Shown here: positions 1-64,000 of the stretch, piece after piece
Layout of the letters: every line of letters begins with the position of its first letter
How positions within the stretch are numbered: position 1 is the stretch's first letter
NCBI GenBank assembly: GCA_963770565.1
Contig: CAVYQE010000008.1
Location: forward strand, 128,001-192,000
Direction of reading: 5' to 3'
DNA: 64,000 bases
From: an uncultured Actinomycetota bacterium
Lineage (GTDB): Bacteria > Actinomycetota > Actinomycetes > JAFAQI01
Translations under genes and position numbers: made by a program
The notes under the pieces: model-generated
What the model saw: only the letters and a program-made list of their open reading frames with translations
Databases searched by the model: none
What the model was told of the DNA's origin: nothing

Positions 1-214
1 TCTGCGCACTGTCCTCACCGCCGCCGAGGACATAGAGATCGAGCTGTTCGGGGACCTCGTCGTCGATCTCCACCCGGACGATCTCCGCGGCCAGCCCGCG
101 CCAGCGCAGTCGCTGGGCGAGCACGGTCGCGTTGCCGCCGTCGCCGTACGTCCCGAGCAGCGACGGGTAGAGCAACCCGATCCGGACCGGGTCGGCCGGG
201 TCCCGGCTAGCCAC
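1..214 (-). CDS. gatD: CobQ-like glutamine amidotransferase GatD (5' part; runs off the left edge)
   Basis: Manual translation from GTG at 214: MASRDPADPVRIGLLYPSLLGTYGDGGNATVLAQRLRWRG...DLYVLGGGED. This matches the typical GatD N-terminus (LYP..LGTYGD.GN, GGGED), and the start overlaps the murT stop. Confidence 0.85.
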   Translation of the reverse strand, partial: MASRDPADPVRIGLLYPSLLGTYGDGGNATVLAQRLRWRGLAAEIVRVEIDDEVPEQLDLYVLGGGEDSAQ

Positions 215-1433
215 GGCCGACCACCTGGCGGTAGGTCTGGAAGGCGGTGTAGTTGGCTAGCACCTCGACCGGACCGATCCGTCCGGCTGACCGCAGCGCG
301 GTCGCGGGGTCGTCGACCCGAGTGTGCTCGACGTCGGCGTACCGGAGCCGGACCGCGACGTCGCGCGACCGCTCGCCGGTCGCCACCACCGACCGGCCGT
401 GCAAGACCTCGAACGGCACGTCCCAGAGCCAGGACGGGTCGCGGCCGTCTGCCGCGTGCGCGTTGACGGCGACGACCACCCCGATGTCGCCGGCCGGCAG
501 CATCGACAGCGCCTCGAGCCAGCCAGCCGGATTCTTGGCGAGCAGCAGCCGGGCCGGCACGTCGTGGTACGTCGTTGACAGGTAGCGACCCTCGACCTCG
601 GCGATGCCGGCCATCGCCGCGAAGGCATCGGCCGGCGAGACGCCCCACAGCCCCGCAGCGGCCGCGGCGAGCGCGGCATTGCCGACATTCACCTGACCGG
701 GAAGCGCGAGTGCGACGGTGTGGCGCCCGCCGCTCGGGTCGATCACGGTGATGCCGTCCACGACCCAGTCCGGGGTCGGGCGGCGCAGGCCGCAGTCGCT
801 GCTCCAGTCGTTCCCGGTACGGCGGATGACCCCGCCGCACTGCGGGCAGGCGGCGGTGTCGCTGTGCCAGCGCTGGCCGGCCGCGACCCAGATCGTCGTC
901 GGCGCCGCGGAAGCGGCCCAGACCACCAGCGGGTCGTCGCAGTTGGCCACGGCGGTCGGCGCCTCGGGACGGTCGAGGGTGTCGCGCCAGATCCCAGCCA
1001 GGCGTCGTACCTCGGCGTACCGGTCGAGCTGGTCCCGGCTGAGGTTCAGCAGGACGACCGCTCGCGGATGTACCGCGGCTGCGACGAGCGGCAGGAACGG
1101 CTCGTCGACCTCGAGGACGCCGTCCTGGGCGGATCGATCCGAGGCGAGCGCGGCCGTCAGCCCGGTGGGCAGGTTGGCGCCGCCGCTGTTGGAGACCACG
1201 GGACCCCGGGTGGCGAGGGCGGCGACCAGCAGGGTCCGGGTCGTGGTCTTGCCGTTGGTGCCGCTGACCAGCGCGAGCGTCCGTCCGGCGGCGGTGCGGG
1301 AGAGCGCGGCCGGGTCGAGCAGCAGGGTGATCCGGCCACCGATCGTGGTGCCGTCGCCGCGGCCGGTCAGCCGGGACAGGCCGGCCGCAGCGCTGCCGAC
1401 CGAGCGGGCAACCGCGAACCGGGTCGGCGTCAC
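207..1433 (-). CDS. murT: MurT-type Mur ligase (lipid II isoglutaminyl synthase subunit, DUF1727 domain)
   Basis: GTNGKTTT P-loop, LEVDE, NLSRDQLDR, Cys cluster CPQC, KNPAG, D.SWLWDVPFE and NYTA motifs. Likely start is GTG at 1433 (GTGA overlap with the upstream ORF); the 565-aa track ORF is over-extended. Confidence 0.9.
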   Translation of the reverse strand: MTPTRFAVARSVGSAAAGLSRLTGRGDGTTIGGRITLLLDPAALSRTAAGRTLALVSGTNGKTTTRTLLVAALATRGPVVSNSGGANLPTGLTAALASDRSAQDGVLEVDEPFLPLVAAAVHPRAVVLLNLSRDQLDRYAEVRRLAGIWRDTLDRPEAPTAVANCDDPLVVWAASAAPTTIWVAAGQRWHSDTAACPQCGGVIRRTGNDWSSDCGLRRPTPDWVVDGITVIDPSGGRHTVALALPGQVNVGNAALAAAAAGLWGVSPADAFAAMAGIAEVEGRYLSTTYHDVPARLLLAKNPAGWLEALSMLPAGDIGVVVAVNAHAADGRDPSWLWDVPFEVLHGRSVVATGERSRDVAVRLRYADVEHTRVDDPATALRSAGRIGPVEVLANYTAFQTYRQVVGRG

Positions 1434-1627
1434 CCCTTGACGTTGAGCCGCGCGATGTAGACCAGCGTCGCGTAGCAGAGCCCGGTGACGGCCGCAACAA
1501 TCGGCCAGACCGTGCGGATGACCCGCGGCGACGCGGTGGAGAGCTTCTTCGAGATCAGGGTGCCGATCGCGAGCAACACCAGGCTGAACCCCGCCAGCAC
1601 GAGGACGAACTTGGATTCGGTGCTCAC
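1430..1627 (-). CDS. Small two-helix membrane protein (65 aa), hypothetical
   Basis: GGAG RBS before GTG, two hydrophobic segments, and the stop overlaps the murT start (GTGA). Confidence 0.65.
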   Translation of the reverse strand: MSTESKFVLVLAGFSLVLLAIGTLISKKLSTASPRVIRTVWPIVAAVTGLCYATLVYIARLNVKG

Positions 1628-1671
1628 GTCGCTCTCCGTCTACGGTCGGTCCGGGTCGGCCTGGTGGAAGC

Positions 1672-3507
1672 CTACCGACTGGCGTACTCCCGATGGTGAC
1701 GCGGCTTGCGTCGCGACACGCGGCCGACCTTCGCGCCGGTCGTGGACAGCGCCCGGGCGGTGTTGACCAGCGGCACGTGGCTGAACGCCTGCGGGGTGTT
1801 GCCGACCTGGCGCTTGCCGACCGGGTCCCACTCTTCGGAGAGCAGGCCGACGTCGTTGCGGAGGTCGAGGACCCGCTCGAACGTCTCGCGGGCCTCGCGT
1901 TCACGGCCGATCAGGTGGAGGTCGTCGGCCAGCCAGAGGGTGCAGGCCAGGAACGCCCCTTCGGTGCCGCGCAGCCCGTCGCCAGCCGCCGTCGTGTCGT
2001 AGCGCAGGACGAAGCCGTCGTGGGTGAGCTCCCGCGCGATCGTGTCGACCGTGCCGATCACCCGCGGGTCGTCCGGCGGCAAGAACCCGACCTGGGGGAT
2101 GAGCAGGGTCGATGCATCCAGCGTGGTGGAGCCGTAGGACTGGGTGAAGGTCCCGCGGTCGGCGTTGTAGCCCTCTCGGCAGACCTCCTCGTGGATCCGG
2201 TCGCGCGCCCCGCGCCATTCGTCGACCGGCCCGCTCAGGCCGAACTGCTCGACCGCCAGCACCGCCCGGTCGAAGCCGACCCAGGCCATCACCTTCGAGT
2301 GCACGAAGTGACGCGGGTCGCCGCGCATCTCCCACAGCGACTGGTCGGGCTGCGCCCACTGGCTTTCGAGCTGGTCGAGGACGACCCGCTGCAAGGCCCA
2401 CGAGTTGTCGTGGGCACTCAGTCCCGACGTGCGGTCCAGGTGCAGGGCGTCGAGCAGCTCGCCGTACACATCCAGCTGGAACTGGCCGGATGCCTCGTTG
2501 CCGACCCGGACCGGGAGCGAGCCCTCGTAGCCCGACAGCCACGGCAGGGTGAACTCGGTCAGCCGCCGCTCGCCGGAGATGCCGTACATGATCTGCATCT
2601 TTCGCGGGTCGCCGGCGACGGCGCGCAGCAGCCACTCGCGCCAGGCCTTGGCCTCGTCGGTGCAGCCGGCGTAGATGAGCGCCTGCAGCGTCATCGTGGC
2701 GTCGCGCAGCCAGCAGTAGCGGTAGTCCCAGTTGCGTTCGCCGCCGATCGCCTCAGGCAACGAGGTGGTGGCCGCGGCGACAATGCCACCGGTCGGGGCG
2801 TAGGTCAACGCCTTGAGGGTGGCGAGCGAGCGGATCACCGCCTCCCGCCACTCCCCGTCGTAATGGCAGTGCGCGACCCATTGCGTCCAGGCGGTCTCGG
2901 TGTCGCGCAGCGCTTCCTCGGCGTCCACCGCTCGCGGCGGTGGCAGGTGTGACTGCTGCCAGGTCAGCACGAACGGGATCCGGTCGCCGGCGTTGACGCT
3001 GAACTGTGCGTGGTGAGCCATGTCCTTTGCGTGGAGCTGGATCGCCGTGCGCAGGCAGACCGAGTCCGGGCCGGCGATCATCCGCAGGTGGCCGTCCATC
3101 CGTCGCGCCCACGGCATGATCGAGCCGTAGTCGAATCTGACCCGCAGCGTGGTCTCCATGTCGACGCGACCCGAGACGCCCTCTACGATCCGTACGACGT
3201 CCGGTGCCTCGCCGCGCGGCGGCATGAAGTCGATGATCCGGACCGCGCCGCTCTTGGTCTCCCACTCGGTCTCGAGAATCAGCGAGTCGCCGCGGTAGCG
3301 CCGGCGGGTGCATTCCGGCGCGCCCGCCGGGGACAGCTGCCAGCTGCCGTTCTCGGCGTCACCGAGCAGCGCGGCGAAGCAGGCGCCGGAGTCGAAGTGC
3401 GGGAAGGCCAGCCAGTCGATGGCGCCGCGACGACTCACCAGCGCCGCGGTGTGCAGGTCGCCGAGGAGCGCGTAGCTCTCGATCGGCTCGTGGGTCGAGG
3501 TCGTCAC
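1672..3507 (-). CDS. Glycoside hydrolase family 15 (glucoamylase/trehalase-like)
   Basis: YALLGD..TAALV, SLPE..GGERNWDYRYCWLRDA, QLDVYGE, LLSEE and GNTPQAFSH motifs. Start GTG 3507 follows TACTGT by 7 nt (leaderless). Confidence 0.92.
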   Translation of the reverse strand: MTTSTHEPIESYALLGDLHTAALVSRRGAIDWLAFPHFDSGACFAALLGDAENGSWQLSPAGAPECTRRRYRGDSLILETEWETKSGAVRIIDFMPPRGEAPDVVRIVEGVSGRVDMETTLRVRFDYGSIMPWARRMDGHLRMIAGPDSVCLRTAIQLHAKDMAHHAQFSVNAGDRIPFVLTWQQSHLPPPRAVDAEEALRDTETAWTQWVAHCHYDGEWREAVIRSLATLKALTYAPTGGIVAAATTSLPEAIGGERNWDYRYCWLRDATMTLQALIYAGCTDEAKAWREWLLRAVAGDPRKMQIMYGISGERRLTEFTLPWLSGYEGSLPVRVGNEASGQFQLDVYGELLDALHLDRTSGLSAHDNSWALQRVVLDQLESQWAQPDQSLWEMRGDPRHFVHSKVMAWVGFDRAVLAVEQFGLSGPVDEWRGARDRIHEEVCREGYNADRGTFTQSYGSTTLDASTLLIPQVGFLPPDDPRVIGTVDTIARELTHDGFVLRYDTTAAGDGLRGTEGAFLACTLWLADDLHLIGREREARETFERVLDLRNDVGLLSEEWDPVGKRQVGNTPQAFSHVPLVNTARALSTTGAKVGRVSRRKPRHHREYASR

Positions 3508-3586
3508 CTGGCTGACAGTAGCCTCGTCATCGAAGGCAGGCCACGGGGTGTCCGGTGCCGGCCGGGTCGTAGGCGGGAGCGTCGAG

Positions 3587-3925
3587 ATGAGCGTGCGGCA
3601 GCTGGTGCTGTGCACGATCGCGGCCGGCCTCGTCACCTCGCTGGCCGGCTGCAACAGTTCGACGCTGACCAAGCAGGAACTGGTGGTCTACTTCACCCAG
3701 AACGCGCCGACCTCGGATCACACGGCGGCACTCAAGGCGTGTGCGCACGCCGCGCCGAATGCGAACCCCGAGCCGATCCTGAAGAGCAACCTCGCGTCCG
3801 ACCAGGTCGGCGACGTCCGGTTCCGGATCGACCACGCCGACGACAAGGACATCGCGCTGCTGACCGAGTGCCTGAACAAGCAGCCGGGCGTGGCCGGCGT
3901 CGATATCCCGGACCTCACCGACTAG
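3587..3925 (+). CDS. Small lipoprotein, hypothetical
   Basis: GGGAG RBS, ATG 3587, signal peptide with LAGC lipobox, GC-typical codon usage. Confidence 0.75.
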   Translation: MSVRQLVLCTIAAGLVTSLAGCNSSTLTKQELVVYFTQNAPTSDHTAALKACAHAAPNANPEPILKSNLASDQVGDVRFRIDHADDKDIALLTECLNKQPGVAGVDIPDLTD

Positions 3926-3935
3926 TGATGGGGTT

Positions 3936-5591
3936 CTAGCCCGACACCTGCACCGAGCTCAGCGTCTGCGGGTGGTCGGACACGGCCTCCAACCGCAGCC
4001 GGGTGCCCGGCGAGGGTTGGAACCCGCGGTCCGGGTTGACCAACTGGTAGTCCGCGGTCTGCCCGGCGGCCAGGCTGGCCGGACCGCTGCTGACCGTCCA
4101 GAAGACGCCGAGCTGGGCATCGCCGAGCAGGACGAAGCTCGGATGGACGCGGTGGCCCGAGCGGTTGTGGACGTCGACCTCGATGTTGGTCAGCCGGCCG
4201 GCCGGGCCGCGCTGGGTGGTGACGACCGTCATGCGTAGCGGGCTCGGCGTCGCCAGGGCGACCGCCACGCACGCGACGACGACCGCGGTCGCGACTCCCG
4301 CCGCCGCCCATCGGACCCAGGAGCGATCCAACCGGGCTGGCGCCGCCAACGGTCTGGCGGTCGAGAAGTCGGTCGTCGCCGCGGTCACAGCGGCGAGCAC
4401 CCACAGCGGAGCGACGACGACGTAGTAGGTGTCCTCGGACCGGATCGCCAGCCAGAAGACCACGATCGGGAGCACCGCGATCGCCGGTGCGAGCCGACCG
4501 GGCGCGAGCGCGAGCGCGACGAGCAGGGCGACGTATGCGACCGCGGCGGCGTACGTGAAGAAGTCCAGCGCCCCGCTGCCGGCGGCCAAGTTGCCGCTGA
4601 CCATCGCGATGCCGGGCCCATAGATCAAGGCGTGCTGGGTCACGACGCTCGTGATCCCGTGCCACCAGTCGCCGGCGCCGACCACCGCGAACGGGAGGTT
4701 GATGATCGCGAACGTCCCGAGCGCGATGCCGAGATAGCGGGCGACTACGACGGCGGCCGCGGATCGCGACAGCTCGGCTCGGCGCATCCGCCACAGGCCG
4801 ACGGCGACGAACGGCACGAGGAACCACGCGAGCTGCTGGGTCGCCATCGCCACGCCCAGGCAGAGTGCCTTGGCCAGCCCGGGCCGGCCGAGTCGCCCGG
4901 ACCGCCCCGTGGCCGGCCACCGCCAGAGCGCCGCGGCGAGAAACGGTACGGCGACTACTTCGGGCGCCCCGGCCGCCGCCCGGCTGGCCTCGAACGCGAT
5001 CCCGAACACGACCAGGACCGCAAGCGGCCGCCACGAGGCCGGGAGCACCGCGAACATGAAACCGGCGGTCGCGATCAGGGCGAGCCCGGTGATGACGGCC
5101 GGAGTGGCCAGGCCGTGCCACACCAGCCCGGCCGCCGCGCCGAGCAGCGCGCTCACCGGCGGGTAGACGAACCGGTCGACCACGCCGCCGCCCATTAGCT
5201 GGGTCGGCAGCTGCGCGACCGCGGCCGGCCAGTGGTAGTGGTACGGGCTGTGGCCGTGCCGCAGGACGTCGATCGCGTGCGAGGTGAGAAGCCCCTCGTC
5301 GCTGTAGGTGACGCTGCCGGTGGCGAACCGGTGCATCTGGACCGCTTCGATCAGGACGGCGACCGCGAGCACACCGAGGTCCACCCGGACGACGGTTCGG
5401 CGGTGCCTGGCACAGATCGCCGTGACGATCAGCGCGAGCAGGGCGGCGTACCCGAGGCTGACGACCAGGCCGAGATTGGCGGAGTCGGTGGTGGTGTGCA
5501 GCCAGATCGTGCGCAGCCCGGCCAGAATCGAGGCCGCGGCGAGCGCGGAGAGCACCCGGTGCGTGCGACCCGGCGCTAGTTCAGGTACCAC
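3936..5591 (-). CDS. Polytopic membrane protein, putative GT-C glycosyltransferase (GT87/DUF2029-like) with C-terminal extracellular domain
   Basis: About 12 hydrophobic segments, SDE acidic motif in the first loop, G.SPY and F.YPP motifs typical of GT87-like enzymes. Overlaps the GH26 stop. Confidence 0.6.
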   Translation of the reverse strand: MVPELAPGRTHRVLSALAAASILAGLRTIWLHTTTDSANLGLVVSLGYAALLALIVTAICARHRRTVVRVDLGVLAVAVLIEAVQMHRFATGSVTYSDEGLLTSHAIDVLRHGHSPYHYHWPAAVAQLPTQLMGGGVVDRFVYPPVSALLGAAAGLVWHGLATPAVITGLALIATAGFMFAVLPASWRPLAVLVVFGIAFEASRAAAGAPEVVAVPFLAAALWRWPATGRSGRLGRPGLAKALCLGVAMATQQLAWFLVPFVAVGLWRMRRAELSRSAAAVVVARYLGIALGTFAIINLPFAVVGAGDWWHGITSVVTQHALIYGPGIAMVSGNLAAGSGALDFFTYAAAVAYVALLVALALAPGRLAPAIAVLPIVVFWLAIRSEDTYYVVVAPLWVLAAVTAATTDFSTARPLAAPARLDRSWVRWAAAGVATAVVVACVAVALATPSPLRMTVVTTQRGPAGRLTNIEVDVHNRSGHRVHPSFVLLGDAQLGVFWTVSSGPASLAAGQTADYQLVNPDRGFQPSPGTRLRLEAVSDHPQTLSSVQVSG

Positions 5592-6724
5592 GCATCGCCG
5601 GGCTTGCCCGACGCGAAGATCTTCTGGTCGATGCCCTTCCGGAACGCCGGCAGGCTCTTCGGCTCCATCGGGTCGACGAACGGCCAGAAGCTGCGGTCGG
5701 TGTACTTGTGCTGCTCGAAGTAGATCAGGCCGTTGAAGCGCTTGCTCACCGCGATCGAGTGCAGCAGGTTCGTGATCTGCCAGGCCTTGCGATAGCTACG
5801 CCCGACCCCGGTCTCGGCCAGGAGCCACGGCTTGTGCCCGGCGACGCTCTTGAGCTGGTCGATCGTGGAGCCGAACAGCTTGGCGAAGGTGTACGACGGG
5901 TGGCTGTAATAGCCGTCGATGCCGACCCAGTCGACCCAGTCGCGGCCGGGGTAGATCTTGCCGAAGTGGATCAGCTTCTCGCCCTTCACGCCCTGGAAGT
6001 TCGGGCTCCACACCCACAGCACGTTGGTCGCGTGCTCGGCGGTGAAGATCCGGTAGACGTGCCGCCACATCTCGACGTAGAGCTTGCCCTTTTCGGTCGG
6101 CGTGTCGGCGGTGGGTTGCTCGGTGTTGTTCGTGACGCCCCAGGGGTACCAGAAGCCGTTGGGCTCCTGGTCGAACCGCAGCGCGATCGGGCAACCGATC
6201 GAGGCGATCGCCTGTGCGGTCGACCTGATGTAGTCGTCGAACTCACCCTTGATGATGTTCGGCATCGAGAACGCCTGCTGGGTGTAGGCGACACCTTGGG
6301 TCGGGTTGGTGGCGGTGGTGTCCCAGGACTCCCAGGTGAGCATCGGCATCATGCCGGCCGCGCAGGCGTTCTCGGCGATCGTGGGGTCGAAGTTCGGTAC
6401 GCCGGCCAGCGCGTTCGCGGCGGTGCCCCAGTCGAGGTAGTACATGTCGAGGTTCGGCCGCTTGCCGGTCTCGTTCCGGATCGTCGTGATCGGCGTGGTG
6501 ACCGACTGAGGGACGCCTTCCATGGAGATGCCGAAGTACTTGCGCTTCGGATGGAGCAGCCGGTTCTTGTTGATCTTGAAGCCAGGGCTGTTGGCCGGGA
6601 TGTAGCGCACGTGCGCGGCGGCGATCGACGCCGGGGTGACGCTCGCGCAGCCGGCCGCGCCCAGCACGCCGGTCGCGAGCGCGGCCGCCACGAGGGCACG
6701 CTGTCCGGAAGATGTCGATCTCAT
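5576..6724 (-). CDS. Glycoside hydrolase family 26 lipoprotein (beta-mannanase/beta-glycanase family)
   Basis: AAGC lipobox, PMLTWE, LRFDQEPNGFWYPW (acid/base Glu), WVWSPN, YPG.DWVDWVGIDGY and LAETG (nucleophile). ATG 6724 overlaps the upstream stop (ATGA). Confidence 0.88.
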   Translation of the reverse strand: MRSTSSGQRALVAAALATGVLGAAGCASVTPASIAAAHVRYIPANSPGFKINKNRLLHPKRKYFGISMEGVPQSVTTPITTIRNETGKRPNLDMYYLDWGTAANALAGVPNFDPTIAENACAAGMMPMLTWESWDTTATNPTQGVAYTQQAFSMPNIIKGEFDDYIRSTAQAIASIGCPIALRFDQEPNGFWYPWGVTNNTEQPTADTPTEKGKLYVEMWRHVYRIFTAEHATNVLWVWSPNFQGVKGEKLIHFGKIYPGRDWVDWVGIDGYYSHPSYTFAKLFGSTIDQLKSVAGHKPWLLAETGVGRSYRKAWQITNLLHSIAVSKRFNGLIYFEQHKYTDRSFWPFVDPMEPKSLPAFRKGIDQKIFASGKPGDAWYLN

Positions 6725-8286
6725 CGCGGCAGCTCCGCCCGCCAGAGGTACCAATAATGGTGCTGATCTGTCTTTGAGAACGGCACTTTGGCCACCAAGG
6801 TGTAGCGGTTGCGGAGAATTGTCAACATTTGCTGGTCTAGCCCGATGGTGGCCCCTTCATCCCGGTACAGGAACAGCGCGAACTCGCCGTTCGTCAGTTG
6901 GTCCTGCATCACTTCAGCCCCGTTCGGCCCCTGGTACTGCCCGTCGTACGTCGTCTCCCACTGGTTGTACCCAGTTATGCCCGACAAGTAGTACGCCGGG
7001 ATGGCGCTGTCATCGACGAGGTACTTCTCGCTCCCGGCCCGGACGTAATGGGCGAGCACCAGGTTGATCTGGTTGGAGTTCGGCCAGCCGTAGACCATCG
7101 CCTGGGAGGTCCCCATCCCCGAGCTGAGCACGAGGATCGCGCCGACCAGCGCGGTGGCCGCCCTGGCCCCGAGAAGTCGCCCCCGGCGGAGCAGGGCCAT
7201 CCCGGTGACTCCGACGAGCGGGGCGAGGAACAGCACCCCGAACGCGATGTTCTTGTGCAGCGACGCCGACTCGGAGAACCGGATCTGGACCACCGCGGGC
7301 ACGAGCGACGTGGTGAGCAGCACGATCCCGAGCGCGGCGTGGCGACGCCACCCCAGTGCCACGCCGATCAGGCCGACCGCGGTCAGACCGCCGACGTAGG
7401 TGATGCAGTCACGAAGCAGGTCGTACCGGTTCTCGGGGAGCAGCGTCGTGCGGTTGAGCGAGGTGGAGAGCATGCCCTGCCAGTCGTGATGGTTGAGGAT
7501 CAGCGCACCGAGGCCGCAGCAGATCACCAGGGCAATGACCGCGAGCCCGGTCCTGCGCGCGGCCCGGCGGGCGCCGGAGCGCTGCAACACGACGAGGAAC
7601 GCTACGGCGAGCACGCTCGGGATGAAGGCGAGCGCGAAGTACTTCTCGGCGGTTGCGAGGGCGAGGCACGGGCCGAGCGCGAGCGCGAATCGGCGGCCGT
7701 CCGGGGTGCGGACCGCGAGGTAGAACGCGATCGCGAGCAGCAGCAGGCAGGGTGCGTCGAAGCTGGCGAACCGGCCCACGAAGATGGTCGCCGGGTTGAG
7801 ACCGAAGATCGCCGCCGCGATCAGTCCCGCACCCTGGCCGAACACCCGCCGGGTGGCCAGGTAGGCAAAGACGGTCGCGACGAGCACCATCGCGGTGTTG
7901 GCGGCGTGGACCGCCACGACACCGCCGAGGTGGTCGATCATCGCCGCCGGCACGGCGTAGACGGTCGGTACTCCGGAGAAGTAGGCACCGAAGTCCGGTG
8001 AGCGGGTGCCGTGCAGGAGGTGCGCGATGATCTGGTGGCCGGCGTTGATGTAGAGGGCCTCGTCCTCCTCCAGGCTGTTGTTGAGCCTGAACGCCAACCA
8101 CGCCTGGGCGATGAGGATCGGCGCGAGCCAGATGCCGTGGCTGGTGATCGCCCGGGTCATCCACCGGTCGAAGCGGGTCTCGCGGTGCGGTTGTTTGGTG
8201 TGCCGATCCGCCCGCAGACCGGTGCGCACTGGGCGGGTCTGAAGCGGCGCCGTCAGCGTGGGCTGGGGCGGGACGTCGATGCTCAT
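6721..8286 (-). CDS. PMT/ArnT-like (GT39/GT83, GT-C fold) glycosyltransferase
   Basis: DEALY motif after the first TM helix, FASFDAP and KY motifs, many TM helices, soluble C-terminal domain. Confidence 0.75.
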   Translation of the reverse strand: MSIDVPPQPTLTAPLQTRPVRTGLRADRHTKQPHRETRFDRWMTRAITSHGIWLAPILIAQAWLAFRLNNSLEEDEALYINAGHQIIAHLLHGTRSPDFGAYFSGVPTVYAVPAAMIDHLGGVVAVHAANTAMVLVATVFAYLATRRVFGQGAGLIAAAIFGLNPATIFVGRFASFDAPCLLLLAIAFYLAVRTPDGRRFALALGPCLALATAEKYFALAFIPSVLAVAFLVVLQRSGARRAARRTGLAVIALVICCGLGALILNHHDWQGMLSTSLNRTTLLPENRYDLLRDCITYVGGLTAVGLIGVALGWRRHAALGIVLLTTSLVPAVVQIRFSESASLHKNIAFGVLFLAPLVGVTGMALLRRGRLLGARAATALVGAILVLSSGMGTSQAMVYGWPNSNQINLVLAHYVRAGSEKYLVDDSAIPAYYLSGITGYNQWETTYDGQYQGPNGAEVMQDQLTNGEFALFLYRDEGATIGLDQQMLTILRNRYTLVAKVPFSKTDQHHYWYLWRAELPR

Positions 8287-8296
8287 ATCGCCGGGC

Positions 8297-9850
8297 TCAT
8301 GTGACAGTCCGCAGGCGCAGTTGTGGCCGGTGCTTCATCGCTTCGGCGATCAACGGCATTTGGATGTAGAGCGCAAAGCTGGCCACGATGACCATCGGGT
8401 ACAACGACCCGATCGTGGCAACCCCGGTGCCAAGGTCACGGACGATGCCGGCCCACAGCAGGGCCTGGACCGCGGTCAGCCAGCCCGCCATCAGCCACCC
8501 GATTCGCGCCCCCAGCGGGCTGCGGCTGACCGCACCGGTCGCGACCCACTCCTGGGTGTCGCCGCGCCAGGTGTCCCAGATCGCAACGGCGTGCGAGAAG
8601 TACTGCGCGAGCTGGATCCGCAGCACGCTGAAGTCCCAGCGGCCGCGGTAGGTCCAGAAGATCAGCGGGTAGGCGAAGATCAGCGGCAGCAGCAGCAGGT
8701 AGTTGCGGGAGTGGATCGCGTCCGGGTGCTGCCAGAGCAGGTAGACCGGTGGGATGAACGCGGTGAAGGCGCTGAGCGCCGTCGACAGGTAGTAGCCGAA
8801 GCCGCTCCAGAAGCACAGCCGCTGCTGCCAGGTCAGGCCCATCGAGCGGAAGGCCGGGTTGAGCATCAGGCTCATCGACCCCGCACACCAGCGGTACTGC
8901 TGGGACACGAAGGGCGGCAGCCCTTCCGGGCAGAGGCCCTTGGCGAGGATGACCGGGACGTAGCGGACGGCGTACCCGGCGCGCATCAGTGCGACGCCGG
9001 TGTGGACGTCCTCCGAGTGCGCGATCTGAGCGAATCCACCCGCGCGTTCCAGCCCTTCCCGGCGGTACAGGGCGCAGGTGCCGACGCAGATCGGAGCGCC
9101 GATCGCGTCCCGGGAGGGTTGCGTCCAGCGGTAGAACAGCTCCTGGACGGCGCCGGCCGATCGCTGTACCCAGCGGTCGGTGGAGTGGGTGTCGAAGAAC
9201 TGGGGGGACTGCACGATCCCGATCTCGGCGTCGTCGAGGTAGGGCATCAGCTCGAGGAGGTACTCCGGGCGCGGTGCGAAGTCGGCGTCGAGGACGGTGA
9301 TGACCTCGCCGTCGGAGTTGGCGTAGCCGAAGGCGAGGTTGCCGGCCTTCTTCATCCGGCCGCGGTCCAACCGGCTCATGTAGCGAAAACCGAAGCGCCG
9401 GGCGAGGACGCGCACGATCTCGCGGGCGGAGTCGTCGAGGACGTAGACCTCGATCGCGCCCGGATACTCGAGCATCGCGACGTGGCGGAAGGTGTTCTCC
9501 AGTACGTCGAGCGGCTCGCCCGCGCTCGGCAGGAACACGTCGACCGAGGGGTATTGCTCGGGTGACCAGAGCAACACGCGCTGCTCGTGGTCGGTTTGGC
9601 TGAGCCGGCGCGGCCGGGTCGAGCAGTAGAGGCCGATCAGCGAGACGCCGACCATGCCGAGAACGACCATGATCATCAGGCTGACGTGCGGGTCCTCGAA
9701 GCCGAATCGGCTCAGGCTGACGATCAGGCCGATGAATGCGACGAATCGGGCGACGAGGAACCAGCGCCGCTGGGTGCCGAAGTACCAGTACTTCTGCTCG
9801 TCGGTCACGTCGGTCGGCACCAATTGTGGGCTGGTGGTACGGCCGGGCAC
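8297..9850 (-). CDS. Cellulose-synthase-like processive GT2 (BcsA/CslA-like, no PilZ domain)
   Basis: VDVFLP..GEP, LDD, KAGNL, DADF, VQSPQFF, SED and QQYRW (D,D,D,QxxRW signature), with TM helices at both ends. GGAG RBS before GTG 9850. Confidence 0.9.
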   Translation of the reverse strand: MPGRTTSPQLVPTDVTDEQKYWYFGTQRRWFLVARFVAFIGLIVSLSRFGFEDPHVSLMIMVVLGMVGVSLIGLYCSTRPRRLSQTDHEQRVLLWSPEQYPSVDVFLPSAGEPLDVLENTFRHVAMLEYPGAIEVYVLDDSAREIVRVLARRFGFRYMSRLDRGRMKKAGNLAFGYANSDGEVITVLDADFAPRPEYLLELMPYLDDAEIGIVQSPQFFDTHSTDRWVQRSAGAVQELFYRWTQPSRDAIGAPICVGTCALYRREGLERAGGFAQIAHSEDVHTGVALMRAGYAVRYVPVILAKGLCPEGLPPFVSQQYRWCAGSMSLMLNPAFRSMGLTWQQRLCFWSGFGYYLSTALSAFTAFIPPVYLLWQHPDAIHSRNYLLLLPLIFAYPLIFWTYRGRWDFSVLRIQLAQYFSHAVAIWDTWRGDTQEWVATGAVSRSPLGARIGWLMAGWLTAVQALLWAGIVRDLGTGVATIGSLYPMVIVASFALYIQMPLIAEAMKHRPQLRLRTVT

Positions 9851-9954
9851 GCGTCTCCGTCCTTGCCGTGGCCGTCGCCACTGACCGGTCGTGGGGTCTC
9901 GCCGATTAGTCCTCCCAGGTTACCAACCCGAACCGGAGATTTCGGGCGGTCCCC

Positions 9955-10998
9955 TTAACCCGGAAGGGCGCTTTGCGCGGGAGCCAAACGGCCCAGATAC
10001 GTGGTGGCACCGGAGACCCCGCTCGCGTACAGCTTCTGCTGGTCGGCCGGGCTCAAATGGAAGTCGGTGGCAGCCAGCCCGAAGCTGTCCACGAAGATCG
10101 TCCGGGCCGCCTTGTCCGGCGGGATGTAGAACCGGCCGGCGTTGTCCATCGCGGTCCGCACGCAGGCGATCGCCTCCTGGAGGGCGTCCTTCGGGTTGTG
10201 CTTCGCGACCGGCGTCGGCGAGCCGGCGGACAGCTTCACCCCGATCGTCGGCCAGCGGCTCGGCAGCCCGTCGCTGCGGTCGAACACCTCGACCGGGAAG
10301 TTGGAGAGCAGCCCGCCGTCGACCCAGGTCACGGTTCCGGCGGAGTAGCTGTCGACTCCGTCGTCGTGGGCGGGCGCCTCGAACCGGATCGGGTCGAAGA
10401 AGAACGGGATCGACATCGACGCGCGGACCGCGTCGACGATGCGGGTCGAGTCCACGGTCACGCCGTACTCGGGGTAGTCCCACGGCAGGCGGACCAGCTT
10501 GTTGCGGGTGATGTCGGCGGTGTGCACCACGAGGGAGTAGCGGCAGGCCTCGTCCAGCGAGCTGCCGGGGTCGTCCATCCGCAAGTCGGCGAAGGTGGTC
10601 ACGCCGATCGAGCCGAGGACACCGCCCAGCCACTCGACGAGGTAGTCGCCGTCATAGATCCCCATATGGAGGACGAGGTGGCCGGCCTCGCCGACCCGGC
10701 CGAGATGGCGCTCGACCCAATCGCCGCGCATGAAGGCCGAATAGTCGATCTGCTGCATGATCGACTGAAGGTCGCTCATCGGTCGCCCGGCCCGCTGGAG
10801 CGCGGCCACCAGGGCCGCGCAGATCGCCCCGGCGCTCGTGCCGGCGACCCTGGGGAAGGTCCACCCCGCATCGGACAGCGTGATGAGGGCACCGACCAGG
10901 CCGATGCCTTTGACGCCACCGCCTTCAAGGACGAGGTCGGCGCGCTTGTCCGGCGCGGGCGAGTCGTGGTCGGTGGACGTGGGCGCGGGTTCGGTCAT
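9955..10998 (-). CDS. Patatin-like phospholipase
   Basis: GGGVKG oxyanion motif, GTSAG nucleophile, ASMSIPFFF and DGGLLSNFP. Confidence 0.92.
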   Translation of the reverse strand: MTEPAPTSTDHDSPAPDKRADLVLEGGGVKGIGLVGALITLSDAGWTFPRVAGTSAGAICAALVAALQRAGRPMSDLQSIMQQIDYSAFMRGDWVERHLGRVGEAGHLVLHMGIYDGDYLVEWLGGVLGSIGVTTFADLRMDDPGSSLDEACRYSLVVHTADITRNKLVRLPWDYPEYGVTVDSTRIVDAVRASMSIPFFFDPIRFEAPAHDDGVDSYSAGTVTWVDGGLLSNFPVEVFDRSDGLPSRWPTIGVKLSAGSPTPVAKHNPKDALQEAIACVRTAMDNAGRFYIPPDKAARTIFVDSFGLAATDFHLSPADQQKLYASGVSGATTYLGRLAPAQSALPG

Positions 10999-11073
10999 GG
11001 TCGCCTCCGGCGTCGTCGATCTCCCGACCGTAGCGCCCGGATCAAGCCTGCGGCATGCGCCGTTCGCGTGGGA

Positions 11074-11286
11074 TCAGGCGGCGCCGCGCATTGGTACGTC
11101 GAGCAGGCCGAGGGCGTCGAGCAGCTCGCGTGCCTCGTCGGCGGTGGCGGCCCGGTGGCAGACCGCGAGGGCCGCGCGGCGGCGGTCCGCGGGGGAGATC
11201 TGGGTCACAGTGAAGTCTGCGAGCAGCGACTCGCGCCGGGTTTCGGCCGGCTTCTCGCGGCGAGGGGTGCGTGTCGTCGTTGTCAT
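11074..11286 (-). CDS. Small hypothetical protein (70 aa)
   Basis: MTTTTRTPRR...RRRAALAVCHRAATADEARELLDALGL, a pattern seen in small actinobacterial proteins. Codon usage is plausible. Confidence 0.55.
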   Translation of the reverse strand: MTTTTRTPRREKPAETRRESLLADFTVTQISPADRRRAALAVCHRAATADEARELLDALGLLDVPMRGAA

Positions 11287-11330
11287 GTCAGTACATTCGC
11301 GCGCCGACCTGAGCCGGACCTGAAGACCGG

Positions 11331-11346
11331 TGTGACGTGCATCACC
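11331..11346. promoter_or_regulatory. Candidate CRP/GlxR-type binding site
   Basis: TGTGA-CGTGCA-TCACC versus the consensus TGTGA-N6-TCACA, in a divergent intergenic region. Confidence 0.5.
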
Positions 11347-11469
11347 TGTCACTTCTCATCACAGCCGTCACGACTTTGGGGGCCCCGCGGCGTGCCGTCA
11401 GATCCACCCTCGCCTGCGGTGTCGCCGTCCCCTACGATCCCCTCACCACGACCTAGGGGCGGCCATCAC

Positions 11470-12891
11470 ATGACCACGACGCACGACGACGAGGCGATCA
11501 GCGCGACCACCGAAATCCGTGAAGGGGAGTACGGCGACAAGATCGCAGTCGTCGAGCCCGGGGGGGCCGAGTTCATCCCGCTCAACGAGCGGCACGGCAA
11601 GCCCACGCAGCTGTTCTGGACCTGGATGTCGCCGAACTTCGAGTTTGCGACCGTCTTCGTCGGGGTGATCTGCGTCCTGTTCTTCGGGCTCAGCTTCGCC
11701 CAGGCGGTGGCCGCGATCGTCCTCGGCACGGTGCTCGGCTCGGTGACCCAGGCGGCCTTGTCGGCGCGCGGTCCGGAGTACGGCGTACCGCAGATGATCC
11801 TGTCCCGGATCTCGTTCGGCTACTGGGGCAATGCGCTACCGGCCGGCATCAACGCCGTGATCGCCGGGGTCGGGTGGTTCGCGGTCAACAGCGTGTCCGG
11901 CGCCCTCGCGCTCAACACCTTGCTGCACTTCAACAAGTACGGCTGCCTGGTCATCATCGTGGCGATCCAGATCGCGATCGCGCTCTACGGCCACAACCTG
12001 GTCCACGTCTTCGAGAAGGTGGCCTTCCCGCTGCTCGCGGTGGCGTTCCTGCTCGGGGCGATCTACACCTTCTCCAAGGGGCACTACGGCGGCCACGGCA
12101 CCGGCGGGTTCGGCGGGTTCACGGTGGCCCTCGCTGCGACCTTCGGTTATGCCTGCGGCTGGAACCCGTATGCCGCGGACTACACCCGCTATATGGACCC
12201 GCACACCCCCAAGCGGGCCACCGCCCTCTGGAGCGGCCTCGGCGTCGCGCTGTCCTGCATCTTCCTCGAGGTCGTCGGGGCGGTCTCAGCGACGATCGCG
12301 ACCAACCCGAACCTGACCCCGACCGCGGCCTTCACCTCGCCGTACCCGACCTTCGTCCGCGACCTGGTCCTGCTCGCGATCGCAGTCGGCGCCATCGCCG
12401 CGAACGTGCTCAACATCTACTCCGGCGCGATGTCGTTCACCACGCTCGGGATCAAGATCCCGCTGAAGTTCCGGCGGGCGCTGGTCGCGGGTGTCTTCGG
12501 TGCGGCCGGCTTCGTCGTGGCGGCGATCGGGTTGAACGACATCGACAAGTACGAGAATTTCCTGCTGATCATCGCCTACTGGATCGGCCCGTGGCTTGCG
12601 GTGTTCTTCGTCGACCAGCTGATCAACAAAGGCAACCACGCCGACAAGCTGTACGACCGCGCCCACAAGAACCTGGCCGGTCCGATCGCGATGTTCGTCG
12701 GGATGGTCGTGTCGATCGGACTGTTCGCCGATCAGCCACCACGGTTCACGGCGTACTTCCCGAAGCATCACCCGAAGATCGGCGACCTGACCTTCGAGGT
12801 CGGCTTCGTCCTGTCCGCGCTGGTCTACCTGGTCCTGGTCTACGCCGGGCTCGGGCAGCGCAACCGCAAGACCGTCGTCCTGCCCAGCTGA
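11470..12891 (+). CDS. Purine-cytosine permease (NCS1 family)
   Basis: Start ATG 11470 (the track ORF is over-extended). IP.NERHG, about 12 TMs, W.PYAADYTRY and N.LNIYS motifs. Adjacent to a deaminase and upp. Confidence 0.9.
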   Translation: MTTTHDDEAISATTEIREGEYGDKIAVVEPGGAEFIPLNERHGKPTQLFWTWMSPNFEFATVFVGVICVLFFGLSFAQAVAAIVLGTVLGSVTQAALSARGPEYGVPQMILSRISFGYWGNALPAGINAVIAGVGWFAVNSVSGALALNTLLHFNKYGCLVIIVAIQIAIALYGHNLVHVFEKVAFPLLAVAFLLGAIYTFSKGHYGGHGTGGFGGFTVALAATFGYACGWNPYAADYTRYMDPHTPKRATALWSGLGVALSCIFLEVVGAVSATIATNPNLTPTAAFTSPYPTFVRDLVLLAIAVGAIAANVLNIYSGAMSFTTLGIKIPLKFRRALVAGVFGAAGFVVAAIGLNDIDKYENFLLIIAYWIGPWLAVFFVDQLINKGNHADKLYDRAHKNLAGPIAMFVGMVVSIGLFADQPPRFTAYFPKHHPKIGDLTFEVGFVLSALVYLVLVYAGLGQRNRKTVVLPS

Positions 12892-12892
12892 G

Positions 12893-13357
12893 ATGGCGGC
12901 CCTGTCCGACGATGACCGGCGCTGGCTCGACGTTGCAATCGCCGAGGCCCGCGCCGGTCGGGACGAGGGCGGCATCCCGATCGGGGCCGCGGTCGTCGCC
13001 GACGGCGTCCTGCTCGCGGGCGGGCACAACCGGCGGGTGCAGCACGGCAGTGCAATCCACCACGGCGAGACGAACGCCCTTGAAAACGCCGGTCGGCAGC
13101 CGGCCAGCGTCTATCGCCGGGCCACCATGTACACCACGCTGTCTCCGTGCGACATGTGCACCGGCGCGATGCTGCTCTACGGCATCCCGCGGGTGGTCGT
13201 CGGGGAGAACGTCACTTTCATGGGCGCCGAGGACCTGCTCCGCAGCCGTGGGGTGGAGGTGGTCGTGGTCGACGACGAGGAGTGCAAGACTCTGATGCGG
13301 GAGTTCATTGCGGCCAGCCCGCAGTTGTGGAACGAAGACATCGGCGAGGAGGGGTGA
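12893..13357 (+). CDS. Cytosine deaminase (zinc nucleoside-deaminase fold, FCY1-like)
   Basis: GGIPIG, HGE, SPCDMC and WNEDIGE motifs. Confidence 0.9.
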
Positions 13358-13361
13358 GCGC

Positions 13362-14003
13362 GTGCGGGTAACCGTGGTCGATCACCCGGTGGTGGCCGCG
13401 AAGCTGACAGCGCTTCGCGACGTGACCACCGACACCCCGACCTTCCGCCGGCTCGTCGACGACCTGGTCACGCTGCTCGCGTATGAAGCGACCACCGGGG
13501 TCCTGGTGGAGAAGGTCGAGATCACGACCCCGATCGCCCCGACCATCGGGGTCCGGCTGACCTCGCCGCCACCGCTCGTTGTACCCGTCTTGCGGGCCGG
13601 GGTCGGCATGCTCGACGGGCTGACCCGGCTGCTGCCGGACGCCGAGGTCGGCTTCGCGGGTTTGATGCGCGACGAGACGACCGCCCAGCCATCGTGGTAC
13701 GCCGAGCGGCTGCCCGAGAGTGCGGCCGGGCGCTCGGTCTTCGTGCTCGACCCGATGCTCGCGACCGGCGGCACGCTGGTCGCGGTGGTCGAGGAGCTGC
13801 TCGCCCGCGGCGCCGAGGCGGTCACCTGCGTCTGCCTGCTGGCAGCGCCCGAGGGCATCGCGCGGGTCGAGGCGGCGTTCCCGGACGACCGGGTGTCACT
13901 CGTGGTGGCGGCGGTCGACGACCGGCTCGACGAGCGGGCCTACATCGTGCCCGGGCTCGGCGACGCCGGCGACCGGCTGTTCGGCAGCGCCGCCGCCCAC
14001 TAG
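13362..14003 (+). CDS. upp: Uracil phosphoribosyltransferase
   Basis: VVDHP...[22 protein letters not shown] (PRPP motif) and [15 protein letters not shown]. Confidence 0.95.
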
Positions 14004-14004
14004 C

Positions 14005-14056
14005 CGGTTTGTGATCCGTTCGCGGTGCTGGGGCGCCGCTGACAGCGCACAAACCG
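14005..14056. terminator. Hairpin after upp, probable terminator
   Basis: CGGTTTGTG...CACAAACCG inverted repeat enclosing an inner GCGGTGC/GCGCCGC stem. Confidence 0.45.
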
Positions 14057-14088
14057 CTGAAGGTCTTAGTCGTCCCGGTCGAGTCCCG

Positions 14089-14157
14089 CTGATCTTCGCC
14101 GTCGATACCACTTTTTCGCCCGACACGCCTACATCTGGTCATGCAGCCGAAGATCAG
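14089..14157. repeat. Short element with terminal inverted repeats
   Basis: CTGATCTTCG ... CGAAGATCAG (10-bp perfect IR) about 70 bp apart. Confidence 0.45.
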
Positions 14158-14166
14158 GAAGCTCGA

Positions 14167-14484
14167 TCAGCGTGAGCGGACCGCGCTTGCATCGACGATG
14201 CCCGGTGAGCTGCGAAGGCACGCTGCCACTCTTTGTGCTCGCGCGGCGTTGCCTCGGACCTCAATGTCGATCTGCGCCGGAGAACTGTCCAGAACATCGG
14301 TAGTGCTGACGAGCGGCGCGCAATCCATCGCTCGTGACTCTTGAGCGCTCGTCGTCTGCAGGGTCTCTTGGCCATAGATGTGCCAGTCCGCGCCCCAGAA
14401 CCACGGACCTATGGTCAGGGCCAACACACCCAGTGTGAGAGCTGCGACCACCGACAGAGACGCCGCGACCAGCTTCCATCCCAC
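14167..14484 (-). CDS. Hypothetical membrane-anchored protein
   Basis: N-terminal hydrophobic helix and a small Cys-containing domain. Codon usage is atypical and the start is uncertain. Confidence 0.45.
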   Translation of the reverse strand: MGWKLVAASLSVVAALTLGVLALTIGPWFWGADWHIYGQETLQTTSAQESRAMDCAPLVSTTDVLDSSPAQIDIEVRGNAARAQRVAACLRSSPGIVDASAVRSR

Positions 14485-14569
14485 TCCGGAACCGTAACGC
14501 CGTGAGGCAGCGCGGCGGAGGCTTGATACCCGCCTACAGCAACTCTTGGCGCGAGCCGATCCTCCTTCT

Positions 14570-15046
14570 GTGAGGGCGGGCACCGGCAGCACGACGGCAC
14601 GGACTGCTCGAGCGGCGCACCTTGTGGCTTGCGGTCTCGTGATTGCTCTCGCCACGGGTTGTTCCTCGTCGCTCTCTTTCGAGCAACTTGCCCACAACGC
14701 TCAGCTGGTGCCGGTGCCTCGAGGGCTGTCCCTGGCGAAGGTGACCCGGTCAACCGAGGACGGGCCCGGATTCACGACCAGCACTTCTCAGGAGGTGACC
14801 AGGACCTACGTCAACGCGCTGCCGTGTGAGGAGCTCCAGGCCCAGTGGCTCACGGTCCTGCGAGATGCACACCGATCCTTCCGCCTTGATCCCGAGCCTC
14901 ACCTCTACGGCAGTACGGGGCAGGTCGAGATCATCATCGATGACCGTGCCGAGCATCTCGGAATAACGATCGGGGACATCGCAGGCTCGGGCAGCTATCT
15001 CCGTTGCTCGTCACCATTCATCTGGTCATTCAACGATCCGCACTGA
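14570..15046 (+). CDS. Hypothetical lipoprotein
   Basis: Hydrophobic stretch ending in an ATGC lipobox, followed by a globular-looking domain. Codon usage is atypical; the start could be 14546, 14570 or 14624. Confidence 0.55.
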   Translation: MRAGTGSTTARTARAAHLVACGLVIALATGCSSSLSFEQLAHNAQLVPVPRGLSLAKVTRSTEDGPGFTTSTSQEVTRTYVNALPCEELQAQWLTVLRDAHRSFRLDPEPHLYGSTGQVEIIIDDRAEHLGITIGDIAGSGSYLRCSSPFIWSFNDPH

Positions 15047-15217
15047 CCTAGAGGGCACTCCCCGGGACAGCGCGTGCTGCGCACGACCGAAGAAGGGTGC
15101 TAGGCGTCGTTCCTCAGTCGATCACGCAGTTGCAGTCCCTGCTTCTCGGTTTCCTTGCGGTGGCGCGTGTAGTGAGCTGGCTCCTCCCATGCCGGACGCT
15201 TTCGCCGACACGGCTCA

Positions 15218-15363
15218 CCGATGGCCCATGCGTGTTGCTATAGCCCCATCGATGGGCCATGCGTGTGGCTATAGCCCCACCGATGGGCCATGCGTGTGGC
15301 TATAGCCCCACCGATGGGCCATGCGTGTGGCTATAGCCCCACCGATGGGCCATGCGTGTTGCT
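15218..15363. repeat. 31-bp tandem repeat, about 4.7 copies
   Basis: Unit CCGATGGGCCATGCGTGTGGCTATAGCCCCA at 15218, 15249, 15280 and 15311, partial at 15342. No spacers. Confidence 0.97.
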
Positions 15364-15377
15364 GACACGATGGCTGC

Positions 15378-16577
15378 GTGCGCTACCCGATCTTCCTCGA
15401 CCTCACCGGGCGACGCGTGCTCGTCGTCGGTGGCGGTGCGGTCGCGGTACGCCGGGTCGCCGACCTGCTTGACGCCGGCGCTGAAGTGACCGTGGTCGCA
15501 CCGGTGGTCGATGCTCGGCTCGCGAACACCGGCGTACGGATCGAGACCCGGCCATATGAGTCGGCCGACATCGACGGCGCGCGACTGGTGCTCGCCTGCA
15601 CGGACGACAGCGAGGTCAACGCGGCGGTCGCAGCGGACGCCGAGGCCGCCGGGATCTGGTGCGTACGCGCCGATGACGCGCGCCGGTCGGCGGCGTGGCG
15701 ACCGGCGGTGACCCAGGTCGACGACGTCACGGTCGCCGTCAGCGCGAACGCCGACCCGGCCCGGGCGGTCGAGGTTCGCAACGCGGTGGCCGCCGGCCTG
15801 CGGACCGGCGAGATCTCGGCGCGGCGCGGTCGCGCGCCCGGGCGCCGAAGCAGCGGCGGGCGGGTGATCCTCGTCGGTGGCGGTCCGGGTGAGCCCGACC
15901 TGCTGACCCTTCGCGGCTTCCGGATGCTGCTCGACGCCGATGTCGTGGTCACCGACCGGCTGGCGCCGACCGGTTTGCTTGACCTGCTGCCGGCCGATGT
16001 CGAGATCGTCGACGTCGGCAAGGCGCCCGGCGACGCGCCGGTCGAGCAGTCGCAGATCAACGCGCTGATCGTCGACCGTGCCCGGCAGGGCCAGATCGTG
16101 GTCCGGCTCAAGGGCGGCGACCCGTTCGTCCTGGGCCGGGGAAGCGAGGAGGTCGACGCCTGTCTGGCGGCCGGAGTGCCGGTGGACGTCGTACCCGGGC
16201 TCACAAGTGCGGTTGCCGCTGCGACCCTGGCCGGGGTGCCGCTGACCGAGCGCGGCACGACCCAGCACTTCACCGTGGTCAGCGGCCACGTGCCGCCCGG
16301 CGACGAGCGCTCGACCGTCGACTGGGGCCTGCTCGCCGCGAGTGGCGCGACCCTCGTTCTTCTGATGGCGGTCGCCAACCTGGCCGACATCGCGGCCGCG
16401 CTGATCGCCGGCAGCCGGACGCCGACGACAGCGGTCGCGATCGTGGAGAACGCATCGCTCCCGCAGCAGCGGGTGATCACCACCACGCTCGCCGAGCTCG
16501 GCGCGACCGTCGACGCGGAGCAGGTGAGGCCGCCGGCGGTTGTCGTCATCGGCGACGTGGTCAGACGCGGCGGCTGA
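15378..16577 (+). CDS. cysG: Siroheme synthase (precorrin-2 dehydrogenase/ferrochelatase + uroporphyrinogen-III C-methyltransferase)
   Basis: YPIFLDL.GRRVLVVGGG.VA N-terminal domain. The methylase domain has LVGGGPG.PDLLTLRG and VVRLKGGDPFVLGRG.EE. Confidence 0.9.
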   Translation: MRYPIFLDLTGRRVLVVGGGAVAVRRVADLLDAGAEVTVVAPVVDARLANTGVRIETRPYESADIDGARLVLACTDDSEVNAAVAADAEAAGIWCVRADDARRSAAWRPAVTQVDDVTVAVSANADPARAVEVRNAVAAGLRTGEISARRGRAPGRRSSGGRVILVGGGPGEPDLLTLRGFRMLLDADVVVTDRLAPTGLLDLLPADVEIVDVGKAPGDAPVEQSQINALIVDRARQGQIVVRLKGGDPFVLGRGSEEVDACLAAGVPVDVVPGLTSAVAAATLAGVPLTERGTTQHFTVVSGHVPPGDERSTVDWGLLAASGATLVLLMAVANLADIAAALIAGSRTPTTAVAIVENASLPQQRVITTTLAELGATVDAEQVRPPAVVVIGDVVRRGG

Positions 16578-16579
16578 CC

Positions 16580-17371
16580 TCAGCCCGGCGGATGCAGCCG
16601 CCGGATGACAGCGGTGACTGCGCGGCGAGGCGCGAACCGGATCGACTGCGCACCGACCTTGTTGAGTGCGCCGGGGATCACGATTCGCTTCCCGCGCACC
16701 ATCCCGTCGTACGCCGCCTCGGCGACGAAACTCGCCGACTTCATTCCCGGCGACTTCAGCATCGGCTGGTCCGCGCCGAGTCCGGCCGCTTGCTGGAATC
16801 CGGAGAGTACGACGCCGGGGCACAGCGCGGTCGCGGTGACGCCGGTGCCGGCCAGTTCTTCGGCGATCGCCTCGGTGAACGACAGGACGTAGGCCTTGCT
16901 CGCGTAGTAGACCGCCATGAACGGGCCGGGCTGGAACGCCGCCGTCGACGCCACGTTGAGGACGTGGCCTCGACCTCGGGTGGTCATCGCCGGCAGGAAC
17001 AGCTTGGTGAGCGCGGTCAGAGCGACGACGTTCACCGCGAGCATCCGCAGCTCCTCGTCCGCGCTCGTCTCGCTGAACCGGCCGTGCCCGCCGAAACCGG
17101 CGTTGTTGACGAGCACATCGACCGACAGCCCCGCGGCGCTCACCTCGTCGTACACGTGCTGTGGGCCCTCGGGGTCGGACAGGTCGGCGGTGATGACGGT
17201 CGACGTCGCGCCGTAGCGCTTGGACAGCTCGTCGCCGAGGGCCCGCAGCTCGGGCTCGCGGCGGGCGACGAGCACCAGGTCGTGTCCCTCCCGGGCGAGC
17301 ACCCGAGCCAGTTCCTGGCCGATGCCGCTGGACGCGCCGGTCACCAGGGCGACGGGTCGTGGGGTGGTCAT
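16580..17371 (-). CDS. Short-chain dehydrogenase/reductase
   Basis: TGASSGIG, NNAG and YYASK motifs; start ATG 17371. Confidence 0.92.
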   Translation of the reverse strand: MTTPRPVALVTGASSGIGQELARVLAREGHDLVLVARREPELRALGDELSKRYGATSTVITADLSDPEGPQHVYDEVSAAGLSVDVLVNNAGFGGHGRFSETSADEELRMLAVNVVALTALTKLFLPAMTTRGRGHVLNVASTAAFQPGPFMAVYYASKAYVLSFTEAIAEELAGTGVTATALCPGVVLSGFQQAAGLGADQPMLKSPGMKSASFVAEAAYDGMVRGKRIVIPGALNKVGAQSIRFAPRRAVTAVIRRLHPPG

Positions 17372-17631
17372 CGACAGGCTCCGCTCTTCGGGCGAGAGAT
17401 CGGACGACATCGGGGCGGTGCCGAGCGACCACGGGGGCAGTCGCCCGGCACCGCGTCCGGGGGCGTCGGGCGTCGGATCCCCCCGCCGATCACGGATCCG
17501 CTCAGCGCGAGGCAAGTTTCCCAGGTCGGCCACCCGGCGTCCAGCGCTGACCGGTTGGTCCTGGACCGATGTGGACCGATCGGGGCACTAGTGTCCGAAC
17601 CGGCAACAGTCGCGCGCGAAGGGGCGGTCAC

Positions 17632-17838
17632 ATGGCGGATCAGACGTACGGCATCAGCGAGGTCGTGGGCACCAGCCCGGACAGCGTCCACCAGGCGATC
17701 CGCAACGGTGTCGCGAAGGCCGCGCAGACCGTGCGCAACCTCGACTGGTTCGAGGTGACCTCGATCCGCGGCCAGCTCGACAACGGCGAGGTCGCGCACT
17801 TCCAGGTCCAGATGAAGGTGGGCTTCCGGATCGAGTAG
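17632..17838 (+). CDS. Dodecin (flavin-binding)
   Basis: MADQTY...EVVGTS...A.QTVRNLDWFEV..IRG...FQV.MKVGFRIE. Confidence 0.95.
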   Translation: MADQTYGISEVVGTSPDSVHQAIRNGVAKAAQTVRNLDWFEVTSIRGQLDNGEVAHFQVQMKVGFRIE

Positions 17839-17895
17839 CGCCAGTCACAAGGCGGTTCCGCGGAAACGTGTTCTCGATGCGCGGCGTGACTCGGT

Positions 17896-18144
17896 TCAGG
17901 CCGGTGAGCCCGATTCCGGTGCGGGATCCGTCGCCTCTCCGAAGCCGGCAAGCACGGCCAACAGGTCGGGCGGCACTGACATGCCGTTGACCTCGAGGTC
18001 CAGCACGTAGGCAGCGAGCGCCTCTCGATACTCCTCCTGTGCTTCGAGCACCGCGGGGGAGTCGGCGTCCTCCCGGCTGCGCAGGTCGTCGTACGCGAGC
18101 TTTGCGTTGGCGTACTGCTCCGAGACTTCGGGATCGAGTGCCAC
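17896..18144 (-). CDS. Small acidic hypothetical protein (82 aa)
   Basis: TACCTT + 7 nt + GTG (leaderless start), helical acidic sequence. Confidence 0.65.
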   Translation of the reverse strand: MALDPEVSEQYANAKLAYDDLRSREDADSPAVLEAQEEYREALAAYVLDLEVNGMSVPPDLLAVLAGFGEATDPAPESGSPA

Positions 18145-18187
18145 GTCCGCGAAGGTATCCCGCGCCGCAGCGGCCGGCCAACCCGGG

Positions 18188-19579
18188 CTACGACGCCTGG
18201 CTCACCGAGCTCATGTTGAACTCCGCGATCCGGAGCGCCGGCATCCGGGTGCGGGTGAAGTAGTCGCCGAACTCGCGGGCGAGGGTGTCTTCGCTCCGGC
18301 CGACCTCGGTTACCCGGCGCAGCATGCCGATCGGGCTCTCGTTGTACCTGAAGTTGTTGACCGCGCCGGTGACCTCGCCACCCTCGACCAGGAAGACGCC
18401 GTCCCGGGTCAGGCCAGTGAGCAGCAGTGTCTGCGGATCGACGACCCGGATGTACCACATGCAGGTCAGCAACAGGCCGCGGTCGGTGCGCGCGACCAGG
18501 TCGTCGATGCTCGCGCTCGACCCGTCAACGCCCAGCTCGAGGTTGTCGCCGAACGGCGTGAACGGGAGCCCGGTCACGTCGGCAGAGTGGCGAGTCTGGA
18601 TCAGCGCGTTCAACGCACCTTCGCGGATCCAGTCGGTCGACTCGATCGGGGCGCCGTTGTCGAAGGTCGACGACATCCGGCTCGACGCCGGACACACCAC
18701 GAACGGCACCGTCTCCTGGCCCGGCATCGCCGGGTCGGATCGCAGGGTCAACGGGACATCGGTCAGCCGCTCGCCGACCCGGGTGCCACCACCGGGCTTG
18801 GAGTAGACCGACTGGCCCTCGTCCGCATCGAGCGCGCTAGAGCTCCAGTACGCGTAGATCATCAGGTCGGCGACCGCACTCGGCGGCAGGATCGTCTCGT
18901 AGCGACCGGCGTCGAGCGCAACCTGCCGCTCGCTCCACGACAGCCGCTTCGCGACATCCGCCTCCAGTGCGGCCAGGTCGATCGCGCCCACGCTGCTCGC
19001 GCCCTGCCCGCTCCACGCCGACCGCGACCCGTCACTCGAGCGACCGGTCAGCTCGACCCTGACCTTCGGCTCCACATGACGAAGACGGAGTCCGGTGGAC
19101 GACCCCAGGTACGTCGTCGACACCGAGTGCTCGGCGTAGCCGTACCGGCCCTGGCCGGCGTCGCGCGCGGCGCCGAAGATCTCGCCGAGCCAGCCGGCCA
19201 GATCCGACAGCGCGGCGACCGGCGCTTCGACGCCAGGGGCGTCCCAGTCCACCGCGACGCCGCCGGTGATGAGGTCGGCGGCATCGTCGGCCAGCGTGGA
19301 GCCCTTTGCCGCGACCTCGGCTTCGGCGACCAGCGCGTCGACGCCGTCGGCGTCGTGGACGTTGCGGCTGACCGACGCCGACGTGACCCCGTCCGGGCCT
19401 TGGTTGCTGGCAATGACGGTGAGGCCGAGCATGCGGGTGACCCCGTTGGTGGTGAGGGTGTTGTTCGCCCACCGCAAGTTGGTCGTCGCGTCGTCGTTGG
19501 CGATCACGACGCAGCCGTCGGTGGTCGACGCGGCGAGCGCTCGGTCGACGAGCTGTTGGGGGCTGAGCGCGTTGCTCAC
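18188..19579 (-). CDS. TldE/PmbA-like metalloprotease partner
   Basis: NLRWANNTLTTNG, GRYETILPP.AVADL and TGLTRDG motifs. GTG 19579 overlaps the tldD stop. Confidence 0.88.
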   Translation of the reverse strand: MSNALSPQQLVDRALAASTTDGCVVIANDDATTNLRWANNTLTTNGVTRMLGLTVIASNQGPDGVTSASVSRNVHDADGVDALVAEAEVAAKGSTLADDAADLITGGVAVDWDAPGVEAPVAALSDLAGWLGEIFGAARDAGQGRYGYAEHSVSTTYLGSSTGLRLRHVEPKVRVELTGRSSDGSRSAWSGQGASSVGAIDLAALEADVAKRLSWSERQVALDAGRYETILPPSAVADLMIYAYWSSSALDADEGQSVYSKPGGGTRVGERLTDVPLTLRSDPAMPGQETVPFVVCPASSRMSSTFDNGAPIESTDWIREGALNALIQTRHSADVTGLPFTPFGDNLELGVDGSSASIDDLVARTDRGLLLTCMWYIRVVDPQTLLLTGLTRDGVFLVEGGEVTGAVNNFRYNESPIGMLRRVTEVGRSEDTLAREFGDYFTRTRMPALRIAEFNMSSVSQAS

Positions 19580-21081
19580 TGCGAGTTCTCCTGAGTTGCG
19601 TTGAGGATCCGGACCCCGTCGAAGCGGGCCGATGGGCATCCGTGGCTGACCGCGGCGACCTGGCCGGGCTGCCCCTTGCCGCAGTTGAAGGCGCCGCCGA
19701 GGACGTACGTCTGCGGTCCACCGACCGCCGACATCGAGCCCCAGAAGTCAGTGGTCGTCGCCTGGTAGGCGGCGTCGCGAACCTGCCCGGTGATCTCGCC
19801 GTTCCTGATCCGGTAGAAGCGCTGCCCGGTGAACTGGAAGTTGTAGCGCTGCATGTCGATCGACCAGGACTTGTCGCCGACCACGTAGAGGCCGTTCTCG
19901 ACCCCGCCGATCAGCTCGGCGGTCGTCGGCCCGCCGGCCACCGGCTGCAGGCTGACGTTCGCCATCCGCTGGATCGGCACGTGCAGCGGCGAGTCCGCGA
20001 AAGCACAGCCGTTCGAGCGATCCATCCCGGTCAACGCGGCGGTCCGGCGGTCGAGCTGGTAGCCGACCAGGATCCCGTCGCGGATCAGGTCCCAGGTCTG
20101 GGCCGCCACGCCCTCGTCGTCGTACCCGACCGTGGACAGCCCGTTGGTCACCTGCCGGTCGCCGGTCACGTGCATCAGGCCGCTTCCGTAGCGGAGCGAG
20201 CCGAGCTTGTCAGGCGTGGCGAAGGAGGTGCCGGCGTAGTTGGCCTCGTAGCCGAGCGCCCGGTCGAGCTCGGTGGCGTGCCCGATCGACTCGTGGATGG
20301 TGAGCCAGAGGTTCGACGGGTCGACGACCAGGTCGTAGCGGCCGGGCTCGACCGACGGCGACTGCGCCTTCTCAGCCAGCGCTTCCGGCAGCGAGGCGAG
20401 CTCGCTGCCCCAGTCATAGGTGTCGGTCAGGAACTCCCAGCCCTGCCCGACCGGCGGTGCCAGCGTGCGCATCGTCTCGAACTGGCCGGTGCTGTCGTCC
20501 ACCCACAGGGCGGAGAGCTGACACTGCAGCCGGACCCGCTGCTGGGTCGTGACCGTGCCGTTGAGATCGGCGAAGAACTTGTTTTCGCGGACCTGCCTGA
20601 TGTGCGCATCGACGTGCCGGACGATCTCGGCGTCGAGCAGCCGGTTGGACCAGTCGGCGAGCAGCGCGATCCGGTCCGGCTCGCTGACCGCGAACGGGTC
20701 GACCTCGTACGACGAGATCCAGGTCTGCTCGCCGTGACCCGGCTCGGGGGCCAGCTCGATCCGCTCGCCGGTCACCGGCTTAGAGACCACTGCGACCTCG
20801 ATCGCCTGGTCGACGAGGGCCCGCGCCGCCGCGGGGTCGAGCGCCAGCCCGCCCGCAAAGCCCCACGTCCCGTCATGCACGACGCGAACCGAGAGCCCCC
20901 GCTCGTCGTCGTCGTGACTGGTCTCGAGCCGGGCGTCGTGCAGCGCCAGGTCGCCGGTCCGGATCCGCTCGATCCGCACGTCGGCGTGTTCCACGCCGAG
21001 CTCCTGGGCCCGCTCGAGGGCGGCGTCGGCGATCGCGCGGAGCGGCAGTGCGGCGAACTCGGGGTCGATCTCGGGTGCCAT
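19576..21081 (-). CDS. tldD: TldD metalloprotease
   Basis: HESIGHATELDR (HExxxH), YDDEGV and CGKGQPGQ motifs. Confidence 0.92.
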   Translation of the reverse strand: MAPEIDPEFAALPLRAIADAALERAQELGVEHADVRIERIRTGDLALHDARLETSHDDDERGLSVRVVHDGTWGFAGGLALDPAAARALVDQAIEVAVVSKPVTGERIELAPEPGHGEQTWISSYEVDPFAVSEPDRIALLADWSNRLLDAEIVRHVDAHIRQVRENKFFADLNGTVTTQQRVRLQCQLSALWVDDSTGQFETMRTLAPPVGQGWEFLTDTYDWGSELASLPEALAEKAQSPSVEPGRYDLVVDPSNLWLTIHESIGHATELDRALGYEANYAGTSFATPDKLGSLRYGSGLMHVTGDRQVTNGLSTVGYDDEGVAAQTWDLIRDGILVGYQLDRRTAALTGMDRSNGCAFADSPLHVPIQRMANVSLQPVAGGPTTAELIGGVENGLYVVGDKSWSIDMQRYNFQFTGQRFYRIRNGEITGQVRDAAYQATTTDFWGSMSAVGGPQTYVLGGAFNCGKGQPGQVAAVSHGCPSARFDGVRILNATQENSQ

Positions 21082-21090
21082 TGCGGCGCG

Positions 21091-22044
21091 TCAGCTCCTT
21101 GGGTCGAGGACGAGCTTGCCGGTGCTGTTGCGGGCCCGCAGGTCCTCGTGGGCGCGGCGGGCGTCGCCGAGCGGGTAGGTGGCGCCGACGATCGGCTTCA
21201 GCCGACCGTCCGCGACCAGCCCGAGCAGCTCGGCCATCGGCTCCTTCACCATGCCCGGCTTGCCGAGGCAGTGAACCAGCCAGAAGCCGATCACCGCCCG
21301 GCTCCGTTGCAGCAGGGCGCCCGGCTCGATCGGCGTCGGCGGAGTCCGGCCGGCCATCCCGAAGGTGACGAGCCGCCCGAACGGTGCGAGCGCGGCCAGG
21401 CTTGCGTCGAAGGTCGGGCCGCCGACCATCTCAAGGACGATGTCGACCGGCGCGCCGCCGTTGGCGTCCTTCAGCGCCGCCTTGAGATCCGCCTCGCCGC
21501 CATCGACGGTGGCGTCCGCGCCGAGGCTGGCGGCCAGCTCGCGCTTGTCCGGTGACGAGGCGACGCCGATCACCCGGCCGGCTCCCCAGAGCTTGGCCAG
21601 TTGGATTGCCAGCGTGCCGACGCCACCGGCCGCGGCGTGTACGACGACACTCTCGCCCGGAGCGAGGTGGCTGCAGGTGCGCAACAGGTGCCAGGCCGAC
21701 AGTCCTTGCACCATCAGGGCGAGGGCCTGCCCGTCGCTCACGGCGTCCGGCAGATCGAAGGTGAGATCCGGGTAGGCGAGCGCCTTTTCGGCGTACCCGC
21801 CGGTGCCGACCAGCGACGAGACCCGCCTGCCGTCAGAGGTCACGCCGACGACCTCGCTGCCCGGGATCATTGGAAGCTGCGTGTCCGACAGGTAGCTGTT
21901 CTCGATCTGATGGGTGTCCGCGTAGTTGACGCCCGCCGCGGTGACCTCGACCAGGTCGAAACCCTCGGTCGGGGCCGGGTCGGGCACCTCTTCGAGGCGT
22001 AGGACCTCGGGCCCGCCGAACTCGGTGATTCGAATCGCGCGCAT
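21091..22044 (-). CDS. NADPH:quinone oxidoreductase (MDR family)
   Basis: FGGPEVL, AAAGGVG and GKLVL motifs. Leaderless start (TAGGGT + 6 nt + ATG). Confidence 0.92.
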   Translation of the reverse strand: MRAIRITEFGGPEVLRLEEVPDPAPTEGFDLVEVTAAGVNYADTHQIENSYLSDTQLPMIPGSEVVGVTSDGRRVSSLVGTGGYAEKALAYPDLTFDLPDAVSDGQALALMVQGLSAWHLLRTCSHLAPGESVVVHAAAGGVGTLAIQLAKLWGAGRVIGVASSPDKRELAASLGADATVDGGEADLKAALKDANGGAPVDIVLEMVGGPTFDASLAALAPFGRLVTFGMAGRTPPTPIEPGALLQRSRAVIGFWLVHCLGKPGMVKEPMAELLGLVADGRLKPIVGATYPLGDARRAHEDLRARNSTGKLVLDPRS

Positions 22045-22086
22045 GTCGCGACCCTATCCGCCGGTAAGGCGGCCAGCGATCGCTCG

Positions 22087-22518
22087 CTACCTCATCCGGA
22101 ACGGTTGGGGCGGTGGCTTGAGGTCGGCGCGCGGGCAGGTCGCCAGCGACAGCCCACCGAACGCGAGCGCCTCGTCGCACAAGGCGGTGATGGTCAGGCC
22201 GTGCTCGACACCTGTTCGGGTGATCGTCGCTCGGAAGACGGTGATGTCGAACCGGGTCGGGACGCCGTACGCGATCTGCATCGTGCCCATCAGCCGGGAG
22301 GTGCCGGGACCGCCGTCCAAGCCGTCCCACGGCTTGTCGTAGTGCCGCCAGGTGGTCGGCTCCGACCACCACTCGCCGCCGATCCGGACGTCATGAAGGG
22401 CGAGCTCGACGAGCACGTGGCGCGCCGACCGCTCGGGGATGATCGCGGCCGGTCGGATCACTTCAGTGACGTCGCCGTCGTCGTAGGCCTGGGTGAGCAG
22501 GCTCTCGGTGAGATCCAC
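22087..22518 (-). CDS. Hypothetical protein
   Basis: GAGG RBS before GTG 22518 and GC-typical codon usage; no family recognised. Confidence 0.7.
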   Translation of the reverse strand: MDLTESLLTQAYDDGDVTEVIRPAAIIPERSARHVLVELALHDVRIGGEWWSEPTTWRHYDKPWDGLDGGPGTSRLMGTMQIAYGVPTRFDITVFRATITRTGVEHGLTITALCDEALAFGGLSLATCPRADLKPPPQPFRMR

Positions 22519-22668
22519 GAAGTCCTCTTCGCTGTCGGTCCATCGCCGGGTTCGTCCTGTCCGCGTGAGGATCGACCGGGTCCGCTCCCGGCTGCATGGG
22601 TCATTGGTCTGGAGAAATCGGGGCATACCGACCGGCCAAGGGGTGGGCAGAGCACCTATTCTCGATCC

Positions 22669-22971
22669 GTGGCTGACTTCGACACCGCTCCCACCGAGAC
22701 CGGCGCTGGCACTGGCACGCTCACCGACACCCGGATCGACCCGCGGCTGTCCAACGACGGCGATCACGAGCGGTTCGCTCATTACGCCGACCGCGACAAG
22801 GTCACCGAGGCGATGGTGACCGGCGTACCGGTCGTGGCGCTGTGCGGGAAGGTCTGGGTGCCCAGCCGCGACCCGTCGCGATTCCCGGTCTGCCCGGAGT
22901 GCAAGCGGCTGTACGAGCTCGGCCCCGAGGGCCGGATGAACGAGTGGCGGGAGCGCGCGAACCAGTCCTGA
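22669..22971 (+). CDS. DUF3039 domain protein
   Basis: GDHERFAHY...AMVTG.PVVALCGKVWVPSRDP.RFPVCPECK. Leaderless start (TATTCT + 6 nt + GTG). Confidence 0.92.
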   Translation: MADFDTAPTETGAGTGTLTDTRIDPRLSNDGDHERFAHYADRDKVTEAMVTGVPVVALCGKVWVPSRDPSRFPVCPECKRLYELGPEGRMNEWRERANQS

Positions 22972-23024
22972 GCGCGGCCTTCGCGGTCACTGACAAGCAT
23001 TCGGAGCGGGCGCATACTTGACCC

Positions 23025-23789
23025 ATGGCTGTTGAGAAGTGGTTCCCCCCGCTCCCGGTGTTCGACTCGCTCGAGGACGAGCGGCGACACCGCAAGGAGC
23101 GGCTCGCGGCGGGCTTCAGGTTGTTCGCCAAGTTCGGTTTCGAGGAGGGTGTCGCCGGCCATATCACCGCGCGTGACCCGATCGAGCCGGACACCTTCTG
23201 GGTCAATCCGTTCGGCGTGCCGTTCGCGCACGTGAACGTGAGCTCGCTGATCCGGGTCAACCACTCCGGCGAGGTCGTCGAGGGCAACTTCCACGTCAAC
23301 GAGGCGGCGTTCTGCATCCACTCGCAGGTCCATCAGGCCCGGCCGGACGTGACCGCCGCGGCGCACAGCCACTCGATCCACGGCCGCGCGCTTTCGACCC
23401 TCGGTACGACGCTCGAGCCGATCACGCAGGACGTCTGCGCGTTCTATGACGATCACTCGCTGTTCGACGACTACACCGGCGTCGTGACCGACATCGAAGA
23501 GGGCAAGCGGATCGCCGTCTCGCTCGGTGAGAACAAGGCGGTCATCCTGCGCAACCACGGGCTGTTGACGGTCGGCGAGACGGTCGACTCCGCGGTCTTC
23601 TGGTTCATCTCGCTGGAACGATGCTGTCAGGTCCAGCTGCTGGCGAAGGCGGCCGGCGAGGTGGTCCACATCGATCCCGAACAAGCGCAGCAGACGCACG
23701 ACTACGTCGGTAGCGAGTTCGCCGGGTGGTTCTCGTTCCAGCCGTTGTGGGCGAAGATCACCCGCGAGCAGCCGGACCTCTTCGACTGA
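23025..23789 (+). CDS. Class II aldolase/adducin family protein
   Basis: EGVAGHITARDP, IHSQVH, AAHSHS and ILRNHGLLTVG motifs. Confidence 0.92.
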   Translation: MAVEKWFPPLPVFDSLEDERRHRKERLAAGFRLFAKFGFEEGVAGHITARDPIEPDTFWVNPFGVPFAHVNVSSLIRVNHSGEVVEGNFHVNEAAFCIHSQVHQARPDVTAAAHSHSIHGRALSTLGTTLEPITQDVCAFYDDHSLFDDYTGVVTDIEEGKRIAVSLGENKAVILRNHGLLTVGETVDSAVFWFISLERCCQVQLLAKAAGEVVHIDPEQAQQTHDYVGSEFAGWFSFQPLWAKITREQPDLFD

Positions 23790-23810
23790 CCGACGCACCT
23801 CCGCTGCGCC

Positions 23811-24623
23811 GTGGGACCCGTCATCGAGATCGATGACCCCGCCGACCCCCGGCTGTCGGACTACCGCTCGTTGACCGACGTCGCGTTGCGGACGAAGATC
23901 GAGCCGCCGAACGGGTTGTTCATCGCCGAGGGGGCCTTGGTCATCGAGCGCGCAGTCGATGCTGGATACCGGTTGCGCTCGGCGCTGATGTCGCCGCAAT
24001 GGCTCGATCGCACCGCGGAGGCCCTCGAGGGCGCGGATGCTCCGGTCTACCTGGGTTCGGACGCGCTGCTACGGACGGTCACCGGCTTCCACGTCCATCG
24101 GGGCGCGCTGGCCTCGGTGCATCGCCAACCGGTCGGCGAGCTGTCCGACCTGCTCGAACGGGCTCGCCGGCTGGTCGTGATCGAGGACATCGTCAGCCAC
24201 ACAAACCTGGGCGCGATCTTTCGGGCCGCGGCAGCGCTCGGGATGGACGGCGTTGTGCTCTCGCCGCAGTGCGCCGACCCGCTCTACCGCCGATCGGTGC
24301 GGGTGTCGATGGGCGCGGTCTTCGCGGTCCCGTATGTCCGGGCCGCGCCGTGGCCGGGCGTGCTCGAGGAGTTGCGGGCGAGCGGCTTTCGGGTCCTTGC
24401 GTTGACGCCGGCGCCCGACGCGACCGCGCTCGCTTCAGGCCCGGTCGACGGGACCGCCAAGATCGCGGTGTTGCTCGGCACCGAGGGAGCCGGCCTCAGC
24501 ACCCGGGCCGCGGACCTCGCCGATGAGCGGATCCGGATCCCGATGATGGGCGGCATCGACTCGCTCAACGTCGCCGCGGCGGCCGCGATCGCGTTCTGGT
24601 CGTTCGGCGACCGAAGTGGGTAG
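23811..24623 (+). CDS. TrmH/SpoU family RNA methyltransferase
   Basis: NLGAIFR.AAALG, DPLYRRSVRVSMG, LGTEG.GLS and RIPM..GIDSLNV motifs. Confidence 0.92.
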   Translation: MGPVIEIDDPADPRLSDYRSLTDVALRTKIEPPNGLFIAEGALVIERAVDAGYRLRSALMSPQWLDRTAEALEGADAPVYLGSDALLRTVTGFHVHRGALASVHRQPVGELSDLLERARRLVVIEDIVSHTNLGAIFRAAAALGMDGVVLSPQCADPLYRRSVRVSMGAVFAVPYVRAAPWPGVLEELRASGFRVLALTPAPDATALASGPVDGTAKIAVLLGTEGAGLSTRAADLADERIRIPMMGGIDSLNVAAAAAIAFWSFGDRSG

Positions 24624-24629
24624 AACGGA

Positions 24630-25506
24630 GTGATGACGTCCACGACCATCGAGCCGCCGATCAACTCCGCCGGGACCTTTGCGATCGGTGGCGACCTGAC
24701 CGTCCATCGGCTCGGATTCGGGGCGATGCAGATCACCGGGCCGGGCGTGTGGGGCGACCCGTCGGACCCCGACGAGTGCATCCGGGTGCTTCGGCGCGCG
24801 GTCGAGCTCGGCGTTGACCTGATCGATACCGCCGACGCGTACGGCCCGTTCGTCTCCGAGGACCTGATCCGGACCGCGCTGCATCCGTACCCCGCCGGGC
24901 TGGTCATCGCGACCAAGGGTGGGTTCACCCGTGGCGGTCCGGCCGACTGGCGGCCGGTCGGGCGGCCGGCGTACCTCCGCCAGTGCGTGGAGATGTCGCT
25001 GCGCCGGCTCGGGCTGGAGCGGATCGACCTGTACCAGCTGCATCGCGTCGATCCGGACACGCCGCTCGAGGACTCGCTCGGCGAGCTGGCCACGATGCAG
25101 GACGAGGGCAAGATCCACCACATCGGGCTGTCCGAGGTCGAGGTCGACGTGATCGCGAAGGCGCGCGAGATCGTCGACATCGTCAGCGTGCAGAACCTTT
25201 ACAACCTCGGCAACCGGGCGCACGACGACGTGCTCGACTACTGCGAAGCCGCCGGGCTCGGCTTCATCCCGTGGTTCCCGCTGGCGACCGGCCAGCTGGC
25301 TCGCGACGGCGGTCCGCTCGGCGGCGTTGCGGAGCGGCAGAACAGCACCGCCTCACAGCTCGCTCTGGCCTGGCTGCTTCGACGGTCGCCGGTCATGCTG
25401 CCGATCCCCGGCACCTCCTCGGTCCCGCATGTCGAAGAGAACTGTGCGGCGGCTCGGATCGAGCTGACGGATGAGGAGTACGCCGAACTGTTCCGACGCG
25501 ATGTGA
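24630..25506 (+). CDS. Aldo/keto reductase; the in-frame stop is missing as sequenced, so it reads through into the next gene
   Basis: RLGFGAM, IDTADAYG, IATKGG, IDLYQLHR and PIPGT motifs. Deleting one base at about 25491-25494 would give ...ELFDAM* ending at TGA 25504-25506. Confidence 0.85.
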
Positions 25507-25532
25507 CCCGCTCGGCGGTTAGGCTCGCTCGC

Positions 25533-27131
25533 GTGCCGGTGTTGCCTGATCGGGTGGACCGCGACGCCCCGGACCAAGCAGCCCGGCGCGAGTCGCTGCT
25601 CGAACTGCTGGCCGAGCACGCCCGGCAACTGGAGCTGGCGAACCTCGGCGGTGGCGAGCGTTATATCGAGCGGCACCGGGCCCGCGGCAAGCTGCTCGCG
25701 CGCGAGCGGGTGGAGCTCCTGCTCGACGCCGACTCGCCGTTTCTCGAGCTCTCGCCGCTGGCCGGATGGGGCACGCCGTACACGGTCGGTGCCAGTTTGG
25801 TGACCGGCATCGGGGTCGTCGAGGGCACCGAGGTGATGATCGTCGCCAACGACCCGACCGTGCGCGGCGGAGCGGTGAACCCGTTCACCGCGCGCCGGCA
25901 GCGGCGGGCGATGCAGATCGCGGACGAGAACCGGCTGCCGCTGGTGAACCTGGTCGAGTCCGGCGGGGCCGACCTGCCGACTCAGAGCGAGATCTTCATC
26001 CCGGGCGGCGCCGGGTTCCGGGACCTGACCCGCAAGTCCGCGGCGGGGATCCCGACGATCGCGCTGGTGTTCGGCAACTCGACTGCGGGCGGCGCCTACG
26101 TGCCGGGCATGAGCGACTACGTCGTGATGGTCGAGGGCCGCGCGAAGGTGTTCCTCGGCGGGCCGCCACTGGTCAAGATGGCGACCGGGGAGGTCTCCGA
26201 CGACGAGGAGCTCGGCGGCGCGGCGATGCACGCGCGTACCAGCGGGCTGGCCGACTACCTCGCGGTCGACGAGGTCGACGCGATCCGACTCGGCCGGCAG
26301 ATCGTCCGGCGGCTCAACCGGCGCAAGCTCGGGCCGGCGCCGGCGGCGTCGTACGCGGAGCCACGCTATGCCGCCGACGACCTGCTCGGCATCGTGCCGA
26401 CCGACCTGCGCGAGCCGTTCGACCCACGCGACGTGCTCGCGCGGATCCTCGACGGCAGCGAGTTCGACGAGTTCAAGCCGCTCTACGGTTCGTCGCTGGT
26501 CACCGGTTTCGGTCAGCTGCACGGCTATCCGATCGGCGTGCTCGCGAATGCGCGCGGGGTGTTGTTCGCCGAGGAGAGCGAGAAGGCGGCGCAGTTCATC
26601 CAGCTCGCCAACCAGTCGGACACGCCACTGTTGTTCATGCAGAACACCACCGGCTACATGGTCGGCAAGGACTACGAGCAGCGCGGCATCATCAAGGCCG
26701 GCGCGCAGATGATCAACGCGGTCTCCAATAGCGACGTCCCGCACCTGACCGTGACGACGGGCGCGTCGTACGGCGCCGGCAACTACGGCATGTGCGGTCG
26801 CGCCTACGACCCGCGGTTCCTGTTCACCTGGCCGAACGCCAAGTCGGCGGTGATGGGACCCGCGCAGCTCGCCGGAGTCCTGTCGATCGTGGCCCGCGCA
26901 TCCGCGGAGGCAAAGGGCGAGGCGTACGACGAGGAAGCCGATCGAGCGATGCGGGAACTGGTCGAGACCCAGATCGAGGCGGAGTCGAAGGCGTTGTTCC
27001 TGACCGCGCGGGTGTATGACGACGGCATCATCGATCCGCGCGATACCAGGACTGTGCTCGGCTTCGCGCTCTCGGTGGTGCACAACCAGCCCGTGCAGGG
27101 ACGCCGCGGCTTCGGCGTCTTCAGAATGTGA
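25533..27131 (+). CDS. Acyl-CoA carboxylase carboxyltransferase (beta) subunit
   Basis: RGKLLARER, ESGGADL, GGAYVP and GASYGAGNYGMCGRAYDPRFLFTWPNAKSAVMG. It has its own candidate start: TAGGCT + 7 nt + GTG 25533. Confidence 0.92.
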   Translation: MPVLPDRVDRDAPDQAARRESLLELLAEHARQLELANLGGGERYIERHRARGKLLARERVELLLDADSPFLELSPLAGWGTPYTVGASLVTGIGVVEGTEVMIVANDPTVRGGAVNPFTARRQRRAMQIADENRLPLVNLVESGGADLPTQSEIFIPGGAGFRDLTRKSAAGIPTIALVFGNSTAGGAYVPGMSDYVVMVEGRAKVFLGGPPLVKMATGEVSDDEELGGAAMHARTSGLADYLAVDEVDAIRLGRQIVRRLNRRKLGPAPAASYAEPRYAADDLLGIVPTDLREPFDPRDVLARILDGSEFDEFKPLYGSSLVTGFGQLHGYPIGVLANARGVLFAEESEKAAQFIQLANQSDTPLLFMQNTTGYMVGKDYEQRGIIKAGAQMINAVSNSDVPHLTVTTGASYGAGNYGMCGRAYDPRFLFTWPNAKSAVMGPAQLAGVLSIVARASAEAKGEAYDEEADRAMRELVETQIEAESKALFLTARVYDDGIIDPRDTRTVLGFALSVVHNQPVQGRRGFGVFRM

Positions 27132-27134
27132 ATA

Positions 27135-27174
27135 CCCCACGACGTCGCTCGCTGCGCTCACGACGCCGCGGGGG
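27135..27174. repeat. Intergenic REP-like imperfect hairpin
   Basis: CCCCACGACGTCG ... CGACGCCGCGGGG between two co-directional carboxylase genes. Confidence 0.5.
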
Positions 27175-27192
27175 CCCCAAAGGAGCGAACCC

Positions 27193-29163
27193 GTGAGGTC
27201 GATCCTCGTCGCCAATCGGGCCGAGATCGCCCGACGAATCTTCCGGACCGCACGGGCAATGGGCCTTTCGACGGCAGCGGTCTTCAGCGATGCCGACGCG
27301 GACCTCCCGTTCGTGCGGGAGGCCGACCAGTCGGTGCGCTTGCCGGGCAACGCGGCCACCGACACCTACCTGCGCGTTGATCTGATCCTCGCGGCGGCCG
27401 GCCTGGTCGGCGCGGATGCGATCCATCCCGGCTATGGCTTCCTGGCCGAAAGCGCAGAGTTCGCGCAGGCGGTGATCGACGCGGGCCTGACCTGGGTCGG
27501 CCCGGCACCGGCCGCGATCGCGGCGATGGGGTCGAAGCTCGAGGCAAAGCGGCTGATGGTCGAGGCCGGCGTACCGACGTTGCCGTGGGCGACCGATCCG
27601 GCCGCTGCGGCCGAGGTCGGGTTTCCGTTGTTGGTAAAGGCATCGGCCGGCGGTGGCGGTCGCGGCATGCGGCTGGTTCGCAGTGCCGATCAGCTCGGCG
27701 ACGCGGTCGAGGCGGCCGGCCGCGAGGCGGCGTCCGCGTTCGGTGACGCGACCGTCTTCCTGGAGCGCTATCTCGAGGCGCCACGGCACATCGAGGTGCA
27801 GGTCCTCGCCGACGCCCACGGCAACGTCGTCTCGCTGTTCGAGCGGGAGTGCTCGATCCAGCGGCGCCACCAGAAGATCATCGAGGAGTCCCCGTCGCCG
27901 GTGGTCGACGCCTCAATGCGCGCTGAACTGAGCGCAGCGGCTGTGGCCGCCGCAAGAGCGGTCGGGTACGTCGGCGCCGGGACGGTGGAGTTCGTCGTCG
28001 CGGACGACGGGTCGTACTACTTCCTCGAGATGAACACCCGGTTGCAGGTCGAGCACCCCGTCACCGAGCTCGTGACCGGGCTGGACCTGGTGCGGCTTCA
28101 GTTGATGGTGGCCGATGGGTTGGCGTTGCCGGCCGAGGCGCTGGCGCCCGAGCTGTCCGGGCACGCGATTGAAGCCCGGTTGTGTGCTGAGGACGCCGCC
28201 AACGGCTTCCTGCCGTCGACCGGTGCGCTGCGCGACTTCGAGATCGCGCCCGGCGTGCGGATCGACAGCGGAGTCGAATCCGGGAGCGTCGTGTCCCCGT
28301 ACTACGACTCGCTGCTGGCCAAGGTCGTTGCCCATGCGCCGACCCGGGCCGGCGCGGCGGCCGTGCTCGCGTCCGCGCTGCGGCGTTCCCGGCTGCATGG
28401 TGTGACGACGAACCGCGACCTGCTCGTCCGGGTCCTCGAAGACCCGGAGTTCCTCGACGGGCGGACCGACACCGGCTTCCTCGACCGCCGGGACGCCGGC
28501 GCGCTCGCGGCTCCGCTGCTCGACTCCGAGCCGGCCCACGCCGTGCATGCGGCGGTGGCCGCGGTCACCCGACAGATCGTGAACCGCATCCAGGCGCCGG
28601 TACTTTCGGGATTGCCGAGCGGCTGGCGCAACAATCCCTCAGCCCGGCAACGGGTGACGCTGTCCGCCGGCGCGGAGCATCGGGAAGTTGCGTACCTCGT
28701 CGGCTTGGACGGAGCGGTCACGCTCAGCGTCGACGGCGTACCGCTCGAGGTCGTGGTGCACTCGGCCGCCTACCACGTCGTCGACGCGACCATCGCCGGC
28801 GTCCGGCGGGGGTATCGCGTCTACGTATCGGCGGACGGGGCCGACGGTCAGACCATCGACGTCGACTCCGCGCTCGGCTCCTCGTCGTACGACGTCGTGC
28901 CGAGGTTCCCGGACCCGTTGGCGCATGTCGTTGCCGGGTCGCTGGTCGCACCGATGCCGGGGACCGTCGTACGGGTATTGGTCGACGCCGGCGCTGCCGT
29001 CGCGAAGGACCAGCCGCTCGTCGTACTCGAGGCGATGAAGATGGAGCACACCGTGACGAGCCCGGCGGCCGGCGTGGTGGTCGAGGTCAGGGCGGCGGCT
29101 GGCTGGCAGGTCGATGCGGGCGAGGTCCTCGCGGTCGTCGACGCCGCACCCCCGCCGAGTTGA
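27193..29163 (+). CDS. Acyl-CoA carboxylase alpha subunit (biotin carboxylase + biotin carrier)
   Basis: ILVANRAEIA, IHPGYGFLAE, GGGGRGMR, ERECSIQRRHQK and FLEMNTRLQVEHPVTE motifs, EAMKM biotinylation site, AGGAG RBS. Confidence 0.95.
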   Translation: MRSILVANRAEIARRIFRTARAMGLSTAAVFSDADADLPFVREADQSVRLPGNAATDTYLRVDLILAAAGLVGADAIHPGYGFLAESAEFAQAVIDAGLTWVGPAPAAIAAMGSKLEAKRLMVEAGVPTLPWATDPAAAAEVGFPLLVKASAGGGGRGMRLVRSADQLGDAVEAAGREAASAFGDATVFLERYLEAPRHIEVQVLADAHGNVVSLFERECSIQRRHQKIIEESPSPVVDASMRAELSAAAVAAARAVGYVGAGTVEFVVADDGSYYFLEMNTRLQVEHPVTELVTGLDLVRLQLMVADGLALPAEALAPELSGHAIEARLCAEDAANGFLPSTGALRDFEIAPGVRIDSGVESGSVVSPYYDSLLAKVVAHAPTRAGAAAVLASALRRSRLHGVTTNRDLLVRVLEDPEFLDGRTDTGFLDRRDAGALAAPLLDSEPAHAVHAAVAAVTRQIVNRIQAPVLSGLPSGWRNNPSARQRVTLSAGAEHREVAYLVGLDGAVTLSVDGVPLEVVVHSAAYHVVDATIAGVRRGYRVYVSADGADGQTIDVDSALGSSSYDVVPRFPDPLAHVVAGSLVAPMPGTVVRVLVDAGAAVAKDQPLVVLEAMKMEHTVTSPAAGVVVEVRAAAGWQVDAGEVLAVVDAAPPPS

Positions 29164-29224
29164 TCATGGCGAAACGCGCGTAGAAACTCGCGAAACAGCC
29201 GCATAACGCCATGATCAACTCGGC
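29154..29224. repeat. Short element with 18-bp perfect terminal inverted repeats
   Basis: GCCGAGTTGATCATGGCG ... CGCCATGATCAACTCGGC; the left arm contains the stop codon of the upstream gene. Confidence 0.85.
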
Positions 29225-29296
29225 ACTACGGTCCGGCACCGGTGGAACGGTTGTTGCGTCTCGTGCGTCCAACCCGCAGTCGAGTTGGAGGCCGAG

Positions 29297-30280
29297 ATGG
29301 CAGAACACAGCAGGGCACGACTAATCGGGTACGGCGTCCTCGCCGCCATCATCGTCCTGATCGTGACGGCGTTCGCGCTCGGCGGCGGCAATGGGTCGTC
29401 GGGGGAGTCGGCCGGCTCGGGGAGCGGCAGCACGATCGCCTCGGTCCCGAACCAGCAAGGCGGACGGTCGGCGGTCCAGAACGGGGCGGGGACTGCGCCA
29501 GAACCTGCCGCGACTGCGTCAGCGGTGTCAGGCAGCTCAGCCAATGGCTCGGTGGAGTCGGATGTGAACGTGGGCCTCGCCGTGGATGCGGTTACCGCGA
29601 CCAGCGTGGTGAAGACCGGCAACCTCGAGCTGCAGGTGGCCCGCGGACAGGTCCAGGCGACGCTCACGAAGCTGGTGAACCTCACCACCTCGCTGGGCGG
29701 ATATATCTCGCAGAGCCGCACCGACACCGTGCTCGGCTCGCCGACCGGGCAGCTCACGCTGCGAATGCCGGTGGCGAGGTTCGACTCGGCGGTCAGTAGC
29801 GCGGAAGCGCTCGGTCACGTCGTATCGCTGACGACCAACGCGCACGACGTGACCGGCCAGGTCGTCGACCTGGCGGCCCGGGTGTCCGCGCTGCAACAGA
29901 CCCGGTCGACGTACCTCACGATCCTGGGTCGGGCGCGGACGATCGGCGCCACCCTCGAGGTGCAGCAGCGGGTCGAGGACACGCAGCAGCAGATCGAGGA
30001 GCTGCAAGGCGAGCTCAAGGTCCTGCGCAACCAGAGTGCCGACGGCACGCTGACCATCGAGGTGTCGCAACCCGGGGCGAAGAACCACGTGGTCGTCACC
30101 CCCCACAAGAGTGGCGGGATCGGCAAGGCCTGGCACACCTCGATCAACCGGTTCAGCCGCGGTTTCGACGCGATCGTCAGCGCTCTCGGCCCGCTGCTTC
30201 TCGCGGTCCTAGTCCTCGCAGTCCTGGGCGCGATCGCCGGTCTCGGCTACCGCGGGGTGCGTCGCGCCACGTCGACCTGA
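29297..30280 (+). CDS. DUF4349 domain membrane protein
   Basis: N-terminal TM, low-complexity linker, VVKTG.L.L.V, GGYI, DVT.QVVDL.AR coiled coil, C-terminal TM. Confidence 0.85.
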   Translation: MAEHSRARLIGYGVLAAIIVLIVTAFALGGGNGSSGESAGSGSGSTIASVPNQQGGRSAVQNGAGTAPEPAATASAVSGSSANGSVESDVNVGLAVDAVTATSVVKTGNLELQVARGQVQATLTKLVNLTTSLGGYISQSRTDTVLGSPTGQLTLRMPVARFDSAVSSAEALGHVVSLTTNAHDVTGQVVDLAARVSALQQTRSTYLTILGRARTIGATLEVQQRVEDTQQQIEELQGELKVLRNQSADGTLTIEVSQPGAKNHVVVTPHKSGGIGKAWHTSINRFSRGFDAIVSALGPLLLAVLVLAVLGAIAGLGYRGVRRATST

Positions 30281-30302
30281 ATCCGAACCGTATTCTGATC
30301 GG

Positions 30303-31445
30303 GTGCAGAAGGATCTCTATGAGGCCGACCACGAAGCGTTCCGGGCGACGGTCCGAGGATTCATGGACCGCTACGTCATCCCGCAGCACGCGGAGTGGGA
30401 GAAAGCCGGCATCGTCGACCGCGGGATCTGGCTGGAGGCCGGCAAGCACGGGCTGCTGGGCTTCGAGCTTCCCGAGGAGTACGGCGGCGGGGGAGTCGCC
30501 GACTTCCGCTACAACGCGGTGCTGGTCGAGGAGATCACCCGGGCCGGCGCGACCGGGATCGGCTTCGGCCTGCACAACGACGTCGTCGCGCCGTACCTGA
30601 CCAAGCTGGCGACCGAGGAGCAGAAGGCCCGCTGGTTCCCGGGCTTCTGCTCCGGCGAGCTGATCACCGCGATCGCGATGAGCGAGCCGGCTGCCGGGTC
30701 GGACCTTCAAGGCATCCAGACCACCGCGGTCCGCGACGGCGACGCCTGGGTCCTGAACGGCTCCAAGACCTTCATCACCAACGGGATCAACTCCGACCTT
30801 GTCATCGTCGTGGCGAAGACCGATCCGGCCAAGGGCGCGCACGGCATCTCGCTGCTGATGGTCGAGCGCGGGATGGCCGGCTTCGAGCGCGGCCGCAACC
30901 TCGACAAGATCGGGTTGAAGGCGCAGGACACCGCCGAGTTGTTCTTCACCGATGTGCGGGTGCCGGTCACCAACCTGATCGGTGAGGAGAACCGCGGTTT
31001 CGTGCACCTGATGGACAACCTGCCCCAGGAGCGGCTCTCGATCGCGGTCGGTGCGGTCGCCGCGGCGGAGCACATCGTGGCGATGACGGTCGACTACTGC
31101 AAGACCCGTACCGCGTTCGGCCGCCCGATCGGCTCATTCCAGAACACCCGGTTCACCCTGGCCGAGTTCGCGACCGAGGTCGAGATCGCCCGGACCTACC
31201 TGGACCGGTCGATCCTCGAGCTGAACGCCGGCCGGCTCAGCGCGACCGATGCCGCGATGGCGAAGTGGTGGACGACCGAGATGCAGAAGCGGGTCGTTGA
31301 CGGGTGCCTGCAACTGTTCGGCGGCTACGGATATATGAACGAGTTCCCGATCGCGAAGGCATATCTCGACAGCCGCGTGCAGACCATCTACGGCGGCACG
31401 ACCGAGATCATGAAAGAGATCATCGGCCGATCGCTCGGCCTCTAG
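30303..31445 (+). CDS. Acyl-CoA dehydrogenase (long-chain type)
   Basis: IAMSEP.AGSDL, LNGSKTFITNG, QDTAELFF, GGYGYM.E and IYGGTTEIMKE motifs; leaderless start. Confidence 0.95.
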   Translation: MQKDLYEADHEAFRATVRGFMDRYVIPQHAEWEKAGIVDRGIWLEAGKHGLLGFELPEEYGGGGVADFRYNAVLVEEITRAGATGIGFGLHNDVVAPYLTKLATEEQKARWFPGFCSGELITAIAMSEPAAGSDLQGIQTTAVRDGDAWVLNGSKTFITNGINSDLVIVVAKTDPAKGAHGISLLMVERGMAGFERGRNLDKIGLKAQDTAELFFTDVRVPVTNLIGEENRGFVHLMDNLPQERLSIAVGAVAAAEHIVAMTVDYCKTRTAFGRPIGSFQNTRFTLAEFATEVEIARTYLDRSILELNAGRLSATDAAMAKWWTTEMQKRVVDGCLQLFGGYGYMNEFPIAKAYLDSRVQTIYGGTTEIMKEIIGRSLGL

Positions 31446-31491
31446 TGCCCGTCTGCCGGGCGTCGAGGTCGCTCGCGCTATGGTCGCCGCC

Positions 31492-32457
31492 GTGACTGGT
31501 CGCTACGGGATCACCTTCCCCTTCGACGGGATTGCGCTGCCCGACCAGCGCTCGATCGTCGAGTCGCTTCCGGACCTCGGCTACACCGACCTGTGGTCGG
31601 CGGAGTCCTTCGGGATGGACGGCTTCACGCCGCTCGCGCTCGCCAGCGTGTGGGCACCACAACTGCGGCTCGGTACGGCGATCATCCCGGTCTACACCCG
31701 CGGCCCGGCCACGCTGGCGATGTCGGCGGCCACGATGGCGGCCGCGGCGCCGGGACGGTTCGTGCTCGGGGTCGGTTCGTCGTCCAACGTCATTGTCGAG
31801 CAGTGGAACGGCATTCCCTTCGAGGCGCCGTACGCCAAGGTCCGCGACACCGTGCGGTTCGTGCGGGCGGCGATCGGTGGCGAGAAGGTGACTGCCGACT
31901 ACGAGACGGTGAAGGTCAACGGCTTCCGGATGGGCTTTGCGCCGCCGCAGCCGCCGACCATCCTGATCGCGGCGCTGCGCAGCGGGATGCTCCGGCTGGC
32001 CGGACGTGAGGCGGACGGCGCGATCGTCAACTGGCTTGCCCCCGAGGACGTTCCGATTGTTACGCCGTACGTGCACGAGGCCGGGCCGGGCAAGGAGGTC
32101 GCGGCCCGGATCTTCGTCGCGCCCACCGCCGATCTCGAGGTGGCGCGCGGCGTCGCCCGGTTCGCCATCGCGGCCTACCTGACCGTGCCGGTCTACCGTG
32201 CGTTCCACGACTGGCTCGGCCGCACCGAGCTGATGGCCGGCATGCAGGACGCGTGGGCCGCGGGGGACCGCAAGGGCGCACTCGCCGCGATCCCGGACGA
32301 GCTCGTCGACGCGTTGGTGGTGCACGGAGACCCGGCGGCCTGCCGCGAGCGGATCCAGGCCTATGTCGAGGCCGGGGTGACCACACCCGTCATCGCCCTT
32401 CTGCCGGTCGGGATCGATCCCGGCAAGGCAGCCGCAGACCTGGCGCCGCAGTCATGA
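31492..32457 (+). CDS. LLM class (probably F420-dependent) oxidoreductase
   Basis: GYTDLWSAE, LRLGTAIIPVYTRGP, GRFVLGVG.SS and LAGREADG motifs. Start is TATGGT + 7 nt + GTG 31492. Confidence 0.88.
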   Translation: MTGRYGITFPFDGIALPDQRSIVESLPDLGYTDLWSAESFGMDGFTPLALASVWAPQLRLGTAIIPVYTRGPATLAMSAATMAAAAPGRFVLGVGSSSNVIVEQWNGIPFEAPYAKVRDTVRFVRAAIGGEKVTADYETVKVNGFRMGFAPPQPPTILIAALRSGMLRLAGREADGAIVNWLAPEDVPIVTPYVHEAGPGKEVAARIFVAPTADLEVARGVARFAIAAYLTVPVYRAFHDWLGRTELMAGMQDAWAAGDRKGALAAIPDELVDALVVHGDPAACRERIQAYVEAGVTTPVIALLPVGIDPGKAAADLAPQS

Positions 32458-33227
32458 GCGACGTCGTCCGGTACGACGTCGATGCCGGCGTCGCGCTCAT
32501 CACGCTCAACCGCCCGGAGGCGCTGAACGCGTGGACCGTCGACATGGGCCGCGACTACCTACGCCGGATCGACCAGGCTGCTGCCGACCCGGAGGTTCGG
32601 GCGGTCGTGCTGACCGGTGCCGGCCGTGGCTTCTGTGCCGGAGCGGACATGTCGTTGCTCAAGGACGTGATGGCCGGTCGGATGCCGCCGCCGGACAGCG
32701 TGCGCCCTGACGACGAGGTGGAGCCGGCTGTGCCCAAGCCGGTGATCGCGGCGATCAACGGTCCCTGCGTCGGGTTGGGCCTCACCCGTGCCTTGTATTG
32801 CGACGTGCGATTCGTCGCTGCCGGGGTCGAGCTGTCGACCGCGTTTGCGCGGCGCGGTCTGGTTGCCGAGCACGGCCAGTCGTGGATCCTGCCGCGGGTC
32901 GTCGGCTGGTCGCGCGCGCTCGACCTGTCCCTGTCCGGCCGCCCGGTCGGCGCCGACGAGGCGCTGCGGATCGGCCTGGTCGACCGGGTCGTCGACGATG
33001 CGCTGGCGGCGGCGCTTGACTACGCCCGAGAGATCGCGCGGCTCTGCTCACCTGCTGCGCTGCGCGACATCAAGGGCCAGATGTGGGGCGATGCCAATGC
33101 CACGCTGCACGACACGATCGAACGCGCTGGCGCGCTGATGCTCGCGTCGTTCAAGAGGGCCGACCTGGCGGAAGGCGTCGTGAGCTACCTCGAGAAGCGG
33201 GCTCCGAACTTCCCGCCACTGACGTGA
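32454..33227 (+). CDS. Enoyl-CoA hydratase/isomerase family protein
   Basis: ITLNRPEALNA, GRGFCAGAD and PKPVIAAING motifs; ATGA overlap with the LLM gene. Confidence 0.92.
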   Translation: MSDVVRYDVDAGVALITLNRPEALNAWTVDMGRDYLRRIDQAAADPEVRAVVLTGAGRGFCAGADMSLLKDVMAGRMPPPDSVRPDDEVEPAVPKPVIAAINGPCVGLGLTRALYCDVRFVAAGVELSTAFARRGLVAEHGQSWILPRVVGWSRALDLSLSGRPVGADEALRIGLVDRVVDDALAAALDYAREIARLCSPAALRDIKGQMWGDANATLHDTIERAGALMLASFKRADLAEGVVSYLEKRAPNFPPLT

Positions 33228-33253
33228 TCCCGCGACCGATCGCCTGACCGGCA

Positions 33254-33300
33254 CGGTTCAGCCGGGGGCGCGAGCGTCCACGGCGCCCCCGGCTGAACCG
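33254..33300. terminator. Long perfect hairpin between convergent genes (probable bidirectional terminator)
   Basis: CGGTTCAGCCGGGGGCGC-N11-GCGCCCCCGGCTGAACCG, an 18-bp stem. Confidence 0.85.
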
Positions 33301-33334
33301 GGTCTGTGCTGTTCCCTTGCCTTGTGATCGGGTC

Positions 33335-33937
33335 CTAGCGGGCCAGCGGCCAGGTCGGGACGACGGTCTTGCCGAAGGTGGAGTTGGTCACCCCGGCGAA
33401 CGATGCGTACCAGGCCGCTGCGGCGGTGGCGAGCCCGACGTACCCTCCCCAGTGCACGAAGGTCATGTTGCTGCGGTAGTTGCCGATCGTCAGCAGGACG
33501 AAGGCGATCGTCAGCAGGACGAACACCAGCAGAACAGCGCCGCTGACCCGCAGTGCCGCGATGGTCATGTAGAAGGTGAACAGGCACCAGCCCACCAAGA
33601 AGGACCCGACCACACTCGGTGCATCCGCAGCTGGGACAGAGGGCAGGAGATGGGTGGCCAGGAACCAGAACGCGATCCAGAACGCTCCGTACGACGAGAA
33701 CGCCGTGGCCGCGAACGTGTTGCCGCGCCTGAACTCCCACATGCCGGCGAGCAGCTGCGCGCCGCCGCCGTAGGCGAGGGCCAGCGCAAGGGCGGAGTTG
33801 ACTGCAGCGGGATAGATGTTGGCGTTCCACAGGCTCAACGCCATGGTGGTCATCGCGAACCCGGCCAGGCCCAGCGGTGCCGGGTCGGCAATCGTCGGCG
33901 CAGCGGGAGCAGGGTGATCTGCAGTCGTCTGTGACAT
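33335..33937 (-). CDS. satP: Acetate uptake transporter (SatP/GPR1/FUN34/YaaH family)
   Basis: DPAPLGL.GFA, YGG.AQLLAGMWEF..GNTF and SYGAFW motifs; directly downstream of acs. Confidence 0.9.
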   Translation of the reverse strand: MSQTTADHPAPAAPTIADPAPLGLAGFAMTTMALSLWNANIYPAAVNSALALALAYGGGAQLLAGMWEFRRGNTFAATAFSSYGAFWIAFWFLATHLLPSVPAADAPSVVGSFLVGWCLFTFYMTIAALRVSGAVLLVFVLLTIAFVLLTIGNYRSNMTFVHWGGYVGLATAAAAWYASFAGVTNSTFGKTVVPTWPLAR

Positions 33938-33940
33938 GCG

Positions 33941-35932
<1,992 letters not shown>

Positions 35933-36007
35933 TTGTTCATCCCTTCGTAACGTTGTGGAGTTTCAAACAGTCGATGACACAGCCGCAACGACCTGCTGCA
36001 GCCCAGA

Positions 36008-36058
36008 CGCCGAACGTGGCGAAGCCTGCGCCGAGCGGCGCTTCGGCAGCGACGAACG
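36008..36058. promoter_or_regulatory. Three 9-bp direct repeats at 21-bp period upstream of acs (candidate LytTR operator)
   Basis: CGCCGAACG (36008), CGCCGAGCG (36029), CGACGAACG (36050). Confidence 0.7.
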
Positions 36059-36091
36059 GTCGGCGTCGTCGCGGCCATCACAGTGTTGAAG

Positions 36092-37858
36092 TTAGGCCCA
36101 GCCGGTTTCCCTCGCCACCGCGGTGGGTGGCGCCATCGGCCAGGTGCGCGGCTCGGGCCCACGCAGCCCTTCGGGCAGGTGCAGGACCAGCATCTTGCCG
36201 GCCACATCGTCGGGAATCGAACCCGGCGTGAGGAGCGAGACCACGATCATGACGAGGAAGCTGGTCGGAACGGTCCAGATCGCCGGCAAGCCCAGCAGGA
36301 CGGCCGGCCAGCCGGTACGACCGGCGCCGAGCATGGTGGCCGAGATCGCCGCCGCCGAGGTGAGGCCGCCGACGACGAGCCCGGCCAGGCAGCCGTCGCG
36401 GCTCAGCCGGCGCCACCAGATGCCGAGCACCAGCAGCGGGCAGAAGGTCGAGGCCGCGATCGCGAACGCCCAGCCGACCAACAGGTTGAGCGAGAAGGCC
36501 CCGACCCGCAAGCCGGCCGCGACGGCGAGCACGCCCGCGACCACCGTGCACCAGCGGAACGTCCGCACCCGGCCGTCGAGCAGGTCGTGCGACAACGCCC
36601 CGGCGACGCTGATCAGCAGGCCGGATGAGGTGGACAGGAAGGCCGCGAAGGCGCCCGCCGCCACCAGTGCGGCGAGCGCGATCCCGCCCGCGCCGGCCAC
36701 CGCGATCTTGGGAAGCACCAGCACCACCGAGTCGGTGTTGGCCGTGACGTAGAGCCCTGGCGCCTCCAGCCGCCCAAGCACCCCGAACACCACCGGGAAC
36801 AGGTAGAAGCAGCTGACCAGCAGCAACACGATCGCGGTCGTGCGCCGGGCCGAGCGGCCGTCCCGGTTGGTGTAGAAGCGCACCAGGATGTGCGGCAGGC
36901 CGACCGTGCCGAGGAAGGTCGCAAGGATCAGCCCGTAGGTGGCCGCGAGCGGATGTTGGTTGCCGGTCCCGGCGCGCGCGAACGGCATCGACCACGAGGT
37001 CCCGCGCAGCTCGTCGAGGCCGACCGCGCTCGGCGCGACTGCTCCGGCCGGAAACCGCAGCTTCGCTCCGGCCGCGGCCGAGTGCCGGCCGGGTGAGAGC
37101 AGGGTGGCTCCGGTGATCGGCGCGCCGTCGAGCTCGCCCGACCCGGTGATCGTGACCGGATGCGTCACGGTGAAGCTGATCGGCTCGGTCACCGACACCG
37201 TCGTCGCGACCGGGAAGGTCGCGCCGACCGGTCGGTCGAGCGCCTGCGTGCGCGGGTGGGTGAGCGCGAGCAGGACCACCGCGGGCACCGCGATCGCCAC
37301 GATTTTCAGCCAGAACTGGAACGCCTGGACGACCGTGATGCCCTTCATCCCGCCGGCCGCGATGTTGCCGGTCACGACCACCCCGAGGGCGACCACGCCC
37401 ACCCAGTACGGCGTACCCATCACGACCTGCAAGGTGATGCCGGCGCCCTTGAGCTGCGGCAGCAAGTAGAACCAGCCGATCACCAGGACGAACAGGGTGC
37501 CGACCTTCCGCAACAGTGGTGAGCCCAGCCGGCCTTCGGCGAAGTCGGGAATCGTGTAGGCGCCGAAGCGGCGCAACGGCGCCGCGACGAGCAGCAGCAG
37601 GACGAGGTATCCGGTCGCGTAGCCGACCGGATACCAGAGCGCGCCGACGCCATCGACATACACCAGGCCCGCCACGCCGAGGAACGACGCTGCCGACAGG
37701 TACTCGCCGGAGATCGCGGAGGCGTTGACCAGTGGCGGCACGGCCCGCGCCGCCACCAGGAAGTCGGCCGGGGTCCGTGCCACCCGCATCCCGCGCGCCC
37801 CCAGCACGACCGTGACCAGCGTGATCGCGACCACGGCCGCGAGCGCGGACTGATTCAC
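36092..37858 (-). CDS. Sodium:solute symporter, cation/acetate symporter (ActP-like)
   Basis: NASAISGEYLSAASFLG, GLPHILVRFYT and AFAIAASTF.P motifs, many TMs, large extracytoplasmic insertion. Confidence 0.9.
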   Translation of the reverse strand: MNQSALAAVVAITLVTVVLGARGMRVARTPADFLVAARAVPPLVNASAISGEYLSAASFLGVAGLVYVDGVGALWYPVGYATGYLVLLLLVAAPLRRFGAYTIPDFAEGRLGSPLLRKVGTLFVLVIGWFYLLPQLKGAGITLQVVMGTPYWVGVVALGVVVTGNIAAGGMKGITVVQAFQFWLKIVAIAVPAVVLLALTHPRTQALDRPVGATFPVATTVSVTEPISFTVTHPVTITGSGELDGAPITGATLLSPGRHSAAAGAKLRFPAGAVAPSAVGLDELRGTSWSMPFARAGTGNQHPLAATYGLILATFLGTVGLPHILVRFYTNRDGRSARRTTAIVLLLVSCFYLFPVVFGVLGRLEAPGLYVTANTDSVVLVLPKIAVAGAGGIALAALVAAGAFAAFLSTSSGLLISVAGALSHDLLDGRVRTFRWCTVVAGVLAVAAGLRVGAFSLNLLVGWAFAIAASTFCPLLVLGIWWRRLSRDGCLAGLVVGGLTSAAAISATMLGAGRTGWPAVLLGLPAIWTVPTSFLVMIVVSLLTPGSIPDDVAGKMLVLHLPEGLRGPEPRTWPMAPPTAVARETGWA

Positions 37859-38238
37859 GTCGGCCGGCTCAGCAGCTCGGCAAAGCGTCGTTCGAGTCGT
37901 TCGGCCAGCCGCACATAGCTCCAGCCGAGCGCGACCAGGATCGGATAGATCCCACCGCCCAGCACGACCAGCGGCAGAGGCAGCCCGTCGATCGTGTCGT
38001 GGATGACGCTGGGGAACAGCTCGGCGACGATCGGCAAGGACCCGATCACCGTCACCGTCAATGCGCCGAAGCCGATGGTCAGCCCGAGTTGCGCGCGAAT
38101 CAGCCCGGTGATGAGGACGTCGCCGTACGGATCATCGGCCCGCAGATCCGAGATGCCCGGCAACGGCCGAGACCCGGCCAGGCCGGCCTGTGGTGCCTGC
38201 ACGACCTTGCGGCCGGGCCGGACCGGGTCGAGGGTCAC
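37855..38238 (-). CDS. Small membrane protein (DUF485-like SSS partner)
   Basis: LIRAQL motif, two TMs, YVR.AER.E; translationally coupled between lytTR and the symporter. Confidence 0.75.
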   Translation of the reverse strand: MTLDPVRPGRKVVQAPQAGLAGSRPLPGISDLRADDPYGDVLITGLIRAQLGLTIGFGALTVTVIGSLPIVAELFPSVIHDTIDGLPLPLVVLGGGIYPILVALGWSYVRLAERLERRFAELLSRPT

Positions 38239-38984
38239 CGCATCCCGCCGCGTCGCGCGGCTCGCACCAGCCGATCCCGCAGTTCCCGGTTGTGCCGCCG
38301 TGACACCGGCAGCTCGGTCTGGCCGACCCGTACCGTCGAGGCGCCGGCTTCGCTGCTGAGCTCAGTAATGTGCCGGATCGACACCAGATAGCCGCGGTGG
38401 ATCCGAACGAACCCGTAGTCCGCCCAGCGCTCGGCCAGCAGCGAGATCGGCAGCCGGACCAGGTGGTTCGCGCCACCGACGGCATGCAGCCGGACATAGT
38501 CGCCCTGCGCCTCCACCCAGGCGATGTCGGAGCGCTCGACCATCCGGGTCGTGCCATTCAGCTCGACCGGAACCGTGCTGAGGTCATCGGTCGGGGCGCG
38601 GTTGGCCGACCGCGACTCCTGGACCCGTTCGAGGGTCTCGCCGAGCCGGTCGGCGGACGGCGGCTTGAGCAGGTAGTCGCTGGCTCGCACCTCGAACGCC
38701 TCGAGCGCGTGCTCGTCGTACGCGGTGACGAACACGACCGAGGGCGGGTCGGAGAACCGCAATAGGAGGCGGGCGAGCTCGAGGCCGTCGAGCCGTGGCA
38801 TCCGCACGTCGAGCATGAGCAGGTCGTAGTTGTGCGCGCGGAGCTTGAGCAGCGCGCCGGTCGCGTCGTTCGCGACGTCGACCGTGCCGACCCGGTCGTC
38901 GGCCCGGAGCAGGAAGACCAGCTCGTCGAGGGCCGGCGCCTCGTCGTCGACGGCGAGGACCGCGAGCTGGCCGGGCTTGGTCAT
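38235..38984 (-). CDS. LytTR family response regulator
   Basis: VDDE, LDVRMP, FVTAY and DYLLKP receiver motifs; GFVRIHRGYLV and LPVSRR LytTR domain. Confidence 0.95.
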   Translation of the reverse strand: MTKPGQLAVLAVDDEAPALDELVFLLRADDRVGTVDVANDATGALLKLRAHNYDLLMLDVRMPRLDGLELARLLLRFSDPPSVVFVTAYDEHALEAFEVRASDYLLKPPSADRLGETLERVQESRSANRAPTDDLSTVPVELNGTTRMVERSDIAWVEAQGDYVRLHAVGGANHLVRLPISLLAERWADYGFVRIHRGYLVSIRHITELSSEAGASTVRVGQTELPVSRRHNRELRDRLVRAARRGGMR

Positions 38985-40159
38985 GACGCGCGCACTCCCA
39001 CCTTGAACTTGGGCACTCGGAGTATCACCCTCGTACCCAATCCCACCTCGGTCTCCACCCGCAGGCCGAAGTCCGGCCCGAAGACCCGTCGAAGCCGCTC
39101 GTCGACGTTGCGCAAGCCGATCCCGTCCGTCATCCGCCCGGCGAGCTGGTCGCGCAGCCGGTCCGGGTCCATCCCGACGCCATCGTCTTCTACCGTGATC
39201 AAGGCCTCGGTGTCACTGTCTTGCACGATCAGGGAGATGTGCCCCTCGCCGCCGGCCCGCTCGATCCCGTGGCGGACCGCGTTCTCGACCAGCGGCTGCA
39301 GGGTGAGGCACGGCATCGCGACCGGCAGCACCTCGGGCGCGACCCGCAGGGTGACGTCGAGCCGGTCGCCGAAGCGGGCCCGCTCGAGCTCCAGGTAGGT
39401 CTCGACCAGGCGCAGCTCCTCGGCCAACGTCGAGTAGGGCCCGTGTGCCCGGAACGTGTAGCGGATGAAGTCGGCGAAGCCGATCAGCAGTTCGCGGGCC
39501 CGCTCGGGGTCGGAGCGGATGTAGGACTCGATCGCGGTCAGCGCGTTGTAGACGAAATGGGGCGAGATCTGGGCCCGGAGGAACTTCAGCTCCGCCTCGA
39601 TCGCGCGGGTCTTCGACAGGTCGAGTTCGGCCAGCTCGAGCTGCGACGAGGCAAAACCGGCCACCTCGCCGGCGGCCCGCAACAGATCGGGGCGGGCGCT
39701 CTCGTCGAGCACCGCGATCGCACCGACCACGCTTTCCGAGACCTGCAGCGGCACGACGACACCCGCCGCCAGCGTGCAGTACGGCAGCCCGCAGGCCAGC
39801 TCGCTCCGTTCGATCACCCGGGCCCGGCCGTGGGCAACCACCTGGGCGATGAGCGGTGTCACCAGCTCGACGTGCTGGGCGTCGGCGCCCTCGGTCGCGA
39901 GCACGCCGGCGGCGTCACCGATCACGACGGCCGGCGTACCGAGCAGCCTGCGAAGCGCGGGCGCGGACTTCGCGGCGCTGTCCGCGGTGAGCCCGGCCCG
40001 CAGTCCGCCCGCGGCCATGCTCGCGGTATGCAGGGTTGCGTACGTCGTCCGCTGCGCGGGGGTGCCGAGCTTCTTGCTGCCGCGGAGGAAGTAGCGCGCC
40101 GCCAAGACCAGCGCGAGCACGACGATCGCCAGCGCCGCAACAAGCTCCGAAGTTCTCAC
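38981..40159 (-). CDS. LytS-type sensor histidine kinase
   Basis: LRAQISPHFVYNAL, ERARFGDRL, LQPLVENAVRHG, VEDDGVG and GIGL.NV motifs. Confidence 0.95.
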   Translation of the reverse strand: MRTSELVAALAIVVLALVLAARYFLRGSKKLGTPAQRTTYATLHTASMAAGGLRAGLTADSAAKSAPALRRLLGTPAVVIGDAAGVLATEGADAQHVELVTPLIAQVVAHGRARVIERSELACGLPYCTLAAGVVVPLQVSESVVGAIAVLDESARPDLLRAAGEVAGFASSQLELAELDLSKTRAIEAELKFLRAQISPHFVYNALTAIESYIRSDPERARELLIGFADFIRYTFRAHGPYSTLAEELRLVETYLELERARFGDRLDVTLRVAPEVLPVAMPCLTLQPLVENAVRHGIERAGGEGHISLIVQDSDTEALITVEDDGVGMDPDRLRDQLAGRMTDGIGLRNVDERLRRVFGPDFGLRVETEVGLGTRVILRVPKFKVGVRAS

Positions 40160-40233
40160 TGGCCGCGGTCCGGCAATGGCTGAGGCCGGCCTCCCGCGTC
40201 ACCATAACGCCCGCGGGCTGGCAGAGTAACGCC

Positions 40234-41091
40234 ATGACTGATCACCAGAGCGTGGCGGGCAAGAACGTCATGATCACCGGCGCCGCTCGCGGCATCGGCG
40301 CGGCGACCGCGACCGAGCTGGCCCGGCGCGGCGCGCGCGTGTCACTGGTCGGAATCGAGCCGGATCTGTTGGAGCTCAACGCCAAAGCCCTCGGCGACCG
40401 CCACATGTGGGTGGAGGCCGACGTCACCAACCAGGCGGCGATCGACGCCGCGGTCGCGGCGACCGTCGAGCGCTTCGGCGGCATCGACGTACTGATCGCG
40501 AACGCCGGCGTGGTCAACCTCGGCACGGTGCGGACCGCCGACCCGGACGTCTCGGCCCGCACGATCGAGGTGAACCTGATCGGCCCGCACCGCACCGTCG
40601 CGGCCGCCGTGCACCATCTCGCCGACAGTCGCGGCTACGTGCTGATCACGGCGTCGCTTGCGTCGTTCTCGCCGATACCCGGCGCGGCCGCATATGCCGC
40701 GAGCAAGGGGGGTGTGGAGTCGCTCGCCGCGTCCCTTCGGCTCGAGCTCGCGCAGTACGGCATCACGGTCGGCACCGCCCACCCGTCCTGGATCGACACC
40801 GACATGATCCGGCGCGGGGAGGACGGCTTCCCGACGATGACGAAGATGCGCTCCGAGATGCCGTGGCCGGCCAACACCCTCACCTCGGTCGAGGACTGCG
40901 CCTACGCCTTCGCCGAGGCGGTCGAGTGCCGGGCCCTGCGGACCTACGTGCCGAAGACCACGCGGATCATGGCGTTGCTCCGGCCACTGATGATGAGCGG
41001 GATCGGTCATCGCGCGATGGCCCGCCGGATCGGCACGAACCTGCGCCAGCTGGACGCCGAGAACGAGACTCGCGGTGCTCGCTGGCGCTGA
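40234..41091 (+). CDS. Short-chain dehydrogenase/reductase
   Basis: TGAARGIG, ANAG and YAASK motifs; start ATG 40234. Confidence 0.92.
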   Translation: MTDHQSVAGKNVMITGAARGIGAATATELARRGARVSLVGIEPDLLELNAKALGDRHMWVEADVTNQAAIDAAVAATVERFGGIDVLIANAGVVNLGTVRTADPDVSARTIEVNLIGPHRTVAAAVHHLADSRGYVLITASLASFSPIPGAAAYAASKGGVESLAASLRLELAQYGITVGTAHPSWIDTDMIRRGEDGFPTMTKMRSEMPWPANTLTSVEDCAYAFAEAVECRALRTYVPKTTRIMALLRPLMMSGIGHRAMARRIGTNLRQLDAENETRGARWR

Positions 41092-41171
41092 CCTCAGGGC
41101 CGTGATCTCGGTCGCCCCCGGGCGTATGGTCGGGGCCATCGGTGGGGTCGGTTGAGCGGCGTGAGCGTCCG

Positions 41172-41233
41172 ATGAACCGTTTCCGTCCGTGGCTCGTGTT
41201 CGGCCAATGAACCGTTTCCGCGCGTGGCTCGTG
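41172..41233 (+). promoter_or_regulatory. Tandem duplicated SigL-type ECF promoter
   Basis: Two copies, 35 bp apart, of ATGAACCGTTTCCGnnCGTGGCTCGTG, each reading TGAACC-N16-CGTG. Confidence 0.8.
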
Positions 41234-41241
41234 ATTGAGGA

Positions 41242-41766
41242 GTGAGCACCTTCGTGGACGCCGACGACGAGGCTGCGCTGCGCGAGTTGTACGACGCGCA
41301 CGCGGGCGCCTTGCTGGCGTACTCGATGCGGCTGACCAACGGCGATCGCGGCCGGGCCGAGGACGTCGTTCAGGAAACGATGCTGCGGGCCTGGCGGCAC
41401 CGAGAAGCCCTCGACGAGGCGCGCGGACCGGTTCGGCCCTGGCTGTTCACGGTCGCTCATCACGTGGCGATCGACGCCCACCGAGCCCGTTCAGCGCGCC
41501 CGAACGAGGTCGGCGACGCGGTGCTCGCCACCGTCCCGGCCGCCGACGAGATCGACGCGCGACTCGACCGGCTGTTGATCGCCGACGCGATGGCCGCACT
41601 GTCGGCCGAGCACCAGGCAGTACTGGTCGAGACCTACTACCGCGGCCACTCGGTGGCCGTCGCAGCGGAGGCGCTGGGCGTCCCGCCCGGCACGGTGAAG
41701 TCACGGACTTTCTACGCATTGCGGGCGCTCAAGCTCGCGCTGGCCGAACGGGGGGTGACGACGTGA
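41242..41766 (+). CDS. ECF RNA polymerase sigma factor, SigL-like
   Basis: AEDVVQETMLRAWRH, RPWLFTVA and GVPPGTVKSRTFYALRALKLAL, closely resembling mycobacterial SigL. Confidence 0.9.
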   Translation: MSTFVDADDEAALRELYDAHAGALLAYSMRLTNGDRGRAEDVVQETMLRAWRHREALDEARGPVRPWLFTVAHHVAIDAHRARSARPNEVGDAVLATVPAADEIDARLDRLLIADAMAALSAEHQAVLVETYYRGHSVAVAAEALGVPPGTVKSRTFYALRALKLALAERGVTT

Positions 41767-42416
41767 CCTGCGACGACACCGTTCTTTCGCTCGGGGTCTA
41801 CCTCGTCGGGGCGCTCGACGCCCCGGAGCGCGCCGCGGTCGAGGCGCACCTGGCCGACTGCCCGACCTGCCAGGCGGAGCTGGCCGAGCTTGCCTCGCTG
41901 CCGTCGATGCTCGAGCAGCTGTCGATCGACGACTTCCCGCTCGAGCCGCTGGCCGCGCCGGAGGATCTGTTCGACCGGGTCGCCGCTAAGGCTCGCGACG
42001 AGGACCTGCAGCAGGCCCGGCGGACCGCTCATCGCTATCGCCGGCTGACTGCGGTTGCGGCTGCGGTGGTGGTGATCGCTGGTGGGAGCATCGGGGCGAG
42101 CGTCGCGCTGAACCACCACTCACGCCCGGCGCACGGGTTCTCGGCGACCCAGGGCCGGGTGACGATGCGGGTGACGCTGGCCGCGCAGACGACCGGCACC
42201 GGCCTGAAGGTCACCGTGTCCGGGCTGCCGCACGACGAGCACTGCACGCTGATCGCGGTCGCCAAGGACGGCAGCCGTGACGTGGCCGGTCGATGGGACG
42301 TCACCTACGCCGGCTGGGGGCAGGAGACCGGGTCGACCAAGATCACCCAGTCACAGCTGTCCCGGCTGGTGCTGTTGGGCACGACCGGCCAGCAGCTCGT
42401 GACCGTCAACGTCTGA
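41763..42416 (+). CDS. Zinc-finger (HxxxCxxC) transmembrane anti-sigma factor, RslA-like
   Basis: EAHLADCPTC ZAS motif, single TM, extracellular domain; GTGA overlap with the sigma gene. Confidence 0.88.
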   Translation: MTCDDTVLSLGVYLVGALDAPERAAVEAHLADCPTCQAELAELASLPSMLEQLSIDDFPLEPLAAPEDLFDRVAAKARDEDLQQARRTAHRYRRLTAVAAAVVVIAGGSIGASVALNHHSRPAHGFSATQGRVTMRVTLAAQTTGTGLKVTVSGLPHDEHCTLIAVAKDGSRDVAGRWDVTYAGWGQETGSTKITQSQLSRLVLLGTTGQQLVTVNV

Positions 42417-42622
42417 ACAATGAGTACGCCGAACTCTGCCTGAGCGGCTGCCAATGGGGCCGGCCCGCTCGTCGGCAGCCGGTTGACCTCGGCGAATAGA
42501 CCGAATGGCGGAACTGCGGGGCCGGTGGAATGCGCTGAGGGGCGGGTTCGATCTGTCCTGATCTGGGGCACCATCAGGCTGATGCCGCTCATCGGTGGGC
42601 GGCCAGTGCAGGAGCGACAGCC

Positions 42623-43003
42623 GTGCCGTGCGCTACGCATCAGGTGATCAGCCTCGAGCCATCGGGTGCTGCGCCGGCACAGGCTCGCCGGGTGGTGCGT
42701 CAGCTGCTGCTCCCACTCGTCCCCGCGGACGTGACCGATACCGCCGAGCTGCTGGTGTCGGAGCTGGTGACGAACGCGGTGACCCACGGCACCGGCATGG
42801 TGACGATCTCGATCGACTGTGCCGATCATGCCCTGTCGGTCACGGTGAGTGACGACGAGCCGGCCGAACCGCTGCTGCAGCCGGAACGGTTGATGGCGCT
42901 CGGCGGCCGGGGGCTGCGGATGATCGAGTCACTGGCGAGTTCGTGGGGGGTCAAGCCGCGGGTCGGTAGCCCGGGCAAGGACGTCTGGTTTCGTCTGCCT
43001 TAG
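42623..43003 (+). CDS. HATPase_c_2 / RsbW-like ATP-binding protein
   Basis: AELLVSELVTNAV.HG, GGRGL..I..LA..WGV and GK.VWF motifs; AGGAG RBS. Confidence 0.88.
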   Translation: MPCATHQVISLEPSGAAPAQARRVVRQLLLPLVPADVTDTAELLVSELVTNAVTHGTGMVTISIDCADHALSVTVSDDEPAEPLLQPERLMALGGRGLRMIESLASSWGVKPRVGSPGKDVWFRLP

Positions 43004-43185
43004 TGGCTGACCGGGTGGCTGACTGAGCCGCTCCGGCCGGTCGGTTCGGGAACCGACGGGACCCGGCACGGCTGCGGGGCGCCGTCACAACACGGTTCGT
43101 AGTAGAGGCAGGCCGGACAGCGGTTGTGGGCCTGCTCGGCGTACATCTGGGTGCCGCAGTTGGGGCAGGGAAGGTCGAGCGCCAT
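43000..43185 (-). CDS. Small zinc-ribbon protein (61 aa)
   Basis: MALDLPCPNCGTQMYAEQAHNRCPACLYYEPCCDG; TACGAT + 6 nt + ATG (leaderless). Confidence 0.75.
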   Translation of the reverse strand: MALDLPCPNCGTQMYAEQAHNRCPACLYYEPCCDGAPQPCRVPSVPEPTGRSGSVSHPVSH

Positions 43186-43255
43186 CGCGCGATCGTAGGG
43201 CGCGTAACCGCCGGCCTCGTGGTGCTGGCGGCCTGACACGCGGGTCTTGACGAAG

Positions 43256-43271
43256 TCGAACATATGTTCGA
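43256..43271. promoter_or_regulatory. LexA SOS box
   Basis: Perfect palindrome TCGAACATATGTTCGA (actinobacterial TCGAAC-N4-GTTCGA), just after a TTGACG -35-like hexamer and upstream of imuA'. Confidence 0.95.
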
Positions 43272-43281
43272 AACTCGGTAG

Positions 43282-44070
43282 GTGATTGACGTCGCTGCCC
43301 GCCTCGCCGCCGCGGGTGTGGGCAGTGACCGGCTGGTCGAGCTCAGTGGCCCTTCCATGGCCGGTGCGGCGGTGGGCCCCCACGCGACCCTCGCGCGGCC
43401 TCAGACGCCGGTGCTGCGGGTCAGCCCGGCCTTGGCCCCGGTGCTGCCGGACGGGCTGCGGCGGGGGAGCACGATCGCGATCTCCGGGTCGGTGTCGCTG
43501 ATGCTGGCCGCTCTCGGCGCGGCCTCCGCGGATGGTGCCTGGTGTGCGCTGGTGGGGATGCCGGCGATCAGTGCCGAGGCGGCTCGCGACTTCGGCATCG
43601 AGCTCTCCAGGCTTCCGCTGGTGCCTTTCCCCGGCCCGGACTGGGTCGCGGTCGTGGCCGCCTTGCTCGACGCCGTCGACGTGGTGGTGGCCCGCACCCC
43701 GGCCCGGCTCGCCGACGGCGACATCCGCCGGCTCGCGGCCCGGGTCCGGTCCAAGGGCGCGGTCTTCATCCCCTTCACCGCCGGTGTCGCGCCACGATCG
43801 GGCGCGCCGTGGCCGCATGCCGACGTCCGGGTGAGCCTCGAGCCCGGAGACTGGTCCGGAATCGGGTCCGGGTACGGCCGGCTGCGGCAGCGCCGGGTCA
43901 CGGTCACCGCCGAGGGCCGGGGGCAGGCCGCGCGCCGCCGCTCGGTCGGGCTGTGGCTTCCCACGCCGGCCGGCGGCGTCGAGCCGGACTGCTCGCCGCC
44001 GCTCGGCACGGTCATCCCGTTCAACCCGGCCGGGGTCGAGGCCGCGCCTCGGCTGGCAGGAGTGCGATGA
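43282..44070 (+). CDS. imuA: ImuA'-like RecA-fold mutasome protein
   Basis: LP.GLRRGS, GAWCALVG.P, V.AALLDAVD.V and RL.ARVR.KGAV motifs; first gene of the SOS cassette. Confidence 0.88.
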   Translation: MIDVAARLAAAGVGSDRLVELSGPSMAGAAVGPHATLARPQTPVLRVSPALAPVLPDGLRRGSTIAISGSVSLMLAALGAASADGAWCALVGMPAISAEAARDFGIELSRLPLVPFPGPDWVAVVAALLDAVDVVVARTPARLADGDIRRLAARVRSKGAVFIPFTAGVAPRSGAPWPHADVRVSLEPGDWSGIGSGYGRLRQRRVTVTAEGRGQAARRRSVGLWLPTPAGGVEPDCSPPLGTVIPFNPAGVEAAPRLAGVR

Positions 44071-44071
44071 C

Positions 44072-45673
44072 GTGCTCTTGACCATCACCTCCCCGCCTCG
44101 CCTGGCCACCCTGTGGTGTCCCGACTGGCCGGTGACCACGGTCCGGATGACCTCCGGGGTGCCGGGTGACGCGCCGGTCGCGGTGGTCACGGCTAACCAG
44201 GTCATCGCCTGCTCGGCGGTGGCGAGGGGAGCCGGCGTACGACGGGGGATGCGCCGCCGGGAGGCACAGTCGCGCTGCCCCGAGCTAGTGGTGCTGGCTC
44301 GCGACGAGCCGGCCGAGGCCAGGTGCTTCGAGCCGGTGATCGTCGCGGTGGAGTCGCTGGTGCCGGGGGTCGAGGTGATGCGGCCGGGGTTGGTCGCGGT
44401 CGGGGTTCGCGGACCGATGCGGCACTACGCCGGCGAGCCGGCGTTCGTCGACGCGCTGTGGGGGGCCGTGAGCTGGCTGACCGAGGACGCCGCTCAGATC
44501 GGGGTGGCCGACGGGGCGTTCGCGGCCGAGCAGGCGGCGCGGCGCGGCATGATCGTGCCGGCCGGTGAGTCGGCGGAGTTCCTCGCCGATTTTCCGGTGA
44601 CCACGTTGAGTGCGTTCGGCAACGCAGACCTGGTCGATCTGTTGCAACGGCTGGGGATTCACACCCTCGGCGGGTTTGCCGCCCTGCCTGCCCGCGACGT
44701 GCTGATGCGGTTCGGCCCGGTCGGCGCCTGGGCGCACCGGCAGGCCGGCGGCCGTGACGACCGGCCGATCGTGATGCGCGAACCGCCGGCCGAATGCACC
44801 GTCACGGTCGAGCTCGATACACCGGTCGATCGGGTCGATGTGGTGGCGTTCAGCGCGCGAAGCGCGGCCGAGCGGTTCATCGCCGATCTGGCCGCCCGCG
44901 GGCTGTCGTGCGCCTGTTTCGAGCTCGAGGCCTTCACCGAGGCGGGCGAGACGATGGCGCGGCGCTGGCGTCATCCCGGCGTACTGACCGCTCCCGACGT
45001 CGTCGATCGGATCCGCTGGCAGCTCGAGGGCTGGCTGCACGGCGCGAACGGCGCGAACGGTGCGCCAGGGGGCGGGCAGCGCCCGACCGCGGGAATCACC
45101 CGGCTGCGCTTCGTCCCGGTCGAGACGGTGCCGAGCGGCACCCATCAACAGGCGTTGTGGGGCGGGCCGGGCGAGGCCGGCGAGCGCGCGCACCGGGCCC
45201 TGGCCAGGGTGCAGACGATGCTCGGCCTTGGCTCGGTGGTGGTGCCGGTGGTCGAGGGTGGTCGCGGCCCGATCGATCGCACCCAGCTCGTCCCGTGGGG
45301 CGAGGATCGGGCCGCCACTCGCGCGCCGGACCAGCCGTGGCCGGGTCGGCTGCCCTCGCCGGCCCCCTCGGTGCTGATCGACCCGCCCGCCGCGGTGGCG
45401 GTGCTCGACGAGATCGGTCACCCGGTGGTCGTCACCGAACGCGGCGGGGTGGTCCGCCCACCCGCCCGGCTCGGGTTGGGCAACGATCCGCCGGTCGCCG
45501 TGACGTCGTGGGCCGGTCCGTGGCCGGTCGACGAGCGCTGGTGGGATCCCGGGCAGAGCACCCGGGTAGCCCGGCTCCAGCTCGTCGACGATCACGGCCG
45601 GGCCTACCTCGTGGCCGGCGAGATGCGCCGTACCGATGCCCCCCGGTGGTCCCTCGAAGGGATCTACGACTGA
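44072..45673 (+). CDS. imuB: ImuB, Y-family polymerase-like scaffold
   Basis: LWCPDWP, GVRRGMRRREAQSRCP, RIRWQLEGWL, GPWPVDERWWD and C-terminal EGIYD. Confidence 0.92.
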   Translation: MLLTITSPPRLATLWCPDWPVTTVRMTSGVPGDAPVAVVTANQVIACSAVARGAGVRRGMRRREAQSRCPELVVLARDEPAEARCFEPVIVAVESLVPGVEVMRPGLVAVGVRGPMRHYAGEPAFVDALWGAVSWLTEDAAQIGVADGAFAAEQAARRGMIVPAGESAEFLADFPVTTLSAFGNADLVDLLQRLGIHTLGGFAALPARDVLMRFGPVGAWAHRQAGGRDDRPIVMREPPAECTVTVELDTPVDRVDVVAFSARSAAERFIADLAARGLSCACFELEAFTEAGETMARRWRHPGVLTAPDVVDRIRWQLEGWLHGANGANGAPGGGQRPTAGITRLRFVPVETVPSGTHQQALWGGPGEAGERAHRALARVQTMLGLGSVVVPVVEGGRGPIDRTQLVPWGEDRAATRAPDQPWPGRLPSPAPSVLIDPPAAVAVLDEIGHPVVVTERGGVVRPPARLGLGNDPPVAVTSWAGPWPVDERWWDPGQSTRVARLQLVDDHGRAYLVAGEMRRTDAPRWSLEGIYD

Positions 45674-45681
45674 TGCCCGTA

Positions 45682-45766
45682 CCAAGCAATGTCACATTGC
45701 CCCCCACTTCGTGGGGGCAATGTGACAGCACCCCCGAATTTCCCTGGGCAATGTCACATTGCTTGG
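45682..45766. repeat. 85-bp nested palindromic element between imuB and dnaE2
   Basis: Terminal IR CCAAGCAATGTCACATTGCCC / GGGCAATGTCACATTGCTTGG, with three copies of GCAATGT(C/G)ACA. Confidence 0.85.
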
Positions 45767-45779
45767 CGGGGGTTGGCTG

Positions 45780-48700
45780 ATGGGGTGGGAGAACCCGCCG
45801 ATCCCGTGGCGCGAGCTCGAGCGGCGGCTTTCCGGTCGGCCGGCACCTGCCGGGCCGAACGCTGCACCGCCGGCCGGGCCGGACGTCAAGCCGCCGGCCG
45901 GGCCGAACGCTGCACCGCCGGCCGGGCCGGACGTCACGCCGCCGGCCGGGTCGAACGCTGCACCGCCGGCCGGGCCGGATGCCACACCGCCGGCCGGGCC
46001 GAACTCGGTGGCGGGCGGGCGGTCGGCGGGTGAGGTCGGCGGGGACGGCGGCGACTCGGTCGCCTGGTCACGGCACCGGCCGGCCTACGAACCGGTTCCG
46101 CTGGTCCGACCGGACCGGACCGTGCCCTATGCCGAGCTGCACGCGCACTCCTCCTTCAGCCACCTCGACGGGGCGAGCCTGCCCGAGGAGATGGTCGAGG
46201 AAGGGGTTCGGCTCGGCCTGTCAGGACTGGCGCTGACCGACCACAACGGGATGTACGGCGTGGTCCGCTTCGCCGAGGCGGCGCAGAGGTTCGATCTGCC
46301 CACGATCTACGGCGCCGAGCTCTCGCTCGACCTCTCGGTCCCGACGACGAGCGCGCAGCGGTCGGTCGGGGCCCGATCCGGGATGACCGATCCCACCGGC
46401 CGGCACCTGCTCGTGCTGGCCCGCGATCCCGCCGGTTACGCCAGCTTGTGCCGCGCGATCAGCGCTGCCCAGCGCCGCGGTGGCGCGAAAGGGCACCCGG
46501 TCTATGACCTCGACGAGCTGACCGACCTGGCGGCCGGACAGTGGCTGGTGCTGACCGGCTGCCGGAAGGGCGCGGTTCGGGCCGCGCTGGAGACGGCCGA
46601 TTTCGGCAGCTTCGCCCTCGATCCGGCCCGCGCCGCGCTGGCCGAGCTGGTCACCCGGTTCGGGCGCGACAACGTCGCGGTCGAGCTGAGCTACGCCCGC
46701 GACCCGCTGGCCGACGAGCGCTACGACGCCCTGGCTTTGCTGGCCGACGAGCAGCACCTGCCGGTCGTGGCGACCACCGCGGCGCACTACCACGGGCCGG
46801 CCCGCCGCCCGCTCGCCACCGCGATGGCTGCGGTGCGGGCCCGGCGCAGCCTGCCGGAGCTCGACGGCTGGCTGCCGGCGTGGGCGGACCAGCAGCTGCG
46901 GACCGGCGAGGAGATGGCGCAGCGCTTCGCCCGCTGGCCGGGCGCGGTGCCGGCCGCGGCCCGGCTCGGTGCGGAGCTGGCGTTCTCGATCCACCTCATC
47001 GCCCCGGACCTTCCGCCGTTTCCGGTGCCACCCGGCCACACTGAGATGACCTATCTGCGCGAGCTCTCCATGCGTGGCGCCGCCAAGCGGTACGGCCCGC
47101 GCGGTCCGGACACCGAGAAGGCCTACGCCCAGATCGAGCACGAGCTCGTCGTCATCGAGGAGCTGAAGTTCCCGGGCTACTTCCTCGTCGTCTGGGACAT
47201 CGTCCGCTTCGCTCGGGAGAGCGGGATCCTGTGCCAGGGCAGGGGATCGGCGGCCTGCTCGGCGGTCTGCTACGCCTTGGAGATCACCGCGGTCGACGCC
47301 GTACGTTACGAGTTGCTCTTCGAGCGCTTCCTGGCCGCCGAGCGCGGCGAGCCGCCGGACATCGACGTCGACATCGAGTCCGGCCGGCGCGAGGAAGTCA
47401 TCCAGTACGTCTATACCTTGCACGGCCGCGACCACGCCGCCCAGGTGGCCAACGTCATCACCTACCGGCCCCGATCCGCGCTGCGCGACGTCGCCAAGGC
47501 GCTGGGCTATTCCACCGGCCAGCAGGACGCGTGGAGCAAGCAGATCGAGCACGGCTTCACCACCTCGGTGATCGCCCAGTCCGAGGACAATCCGGTGCCG
47601 CCGAAGGTGCTCGAGCTGGCCGAGGAGCTCCGCAACACCCCGCGCCATCTCGGCATCCACTCCGGCGGCATGGTGATCTGCGACCGGCCGATCGTCGAGG
47701 TCTGCCCGGTCGAGTGGGGCCGGATGCCGGGCCGCACGGTGCTGCAGTGGGACAAGGACGACTGCGCCGCGATCGGCCTGGTGAAGTTCGACCTGCTCGG
47801 GCTCGGCATGCTCTCGGCGTTGCGCTACTCCTTCGAGCTGATCGCCGACTGGTACGGCGTGACCTACGACCTCGACTCGATCCCCAAGGAGGCGCCCTGC
47901 GTCTACGACATGGTGTGCGAGGCCGACACGGTCGGGGTGTTCCAGATCGAGTCACGCGCGCAGATGGCAACCCTGCCGAGGCTTCGCCCGCGGTGTTTCT
48001 ACGACCTCGTGATCGAGGTGGCGCTGATCCGGCCCGGACCGATTCAAGGCGACTCGGTGCATCCCTACATCCGCCGCCGGCATGGCCGCGAGCCGGTCAC
48101 CTATCCGCATCCGGCGCTCGCCGACGCGCTCGGACGCACGCTCGGGATCCCGCTGTTCCAGGAGCAGCTGATGCAGGTCGCGGTGGCGGCGGCGAACTTC
48201 ACTCCGTCCGAAGCCGACCAGCTGCGCCGGGCGATGGGGTCGAAGCGTTCCGATGCCAGGATCGAAGCGCTCCGACAGCGGTTGTACGACGGCATGGCCG
48301 GCAACGGCATCACCGGAGCGCCGGCCGACGAGATCTTTGACAAGATCCGGGCGTTCGCCGCGTTCGGATTCGCGGAGAGTCACGCGATTTCCTTCGCGTT
48401 GCTGGTCTACGCGTCGTCGTGGTTGAAGCTGCACTATCCGGCGGCGTTCTGCGCCGCGTTGATCAACGCGCAGCCGATGGGCTTCTACTCACCGCAGTCA
48501 CTGGTTGCCGATGCTCGGCGGCACGGGGTCGAGACCCGTCAACCGGACATCAACGTCTCGCTGGCCGGCGCCGGCCTGGAGCCGGGGGAGGGCCGCTCGC
48601 AGTGCGCCTGCCTCGACGCGCCGCAGCCCGCCGTACGCCTCGGGTTGTCCAGCGTTCGCACCATCGGCGACGACCTCGCCGATCGCATCGTCGCCGACCG

Positions 48701-49331
48701 TGATGCGACCGGGCCGTTCACCTCGATGGCCGACCTGGCACACCGGGTCGGCCTGTCGAGTGATCAGGTCGAGGCGCTCGCGACCGCCGGTGCCTTCGAC
48801 GGTTTCGGGGTCGCCCGCCGCGAGGCGCTGTGGACCGCGGGCGCAGCGGCCGCGGTGCGACCGGGCCAGTTCGACCTGGTCGCGGTCGACGAGACCGCGA
48901 CACCACAACTGCCGGAGATGACCGAGCCGGAGCAGATGATCGCCGATCTGTGGGCGACCGGTGTCACGGCCGATCACTATCCGACCGCATTGGTCCGCGA
49001 CCGGCTCGACTCGCTCGGTGTCATCACCGCCGCGGGGCTGCGACAGGTCGCCGACCACACCCGGGTGACGGTCGGGGGGATCGTCACGCACCGGCAGCGA
49101 CCGGCGACCGCCCGCGGGGTCACCTTCATCAACCTCGAGGACGAGACCGGGATGGTCAATGTCATCTGCTCGCTGCAGGTGTGGGGGAGATACCGGGTGA
49201 CCGCGCGAAGCTCGGCGGCGCTGCTGATCCGCGGCATGCTGCAGCACTCCGAGGGCGTGGTCAACGTCATGGCCGAGCGGATCGAGCGGCTGCCGCTCGG
49301 GGTGCGCCCGAGCGCCCGCAACTTCCGCTAG
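45780..49331 (+). CDS. dnaE2: Error-prone DNA polymerase DnaE2
   Basis: MGWENPP..W.ELER N-terminus, PHP motif YAELHAHS.FS, GRGSAA.S, PPDIDVD, HLGIHSGG and a C-terminal SARNFR motif. Confidence 0.96.
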   Translation: MGWENPPIPWRELERRLSGRPAPAGPNAAPPAGPDVKPPAGPNAAPPAGPDVTPPAGSNAAPPAGPDATPPAGPNSVAGGRSAGEVGGDGGDSVAWSRHRPAYEPVPLVRPDRTVPYAELHAHSSFSHLDGASLPEEMVEEGVRLGLSGLALTDHNGMYGVVRFAEAAQRFDLPTIYGAELSLDLSVPTTSAQRSVGARSGMTDPTGRHLLVLARDPAGYASLCRAISAAQRRGGAKGHPVYDLDELTDLAAGQWLVLTGCRKGAVRAALETADFGSFALDPARAALAELVTRFGRDNVAVELSYARDPLADERYDALALLADEQHLPVVATTAAHYHGPARRPLATAMAAVRARRSLPELDGWLPAWADQQLRTGEEMAQRFARWPGAVPAAARLGAELAFSIHLIAPDLPPFPVPPGHTEMTYLRELSMRGAAKRYGPRGPDTEKAYAQIEHELVVIEELKFPGYFLVVWDIVRFARESGILCQGRGSAACSAVCYALEITAVDAVRYELLFERFLAAERGEPPDIDVDIESGRREEVIQYVYTLHGRDHAAQVANVITYRPRSALRDVAKALGYSTGQQDAWSKQIEHGFTTSVIAQSEDNPVPPKVLELAEELRNTPRHLGIHSGGMVICDRPIVEVCPVEWGRMPGRTVLQWDKDDCAAIGLVKFDLLGLGMLSALRYSFELIADWYGVTYDLDSIPKEAPCVYDMVCEADTVGVFQIESRAQMATLPRLRPRCFYDLVIEVALIRPGPIQGDSVHPYIRRRHGREPVTYPHPALADALGRTLGIPLFQEQLMQVAVAAANFTPSEADQLRRAMGSKRSDARIEALRQRLYDGMAGNGITGAPADEIFDKIRAFAAFGFAESHAISFALLVYASSWLKLHYPAAFCAALINAQPMGFYSPQSLVADARRHGVETRQPDINVSLAGAGLEPGEGRSQCACLDAPQPAVRLGLSSVRTIGDDLADRIVADRDATGPFTSMADLAHRVGLSSDQVEALATAGAFDGFGVARREALWTAGAAAAVRPGQFDLVAVDETATPQLPEMTEPEQMIADLWATGVTADHYPTALVRDRLDSLGVITAAGLRQVADHTRVTVGGIVTHRQRPATARGVTFINLEDETGMVNVICSLQVWGRYRVTARSSAALLIRGMLQHSEGVVNVMAERIERLPLGVRPSARNFR
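45843..46010 (+). repeat. In-frame 24-bp tandem repeat (7 copies) in the dnaE2 5' region
   Basis: Encodes alternating (P/A)PAG(P/S)NAA and PPAGPD(V/A)(K/T) units. Confidence 0.92.
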
Positions 49332-49334
49332 GAA

Positions 49335-50246
49335 CTACTGCCTCGCCGGCTCGGCGATCCGCTCGGGAACCGGCTCGGCGCGCACCCACGGCCGGGCAAG
49401 ACCCAGCCAGACCAGGAACACCGCGCCGAGGACCGACACCAGGGCCCAGCCGAGCGCGTCGGTGCCGACCCCGACGTACTTCAGACCCGAGGCGAAGATC
49501 ACGAAGGTGATGGCCGGGCGGATGTACTTGTCCGGAGCGCGTGAGGACAGCACCGACCCGACCAGTACGGCGGGGACGCTGCCGATGATCAGCGACGTCG
49601 TCACCGCGAACTCGACGTGGCCGAAGGCGACTGCGCCCAGCGCGGCAGCCATGGTCAGCGGCAGCGCCTGGGCCAGGTCGGTGCCGACCAGCTGATTGGC
49701 GCCAAGCATCGGATAGAGGAAGAGCAACAGCACGATCATCAGCGAGCCCGAGCCCACCGAGGTCATGCCGACGACGAGACCGCCGATCATGCCGATCGCG
49801 ACCGTGCGCACCGGATGGACGACGATGTCGTTGACCACCCCTTGGCGGGTGTGACCGGCCCGCCGGTCGAGGACGAAGCGCAGGACCATCGCGGCCGCGC
49901 CGAGCAGCAGCGCCGCCCCGAGGATCCGCTCGATGTTGTCCTGGTCGGTGCTCGAGTCGCCGAGCTCGTGCAACAGGAACGATCCGAGGAACGCCATCGG
50001 CACCGACCCGGAGGCCATTAGGGTCACTAGCCGCATGTTCACCGTGCCCTTGCGGAAGTGCACGAGTGCGCCCAGCGGTCGCATCACGACCGCAGCCACC
50101 AGGTCGCTCGAGATCGCCTTGAGCGGGGTGACATTGAACAGCAGGATCAGCATCGGGGTCATCAGCGCGCCACCGCCGGCGCCGGTCATCCCCACCAGCA
50201 AGCCGACCACCGCACTGCCCAGCACGATGTAGGGGTCGACGTGCAT
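49335..50246 (-). CDS. TauE/SafE family sulfite exporter
   Basis: VGMTGAGGGALMTP, AISSDL, VGMTSVGSGSL and LVGTDL motifs in a two-fold internal repeat. Confidence 0.9.
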   Translation of the reverse strand: MHVDPYIVLGSAVVGLLVGMTGAGGGALMTPMLILLFNVTPLKAISSDLVAAVVMRPLGALVHFRKGTVNMRLVTLMASGSVPMAFLGSFLLHELGDSSTDQDNIERILGAALLLGAAAMVLRFVLDRRAGHTRQGVVNDIVVHPVRTVAIGMIGGLVVGMTSVGSGSLMIVLLLFLYPMLGANQLVGTDLAQALPLTMAAALGAVAFGHVEFAVTTSLIIGSVPAVLVGSVLSSRAPDKYIRPAITFVIFASGLKYVGVGTDALGWALVSVLGAVFLVWLGLARPWVRAEPVPERIAEPARQ

Positions 50247-50264
50247 GCCGCTCTCCGATCATTG

Positions 50265-50327
50265 TTGACCAACTTTGTCGAGAACCATACCACGCGAACG
50301 CGGCTAGTCGACCAACTTTGTGTAGAA
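50265..50327. promoter_or_regulatory. Two direct repeats upstream of the TauE gene (candidate operator)
   Basis: TTGACCAACTTTGTCGAGAA (50265) and TCGACCAACTTTGTGTAGAA (50308), AT-rich against the background. Confidence 0.6.
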
Positions 50328-50512
50328 TAATTGACCGGCGGGTCGGATTACCCCGTTTCGGTCCCAAACCTGTTAGCCTCTTAGGTGCAGGTCGCAGTTC
50401 TCGTTGTGCTTAGCTCGCGGGATCTCTCCCGCGAGCTTGTTGCTTTTCGTCGAAGAGCACTCGCGGCGACCGAGTCCCGTACAGCGGGGCGAACCCAGTC
50501 AAGGACACAGCA

Positions 50513-50716
50513 ATGGCACAAGGCACCGTCAAATGGTTCAACGGCGAAAAGGGCTACGGCTTCATCGCCCCGGCCGACGGAAGTCCGGACGTCTTCGTCC
50601 ACTTCTCCGCAATCCAGTCCGACGGCTACAAGACCCTCGATGAGGGCGCGACCGTCGAGTTCGACACCACCCAGGGCCAAAAGGGCCCGCAGGCTGAGAA
50701 CGTGCGAGTCGTCTGA
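50513..50716 (+). CDS. cspA: Cold-shock protein
   Basis: [15 protein letters not shown] (RNP1), DVFVHFSAI (RNP2) and GPQAENV. Confidence 0.96.
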
Positions 50717-50739
50717 GCCTGTCGACCGATCGGTCGACG

Positions 50740-50787
50740 ACAGCGCCGCCCCCGCCCGAACAGGGTCGGGGGGCGGCGCTGTTTTTT
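50740..50787 (+). terminator. Rho-independent terminator of cspA
   Basis: ACAGCGCCGCCCCC...GGGGGCGGCGCTGT stem followed by a T run. Confidence 0.9.
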
Positions 50788-50963
50788 CTCTCCGGGGGTC
50801 GTTCGGCCCGGGTCGCTGGACCATTCGGCGGCACGATTTGTGGCGTTCGCTCAGAGATTTCTCAGTGTTTCCCCGGATCGTTCAAGCCCTTCAGGTTCCG
50901 CACCGACACTTGAGCCAGACAGTCCGTCGCGGGCTGCAAATTCGGCGGGCCGGAGGCACCTGA

Positions 50964-51692
50964 GTGAGCGCTCTTAGTGCGGTTGCGCCGGCCCCTCCGG
51001 AGCTGGTCGTCGCGGTCGCCGACGGGCACTCAACCGGCGCGGACGCAAGCTCGGAGCGCCCGAAGCTCGCCGCGATCATGCGCCACCTTGGCCTCAGCAT
51101 CCTGATGGCGAATGTGATCCCGAGCGTCTTGTTCTACTTCTGCCTCGTGGCCGGCAACGTCTGGACCGCCTTGATCGTCGCGCTGGTGTGGTGCTACGGA
51201 TCGATGGCATGGCGATGGGGCACCCGTCGCCGGGCTTCCGGGCTGCTGTTGCTCACCGTGGTCGGCCTCACGGCCAAGACGGTGCTCGCGCTCGCCAGCG
51301 GAAGCACCTTCCTCTACTTCTTGCAGCCTGCCATCACCGACGGGGCACTGGCCGCGTTGTTCCTGGTCTCACTGACCACCGCCCGCCCGGTCGTCGCTCG
51401 GCTGGCCGGCGACTTCTACCCGCTCAGCGCCGACATCGCGGCGCGGCCGCGGATCCAGCGGCTGTTCTGGCATCTGACGCTGTTCTGGGCGGTGATCTGC
51501 CTGGTGAAGTCCGTGGTGACGGTCTGGTTGCTCGAGTCCTTCCCGCTGGTCACGTTCGTGGCGCTGAAGGAGATCGTGATCCTGGCGATGATCGCGATCG
51601 GCACCGGCGTGACCGTGACCGCGGCCGTCCGGGTCGCCCGGTCCGAGGGGCTGCTGCACATGCCCGCTCGGATATTGCACGCTACGTCGTAG
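50964..51692 (+). CDS. VC0807/DUF3159-like membrane protein
   Basis: About 6 TMs, YFLQP, SL...RP.V.RLA.DF and LT..W motifs; GGAGG RBS. Confidence 0.7.
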   Translation: MSALSAVAPAPPELVVAVADGHSTGADASSERPKLAAIMRHLGLSILMANVIPSVLFYFCLVAGNVWTALIVALVWCYGSMAWRWGTRRRASGLLLLTVVGLTAKTVLALASGSTFLYFLQPAITDGALAALFLVSLTTARPVVARLAGDFYPLSADIAARPRIQRLFWHLTLFWAVICLVKSVVTVWLLESFPLVTFVALKEIVILAMIAIGTGVTVTAAVRVARSEGLLHMPARILHATS

Positions 51693-51825
51693 TAACTGCG
51701 GCTTCGTACCTTCTGTCCTACCCCATCGGGCGATCAACGCACGTCCGTGCGGCTCCGATTGACCACCTATGCGGATCCGGCGCCAGCCGCCGCGCTCGTG
51801 TGGTCAACCAGAAGGACCCGTACAC

Positions 51826-53238
51826 ATGCACGTCAGCTCCCTGGTGGGACGGATCGCGGTGAGCGCGGGTCTGCTGGGTGCCGTTTTGACGGGGCCGCTC
51901 GGGCTGACCCACAGCGCGGCGGCCGGGTCGGGCCGGCATCTGGTCTACTGCTACGGCACAGTGGCCAGGGTCGACGACGGCGACACGGTCGACGTGCACC
52001 TGACCAGCGCCTGCCCCGGTGGCCTGAAGGGCCACCTGATCGTCGTGCGCAACGCGGGGATCCAGGCGACCGAGATCGCGCACGGTAGCGCCAAGGCGGA
52101 GTGCTGGAGCGCCGAGGGCCACGGCCTGTTCCGCTCGCTCATGCACCACGGCCAGCAGGTGCGGTTGTCGTCGTACTTCGCGACGCCGGCGCCCGACAGC
52201 GGTTCGAGGGGCATCGCGCGTTGGCGGAAGTACGTCGATGCCTGGATCGGCGGCCGATGGGTGGACGTGCAGGCGGCTGAGCTTCTGGCCGGCGACGCGA
52301 TGTGGAAACAGGAGCCCGTCGAGACGGCGCACCTCGCCGAGTACATGCGGGACGAGCAAGAGGCGATGGACGGCCAGGTCGGCATGTGGGGGAGCACCGA
52401 CCACTGCTCGGACGGCTACGACCAGAGCGCGCAATTCGAGTCGTGGATCGTGTGGAAGACCGACGGTCCGGACAGCGGCGCGACGGCGTACGAAGAGTCC
52501 TTCGATGTGAAGAACGTCGGGACGACGAGCGTGGATCTGTCCGGGTGGAAGATCCGGGACGGTTCGCATCACTTTGCGGGTGGGACCGATCGCGACGTGA
52601 GTGCTCAACGCACCTACTTGGTCCTGCCGCAGGGCACCGTGCTCCCACCCGGCCGGACGCTCGTCGTCCATCCGTCCCATGGCAGGAGCAAGCCGTCGAA
52701 GTTCGTCTTCTACAACAACGGGCATGTGTGGACCGGTCGCGGGCGGAACTACTTCCCGAACGCGCCGATGGGTCATGGCGGGCTCGGGGCCCATCCCGAT
52801 CAGGCCTACCCGGATGGCTCGCAGCTGTTCCTCCTCGACCCGGCACTCGATTTCCGCGCGTGGGCGACGTACCCGTGTGTGTATCGATGTGCGGTGCCGG
52901 CTCCACTCACGATCTGGGCGCAGCCGGGCGTTCGCGACCACAACCGGGAGTACGTGACGATCCATAACCCGACCAGCGACCTGGTCGACTTGACCGGCGA
53001 TGTGGTGGACATGGATGGGCGGACGCTGAACCTGTCCGGCGACCTTGCAGCCGATGCGACCATGAGAATCCATTGCAGGGGCAACGGTCGCACCACTGCC
53101 CTCAACCGGTACTGGGACGATCTGTCCCACCAGCTGCCGAATGCCGGCGGCACGATCTGGCTGCGCACCGCGACTGACGTGACGATCAGCACGTTCTCGT
53201 GGGGCAACCGCGGCAACTACAACTATTACAAGGGTTGA
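51826..53238 (+). CDS. Secreted thermonuclease (SNase-like) protein with two lamin-tail domains
   Basis: Signal peptide, VARVDDGDTVDV and R.AGI.A.E SNase motifs, LTD motifs E.F.VKN.G...VDLSGWKIRD and EYVTIHNPTSDLVDLTG. Confidence 0.8.
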   Translation: MHVSSLVGRIAVSAGLLGAVLTGPLGLTHSAAAGSGRHLVYCYGTVARVDDGDTVDVHLTSACPGGLKGHLIVVRNAGIQATEIAHGSAKAECWSAEGHGLFRSLMHHGQQVRLSSYFATPAPDSGSRGIARWRKYVDAWIGGRWVDVQAAELLAGDAMWKQEPVETAHLAEYMRDEQEAMDGQVGMWGSTDHCSDGYDQSAQFESWIVWKTDGPDSGATAYEESFDVKNVGTTSVDLSGWKIRDGSHHFAGGTDRDVSAQRTYLVLPQGTVLPPGRTLVVHPSHGRSKPSKFVFYNNGHVWTGRGRNYFPNAPMGHGGLGAHPDQAYPDGSQLFLLDPALDFRAWATYPCVYRCAVPAPLTIWAQPGVRDHNREYVTIHNPTSDLVDLTGDVVDMDGRTLNLSGDLAADATMRIHCRGNGRTTALNRYWDDLSHQLPNAGGTIWLRTATDVTISTFSWGNRGNYNYYKG

Positions 53239-53293
53239 GCGCCCGGGTTCCAGCCCAGGTTGACCGGTCGGTGGGCTGGGTAGCCTGACCTTT

Positions 53294-55357
53294 GTGGATC
53301 ATCAGCGTGGCGGTCGGGTTGCCGTCAGCGTGGTCGTTCCGGTCCACAATCCCGGCAAGTTCATCGAGACGTGTATCGACTCCTTGCTCGGGCAGAGCCT
53401 GGCCCGCGATCAGTTCGAAGTGATCTTCGTCGATGACGGTTCGACCGACGAGACTCCGGCCCGGTTGGATGAGGTGGCGGCGAGAGAGTCGAACGTCACC
53501 GTCATCCACGAGCCCGCATCTGGCTGGCCCGGCCGGCCACGCAACATCGGCATCGACCGCGCCGTCGGTGACTACGTCTTCTTCTGCGACCACGATGACT
53601 GGCTCGGCCCCGAGGCGCTGGAGCGGATGGTCGCGTACGCCGACACCTGTGGCGCCGACATCCTGATCGGCAAGACGATCGGCCATCGACGCGGTGTGCC
53701 GCGCGACCTGTTCCGTGCCAATGAGCCCGACGCGACGCTGTGGACCAAGCCGCTGATGACGAGCTTGTCACCGCACAAGTTGTTCCGGCGCGCGTTCCTC
53801 GACGAACACGCGCTGCGGTTCCCGGAGGGCAAGCGCCGACTGGAAGACCACGTGTTGGTCGTTCAGGCCTACTTCCTCGCCAATCGGATCGCGGTGTTGA
53901 GCGACTACGTCTGCTATCACCACATCCGCCGCGACGACGATCTCAACGCGGCCTACACGCCGATCGATCCGCCGAGCTACTTCGGATATGTGCGCGAGGT
54001 GCTCGACATCATCGAGGCGCACACCGAGCCCGGGCCGCTGCGTGACCACGTCCTGGAGCGCCCGTTCCGGCAGGAGCTGCTCGGCCGGATCGCCCGGCCG
54101 CGACCGGTCGGCACGGCACCCGAGGGCTACGACGAGGCGGTGTTCAACGAGGTTCGCGCAGTGATGCTTGAGCGCTTCCCGCCCGACTTCGCCGACCGGC
54201 TGCCACTGATCGCGCGTGTCCGCGCGGCAATCGTGCGCGACGACCGGTACTCCGTGCTCGCCGACCTGAGTGCGCGGATCGCTGACCTTCAAGGTCGCGT
54301 CGTCATGACCTCGTTGCGCTGGGAGCGCGGTGGTTGGCAAGCCGGGATCGAGGTGGAGGCCGAGTTCGCCGACGGCACGCCGTTGCGCTTCATTCGTCGC
54401 GATGACGACCGGTGGTCGGTCGATCCGCGACTGCTGCCTGCCGATCTGCGAGCTGCACATGATGTCGGCACTTCGGAACTGCTCGGGATCAGGCCGTCGG
54501 TGGTCGTGGTCGAGCGGTCGAGCGACGAGGAGTGGTTCGTACCCGCGCAACTCGTGGCTGATTCGCGCGCCATCCCTGACGATCCCGATGGCGCGCATCG
54601 GGTCGTGGTGACCGGCGCCGCGGAGTTCGATCCGAGCACGCTGGCCGGCGGCCGGGCGCTGGCGAACGGCATCTGGGATGTGACGGTGCGGTTCTCCTGC
54701 ATCGGGGTGGACCTGAGGGGCCGGATCGGCATCGAGCCGACGACTCGCCCGGCGCTGCCGAGCGCGGCGGTCATCGGGCCGCGACCGGTGACGGTCATTC
54801 CGTATCTCACCGAGACCAACGAGAACTTCAGCCTGGATGTCGGCCAGCGCGTCCACACCCTGCTGGCCGCGTTGCTGGCCCGCCCGATCGGGCCGGTCAG
54901 CGTCAGGCGCGAGTACTTCTCGGCTCGGGTCGATGTCGACATCGCGCCCGGTGCCTCGTCGCGGTCGCTGCGGCTGCAACTGCTGGGCGGCGACACCGTG
55001 GTCGGCCACTGCGAGGCCGCGATCGTGGCGGACGGCGAGACTGCCGCGCTTCGCGGTGGCACGGTGCCCAAACCGGCCGGCGGGGTCTTGCGGCGGCTGC
55101 ACGGCCCGGGGCAGTACACGTTGGGTGCGCAGTCACGGGCTAAGGACGAGCCGTCACTCGTCGGGACGGTCGATGTCAACCGCTTCGGCAGAATCGTCGC
55201 GGCCGACTTCAGCCCTGAGCGCCGCGACTCGGTGGTGCCGCTGCCGGAGGGGTTCGGCGAGGTAACGCCGGTCGACCGTGCCGTCGAACGCGCGCGGCAC
55301 GTCGCCGGCCGGGCGGTGCGCGGCGCGCGCCGGCCTGGCCCCCGTCAGCCCAGGTAA
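53294..55357 (+). CDS. GT2 glycosyltransferase (TarS-like) with long C-terminal extension
   Basis: VSVVVPVHN, FVDDGSTD, SGWPGRPRNIG, FCDHDD and RRLEDH motifs; leaderless start (TAGCCT + 7 nt + GTG). Confidence 0.88.
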   Translation: MDHQRGGRVAVSVVVPVHNPGKFIETCIDSLLGQSLARDQFEVIFVDDGSTDETPARLDEVAARESNVTVIHEPASGWPGRPRNIGIDRAVGDYVFFCDHDDWLGPEALERMVAYADTCGADILIGKTIGHRRGVPRDLFRANEPDATLWTKPLMTSLSPHKLFRRAFLDEHALRFPEGKRRLEDHVLVVQAYFLANRIAVLSDYVCYHHIRRDDDLNAAYTPIDPPSYFGYVREVLDIIEAHTEPGPLRDHVLERPFRQELLGRIARPRPVGTAPEGYDEAVFNEVRAVMLERFPPDFADRLPLIARVRAAIVRDDRYSVLADLSARIADLQGRVVMTSLRWERGGWQAGIEVEAEFADGTPLRFIRRDDDRWSVDPRLLPADLRAAHDVGTSELLGIRPSVVVVERSSDEEWFVPAQLVADSRAIPDDPDGAHRVVVTGAAEFDPSTLAGGRALANGIWDVTVRFSCIGVDLRGRIGIEPTTRPALPSAAVIGPRPVTVIPYLTETNENFSLDVGQRVHTLLAALLARPIGPVSVRREYFSARVDVDIAPGASSRSLRLQLLGGDTVVGHCEAAIVADGETAALRGGTVPKPAGGVLRRLHGPGQYTLGAQSRAKDEPSLVGTVDVNRFGRIVAADFSPERRDSVVPLPEGFGEVTPVDRAVERARHVAGRAVRGARRPGPRQPR

Positions 55358-56151
55358 CCCCAGTTGCGACAGGCCGGGCGCAGTTCCTCCGGGATCTCCT
55401 GGTCGGCGGGCAGGACGAGCTCGCTGTCGATTCGGCCCGATCGGATCTTCGCGCTCCAGTCGCCGATCCGGGGCTTAAACGGGCCGTGGTCGACCGATCC
55501 GTAGTCGATCATCGCCCGCTCCCACGGCACCCCTAGATGGGCGCAGATCTCGGTCGTGATCCGCGCCGGCTCTTTGACCAGGTCTTCGTAGTGGATCGTG
55601 ATGCCCGGCAGCGCGTTGCGCGCCTCGTCGATCTTCTGCGTGTATTCGACCACCCGCGCACGGACGTCGGCGAGCACCGGGTCCTTGCGGGCCCGATACA
55701 GCGAGTCCGCGATCGCGGCCGGGTGCCGCAGCAGGAACACGTAGCGCGCCTTGGGCCACGCTTCCTGCAGCCGCTCCCAGGCGAAGACGGCGTTCGGCGT
55801 CTTGTCGACGATGATCGACTTCCCGCTGGCAACCAGTTCGCGGTGGAGCACTCGGTCCCACAACAGGTATTCGAGGCGTCGTTCGTCGAGCCCGATCTGG
55901 CGCATCGACTCCGCTCCGTACCGCTGGTCGATCCGCACCCGCAGCGTGCGCAGATGCAGCTCGTGCGGCGCACAGATCATCGAGTGGCTGTTGAGGATGA
56001 CGCGCAGCAGGGTCGAGCCCGATCGCACCGAGGTCAGGATGAATGTGGGCTGCTCGACCAGCCGATCGACCCGCTTGTGCGGACCAGTCGAGCGCAGTGA
56101 TCCGACCCGCGTGAGCCGGTATCCGGTGGCTCGGGCGATCGCCTGGTTCAC
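55345..56151 (-). CDS. Sulfotransferase family protein
   Basis: PTFIL..VRSGSTLLR..LNSH (5'-PSB loop), DKTP, LLRHP...S and YEDLV.EP motifs. Confidence 0.88.
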   Translation of the reverse strand: MNQAIARATGYRLTRVGSLRSTGPHKRVDRLVEQPTFILTSVRSGSTLLRVILNSHSMICAPHELHLRTLRVRIDQRYGAESMRQIGLDERRLEYLLWDRVLHRELVASGKSIIVDKTPNAVFAWERLQEAWPKARYVFLLRHPAAIADSLYRARKDPVLADVRARVVEYTQKIDEARNALPGITIHYEDLVKEPARITTEICAHLGVPWERAMIDYGSVDHGPFKPRIGDWSAKIRSGRIDSELVLPADQEIPEELRPACRNWGYLG

Positions 56152-56338
56152 CAGCTGCTTCGCGGGTTGGCCTGGCCGGTCCTTGGCGATGACCCGGTAC
56201 CTCTCGTTCGTCTGACGCGAGCCGGTGGTTGATCGGCGCCATCGTATCGAGCCGAACGGAGACCTTTGCTCGACAACGACCCATGCCTATGTAATACGTT
56301 GGCACGTCACACGGTCGGGGTCGGAGGTAGGAGGCGTC

Positions 56339-57034
56339 GTGCGCGTTGGTCGACGGGTTCCACTGGTGTTGGCGAGCGCGATCGCACTCGCACTCGCCCT
56401 GGTGGGGGGTGTCGCCGTCGCCGTGACGTCGCATTCGCCCGGTGCGAAGGCCTGCGTGACGTCGAGCGGCGTACTGCGGCTGCGGGTCGGCGGGAAGTGC
56501 GCGAGCGGTCAGACCGCCGTCGCGCTCGGTGCCCAAGGCCCACAAGGGGTGGCTGGCGCGCGAGGTGCACGCGGTGCGGTCGGCCCGCGAGGTCCCAAGG
56601 GCAACACCGGCCCGGCCGGGACCGCGCAACGGGTGAACTTCAGCCAGGTCACGCCGGAGGCCAGCAGCGTCTCGCACGCGCTCGCCACCGCCGGTCCCGT
56701 GACGCTGCTGGCGTCGTGCCAGGGCACCGCGCTCTCCACGACGTCGCTGGTGCTGTCGGTCAACGGCGGCACCGACCCGCTCAGCTTCACCGCTAACGGG
56801 GTGTCCAGGGACAACGGCGCCGGCCCGGTTGTCGCGGTCGACCACGGCACGACGGTGTCGCTGCAGACCACTGCGCTGCCGACGATCACCACCCCGGACT
56901 CGCTGTCGGACGTGATCACGATCGTGATCGGAGCTACTAGCGGCGCCGAAGTCACCGGCACGCTCGATGTTGAGCTGAGCACCGCGGCCGACACGCCGGT
57001 CTGCACCGTCGACGGAACGCTGGCGGCAGCGTGA
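56339..57034 (+). CDS. Exported protein with a collagen-like (Gly-X-Y) segment
   Basis: GGAGG RBS, signal/anchor helix, AC...G.LRL....C module, then GAQGPQGVAGARGARGAVGPRGPKGNTGPAG and a beta-rich C-terminal domain. Confidence 0.8.
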   Translation: MRVGRRVPLVLASAIALALALVGGVAVAVTSHSPGAKACVTSSGVLRLRVGGKCASGQTAVALGAQGPQGVAGARGARGAVGPRGPKGNTGPAGTAQRVNFSQVTPEASSVSHALATAGPVTLLASCQGTALSTTSLVLSVNGGTDPLSFTANGVSRDNGAGPVVAVDHGTTVSLQTTALPTITTPDSLSDVITIVIGATSGAEVTGTLDVELSTAADTPVCTVDGTLAAA

Positions 57035-58773
57035 GCTCCGGCCCGAGCAGCTCCGGCGGAAGCACTGCAATGGCAAAGGGAAGAAGGGTCTCGGCAATGA
57101 TCTTTCGCCCCACCCAATCGATTCGTCGACGCACGTCGCTCACCTCGCGGCGGGTGGCTCTTGCCTCGGTCGCGGCGCTGGCTTCGGTGACTCTGACACC
57201 GGCCGCGTCGCACGCCGACACGTCCACCACGGTCACGGTGGTCGGGACCAGCGACGTCTTCGACTCCGACCTGATCCAGCAGGTGATCAAGCCGGGCTTC
57301 GAGGCCGCCTATCCCCAGTACACCTTGAACTACGTCAGCCAGGGCACCGGCGCCGCAATCGCCTACGCCGAGGCCGGCACGGCGAGTGCGCTGCTGGTGC
57401 ATGCCGCGTCGTTGGAGAACCAGCTCGTCGCCTCCGGCCCGCCGTCGTTCTCGTACGAGCAATACGGGCGGGCGATCTTCTACGGCGACTACGTTCTGCT
57501 CGGACCGGCTGACGACCCGGCGGGCGTCATGACGGGGGGAGCGGCCTCGAACAACATCGTCGACGCGTTCCAGAAGATCGCCGCAGCGGGCCAGGGCGGC
57601 ACGGTCAACTTCGTCTCCCGCGGCGGCACGCCCGGCACGACGGTCGAGGAGCACGGGATCTGGGCGCTGACCACCGGCGTCACCACCTGTCCGGTCAGCA
57701 CGCCGAACGGTGGCGGTTCAGTTCCGAACGCGGACACCAACTGCGGGACGCCGACGTTGCCGTCGTGGTACCACACCACCGGGCTGACCCAAGGCCCTAA
57801 CGTCGTTGCCGCGGACACCTGCAACTTCACCGGTGGCAACTGCTACGCGCTCACCGACCGGGGGACCTTCCAGTTCCTCGAGCAGGAGGGCGCGCTGACC
57901 AACCTGCAGGTCGTCGCCAAGAACAACGCGGCTTCGGCGCCGGGCGGCGCCAACCTGTTGATCAACTCCTTCCACGCCTACGCGATCAACCCGGCCGCGT
58001 TCACCTCCAACCCGAATGTGCACATCAACCTGCAGGGCGCGCTCGCGTTCCTCGACTGGCTCACCTCGCCGGCCGGTCAGAACGCGGTGAACTCCTACCA
58101 GGCAAACGATCCGGGCGGACCGTCGTTCCATGAGGACGCCAGGCCGCAGATCGCGGTGAGCTCGACCCTGCCGGCCACGGTGAAGTCCGGCCACAAGCTG
58201 ACGATCACCGGCTCGCTGACCAACGTGGTGCCGGGTACGCCGCCGCTCGCCGGTGTGCAGATGACCCTGTCCGCAAAGCCCAACGGCGGCACGTCGGGCA
58301 GTGTGGCCACGACCACGACGGATTCGAACGGCAACTTCACCCTGCATTACACGCCGACCGCCAACGCGTCATACCGGGTGTCGAGTCCGGCGATCAGCCA
58401 GATCGAGAACTCGAGCCTCACACCGATCTACGGCGACTTGTTGCAGCCGACGTCAGTCGCGATCGGCAAGTCCACGGTGACCGGGGCGCCCACCATCAGC
58501 AGTGTCAAGGCGCACGCGGGCGCGGTAACCATCAAGGGCACGCTGTCGCCGACCGTCACCGGATCGGGCGCGAAGCTTGTGGTGTACGCCGGGCACGCAC
58601 GCGCCGCCAGCCTGCATGTCGTGTCGACGGTCGCACTTCGTAACGGCGCGAAGACGTTCACCGTCAAGGTGAAACTGCGTCGCGGCATCACCTGGAAAGT
58701 TAAGGTGAAATACGTGAACACCGGCACGATCACCGCGGGCACGTCCGCGGCGTCGTCGGTGCACGTGACCTGA
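57031..58773 (+). CDS. TupA-like (tungstate-type) substrate-binding protein with C-terminal Ig-like extension
   Basis: GTG.A...A..G.A..LLVHA, FVSRG..GT..E and Y.LTDRGTF TupA motifs, plus about 200 aa of beta-rich C-terminal sequence. Start could be 57031, 57070 or 57097. Confidence 0.8.
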   Translation: MSSGPSSSGGSTAMAKGRRVSAMIFRPTQSIRRRTSLTSRRVALASVAALASVTLTPAASHADTSTTVTVVGTSDVFDSDLIQQVIKPGFEAAYPQYTLNYVSQGTGAAIAYAEAGTASALLVHAASLENQLVASGPPSFSYEQYGRAIFYGDYVLLGPADDPAGVMTGGAASNNIVDAFQKIAAAGQGGTVNFVSRGGTPGTTVEEHGIWALTTGVTTCPVSTPNGGGSVPNADTNCGTPTLPSWYHTTGLTQGPNVVAADTCNFTGGNCYALTDRGTFQFLEQEGALTNLQVVAKNNAASAPGGANLLINSFHAYAINPAAFTSNPNVHINLQGALAFLDWLTSPAGQNAVNSYQANDPGGPSFHEDARPQIAVSSTLPATVKSGHKLTITGSLTNVVPGTPPLAGVQMTLSAKPNGGTSGSVATTTTDSNGNFTLHYTPTANASYRVSSPAISQIENSSLTPIYGDLLQPTSVAIGKSTVTGAPTISSVKAHAGAVTIKGTLSPTVTGSGAKLVVYAGHARAASLHVVSTVALRNGAKTFTVKVKLRRGITWKVKVKYVNTGTITAGTSAASSVHVT

Positions 58774-58775
58774 GC

Positions 58776-60065
58776 ATGCGGTTCGCGCCGCCAAGCCGAG
58801 CGCTGATTGCCGCGCTCGCGCTCGGTGGCGCGCTTGCCGTTTCGGCCGTGCCTGCGGCCGCCGCGACCTCATGCCCGACCGGCGACCCGTGCATCGCCGT
58901 GCATCTGCAGTCCGGCACGCAGTACGTCACGGCTTCGCAGATCACCGCGGAGGCAACGGCTGCGGCCGATGCAGGCGCGGCGAACGCGGTGCAGAACGTT
59001 CAGTACCTGTTCAGCGCCGGTGCAGGCGCCGGGCCGTTCGTCGCACTCGGGCTTTCGGTCAACGCCCTCTTGCAGAACCTGCTCGGTCCGACCGCGTTCG
59101 GTCAAGTGACGTTCACCGAGCTCACCCGACCGATCGACGGCAGCGAGTCGATCCTCCAAGCAAGCACCGGCGACCTGTCGGCGCCGTCGGCCTTCCTCGG
59201 CGGTCAGCTCCCGGTGTTCTGGGTCAACGGCTCCGAGATCGACTACACCCGGCCGCTGCGCGACGGCTCGGACAACGCGGCGACCGATGACGCGATCCAG
59301 AGCGATCAGGGCGGCGCGCTCGACCTGTACGTCCACACCGGGCCGTTGCTCACCGTCACCGCACATGCGAGCGCAACGACGATCAAGGCCGACCAGGCCG
59401 TGACGTTTACTGCCAGCAGCTCCGGCGACTCGATCACGCCGGCCTATCGCTGGACCCTGTTCGGCAGCCCGCACCGGTTCGCCACCGGCCAGCGGGTGAC
59501 CCACACCTTCGCAACCTCGGGGGAGTACGAAGTGCTGCTCAGCGCGGCCGGACCGGACGACTCGGCCGGCGCCGCCAGCCCGCTGTTCATCACCGTGGGC
59601 AGCGCCACCTCGTCACCGTCGAAGTCGCCGAGCCCGGGCTCGAGCGGCCCGCGGTCGCCGAGCACCAGCCCGGACCCGACCGCGAGCTCGCACCCGACGG
59701 CCACGCCCAGCGGCCAGGGGTCCGGTTCGCCGCCTCCGGGTGGGAGCGCGACCGACGGCAGTGGTCCGACCCCGAGCGCGGCGGCGAGCGGCTCGGTACG
59801 GCCGACCCCACCGGCCAACCCCGGTCAACTCCCGGTCGTCAGCGGGCGGCTGATCGGCGAGGGGGTGGCCCTGCTGACCACTCCCGGTGCATCGTCGGCG
59901 CAGGTTCAGGGTGGCGCGATCCCGGCAGCGCGAATGTCGACCGGCTGGCGCGTGACGACCGCGACCGGCTCGGTGCTGGCGATAATGCTGTTGTTCGGGT
60001 TGGGTGCCGCCCGCGAGCTGCGCTGGTCGAGAACGGGGTCGAAGACGTGGGTGCGACGGCATTGA
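58776..60065 (+). CDS. Cell-surface PKD-domain protein with Pro/Ser linker and C-terminal TM anchor
   Basis: Signal peptide, VTFTAS...YRW....ATG..VTHTFATSGEYEV.L PKD motif, S/P/G-rich spacer, then a TM helix and basic tail. Confidence 0.8.
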   Translation: MRFAPPSRALIAALALGGALAVSAVPAAAATSCPTGDPCIAVHLQSGTQYVTASQITAEATAAADAGAANAVQNVQYLFSAGAGAGPFVALGLSVNALLQNLLGPTAFGQVTFTELTRPIDGSESILQASTGDLSAPSAFLGGQLPVFWVNGSEIDYTRPLRDGSDNAATDDAIQSDQGGALDLYVHTGPLLTVTAHASATTIKADQAVTFTASSSGDSITPAYRWTLFGSPHRFATGQRVTHTFATSGEYEVLLSAAGPDDSAGAASPLFITVGSATSSPSKSPSPGSSGPRSPSTSPDPTASSHPTATPSGQGSGSPPPGGSATDGSGPTPSAAASGSVRPTPPANPGQLPVVSGRLIGEGVALLTTPGASSAQVQGGAIPAARMSTGWRVTTATGSVLAIMLLFGLGAARELRWSRTGSKTWVRRH

Positions 60066-60072
60066 GGACACC

Positions 60073-60717
60073 GTGACCCACGGCATCGAGCAGGCAATCT
60101 TCGACGTTGCCCGATCACTCGAGGTCCCAGTGCTCATCCTCGCTCTGCTCGCCCTCGCCGCGGTGATCGTCGAGATCGGCGCGTTCGCGGTCGAGTTGAG
60201 GAATCGGCAGCAGCGTCGGTTCGCGGCGGTCGCCGCCGCAGCGGCTGACGCCCGCAAGGCGATTGCCGACGGCGACCGTGGCGCGGCGACCGCGACGCTC
60301 AGCGAGGTGGCCTGGAGCGCGGCGATGGCAGAGACGCTGAAGACCATCGCCGAGCAAGCCGGCGAGTCGGGAGCGGATACCCGGCTGGCCAAGGCGCTCG
60401 CCGACTTCGACTTCGACTCCCAGCGCCGTCTCGCGCGCACCAGGCTTCTGGTCCGGGCCGGTCCGGCGCTCGGCCTGATGGGCACTTTGATCCCGTTGTC
60501 GCCTGCGCTCGAAGGGCTGCGCAACGGCAACACGACAGTGCTCAGTCAGAACCTCCGAGTTGCCTTCAGCGTGACCGTCCTCGGCCTGCTTGTTGGCGCG
60601 ATCGCCTTCGGGATCTCGCTCTACCGCGACCGGATGTACGGCCAGGACCTCTCCGACCTCGAGTACGTCGCCGCCGTACTCACCGATGACCGGCCGGCGC
60701 CGGGGGTGCCAGCATGA
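60073..60717 (+). CDS. MotA/TolQ/ExbB proton-channel family protein
   Basis: R.LVR.GPALGLMGTLIPL.PAL.GL and L.VAFS.TV.GL motifs, three TMs; GAGG RBS before GTG 60073. Confidence 0.88.
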   Translation: MTHGIEQAIFDVARSLEVPVLILALLALAAVIVEIGAFAVELRNRQQRRFAAVAAAAADARKAIADGDRGAATATLSEVAWSAAMAETLKTIAEQAGESGADTRLAKALADFDFDSQRRLARTRLLVRAGPALGLMGTLIPLSPALEGLRNGNTTVLSQNLRVAFSVTVLGLLVGAIAFGISLYRDRMYGQDLSDLEYVAAVLTDDRPAPGVPA

Positions 60718-61037
60718 TCAAGGTCACGCCGCGGGCCCGACTGCGCGAGGACCGGGCCGGGGATCCGCTCGACGGTCTGGTCAACCTCTTCGACCTCGGC
60801 ATCGTCCTGGCGGTCGCGTTCCTGCTTGCCGCGCTCGCCTCGCTCAACCTCACGAAGGCGTTCACCAAGAACGGCCTTCATCCGGTGGCGCCAGGCACGA
60901 TCACGATTGCTCCCGGCCAGACCGTGCACACGTTGCCTTCGCCCGGTGCCCGGACGATCGGTCCCGGGGTGAAGGTGGGCACGGTCTACCGGCTGCCGTC
61001 GGGCAAGCTCGTCTACGTGACCGGCCCGTCCAAGTAA
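60714..61037 (+). CDS. DUF2149 domain protein (ExbD/MotB-like partner)
   Basis: DPLDGLVNLFDLGIVLAVAFL single TM with a membrane Asp, C-terminal G.KVGTVYRL.SGKLVYV; ATGA overlap. Confidence 0.85.
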   Translation: MIKVTPRARLREDRAGDPLDGLVNLFDLGIVLAVAFLLAALASLNLTKAFTKNGLHPVAPGTITIAPGQTVHTLPSPGARTIGPGVKVGTVYRLPSGKLVYVTGPSK

Positions 61038-61058
61038 CGGCTCGCCCGGAGCGATGCG

Positions 61059-61778
61059 GTGAAGTTCATCTGGCGAGGGCTGCGGCAGGCGTGGCACCTC
61101 ATCGTCACCGGCGATCCCAGTCTCCGCCATCTCACCTGGATCACCCTCGACGTCGCGGTCGTGGCGACTGTGGTCGCGGTGGTCATCGGGTTGCCGCTCG
61201 GTCTGGCGCTCGGGCTCGGCCGGTTCCGGGGCCGGCAGGCCGGCATCATCCTGGCCAATGCCGGCCTTGGCCTGCCGCCGGTGATGGTCGGATTGGTGTT
61301 GGCGCTGTTGATGTTTCCGGCCGCGCCACTCGGGCGGTTCCATCTGCTGTTCACTCTGCACGGGGTCTACATCGCGCAGTCGCTGCTGTCGTTCCCGATC
61401 ATCGTGGCGCTCAGCTGCTCGGCGGTGCGCGCCTTGCCACCCGGCCTGATCGAGCAGGCCAGGGCGTTCGACGCCGGCCGGCTGCAGATCTGGGCGCTCG
61501 CGGCCCGCGAGGCGCGGGTCGGGATCCTGACCGCGGTGATCGCGGCGGTGGGGTCGGCGCTCTCCGAGGTCGGCGCCGTCGTGCTGGTCGGCGGCAACAT
61601 CTATGGCAACGACCAGACGCTCGCCAGCGCGACGATCTTCGCCGTCGACCAGGCCCAGTTTGGCTACGCGATGGCGATCGGCATCATCCTGCTCGGGCTG
61701 ATCCTCGTGGTGGCGGCCGTGCTGACCTTGATCCAACAGGGTTCGGCGCACCGGGTCCGGATCCGGCCACCGTCATGA
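61059..61778 (+). CDS. ABC transporter permease, TupB-like
   Basis: GLPLG..L...RF.GR, N..LGLPPV.VGL, AQ..L..PII and SEVGAV.LVGGNI...QTL motifs. Confidence 0.88.
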   Translation: MKFIWRGLRQAWHLIVTGDPSLRHLTWITLDVAVVATVVAVVIGLPLGLALGLGRFRGRQAGIILANAGLGLPPVMVGLVLALLMFPAAPLGRFHLLFTLHGVYIAQSLLSFPIIVALSCSAVRALPPGLIEQARAFDAGRLQIWALAAREARVGILTAVIAAVGSALSEVGAVVLVGGNIYGNDQTLASATIFAVDQAQFGYAMAIGIILLGLILVVAAVLTLIQQGSAHRVRIRPPS

Positions 61779-62734
61779 GCGCGCCGATCGCCGCACCGCG
61801 GCCGCTGCTCCGCGCGACCTCGCTCGGCGTCCGCCGTGGTGGTGCCGACGTCCTGCACGGGGTCAGCCTCGACGTCGGGCCGGGCGAGGTGCTGGCGGTG
61901 CTCGGACCGAACGGCGCCGGTAAGAGCACCCTGCTGGCCGCCCTGGGCGGTGGGCTGAAGCCGTCGACCGGCACGGTCGAACGGGCCGGCCGGGTGGCAA
62001 CCGCGATGCAGTCACCCGACCTCGCCCGCCGCAGCGCGCGGGCCAACGTCGAGGTGGCACTCGCCTGGTGGGGCGTGTCGAGACGCGAGCGCCGGGATCG
62101 CGCCGCTGAGGCGCTCGCGGCCATGCAAGCCGACCATCTGGCCGACCGGCAGACCACCGCCATGTCCGGTGGTGAACGAAGGCGGGTCCACATCGCGCGT
62201 GCGCTCGCGTTGCGGCCCGACGTCTTGCTGCTCGACGAGCCGTTCGCCGGGCTCGACCCGGTCAGCCGGGGCGCACTGCTCGACGACACCGCGTCCGCGC
62301 TCCGGGGCGGCTCCGGCGCGGTGGTGCTCGTCGTCCACGACCGGGCCGAGGCGTGGGCACTTGCGAACCGGCTGGTCGTACTCATCGATGGCCGGATCGC
62401 CGCGGAGGGCCCGCCGCGCGAGGTGCTCGAGGCACCGCCGAGTGCCGGCGTCGCGCGGTTCCTGGGCTTCACTGGCGAGTTCCGTGACGGGACCGAGCTG
62501 GTGTTCACCCGGCCCAGCCAGGTGCACCTCGACCCGCAGGGCGAGATCGCGGCCACCGTCGTACGGCTGATCCCGTTCGAGGACGGTGCGCGCGCCGAGC
62601 TGGAGACACCGACCGGGCACCTGTCGGCGATCGTGCCGTATCCGGGGCCGAGCGTCGGCGACGCGGTCCGGGTCCGCGTCGACGCGTGCGTGCGGTTTCC
62701 GGTCGATCACCAATATGGTGAGGCCCGTGGCTGA
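61775..62734 (+). CDS. ABC transporter ATP-binding protein, TupC-like
   Basis: GPNGAGKST, MSGGE, LLLDEPF and H-loop motifs, C-terminal TOBE-like region; ATG 61775. Confidence 0.9.
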   Translation: MSAPIAAPRPLLRATSLGVRRGGADVLHGVSLDVGPGEVLAVLGPNGAGKSTLLAALGGGLKPSTGTVERAGRVATAMQSPDLARRSARANVEVALAWWGVSRRERRDRAAEALAAMQADHLADRQTTAMSGGERRRVHIARALALRPDVLLLDEPFAGLDPVSRGALLDDTASALRGGSGAVVLVVHDRAEAWALANRLVVLIDGRIAAEGPPREVLEAPPSAGVARFLGFTGEFRDGTELVFTRPSQVHLDPQGEIAATVVRLIPFEDGARAELETPTGHLSAIVPYPGPSVGDAVRVRVDACVRFPVDHQYGEARG

Positions 62735-63101
62735 GCTGCTCCGCATCGGCGAGGTGTCGAAGGCGCTCGGCGTCAGCATCGACACCCTGCGCCGATGGGA
62801 GGCCGACGGCCGGGTGAAGTTCGTCCGGCGCGGCAATCAGCGGATGCTGCCGGCCGCCCAGCTCGGCAAGCTCCTGCGGTCTCAGACCGGGTCGACCAAC
62901 AAGTCCAGTGCCCGCAACCGGCTCACCGGGGTGGTGGTCTCGGTCGACCGCGACGGGGTCATGGCCAAGGTCGAGATGGCGTGCGGCGACTTCCGGATCG
63001 TGTCGTTGATGAGCCGGGAGGCGGCCGACGATCTCAAGCTCGAGCCGGGCGTGTTCGCGACCGCGGTGGTCAAGGCGACGAACGTGATCATCGACCGGTG
63101 A
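62727..63101 (+). CDS. MerR/excisionase-type HTH + TOBE (molybdate/tungstate-binding) regulator
   Basis: LRIGEV...LGVSIDTLRRWE HTH; SSARNRL.G.V...DGVMA.VE...SLMSREA...L.L.PG..A.AVVKATNV Mop/TOBE domain. Confidence 0.92.
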   Translation: MAELLRIGEVSKALGVSIDTLRRWEADGRVKFVRRGNQRMLPAAQLGKLLRSQTGSTNKSSARNRLTGVVVSVDRDGVMAKVEMACGDFRIVSLMSREAADDLKLEPGVFATAVVKATNVIIDR

Positions 63102-63133
63102 GCTCGCCGCGCTGGTAAACGCGGGCGGATCGG

Positions 63134-63721
63134 TCAGACCGGCTGGGCGACCGGCTCGGCCGGCTCGAGGGCCGGCGCCGGTGCCGACGGCTCCGCCTCG
63201 GGCGGCGCGGAATGCGTCACCCGCATCACCAGGATGACCGCGCCGAGGAGCAGCACCAGGTCACCGACACTCAGCATGTTGCGCAGCGGCAGCCAGGACG
63301 GCGTGACCATGATGTCGCCGAGCCAGCTCAGGTGCGGGTGGGCCAGCACGCCGGAGTTCTGGAAGCCGACCCGCGGCTTGATGCCGGCCGCACGGAGCGC
63401 GTGGGCCGTGGCGGGCAGCGTGCCGTCGTTGACCGCGATCGCGAGTGCATTTGAGCCGGCTCCGAGCGCGATCACGATCATGCCGGGCACGGTCCGGTTG
63501 ACCCAGACCACGGCGGCCAGCATGGCGTAGGTCGCAAGGTGCAGGCCGACCGCGACCGGGTGCGGCATCGCCGGCCAGATCGTGATCACGAAGACCTGCA
63601 CGGCGAGGGCCGCGATCGCCAGCGGCACCCATCGGAGCTTGATCTCGGCCAGCCGGCGCAGGTTGCCGCCGGTGACGGGGACGAGTACGACGATCAGGAG
63701 CGCGCAGAATCCGAGGAACAT
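63134..63721 (-). CDS. DUF5317-like membrane protein
   Basis: GG.L.RLA, G...N.LAI.VN.G.LP, L.WLGDI and SVGD motifs; adjacent to an EAL gene. Confidence 0.8.
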   Translation of the reverse strand: MFLGFCALLIVVLVPVTGGNLRRLAEIKLRWVPLAIAALAVQVFVITIWPAMPHPVAVGLHLATYAMLAAVVWVNRTVPGMIVIALGAGSNALAIAVNDGTLPATAHALRAAGIKPRVGFQNSGVLAHPHLSWLGDIMVTPSWLPLRNMLSVGDLVLLLGAVILVMRVTHSAPPEAEPSAPAPALEPAEPVAQPV

Positions 63722-63722
63722 G

Positions 63723-64000
63723 TCACAACGCCTGCAGTTTTGCGCGCGCGGCCACGGCCGGCGGCCTGGTCCGCTGGCCCAACCAGGCGTTCAGCGCGTC
63801 GGCGGTAAGCGGCCGAGCCAGTCGGTAGCCCTGAATCGTGTCGCAGTCGATCGAGGTGAGCAGCGCCCACGCCTCGTCCGTCTCGACGCCTTCGGCCGTG
63901 ACCGAAAGCCCGAAGCGGTGGCCCAGGTCCACGATCGCGCGCACGATGATCTCGTCCTTGGGGCTCTCCCCGAGTTCCGCGACGAACGACTTGTCGATCT
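63723..64000 (-). CDS. EAL-domain (c-di-GMP phosphodiesterase) protein, 3' end only
   Basis: IDKSFV, AIVDLGH..GL.VTAEGVET and CD.IQGY.LARP motifs; extends beyond the right edge. Confidence 0.9.
   Translation of the reverse strand, partial: IDKSFVAELGESPKDEIIVRAIVDLGHRFGLSVTAEGVETDEAWALLTSIDCDTIQGYRLARPLTADALNAWLGQRTRPPAVAARAKLQAL

Follow-up and report, generated by a model that had tools for sequence, protein, structure and literature searches.

A conserved gene module of soil Actinomycetota joins a Tup-like ABC importer to an ExbB-like/DUF2149 motor and a PKD surface protein

The eight genes at positions 56339-63101 of the analysed 64-kb stretch of DNA (the window) are best explained as an acquisition module that is conserved among soil Actinomycetota and complete in itself, with seven core genes and, here, a collagen-like accessory. 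In our judgement the chances are about even that it is a Tup-type ABC importer of the molybdate/tungstate class which receives help from an ExbB-like/DUF2149 motor, driven by protons and acting through the surface protein g3.

Operon organization and conservation

In agreement with the original prediction, all eight genes lie on the forward strand and encode the expected domains. The junctions from g1 to g8 are -4, +2, +7, -4, +21, -4 and -17 bp, i.e. overlaps or gaps of no more than 21 bp. The first gene in this window, g1 (56339-57034), encodes an N-terminally anchored or exported collagen-repeat protein with about ten G-X-Y triplets, its Collagen match of 22.2 bits remaining below the Pfam cut-off of 27.2. 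A domain scan of the 65 other ORFs of the window found no TonB, TonB-dependent receptor, CobN-like chelatase or Mo/W enzyme, consistent with the lack of TonB, an outer-membrane receptor and a chelatase stated in the original prediction. A CysG-like tetrapyrrole methylase is encoded at 15366-16577 of the window.

Conservation was evaluated in 80 of 319 matching genome loci, 69 of which have enough flank for gene-content counts; they are distributed over Frankiaceae, Mycobacteriales, Nocardioides and Solirubrobacterales. DUF2149 adjoins the ExbB-like gene in all 69, and in 68 of them the genes for a TupA-like binding protein, an ATPase (g7 homologue, 68/69) and one or more TupB-like permeases are present as well. 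The permease is present in two copies in 61 loci, in one copy in seven and in none in one locus; g6 is single in the window, while most Solirubrobacterales loci carry two tandem copies. Matches to the g3 family HMM were found in 78 of the 80 loci. Non-conservation of the ExbB/DUF2149/PKD block next to tupABC had been named as a finding that would speak against the original prediction; because the block is kept beside Tup-like ABC genes in two actinobacterial classes, this objection does not apply. The collagen-like gene, which had been counted as part of the unit, recurs in only one of the 80 loci (L002), and g1 is a lineage-specific accessory.

Its recurrence in 68 of the 69 related loci that could be evaluated makes a chance arrangement very unlikely. 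Module membership also outlasts rearrangement: loci L003 and L028 have the order g8-g4-g5-g6-g6-g7-g2-g3, and in L026 the ABC genes come first. The order in L003 and L028 separates g3 from the motor genes, which counts against the favoured reading of a motor acting through g3. The flanking genes outside the module showed no conservation among the related loci examined. In L063, likewise a point against this reading, the motor pair was found with an ATPase, and g2, g3 and a permease were not detected. The closest locus, L001 from an uncultured Frankiaceae MAG, shares 87-97% protein identity across g3-g8 and agrees with an actinobacterial source of the window. The dN/dS values between the window and L001 are 0.15 for g4, 0.06 for g5, 0.32 for the C-terminal part of g3 and 0.06-0.17 for the ABC genes and the regulator. 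Purifying selection on g4 and g5 hence equals that on the ABC genes, and the module is not vestigial.

These data also bear on a quite improbable reading, namely that g3 and the motor pair serve the envelope independently, for example in adhesion, in wall maintenance or in the display of surface proteins, or are a decaying Ton remnant that happens to lie beside ABC genes. PKD and collagen-like proteins are typical of surface or adhesion modules, and locus L041 retains g3-g4-g5 without any ABC genes, an observation that at the same time supports g3 as the partner of the motor. In addition, a 2025 survey judges incomplete Ton systems in Actinobacteria likely non-functional. This reading is opposed by the linkage in 68 of 69 loci even after rearrangement, the tight gene overlaps within one operon, the selection on g4 and g5, the invariant functional aspartate of DUF2149 and the single putative operator ahead of the whole set.

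The ExbB-like/DUF2149 motor

The channel subunit g4 (60073-60717, 214 aa) belongs to the MotA/TolQ/ExbB family (PF01618, 33.6 bits, above the cut-off). It is identical to P0001 and has thousands of homologues, none of the close ones with a solved structure, and its family shares an invariant RAGPALGLMGTLIPLSPAL block. The following gene, g5 (60714-61037), encodes an ExbD/TolR-like single-pass subunit of the DUF2149 family (PF09919, 52.4 bits, above the cut-off) with an external domain of about 60 residues. The aspartate D27 in its membrane helix and a DPLDGLVNLFD block are invariant in 61 sequences.

As stated in the original prediction, pairs of this kind are known from hmu operons of Bacteroidota and from the neighbourhood of CobN-like chelatases; examples of the latter are PA1922-1925 of P. 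aeruginosa, pGLOV01 of Trichlorobacter lovleyi and plasmid p4 of Azospirillum. In hhalign comparisons with the CobN-linked proteins of pGLOV01, g4 matched the ExbB-like protein with a probability of 98.8 and g5 the DUF2149 protein with 96.5. As pGLOV01 carries a separate canonical exbB-exbD-tonB set next door to this pair, the ExbB-like/DUF2149 motor type need not serve TonB.

The surface protein g3

The protein encoded by g3 (58776-60065) is a type-I membrane protein with a PKD domain (32.1 bits, above the cut-off) that is found in 57 of 59 family members. According to AF2 models and topology, a signal peptide is followed by an N-domain (residues ~39-187), the PKD domain (193-275), a linker (~280-393) and a C-terminal transmembrane helix (394-420). 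The linker of about 110 residues is rich in Pro, Ser and Thr, disordered between PKD domain and helix in the AF2 model, and accompanied by a conserved juxtamembrane segment. The helix ends in ...LLFGLGAARELRW and carries the conserved motif G-x-G-A-x-R-E-L, with G410, A411, E414 and L415 invariant or nearly so. Among 76 ORFs ending just 5' of an ExbB-like gene, 69 encode a C-terminal transmembrane helix, and 67 combine it with the motif G[AGIV]xxE. These features make g3 a candidate force transducer.

The N-domain is a narrow new sequence family of 342 representatives in a profile search, which gave no bridge to SUOX, and it has no Pfam or PDB sequence match. Its model contains ten beta-strands and was matched by Foldseek to 7KP2 with a probability of 1.00 and TM scores of 0.54/0.62; four of the top five matches are PruR structures, and YedY has a TM score of 0.52. 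The SUOX/PruR likeness is confined to structure, at a Foldseek E-value of 0.012. Leads from the ESM Atlas point to clusters carrying Oxidored_molyb, at scores of 0.79-0.82 that are often reached by shuffled proteins. The predicted fold thus appears closest, if marginally, to PruR and other sulfite-oxidase-fold proteins, which offers a model-based lead for the earlier idea that a pterin-bound form of the metal is handled.

A rather unlikely variant goes further and regards the motor and g3 as an engine for metal extraction instead of binding-protein handling: Mo/W would be stripped from an extracellular organic carrier, for example molybdopterin or Moco debris, another pterin or a chelate held in the SUOX-like head, and the freed oxyanion would be caught by the TupA-like protein and imported, a parallel to the motor pairs that neighbour HmuS and other CobN-like (de)chelatases. 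The likeness of the modelled head to pterin-binding PruR and Moco-binding SUOX domains and the Atlas leads are consistent with this, as is the presence of a tetrapyrrole (de)chelatase next to the motor pair in all other contexts found (hmu, PA1922-1925, pGLOV01, the Azospirillum plasmid). HmuS is described as removing heme iron in an extracytoplasmic compartment, to which ATP has no access. Against this variant, the literature assigns HmuU/HmuV to energising the TonB-dependent receptor or leaves them uncharacterised, and a coupling of motor and chelatase is itself hypothetical. The marginal fold match also argues against extraction, and in g3 neither a Cys nor any other mapped cofactor-binding residue is conserved, the Cys positions differing between subfamilies.

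Binding protein, ABC importer and substrate

The binding protein g2 (57031-58773, with an alternative start at 57070) passes the cut-off for PBP_like_2 with 58.7 bits and shows weak CarboxypepD_reg and Big_1 beta-sandwich matches. Its only PDB sequence matches are four structures, all of the TupA family. Across its family PBP_like_2 was found in 46, CarboxypepD_reg in 18, Big_1 in 7 and SBP_bac_11 in 18 of 57 members, and the proteins share two conserved disulfide-type Cys pairs, insertions and a C-terminal beta-sandwich extension of 220-330 residues. The permease g6 (61059-61778) passes as NF038017 ABC_perm1 with 170.5 bits, its best named relatives being TupB and ModB, and g7 (61775-62734) is an ABC ATPase (ABC_tran, 101.3 bits) with a C-terminal extension of about 85 residues. 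The original assignment of g2 and g6 as TupA and TupB holds at the level of relatives but not of equivalogs, as the scores are 56.7 bits against a cut-off of 400 for NCBIfam TupA and 119.5 against 320 for TupB.

Compared with TupA, the equivalents of H59, R118 and T124 (H, R, G-T) are invariant in the g2 family, while all 59 rows with residues at this position have GTSD in place of TTTS, which aligns an invariant Asp with the metal-facing Ser. This could mean another ligand, and due to the replacement of TTTS we can only infer tungstate as the substrate. While g2 has a signal peptide, its family lacks a true lipobox, and a C-terminal transmembrane helix was found in none of 58 members. By these criteria g2 is a TupA-like protein of a distinct GTSD subfamily, secreted and unanchored. 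In a monoderm cell, such a protein would have to be retained by a tether or receptor.

A Mo/W cargo is suggested by four independent modules: g2, the permease, the Mop domain of g8 and the fold of the g3 head. The same machine may, with a similarly low probability to that of metal extraction, have another cargo, e.g. vanadate, a phosphate-like or sulfur oxyanion or a metal complex, if the specificity of the GTSD subfamily has diverged. The Asp at the metal site, the low TupA equivalog score and the SBP_bac_11 matches would fit such a divergence, and no Mo/W enzyme or cofactor gene was found in the window or among 15 sampled neighbour ORFs of three loci. On the other hand, the residues that matter in TupA (Arg, Thr and His) are kept without variation, g2 has solved sequence relatives only among the TupA proteins, the permease is closest to TupB and ModB, and the Mop domain of g8 passes its curated cut-off.

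Regulation

The last gene, g8 (62718-63101), combines a MerR/excisionase-type HTH with a TOBE domain that scores 57.9 bits against a cut-off of 55 for TIGR00638 Mop. Homologues were detected within reach in 43 of 69 loci: in 6 they follow downstream in the same orientation, and in 35 they lie upstream of g2 and point away from it. In 26 loci none was detected within reach, which counts against the motor-assisted reading. Ahead of the operon, 35 bp 5' of the g1 start, a putative operator, TGCCTATGTAATACGTTGGCA, forms an imperfect 21-bp palindrome on the forward strand (56284-56304) and contains the sole TGCCTAT of the 64-kb window; it is followed by a GGAGG-type ribosome-binding site at 56322-56333. 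L002 has the same 21-mer with one mismatch upstream of its g1 homologue. In the 80 loci, 52 of 71 occurrences of TGCCTAT/ATAGGCA lie within 1 kb directly 5' of g2, and 43 of 70 loci have one in this region. The element is thus a conserved, putative operator to which g8 may bind.

Proposed mechanism

In the favoured reading of a motor-assisted importer, the ExbB-like and DUF2149 proteins would form a stator-like unit of the ExbB/ExbD type in which the proton is carried by the invariant Asp of DUF2149. The conserved C-terminal helix would hold g3 in the membrane beside the motor, and its linker would cross the wall to display the PKD domain and the PruR/sulfite-oxidase-fold-like head. Functionally, g3 may be an analogue of TonB, of inverted topology, for cells that lack an outer membrane. 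Powered by the flow of protons, the motor would pull or rotate g3 and thereby drive an energy-requiring extracytoplasmic step. The movement may serve to dock the free, Ig-extended and probably very tightly binding g2, to reel it in or to force it open; alternatively, the head of g3 may capture the ligand and hand it over. Import of the oxyanion would then fall to the permease and ATPase, and the HTH-Mop regulator would set expression via the TGCCTAT operator. We infer the contacts of g3 with the motor and with the binding protein, Mo/W as the substrate and the direction of work.

A literature search returned no described system joining a Tup-type ABC importer, an ExbB-like/DUF2149 motor and a g3-type surface protein, in line with the original prediction. 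A gene set that unites a Mo/W-type importer, an ExbB-like motor and a wall-spanning surface protein hence appears to be undescribed, and its arrangement may point to a mechanism akin to that of TonB in bacteria that have no outer membrane.

Comparison with known systems

With TupABC of Eubacterium acidaminophilum and Campylobacter jejuni the operon has in common the binding-protein fold family, the equivalents of His59, Arg118 and Thr124 (compared with TupA of Desulfovibrio alaskensis G20, PDB 5MY5, and of Geobacter, 3LR1), a TupB-like permease, an ABC ATPase and Mop-type regulation. It differs in the invariant GTSD and the scores far below the equivalog cut-offs, in the Cys pairs, insertions and long extension of an anchorless, secreted g2, and in the embedded g3, ExbB-like and DUF2149 genes. 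Like the ModE/Mop molybdate sensors, g8 carries a C-terminal TOBE/Mop domain that passes TIGR00638 and is encoded with a Mo/W-type transporter, but this domain is single, the DNA-binding part is of the MerR/excisionase type instead of a ModE N-domain, and the half-site of the putative operator is TGCCTAT.

PruR, a periplasmic pterin-binding protein with a degenerate sulfite-oxidase fold from the PruR-DcpA pathway (PDB 7KOU, 7KP2, 7KOM, 7RKB), provides the best structural matches of the modelled g3 N-domain. Both proteins are exported and without a conserved Mo-ligand Cys, and the ten predicted beta-strands agree with the description of PruR. In contrast to PruR, the g3 domain, whose likeness is one of models and without detectable sequence similarity, is fused to a PKD domain, a linker and a membrane anchor, and its partners would be a motor and an ABC system, while that of PruR is a GGDEF-EAL enzyme.

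The pairs beside CobN-like (de)chelatases, which also include HmuU/HmuV of Bacteroidota hmuYRSTUV and methanogen COG4744, represent the same motor subtype in a metal or cofactor acquisition operon. In pGLOV01 a membrane protein is likewise encoded directly 5' of the ExbB-like gene; this protein is DUF2162, to which g3 shows no similarity. Unlike these systems, the present operon lacks a CobN-like protein, a TonB-dependent receptor and DUF2162, its partner is a Tup-type ABC importer, and its cargo would be a Mo/W oxyanion rather than a tetrapyrrole metal.

The ExbB-ExbD-TonB and TolQ-TolR-TolA systems of diderm bacteria resemble the operon in their components: a channel subunit of the MotA/TolQ/ExbB family, a small subunit that spans the membrane once and has an Asp of the essential type in its helix, and a third single-pass protein whose globular head sits at the far end of a long, Pro-rich spacer. 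The operon contains no TonB, TolA or TonB-dependent receptor, its host has no classical outer membrane, and the small subunit is DUF2149 instead of ExbD. The third protein, g3, is unrelated in sequence, bears a PKD domain and a SUOX-like head, and is predicted to be anchored by its C-terminus with the N-terminus outside, the reverse of TonB and TolA. Where those systems act on an outer-membrane gate, the present one would feed an ABC importer.

Organization of the gene cluster

Between positions 56339 and 63101 eight open reading frames follow each other on the + strand, with junctions ranging from a 17-bp overlap to a 21-bp gap, in line with the spacing of 22 bp or less in the original prediction. 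The G+C content of the region is ~70%, similar to the surroundings. Pfam and NCBIfam confirmed the domain assigned to each gene. The first gene (g1) encodes a collagen-repeat protein, with about ten G-X-Y triplets visible and a score under the Pfam cut-off. It is followed by a PBP_like_2 binding protein (g2), whose sole NCBIfam match is TupA and whose C-terminal 220 residues give weak beta-sandwich matches, a PKD protein (g3; Pfam PKD 32.1 bits, gathering score 23.5), a MotA/TolQ/ExbB protein (g4; true start at 60073, 214 aa, identical to P0001), a DUF2149 protein (g5; PF09919 52.4 bits, gathering score 27.1), a TupB- and ModB-like permease (g6), an ABC ATPase (g7), and a MerR/excisionase-type HTH fused to a TOBE/Mop domain (g8). 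A consensus scan for promoters and terminators was uninformative: it gave no promoter and 2 terminator-like sites, where 2.6 were expected.

Among the 65 additional window ORFs examined there is no TonB, TonB-dependent receptor, CobN-like chelatase or Mo/W enzyme, which upholds the predicted absence of TonB, outer-membrane receptor and chelatase from the window. TonB and TonB-dependent outer-membrane receptors are also missing from the conserved neighbourhood of the related loci. Conservation of the genes flanking the block does not extend past close relatives, and those sampled have no relation to Mo/W. Upstream (51769-56151) lies a surface-glycan-type cluster with a Lamin-tail-domain protein, a GT2 glycosyltransferase with TarS linker, and a sulfotransferase (- strand), none of them conserved beside the module in other loci. 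On the - strand at 63134-63998, in convergent orientation to the end of the operon, are genes for a DUF5317 membrane protein and a protein with an EAL domain, and homologues occupy the same place in only three of the best 80 of 319 loci; that the known partner of the pterin-binding protein PruR is a GGDEF-EAL enzyme is curious, and probably coincidence. At 43835-49331, in an ordinary actinobacterial mutagenesis cassette, an ImuB-like (IMS) gene precedes one for a DnaE2-type DNA polymerase III alpha.

Conservation and selection

One genome per GTDB species was scanned with an alignment of 20 g4 relatives as the query, and the best 80 of the 319 loci found were used; neighbours were counted by tblastn of the eight window proteins in the 69 loci that extend 4 kb or more upstream and 3.5 kb or more downstream. 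Close relatives of g4 are numerous, with 3939 of the 8000 candidates scored passing an E-value of 0.001, and come mostly from soil metagenomes. The best 80 of 319 loci are mostly from Solirubrobacterales MAGs, the others from Frankiaceae and Mycobacteriales MAGs and the cultured Nocardioides mangrovicus. The plasmid collection contained no close g4 relative, and its 9 distant matches all stayed below 80% coverage.

Within the best 80 of 319 loci, DUF2149 directly follows the ExbB-like gene in all 69 loci counted, 68 of them also encode the TupA-like protein and the ATPase, and the permease genes number two in 61 loci, one in 7 and none in 1. The block is hence conserved beside tup-type genes in other genomes, contrary to the first outcome that would have refuted the original prediction, and the module occurs in at least 68 species-level genomes among the best 80 of 319 matching. 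A g3-family HMM matches 78 of the best 80 loci, the misses being L010, at a contig end, and L063. Gene membership is kept even where the order differs: two loci (L003 and L028) read regulator, motor pair, permeases, ATPase, g2 and g3, and in L026 the ABC genes come first. The collagen-repeat gene, which had been counted as an operon member, falls outside the conserved unit; its homologue recurs in a single locus (L002) among the best 80 of 319, and we therefore regard g1 as accessory.

Individual loci deviate in composition. L063 (2371-4396) has the ExbB-like gene and DUF2149 followed directly by an ABC ATPase, and no g2, g3 or permease was detected on its 9.4-kb contig. L080 carries a second, lone DUF2149 gene (17636-17974; PF09919, E 2.4e-14) 7 kb downstream of its main module. 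This gene lies beside a WbqC-like gene of the opposite strand and one for a PepSY_TM protein, and no ExbB-like neighbour was detected.

Compared with a Frankiaceae MAG locus (L001), the closest relative of the window operon, dN/dS values are 0.15 in g4, 0.06 in g5, 0.06-0.17 across g6-g8 and 0.32 in the C-terminal part of g3. Together with the conservation, these values mark the block as a unit that is functional and under selection, not as a relic. The idea that g3 and the motor pair g4/g5 are unrelated to the importer, or vestigial, is in light of the low g4 and g5 values very improbable. What is established is a selected unit of a Tup-type ABC importer, a free binding protein, an ExbB/ExbD-like proton motor and a wall-spanning single-pass protein.

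Permease, regulator and putative operator

With 119.5 bits the permease does not reach the cut-off of 320 of the TupB equivalog NF041773, and passes the broader ABC_perm1 subfamily model NF038017 (170.5 against 100 bits). The regulator passes both Mop TIGR00638 (57.9 against 55 bits) and TOBE (51.1 against 22.3 bits) and fails full-length ModE NF007957 (20.7 against 369 bits), its HTH being of the MerR/excisionase type. Its sequence SSARNR is presumably the Mop 'SARN' motif.

Across the 1.48 Mb of the best 80 of 319 loci there are 71 copies of the half-site TGCCTAT or its complement, and 52 of them fall within 1 kb just upstream of g2. The half-site precedes g2 in 43 of 70 loci, twice in 10 of them, and 17 of the 30 divergent regulator-g2 spacers contain GCATATGCAwTGCCTATATGC with at most 2 mismatches. 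The only copy in the window is part of an imperfect palindrome, TGCCTATGTAATACGTTGGCA (56284-56304), 35 bp before the start of g1 and with a GGAGG site downstream; in locus L002 this 21-mer recurs before g1 with a single mismatch. The element is AT-rich and stands out in the G+C-rich DNA. The simplest reading of this pattern is one putative operator for the whole gene set, which the Mop-domain regulator g8 would bind.

The binding protein

With 56.7 bits g2 stays below the cut-off of 400 of the NCBIfam TupA equivalog NF041772. Its only PDB sequence matches are the four entries 3LR1, 3MUQ, 5MY5 and 3KN3, and in the D. alaskensis TupA paper exactly these four are grouped as TupA proteins with a TTTS motif, the Ser of which faces the oxyanion site (PMC5517513). 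Residues were placed in register by alignments to 3LR1 and 3MUQ and by a family alignment of 61 rows. GTSD replaces TTTS in the window protein and in all 59 family rows with residues at these columns, and in the register of the PDB alignments the metal-facing Ser aligns with Asp75. The equivalent of TupA His59, H124, is kept in 60 of 61 rows (one gap), those of Arg118 and Thr124, R197 and G202-T203, in all 61. The TupA and TupB names of the original prediction thus hold as family kinship, based on PBP_like_2, NF038017 and the binding positions, and fall short at the equivalog cut-offs and the TTTS motif.

All members have a signal peptide that ends in A-x-A ahead of D-[TS]-S-S-T. None of the 58 compared ends in a hydrophobic anchor, nor was a credible lipobox found among the members; three 'lipobox-like' matches were rejected, their positions lying inside the hydrophobic core. 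PBP_like_2 is matched by 46, CarboxypepD_reg by 18 and Big_1 by 7 of 57 members, and four invariant Cys suggest two disulfides. The GTSD motif, the tail and the lack of an anchor therefore place g2 in a distinct TupA-related subfamily. Judged by its sequence, g2 is predicted to be a free secreted protein carrying a large beta-sandwich tail, something unusual in a single-membrane bacterium. In L005 and L080, apparent fusions of g2 and g3 were rejected, as the long open frames are not in the frame of the g2 match.

Because of the kinship with TupA, the TupB/ModB-like permease and the Mop regulator, we infer Mo/W as the ligand. A cargo other than Mo/W, which would differ from this reading in the substrate alone, is a minor possibility.

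The PKD protein g3 as a candidate force transducer

In 76 of the best 80 of 319 loci the ExbB-like gene closely follows an ORF; 69 of the 76 encode a membrane helix at the C-terminus, and in 67 there is the motif G-[AGIV]-x-x-E, which reads LLFGLGAARELRW in the window. Several of the exceptions are frameshifted MAG copies. In an alignment of 59 sequences G410 never varies, and A411, E414 and L415 do so rarely; the membrane helix of g3 is as conserved as the motor. A split of g3 over two frames is seen in six loci (L003, L014, L036, L054, L059 and L064), probably caused by assembly errors in the G+C-rich Pro/Ser/Thr-coding linker and not reflecting real pseudogenes.

The AlphaFold model shows a signal peptide, a confident alpha/beta domain (residues 39-187), a PKD domain (193-275), a disordered Pro/Ser/Thr-rich stretch (~280-393) with a conserved segment beside the membrane, and a helix (394-420). 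PKD_4 is found in 57 and PKD in 55 of the 59 family members. As modelled, this layout of membrane helix, long spacer and distal head is that of a force transducer. A complex prediction of two DUF2149 external domains with the conserved juxtamembrane segment of g3 gave a score of 0.02 (mark 0.32), which speaks neither for nor against binding.

In locus L041, g3, the ExbB-like gene and DUF2149 stand alone (8736-11196 and 4162-6109), and neither a binding protein nor a permease nor a Tup-like ATPase is found within 10 kb; as the trio is kept here without ABC genes nearby, this points to g3, g4 and g5 as a tighter unit. A small His-rich protein (HEHHSHTHTHQHSHGDEHGHAHE...) is encoded 2.6 kb upstream. 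A twin-arginine-like N-region, RRPGxxPGRRFAL, is strongly conserved in 42 of 59 g3 proteins, essentially those of Solirubrobacterales, and suggests Tat export of a folded, perhaps cofactor-loaded protein in this group. The window protein (N-terminal part encoded at 58776-58870) and its closest relatives in L002, L009 and L033 are without this region and have a C-x5-C pair at the mature N-terminus.

Fold of the g3 head domain

None of the 59 members has a Pfam match in the N-terminal domain up to an E-value of 10, PF00174 (Oxidored_molyb) included, and the domain profile retrieved nothing relevant from the PDB, only a chance-level match of 22 residues. Among 1.84 billion clustered proteins 342 representatives match, almost all of 400-530 aa with the domain at the N-terminus; the matches listed are family members only, with no sequence bridge to SUOX or PruR. 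By these sequence searches the domain forms a new, narrow family.

Folded alone, the domain reaches a pLDDT of 89 and a pTM of 0.87. Its best Foldseek match is PruR 7KP2 (E 0.012, probability 1.00, TM 0.54/0.62); four of the top five matches are PruR entries (7KP2, 7KOM, 7KOS and 7KOU), with 7RKB further down, and E. coli YedY (TM 0.52) and SorT are also found. The full-length model retrieves SorT and sulfite oxidases at probabilities of 0.95-0.99 with a poor global TM of ~0.2, and language-model features place PF00174 clusters among the nearest named Atlas clusters (scores 0.79-0.80, leads only). Published work assigns to PruR a degenerate sulfite-oxidase fold without the Mo-ligand Cys, which binds excreted pterins through stacking and Asn contacts of N102, Y104 and W160. 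The two g3 subfamilies have no conserved Cys in common, whereas a Tyr-x-Arg-Pro segment of the domain is invariant. The head is thus likely, on the strength of the model, to have a SUOX/PruR-type fold.

The motor pair and its other contexts

The ExbB-like protein passes PF01618 with 33.6 against 22.9 bits, the same domain is carried by all 120 homologues among the matches listed, and the family has an invariant RAGPALGLMGTLIPLSPAL block. An Asp in a single membrane helix is the pattern of ExbD, TolR and MotB. In 61 aligned DUF2149 sequences D27, inside the single helix, and a DPLDGLVNLFD block are invariant; by analogy, D27 would carry the protons. The PDB contains no solved structure of a close relative of either subunit, only marginal MotA/PomA matches, and DUF2149 matches to designed repeat proteins were spurious.

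Aligned with hhalign, the window pair and the CobN-adjacent pair of the Trichlorobacter lovleyi plasmid pGLOV01 match over nearly their full length, with probabilities of 98.8 and 96.5. The plasmid locus (L081, 3769-13270) encodes a TonB-dependent receptor, DUF2162, ExbB-like, DUF2149 and CobN, followed by a canonical exbB-exbD-tonB. That the CobN-linked pair lies directly beside a complete Ton motor argues for different clients of the two motor types. No similarity was found between g3 and DUF2162, the product of the gene upstream of the ExbB-like gene on pGLOV01. An Azospirillum plasmid also holds CobN, ExbB-like and DUF2149 together. According to published work, the same pair occurs as HmuU/HmuV in the hmu operons of P. 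gingivalis, P. intermedia and B. thetaiotaomicron, in P. aeruginosa PA1922-1925, and in methanogens, where it is linked to TolQ; the function of HmuU/HmuV was still called uncharacterised in 2026. These papers and the two plasmids bear out the hmu and CobN contexts named in the original prediction.

By analogy with the CobN-linked motors, the pair might serve in metal extraction, a role that we regard as unlikely. A CobN-like chelatase stands beside the pair in the plasmid loci (L081 and L082) and is absent from the window and the conserved block.

Proposed mechanism and comparison with known systems

In the usual view an ABC importer works with ATP and a binding protein alone, and motors of the ExbB/ExbD type are relevant only if there is an outer membrane to energise. 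The tight conservation, selection and co-regulation of the module argue for the recruitment of a proton motor into an ABC uptake route of single-membrane bacteria, with g3 as a transducer not recognised before. The motor would act on g3 as ExbB-ExbD acts on TonB, and g3 would pass the work outward ahead of ABC import, either to the binding protein or to a ligand carried by the head domain. We see the case for this general mechanism, a motor-driven g3 doing outside work ahead of import, as evenly balanced. A recent survey considers actinobacterial Ton fragments likely non-functional.

Quite unlikely in our view is the more far-reaching proposal that ExbB-like/DUF2149 pairs are general proton-driven engines that extract metals from cofactor-like carriers outside the cytoplasm, and would here pull on a wall-spanning, pterin-binding SUOX-fold g3 to free Mo/W from molybdopterin, from chelates or from a binding protein of picomolar affinity for the ABC importer. 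If this holds, g3 would be a true TonB counterpart in single-membrane bacteria, and the module would be the first ABC uptake system with mechanical assistance and, among monoderm Actinomycetota, the first case of functional 'Ton-like' transduction of force. Confirmation of the recruited motor would provide a tractable model for the widespread, structurally unsolved DUF2149 motor subtype, including hmu heme systems and methanogens, would show how soil actinobacteria and Thermoleophilia scavenge trace Mo/W, and would add a new exported domain family with a sulfite-oxidase-like fold.

The statement that no system of this composition had been described agrees with a search of open full-text papers, which found no description of an ABC importer combined with a DUF2149 motor. 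Compared with TupABC, the His, Arg and Thr binding positions are kept in g2, whereas the TTTS motif and the equivalog scores are not. The Mop/TOBE molybdate-binding domain is common to g8 and ModE, but the ModE-type N-terminal DNA-binding domain is absent. CobN-linked, hmu-type modules have a homologous motor pair, but no CobN-like chelatase is encoded beside g4/g5, and the module differs from the Ton system in having neither TonB nor a TonB-dependent receptor. Like PruR, which has no Mo-ligand Cys, g3 is without a Cys conserved across its subfamilies. With TonB and TolA it shares the predicted order of helix, spacer and head, although g3 is anchored by the opposite end. The parts are of known kinds; their combination and the candidate transducer g3 are new.
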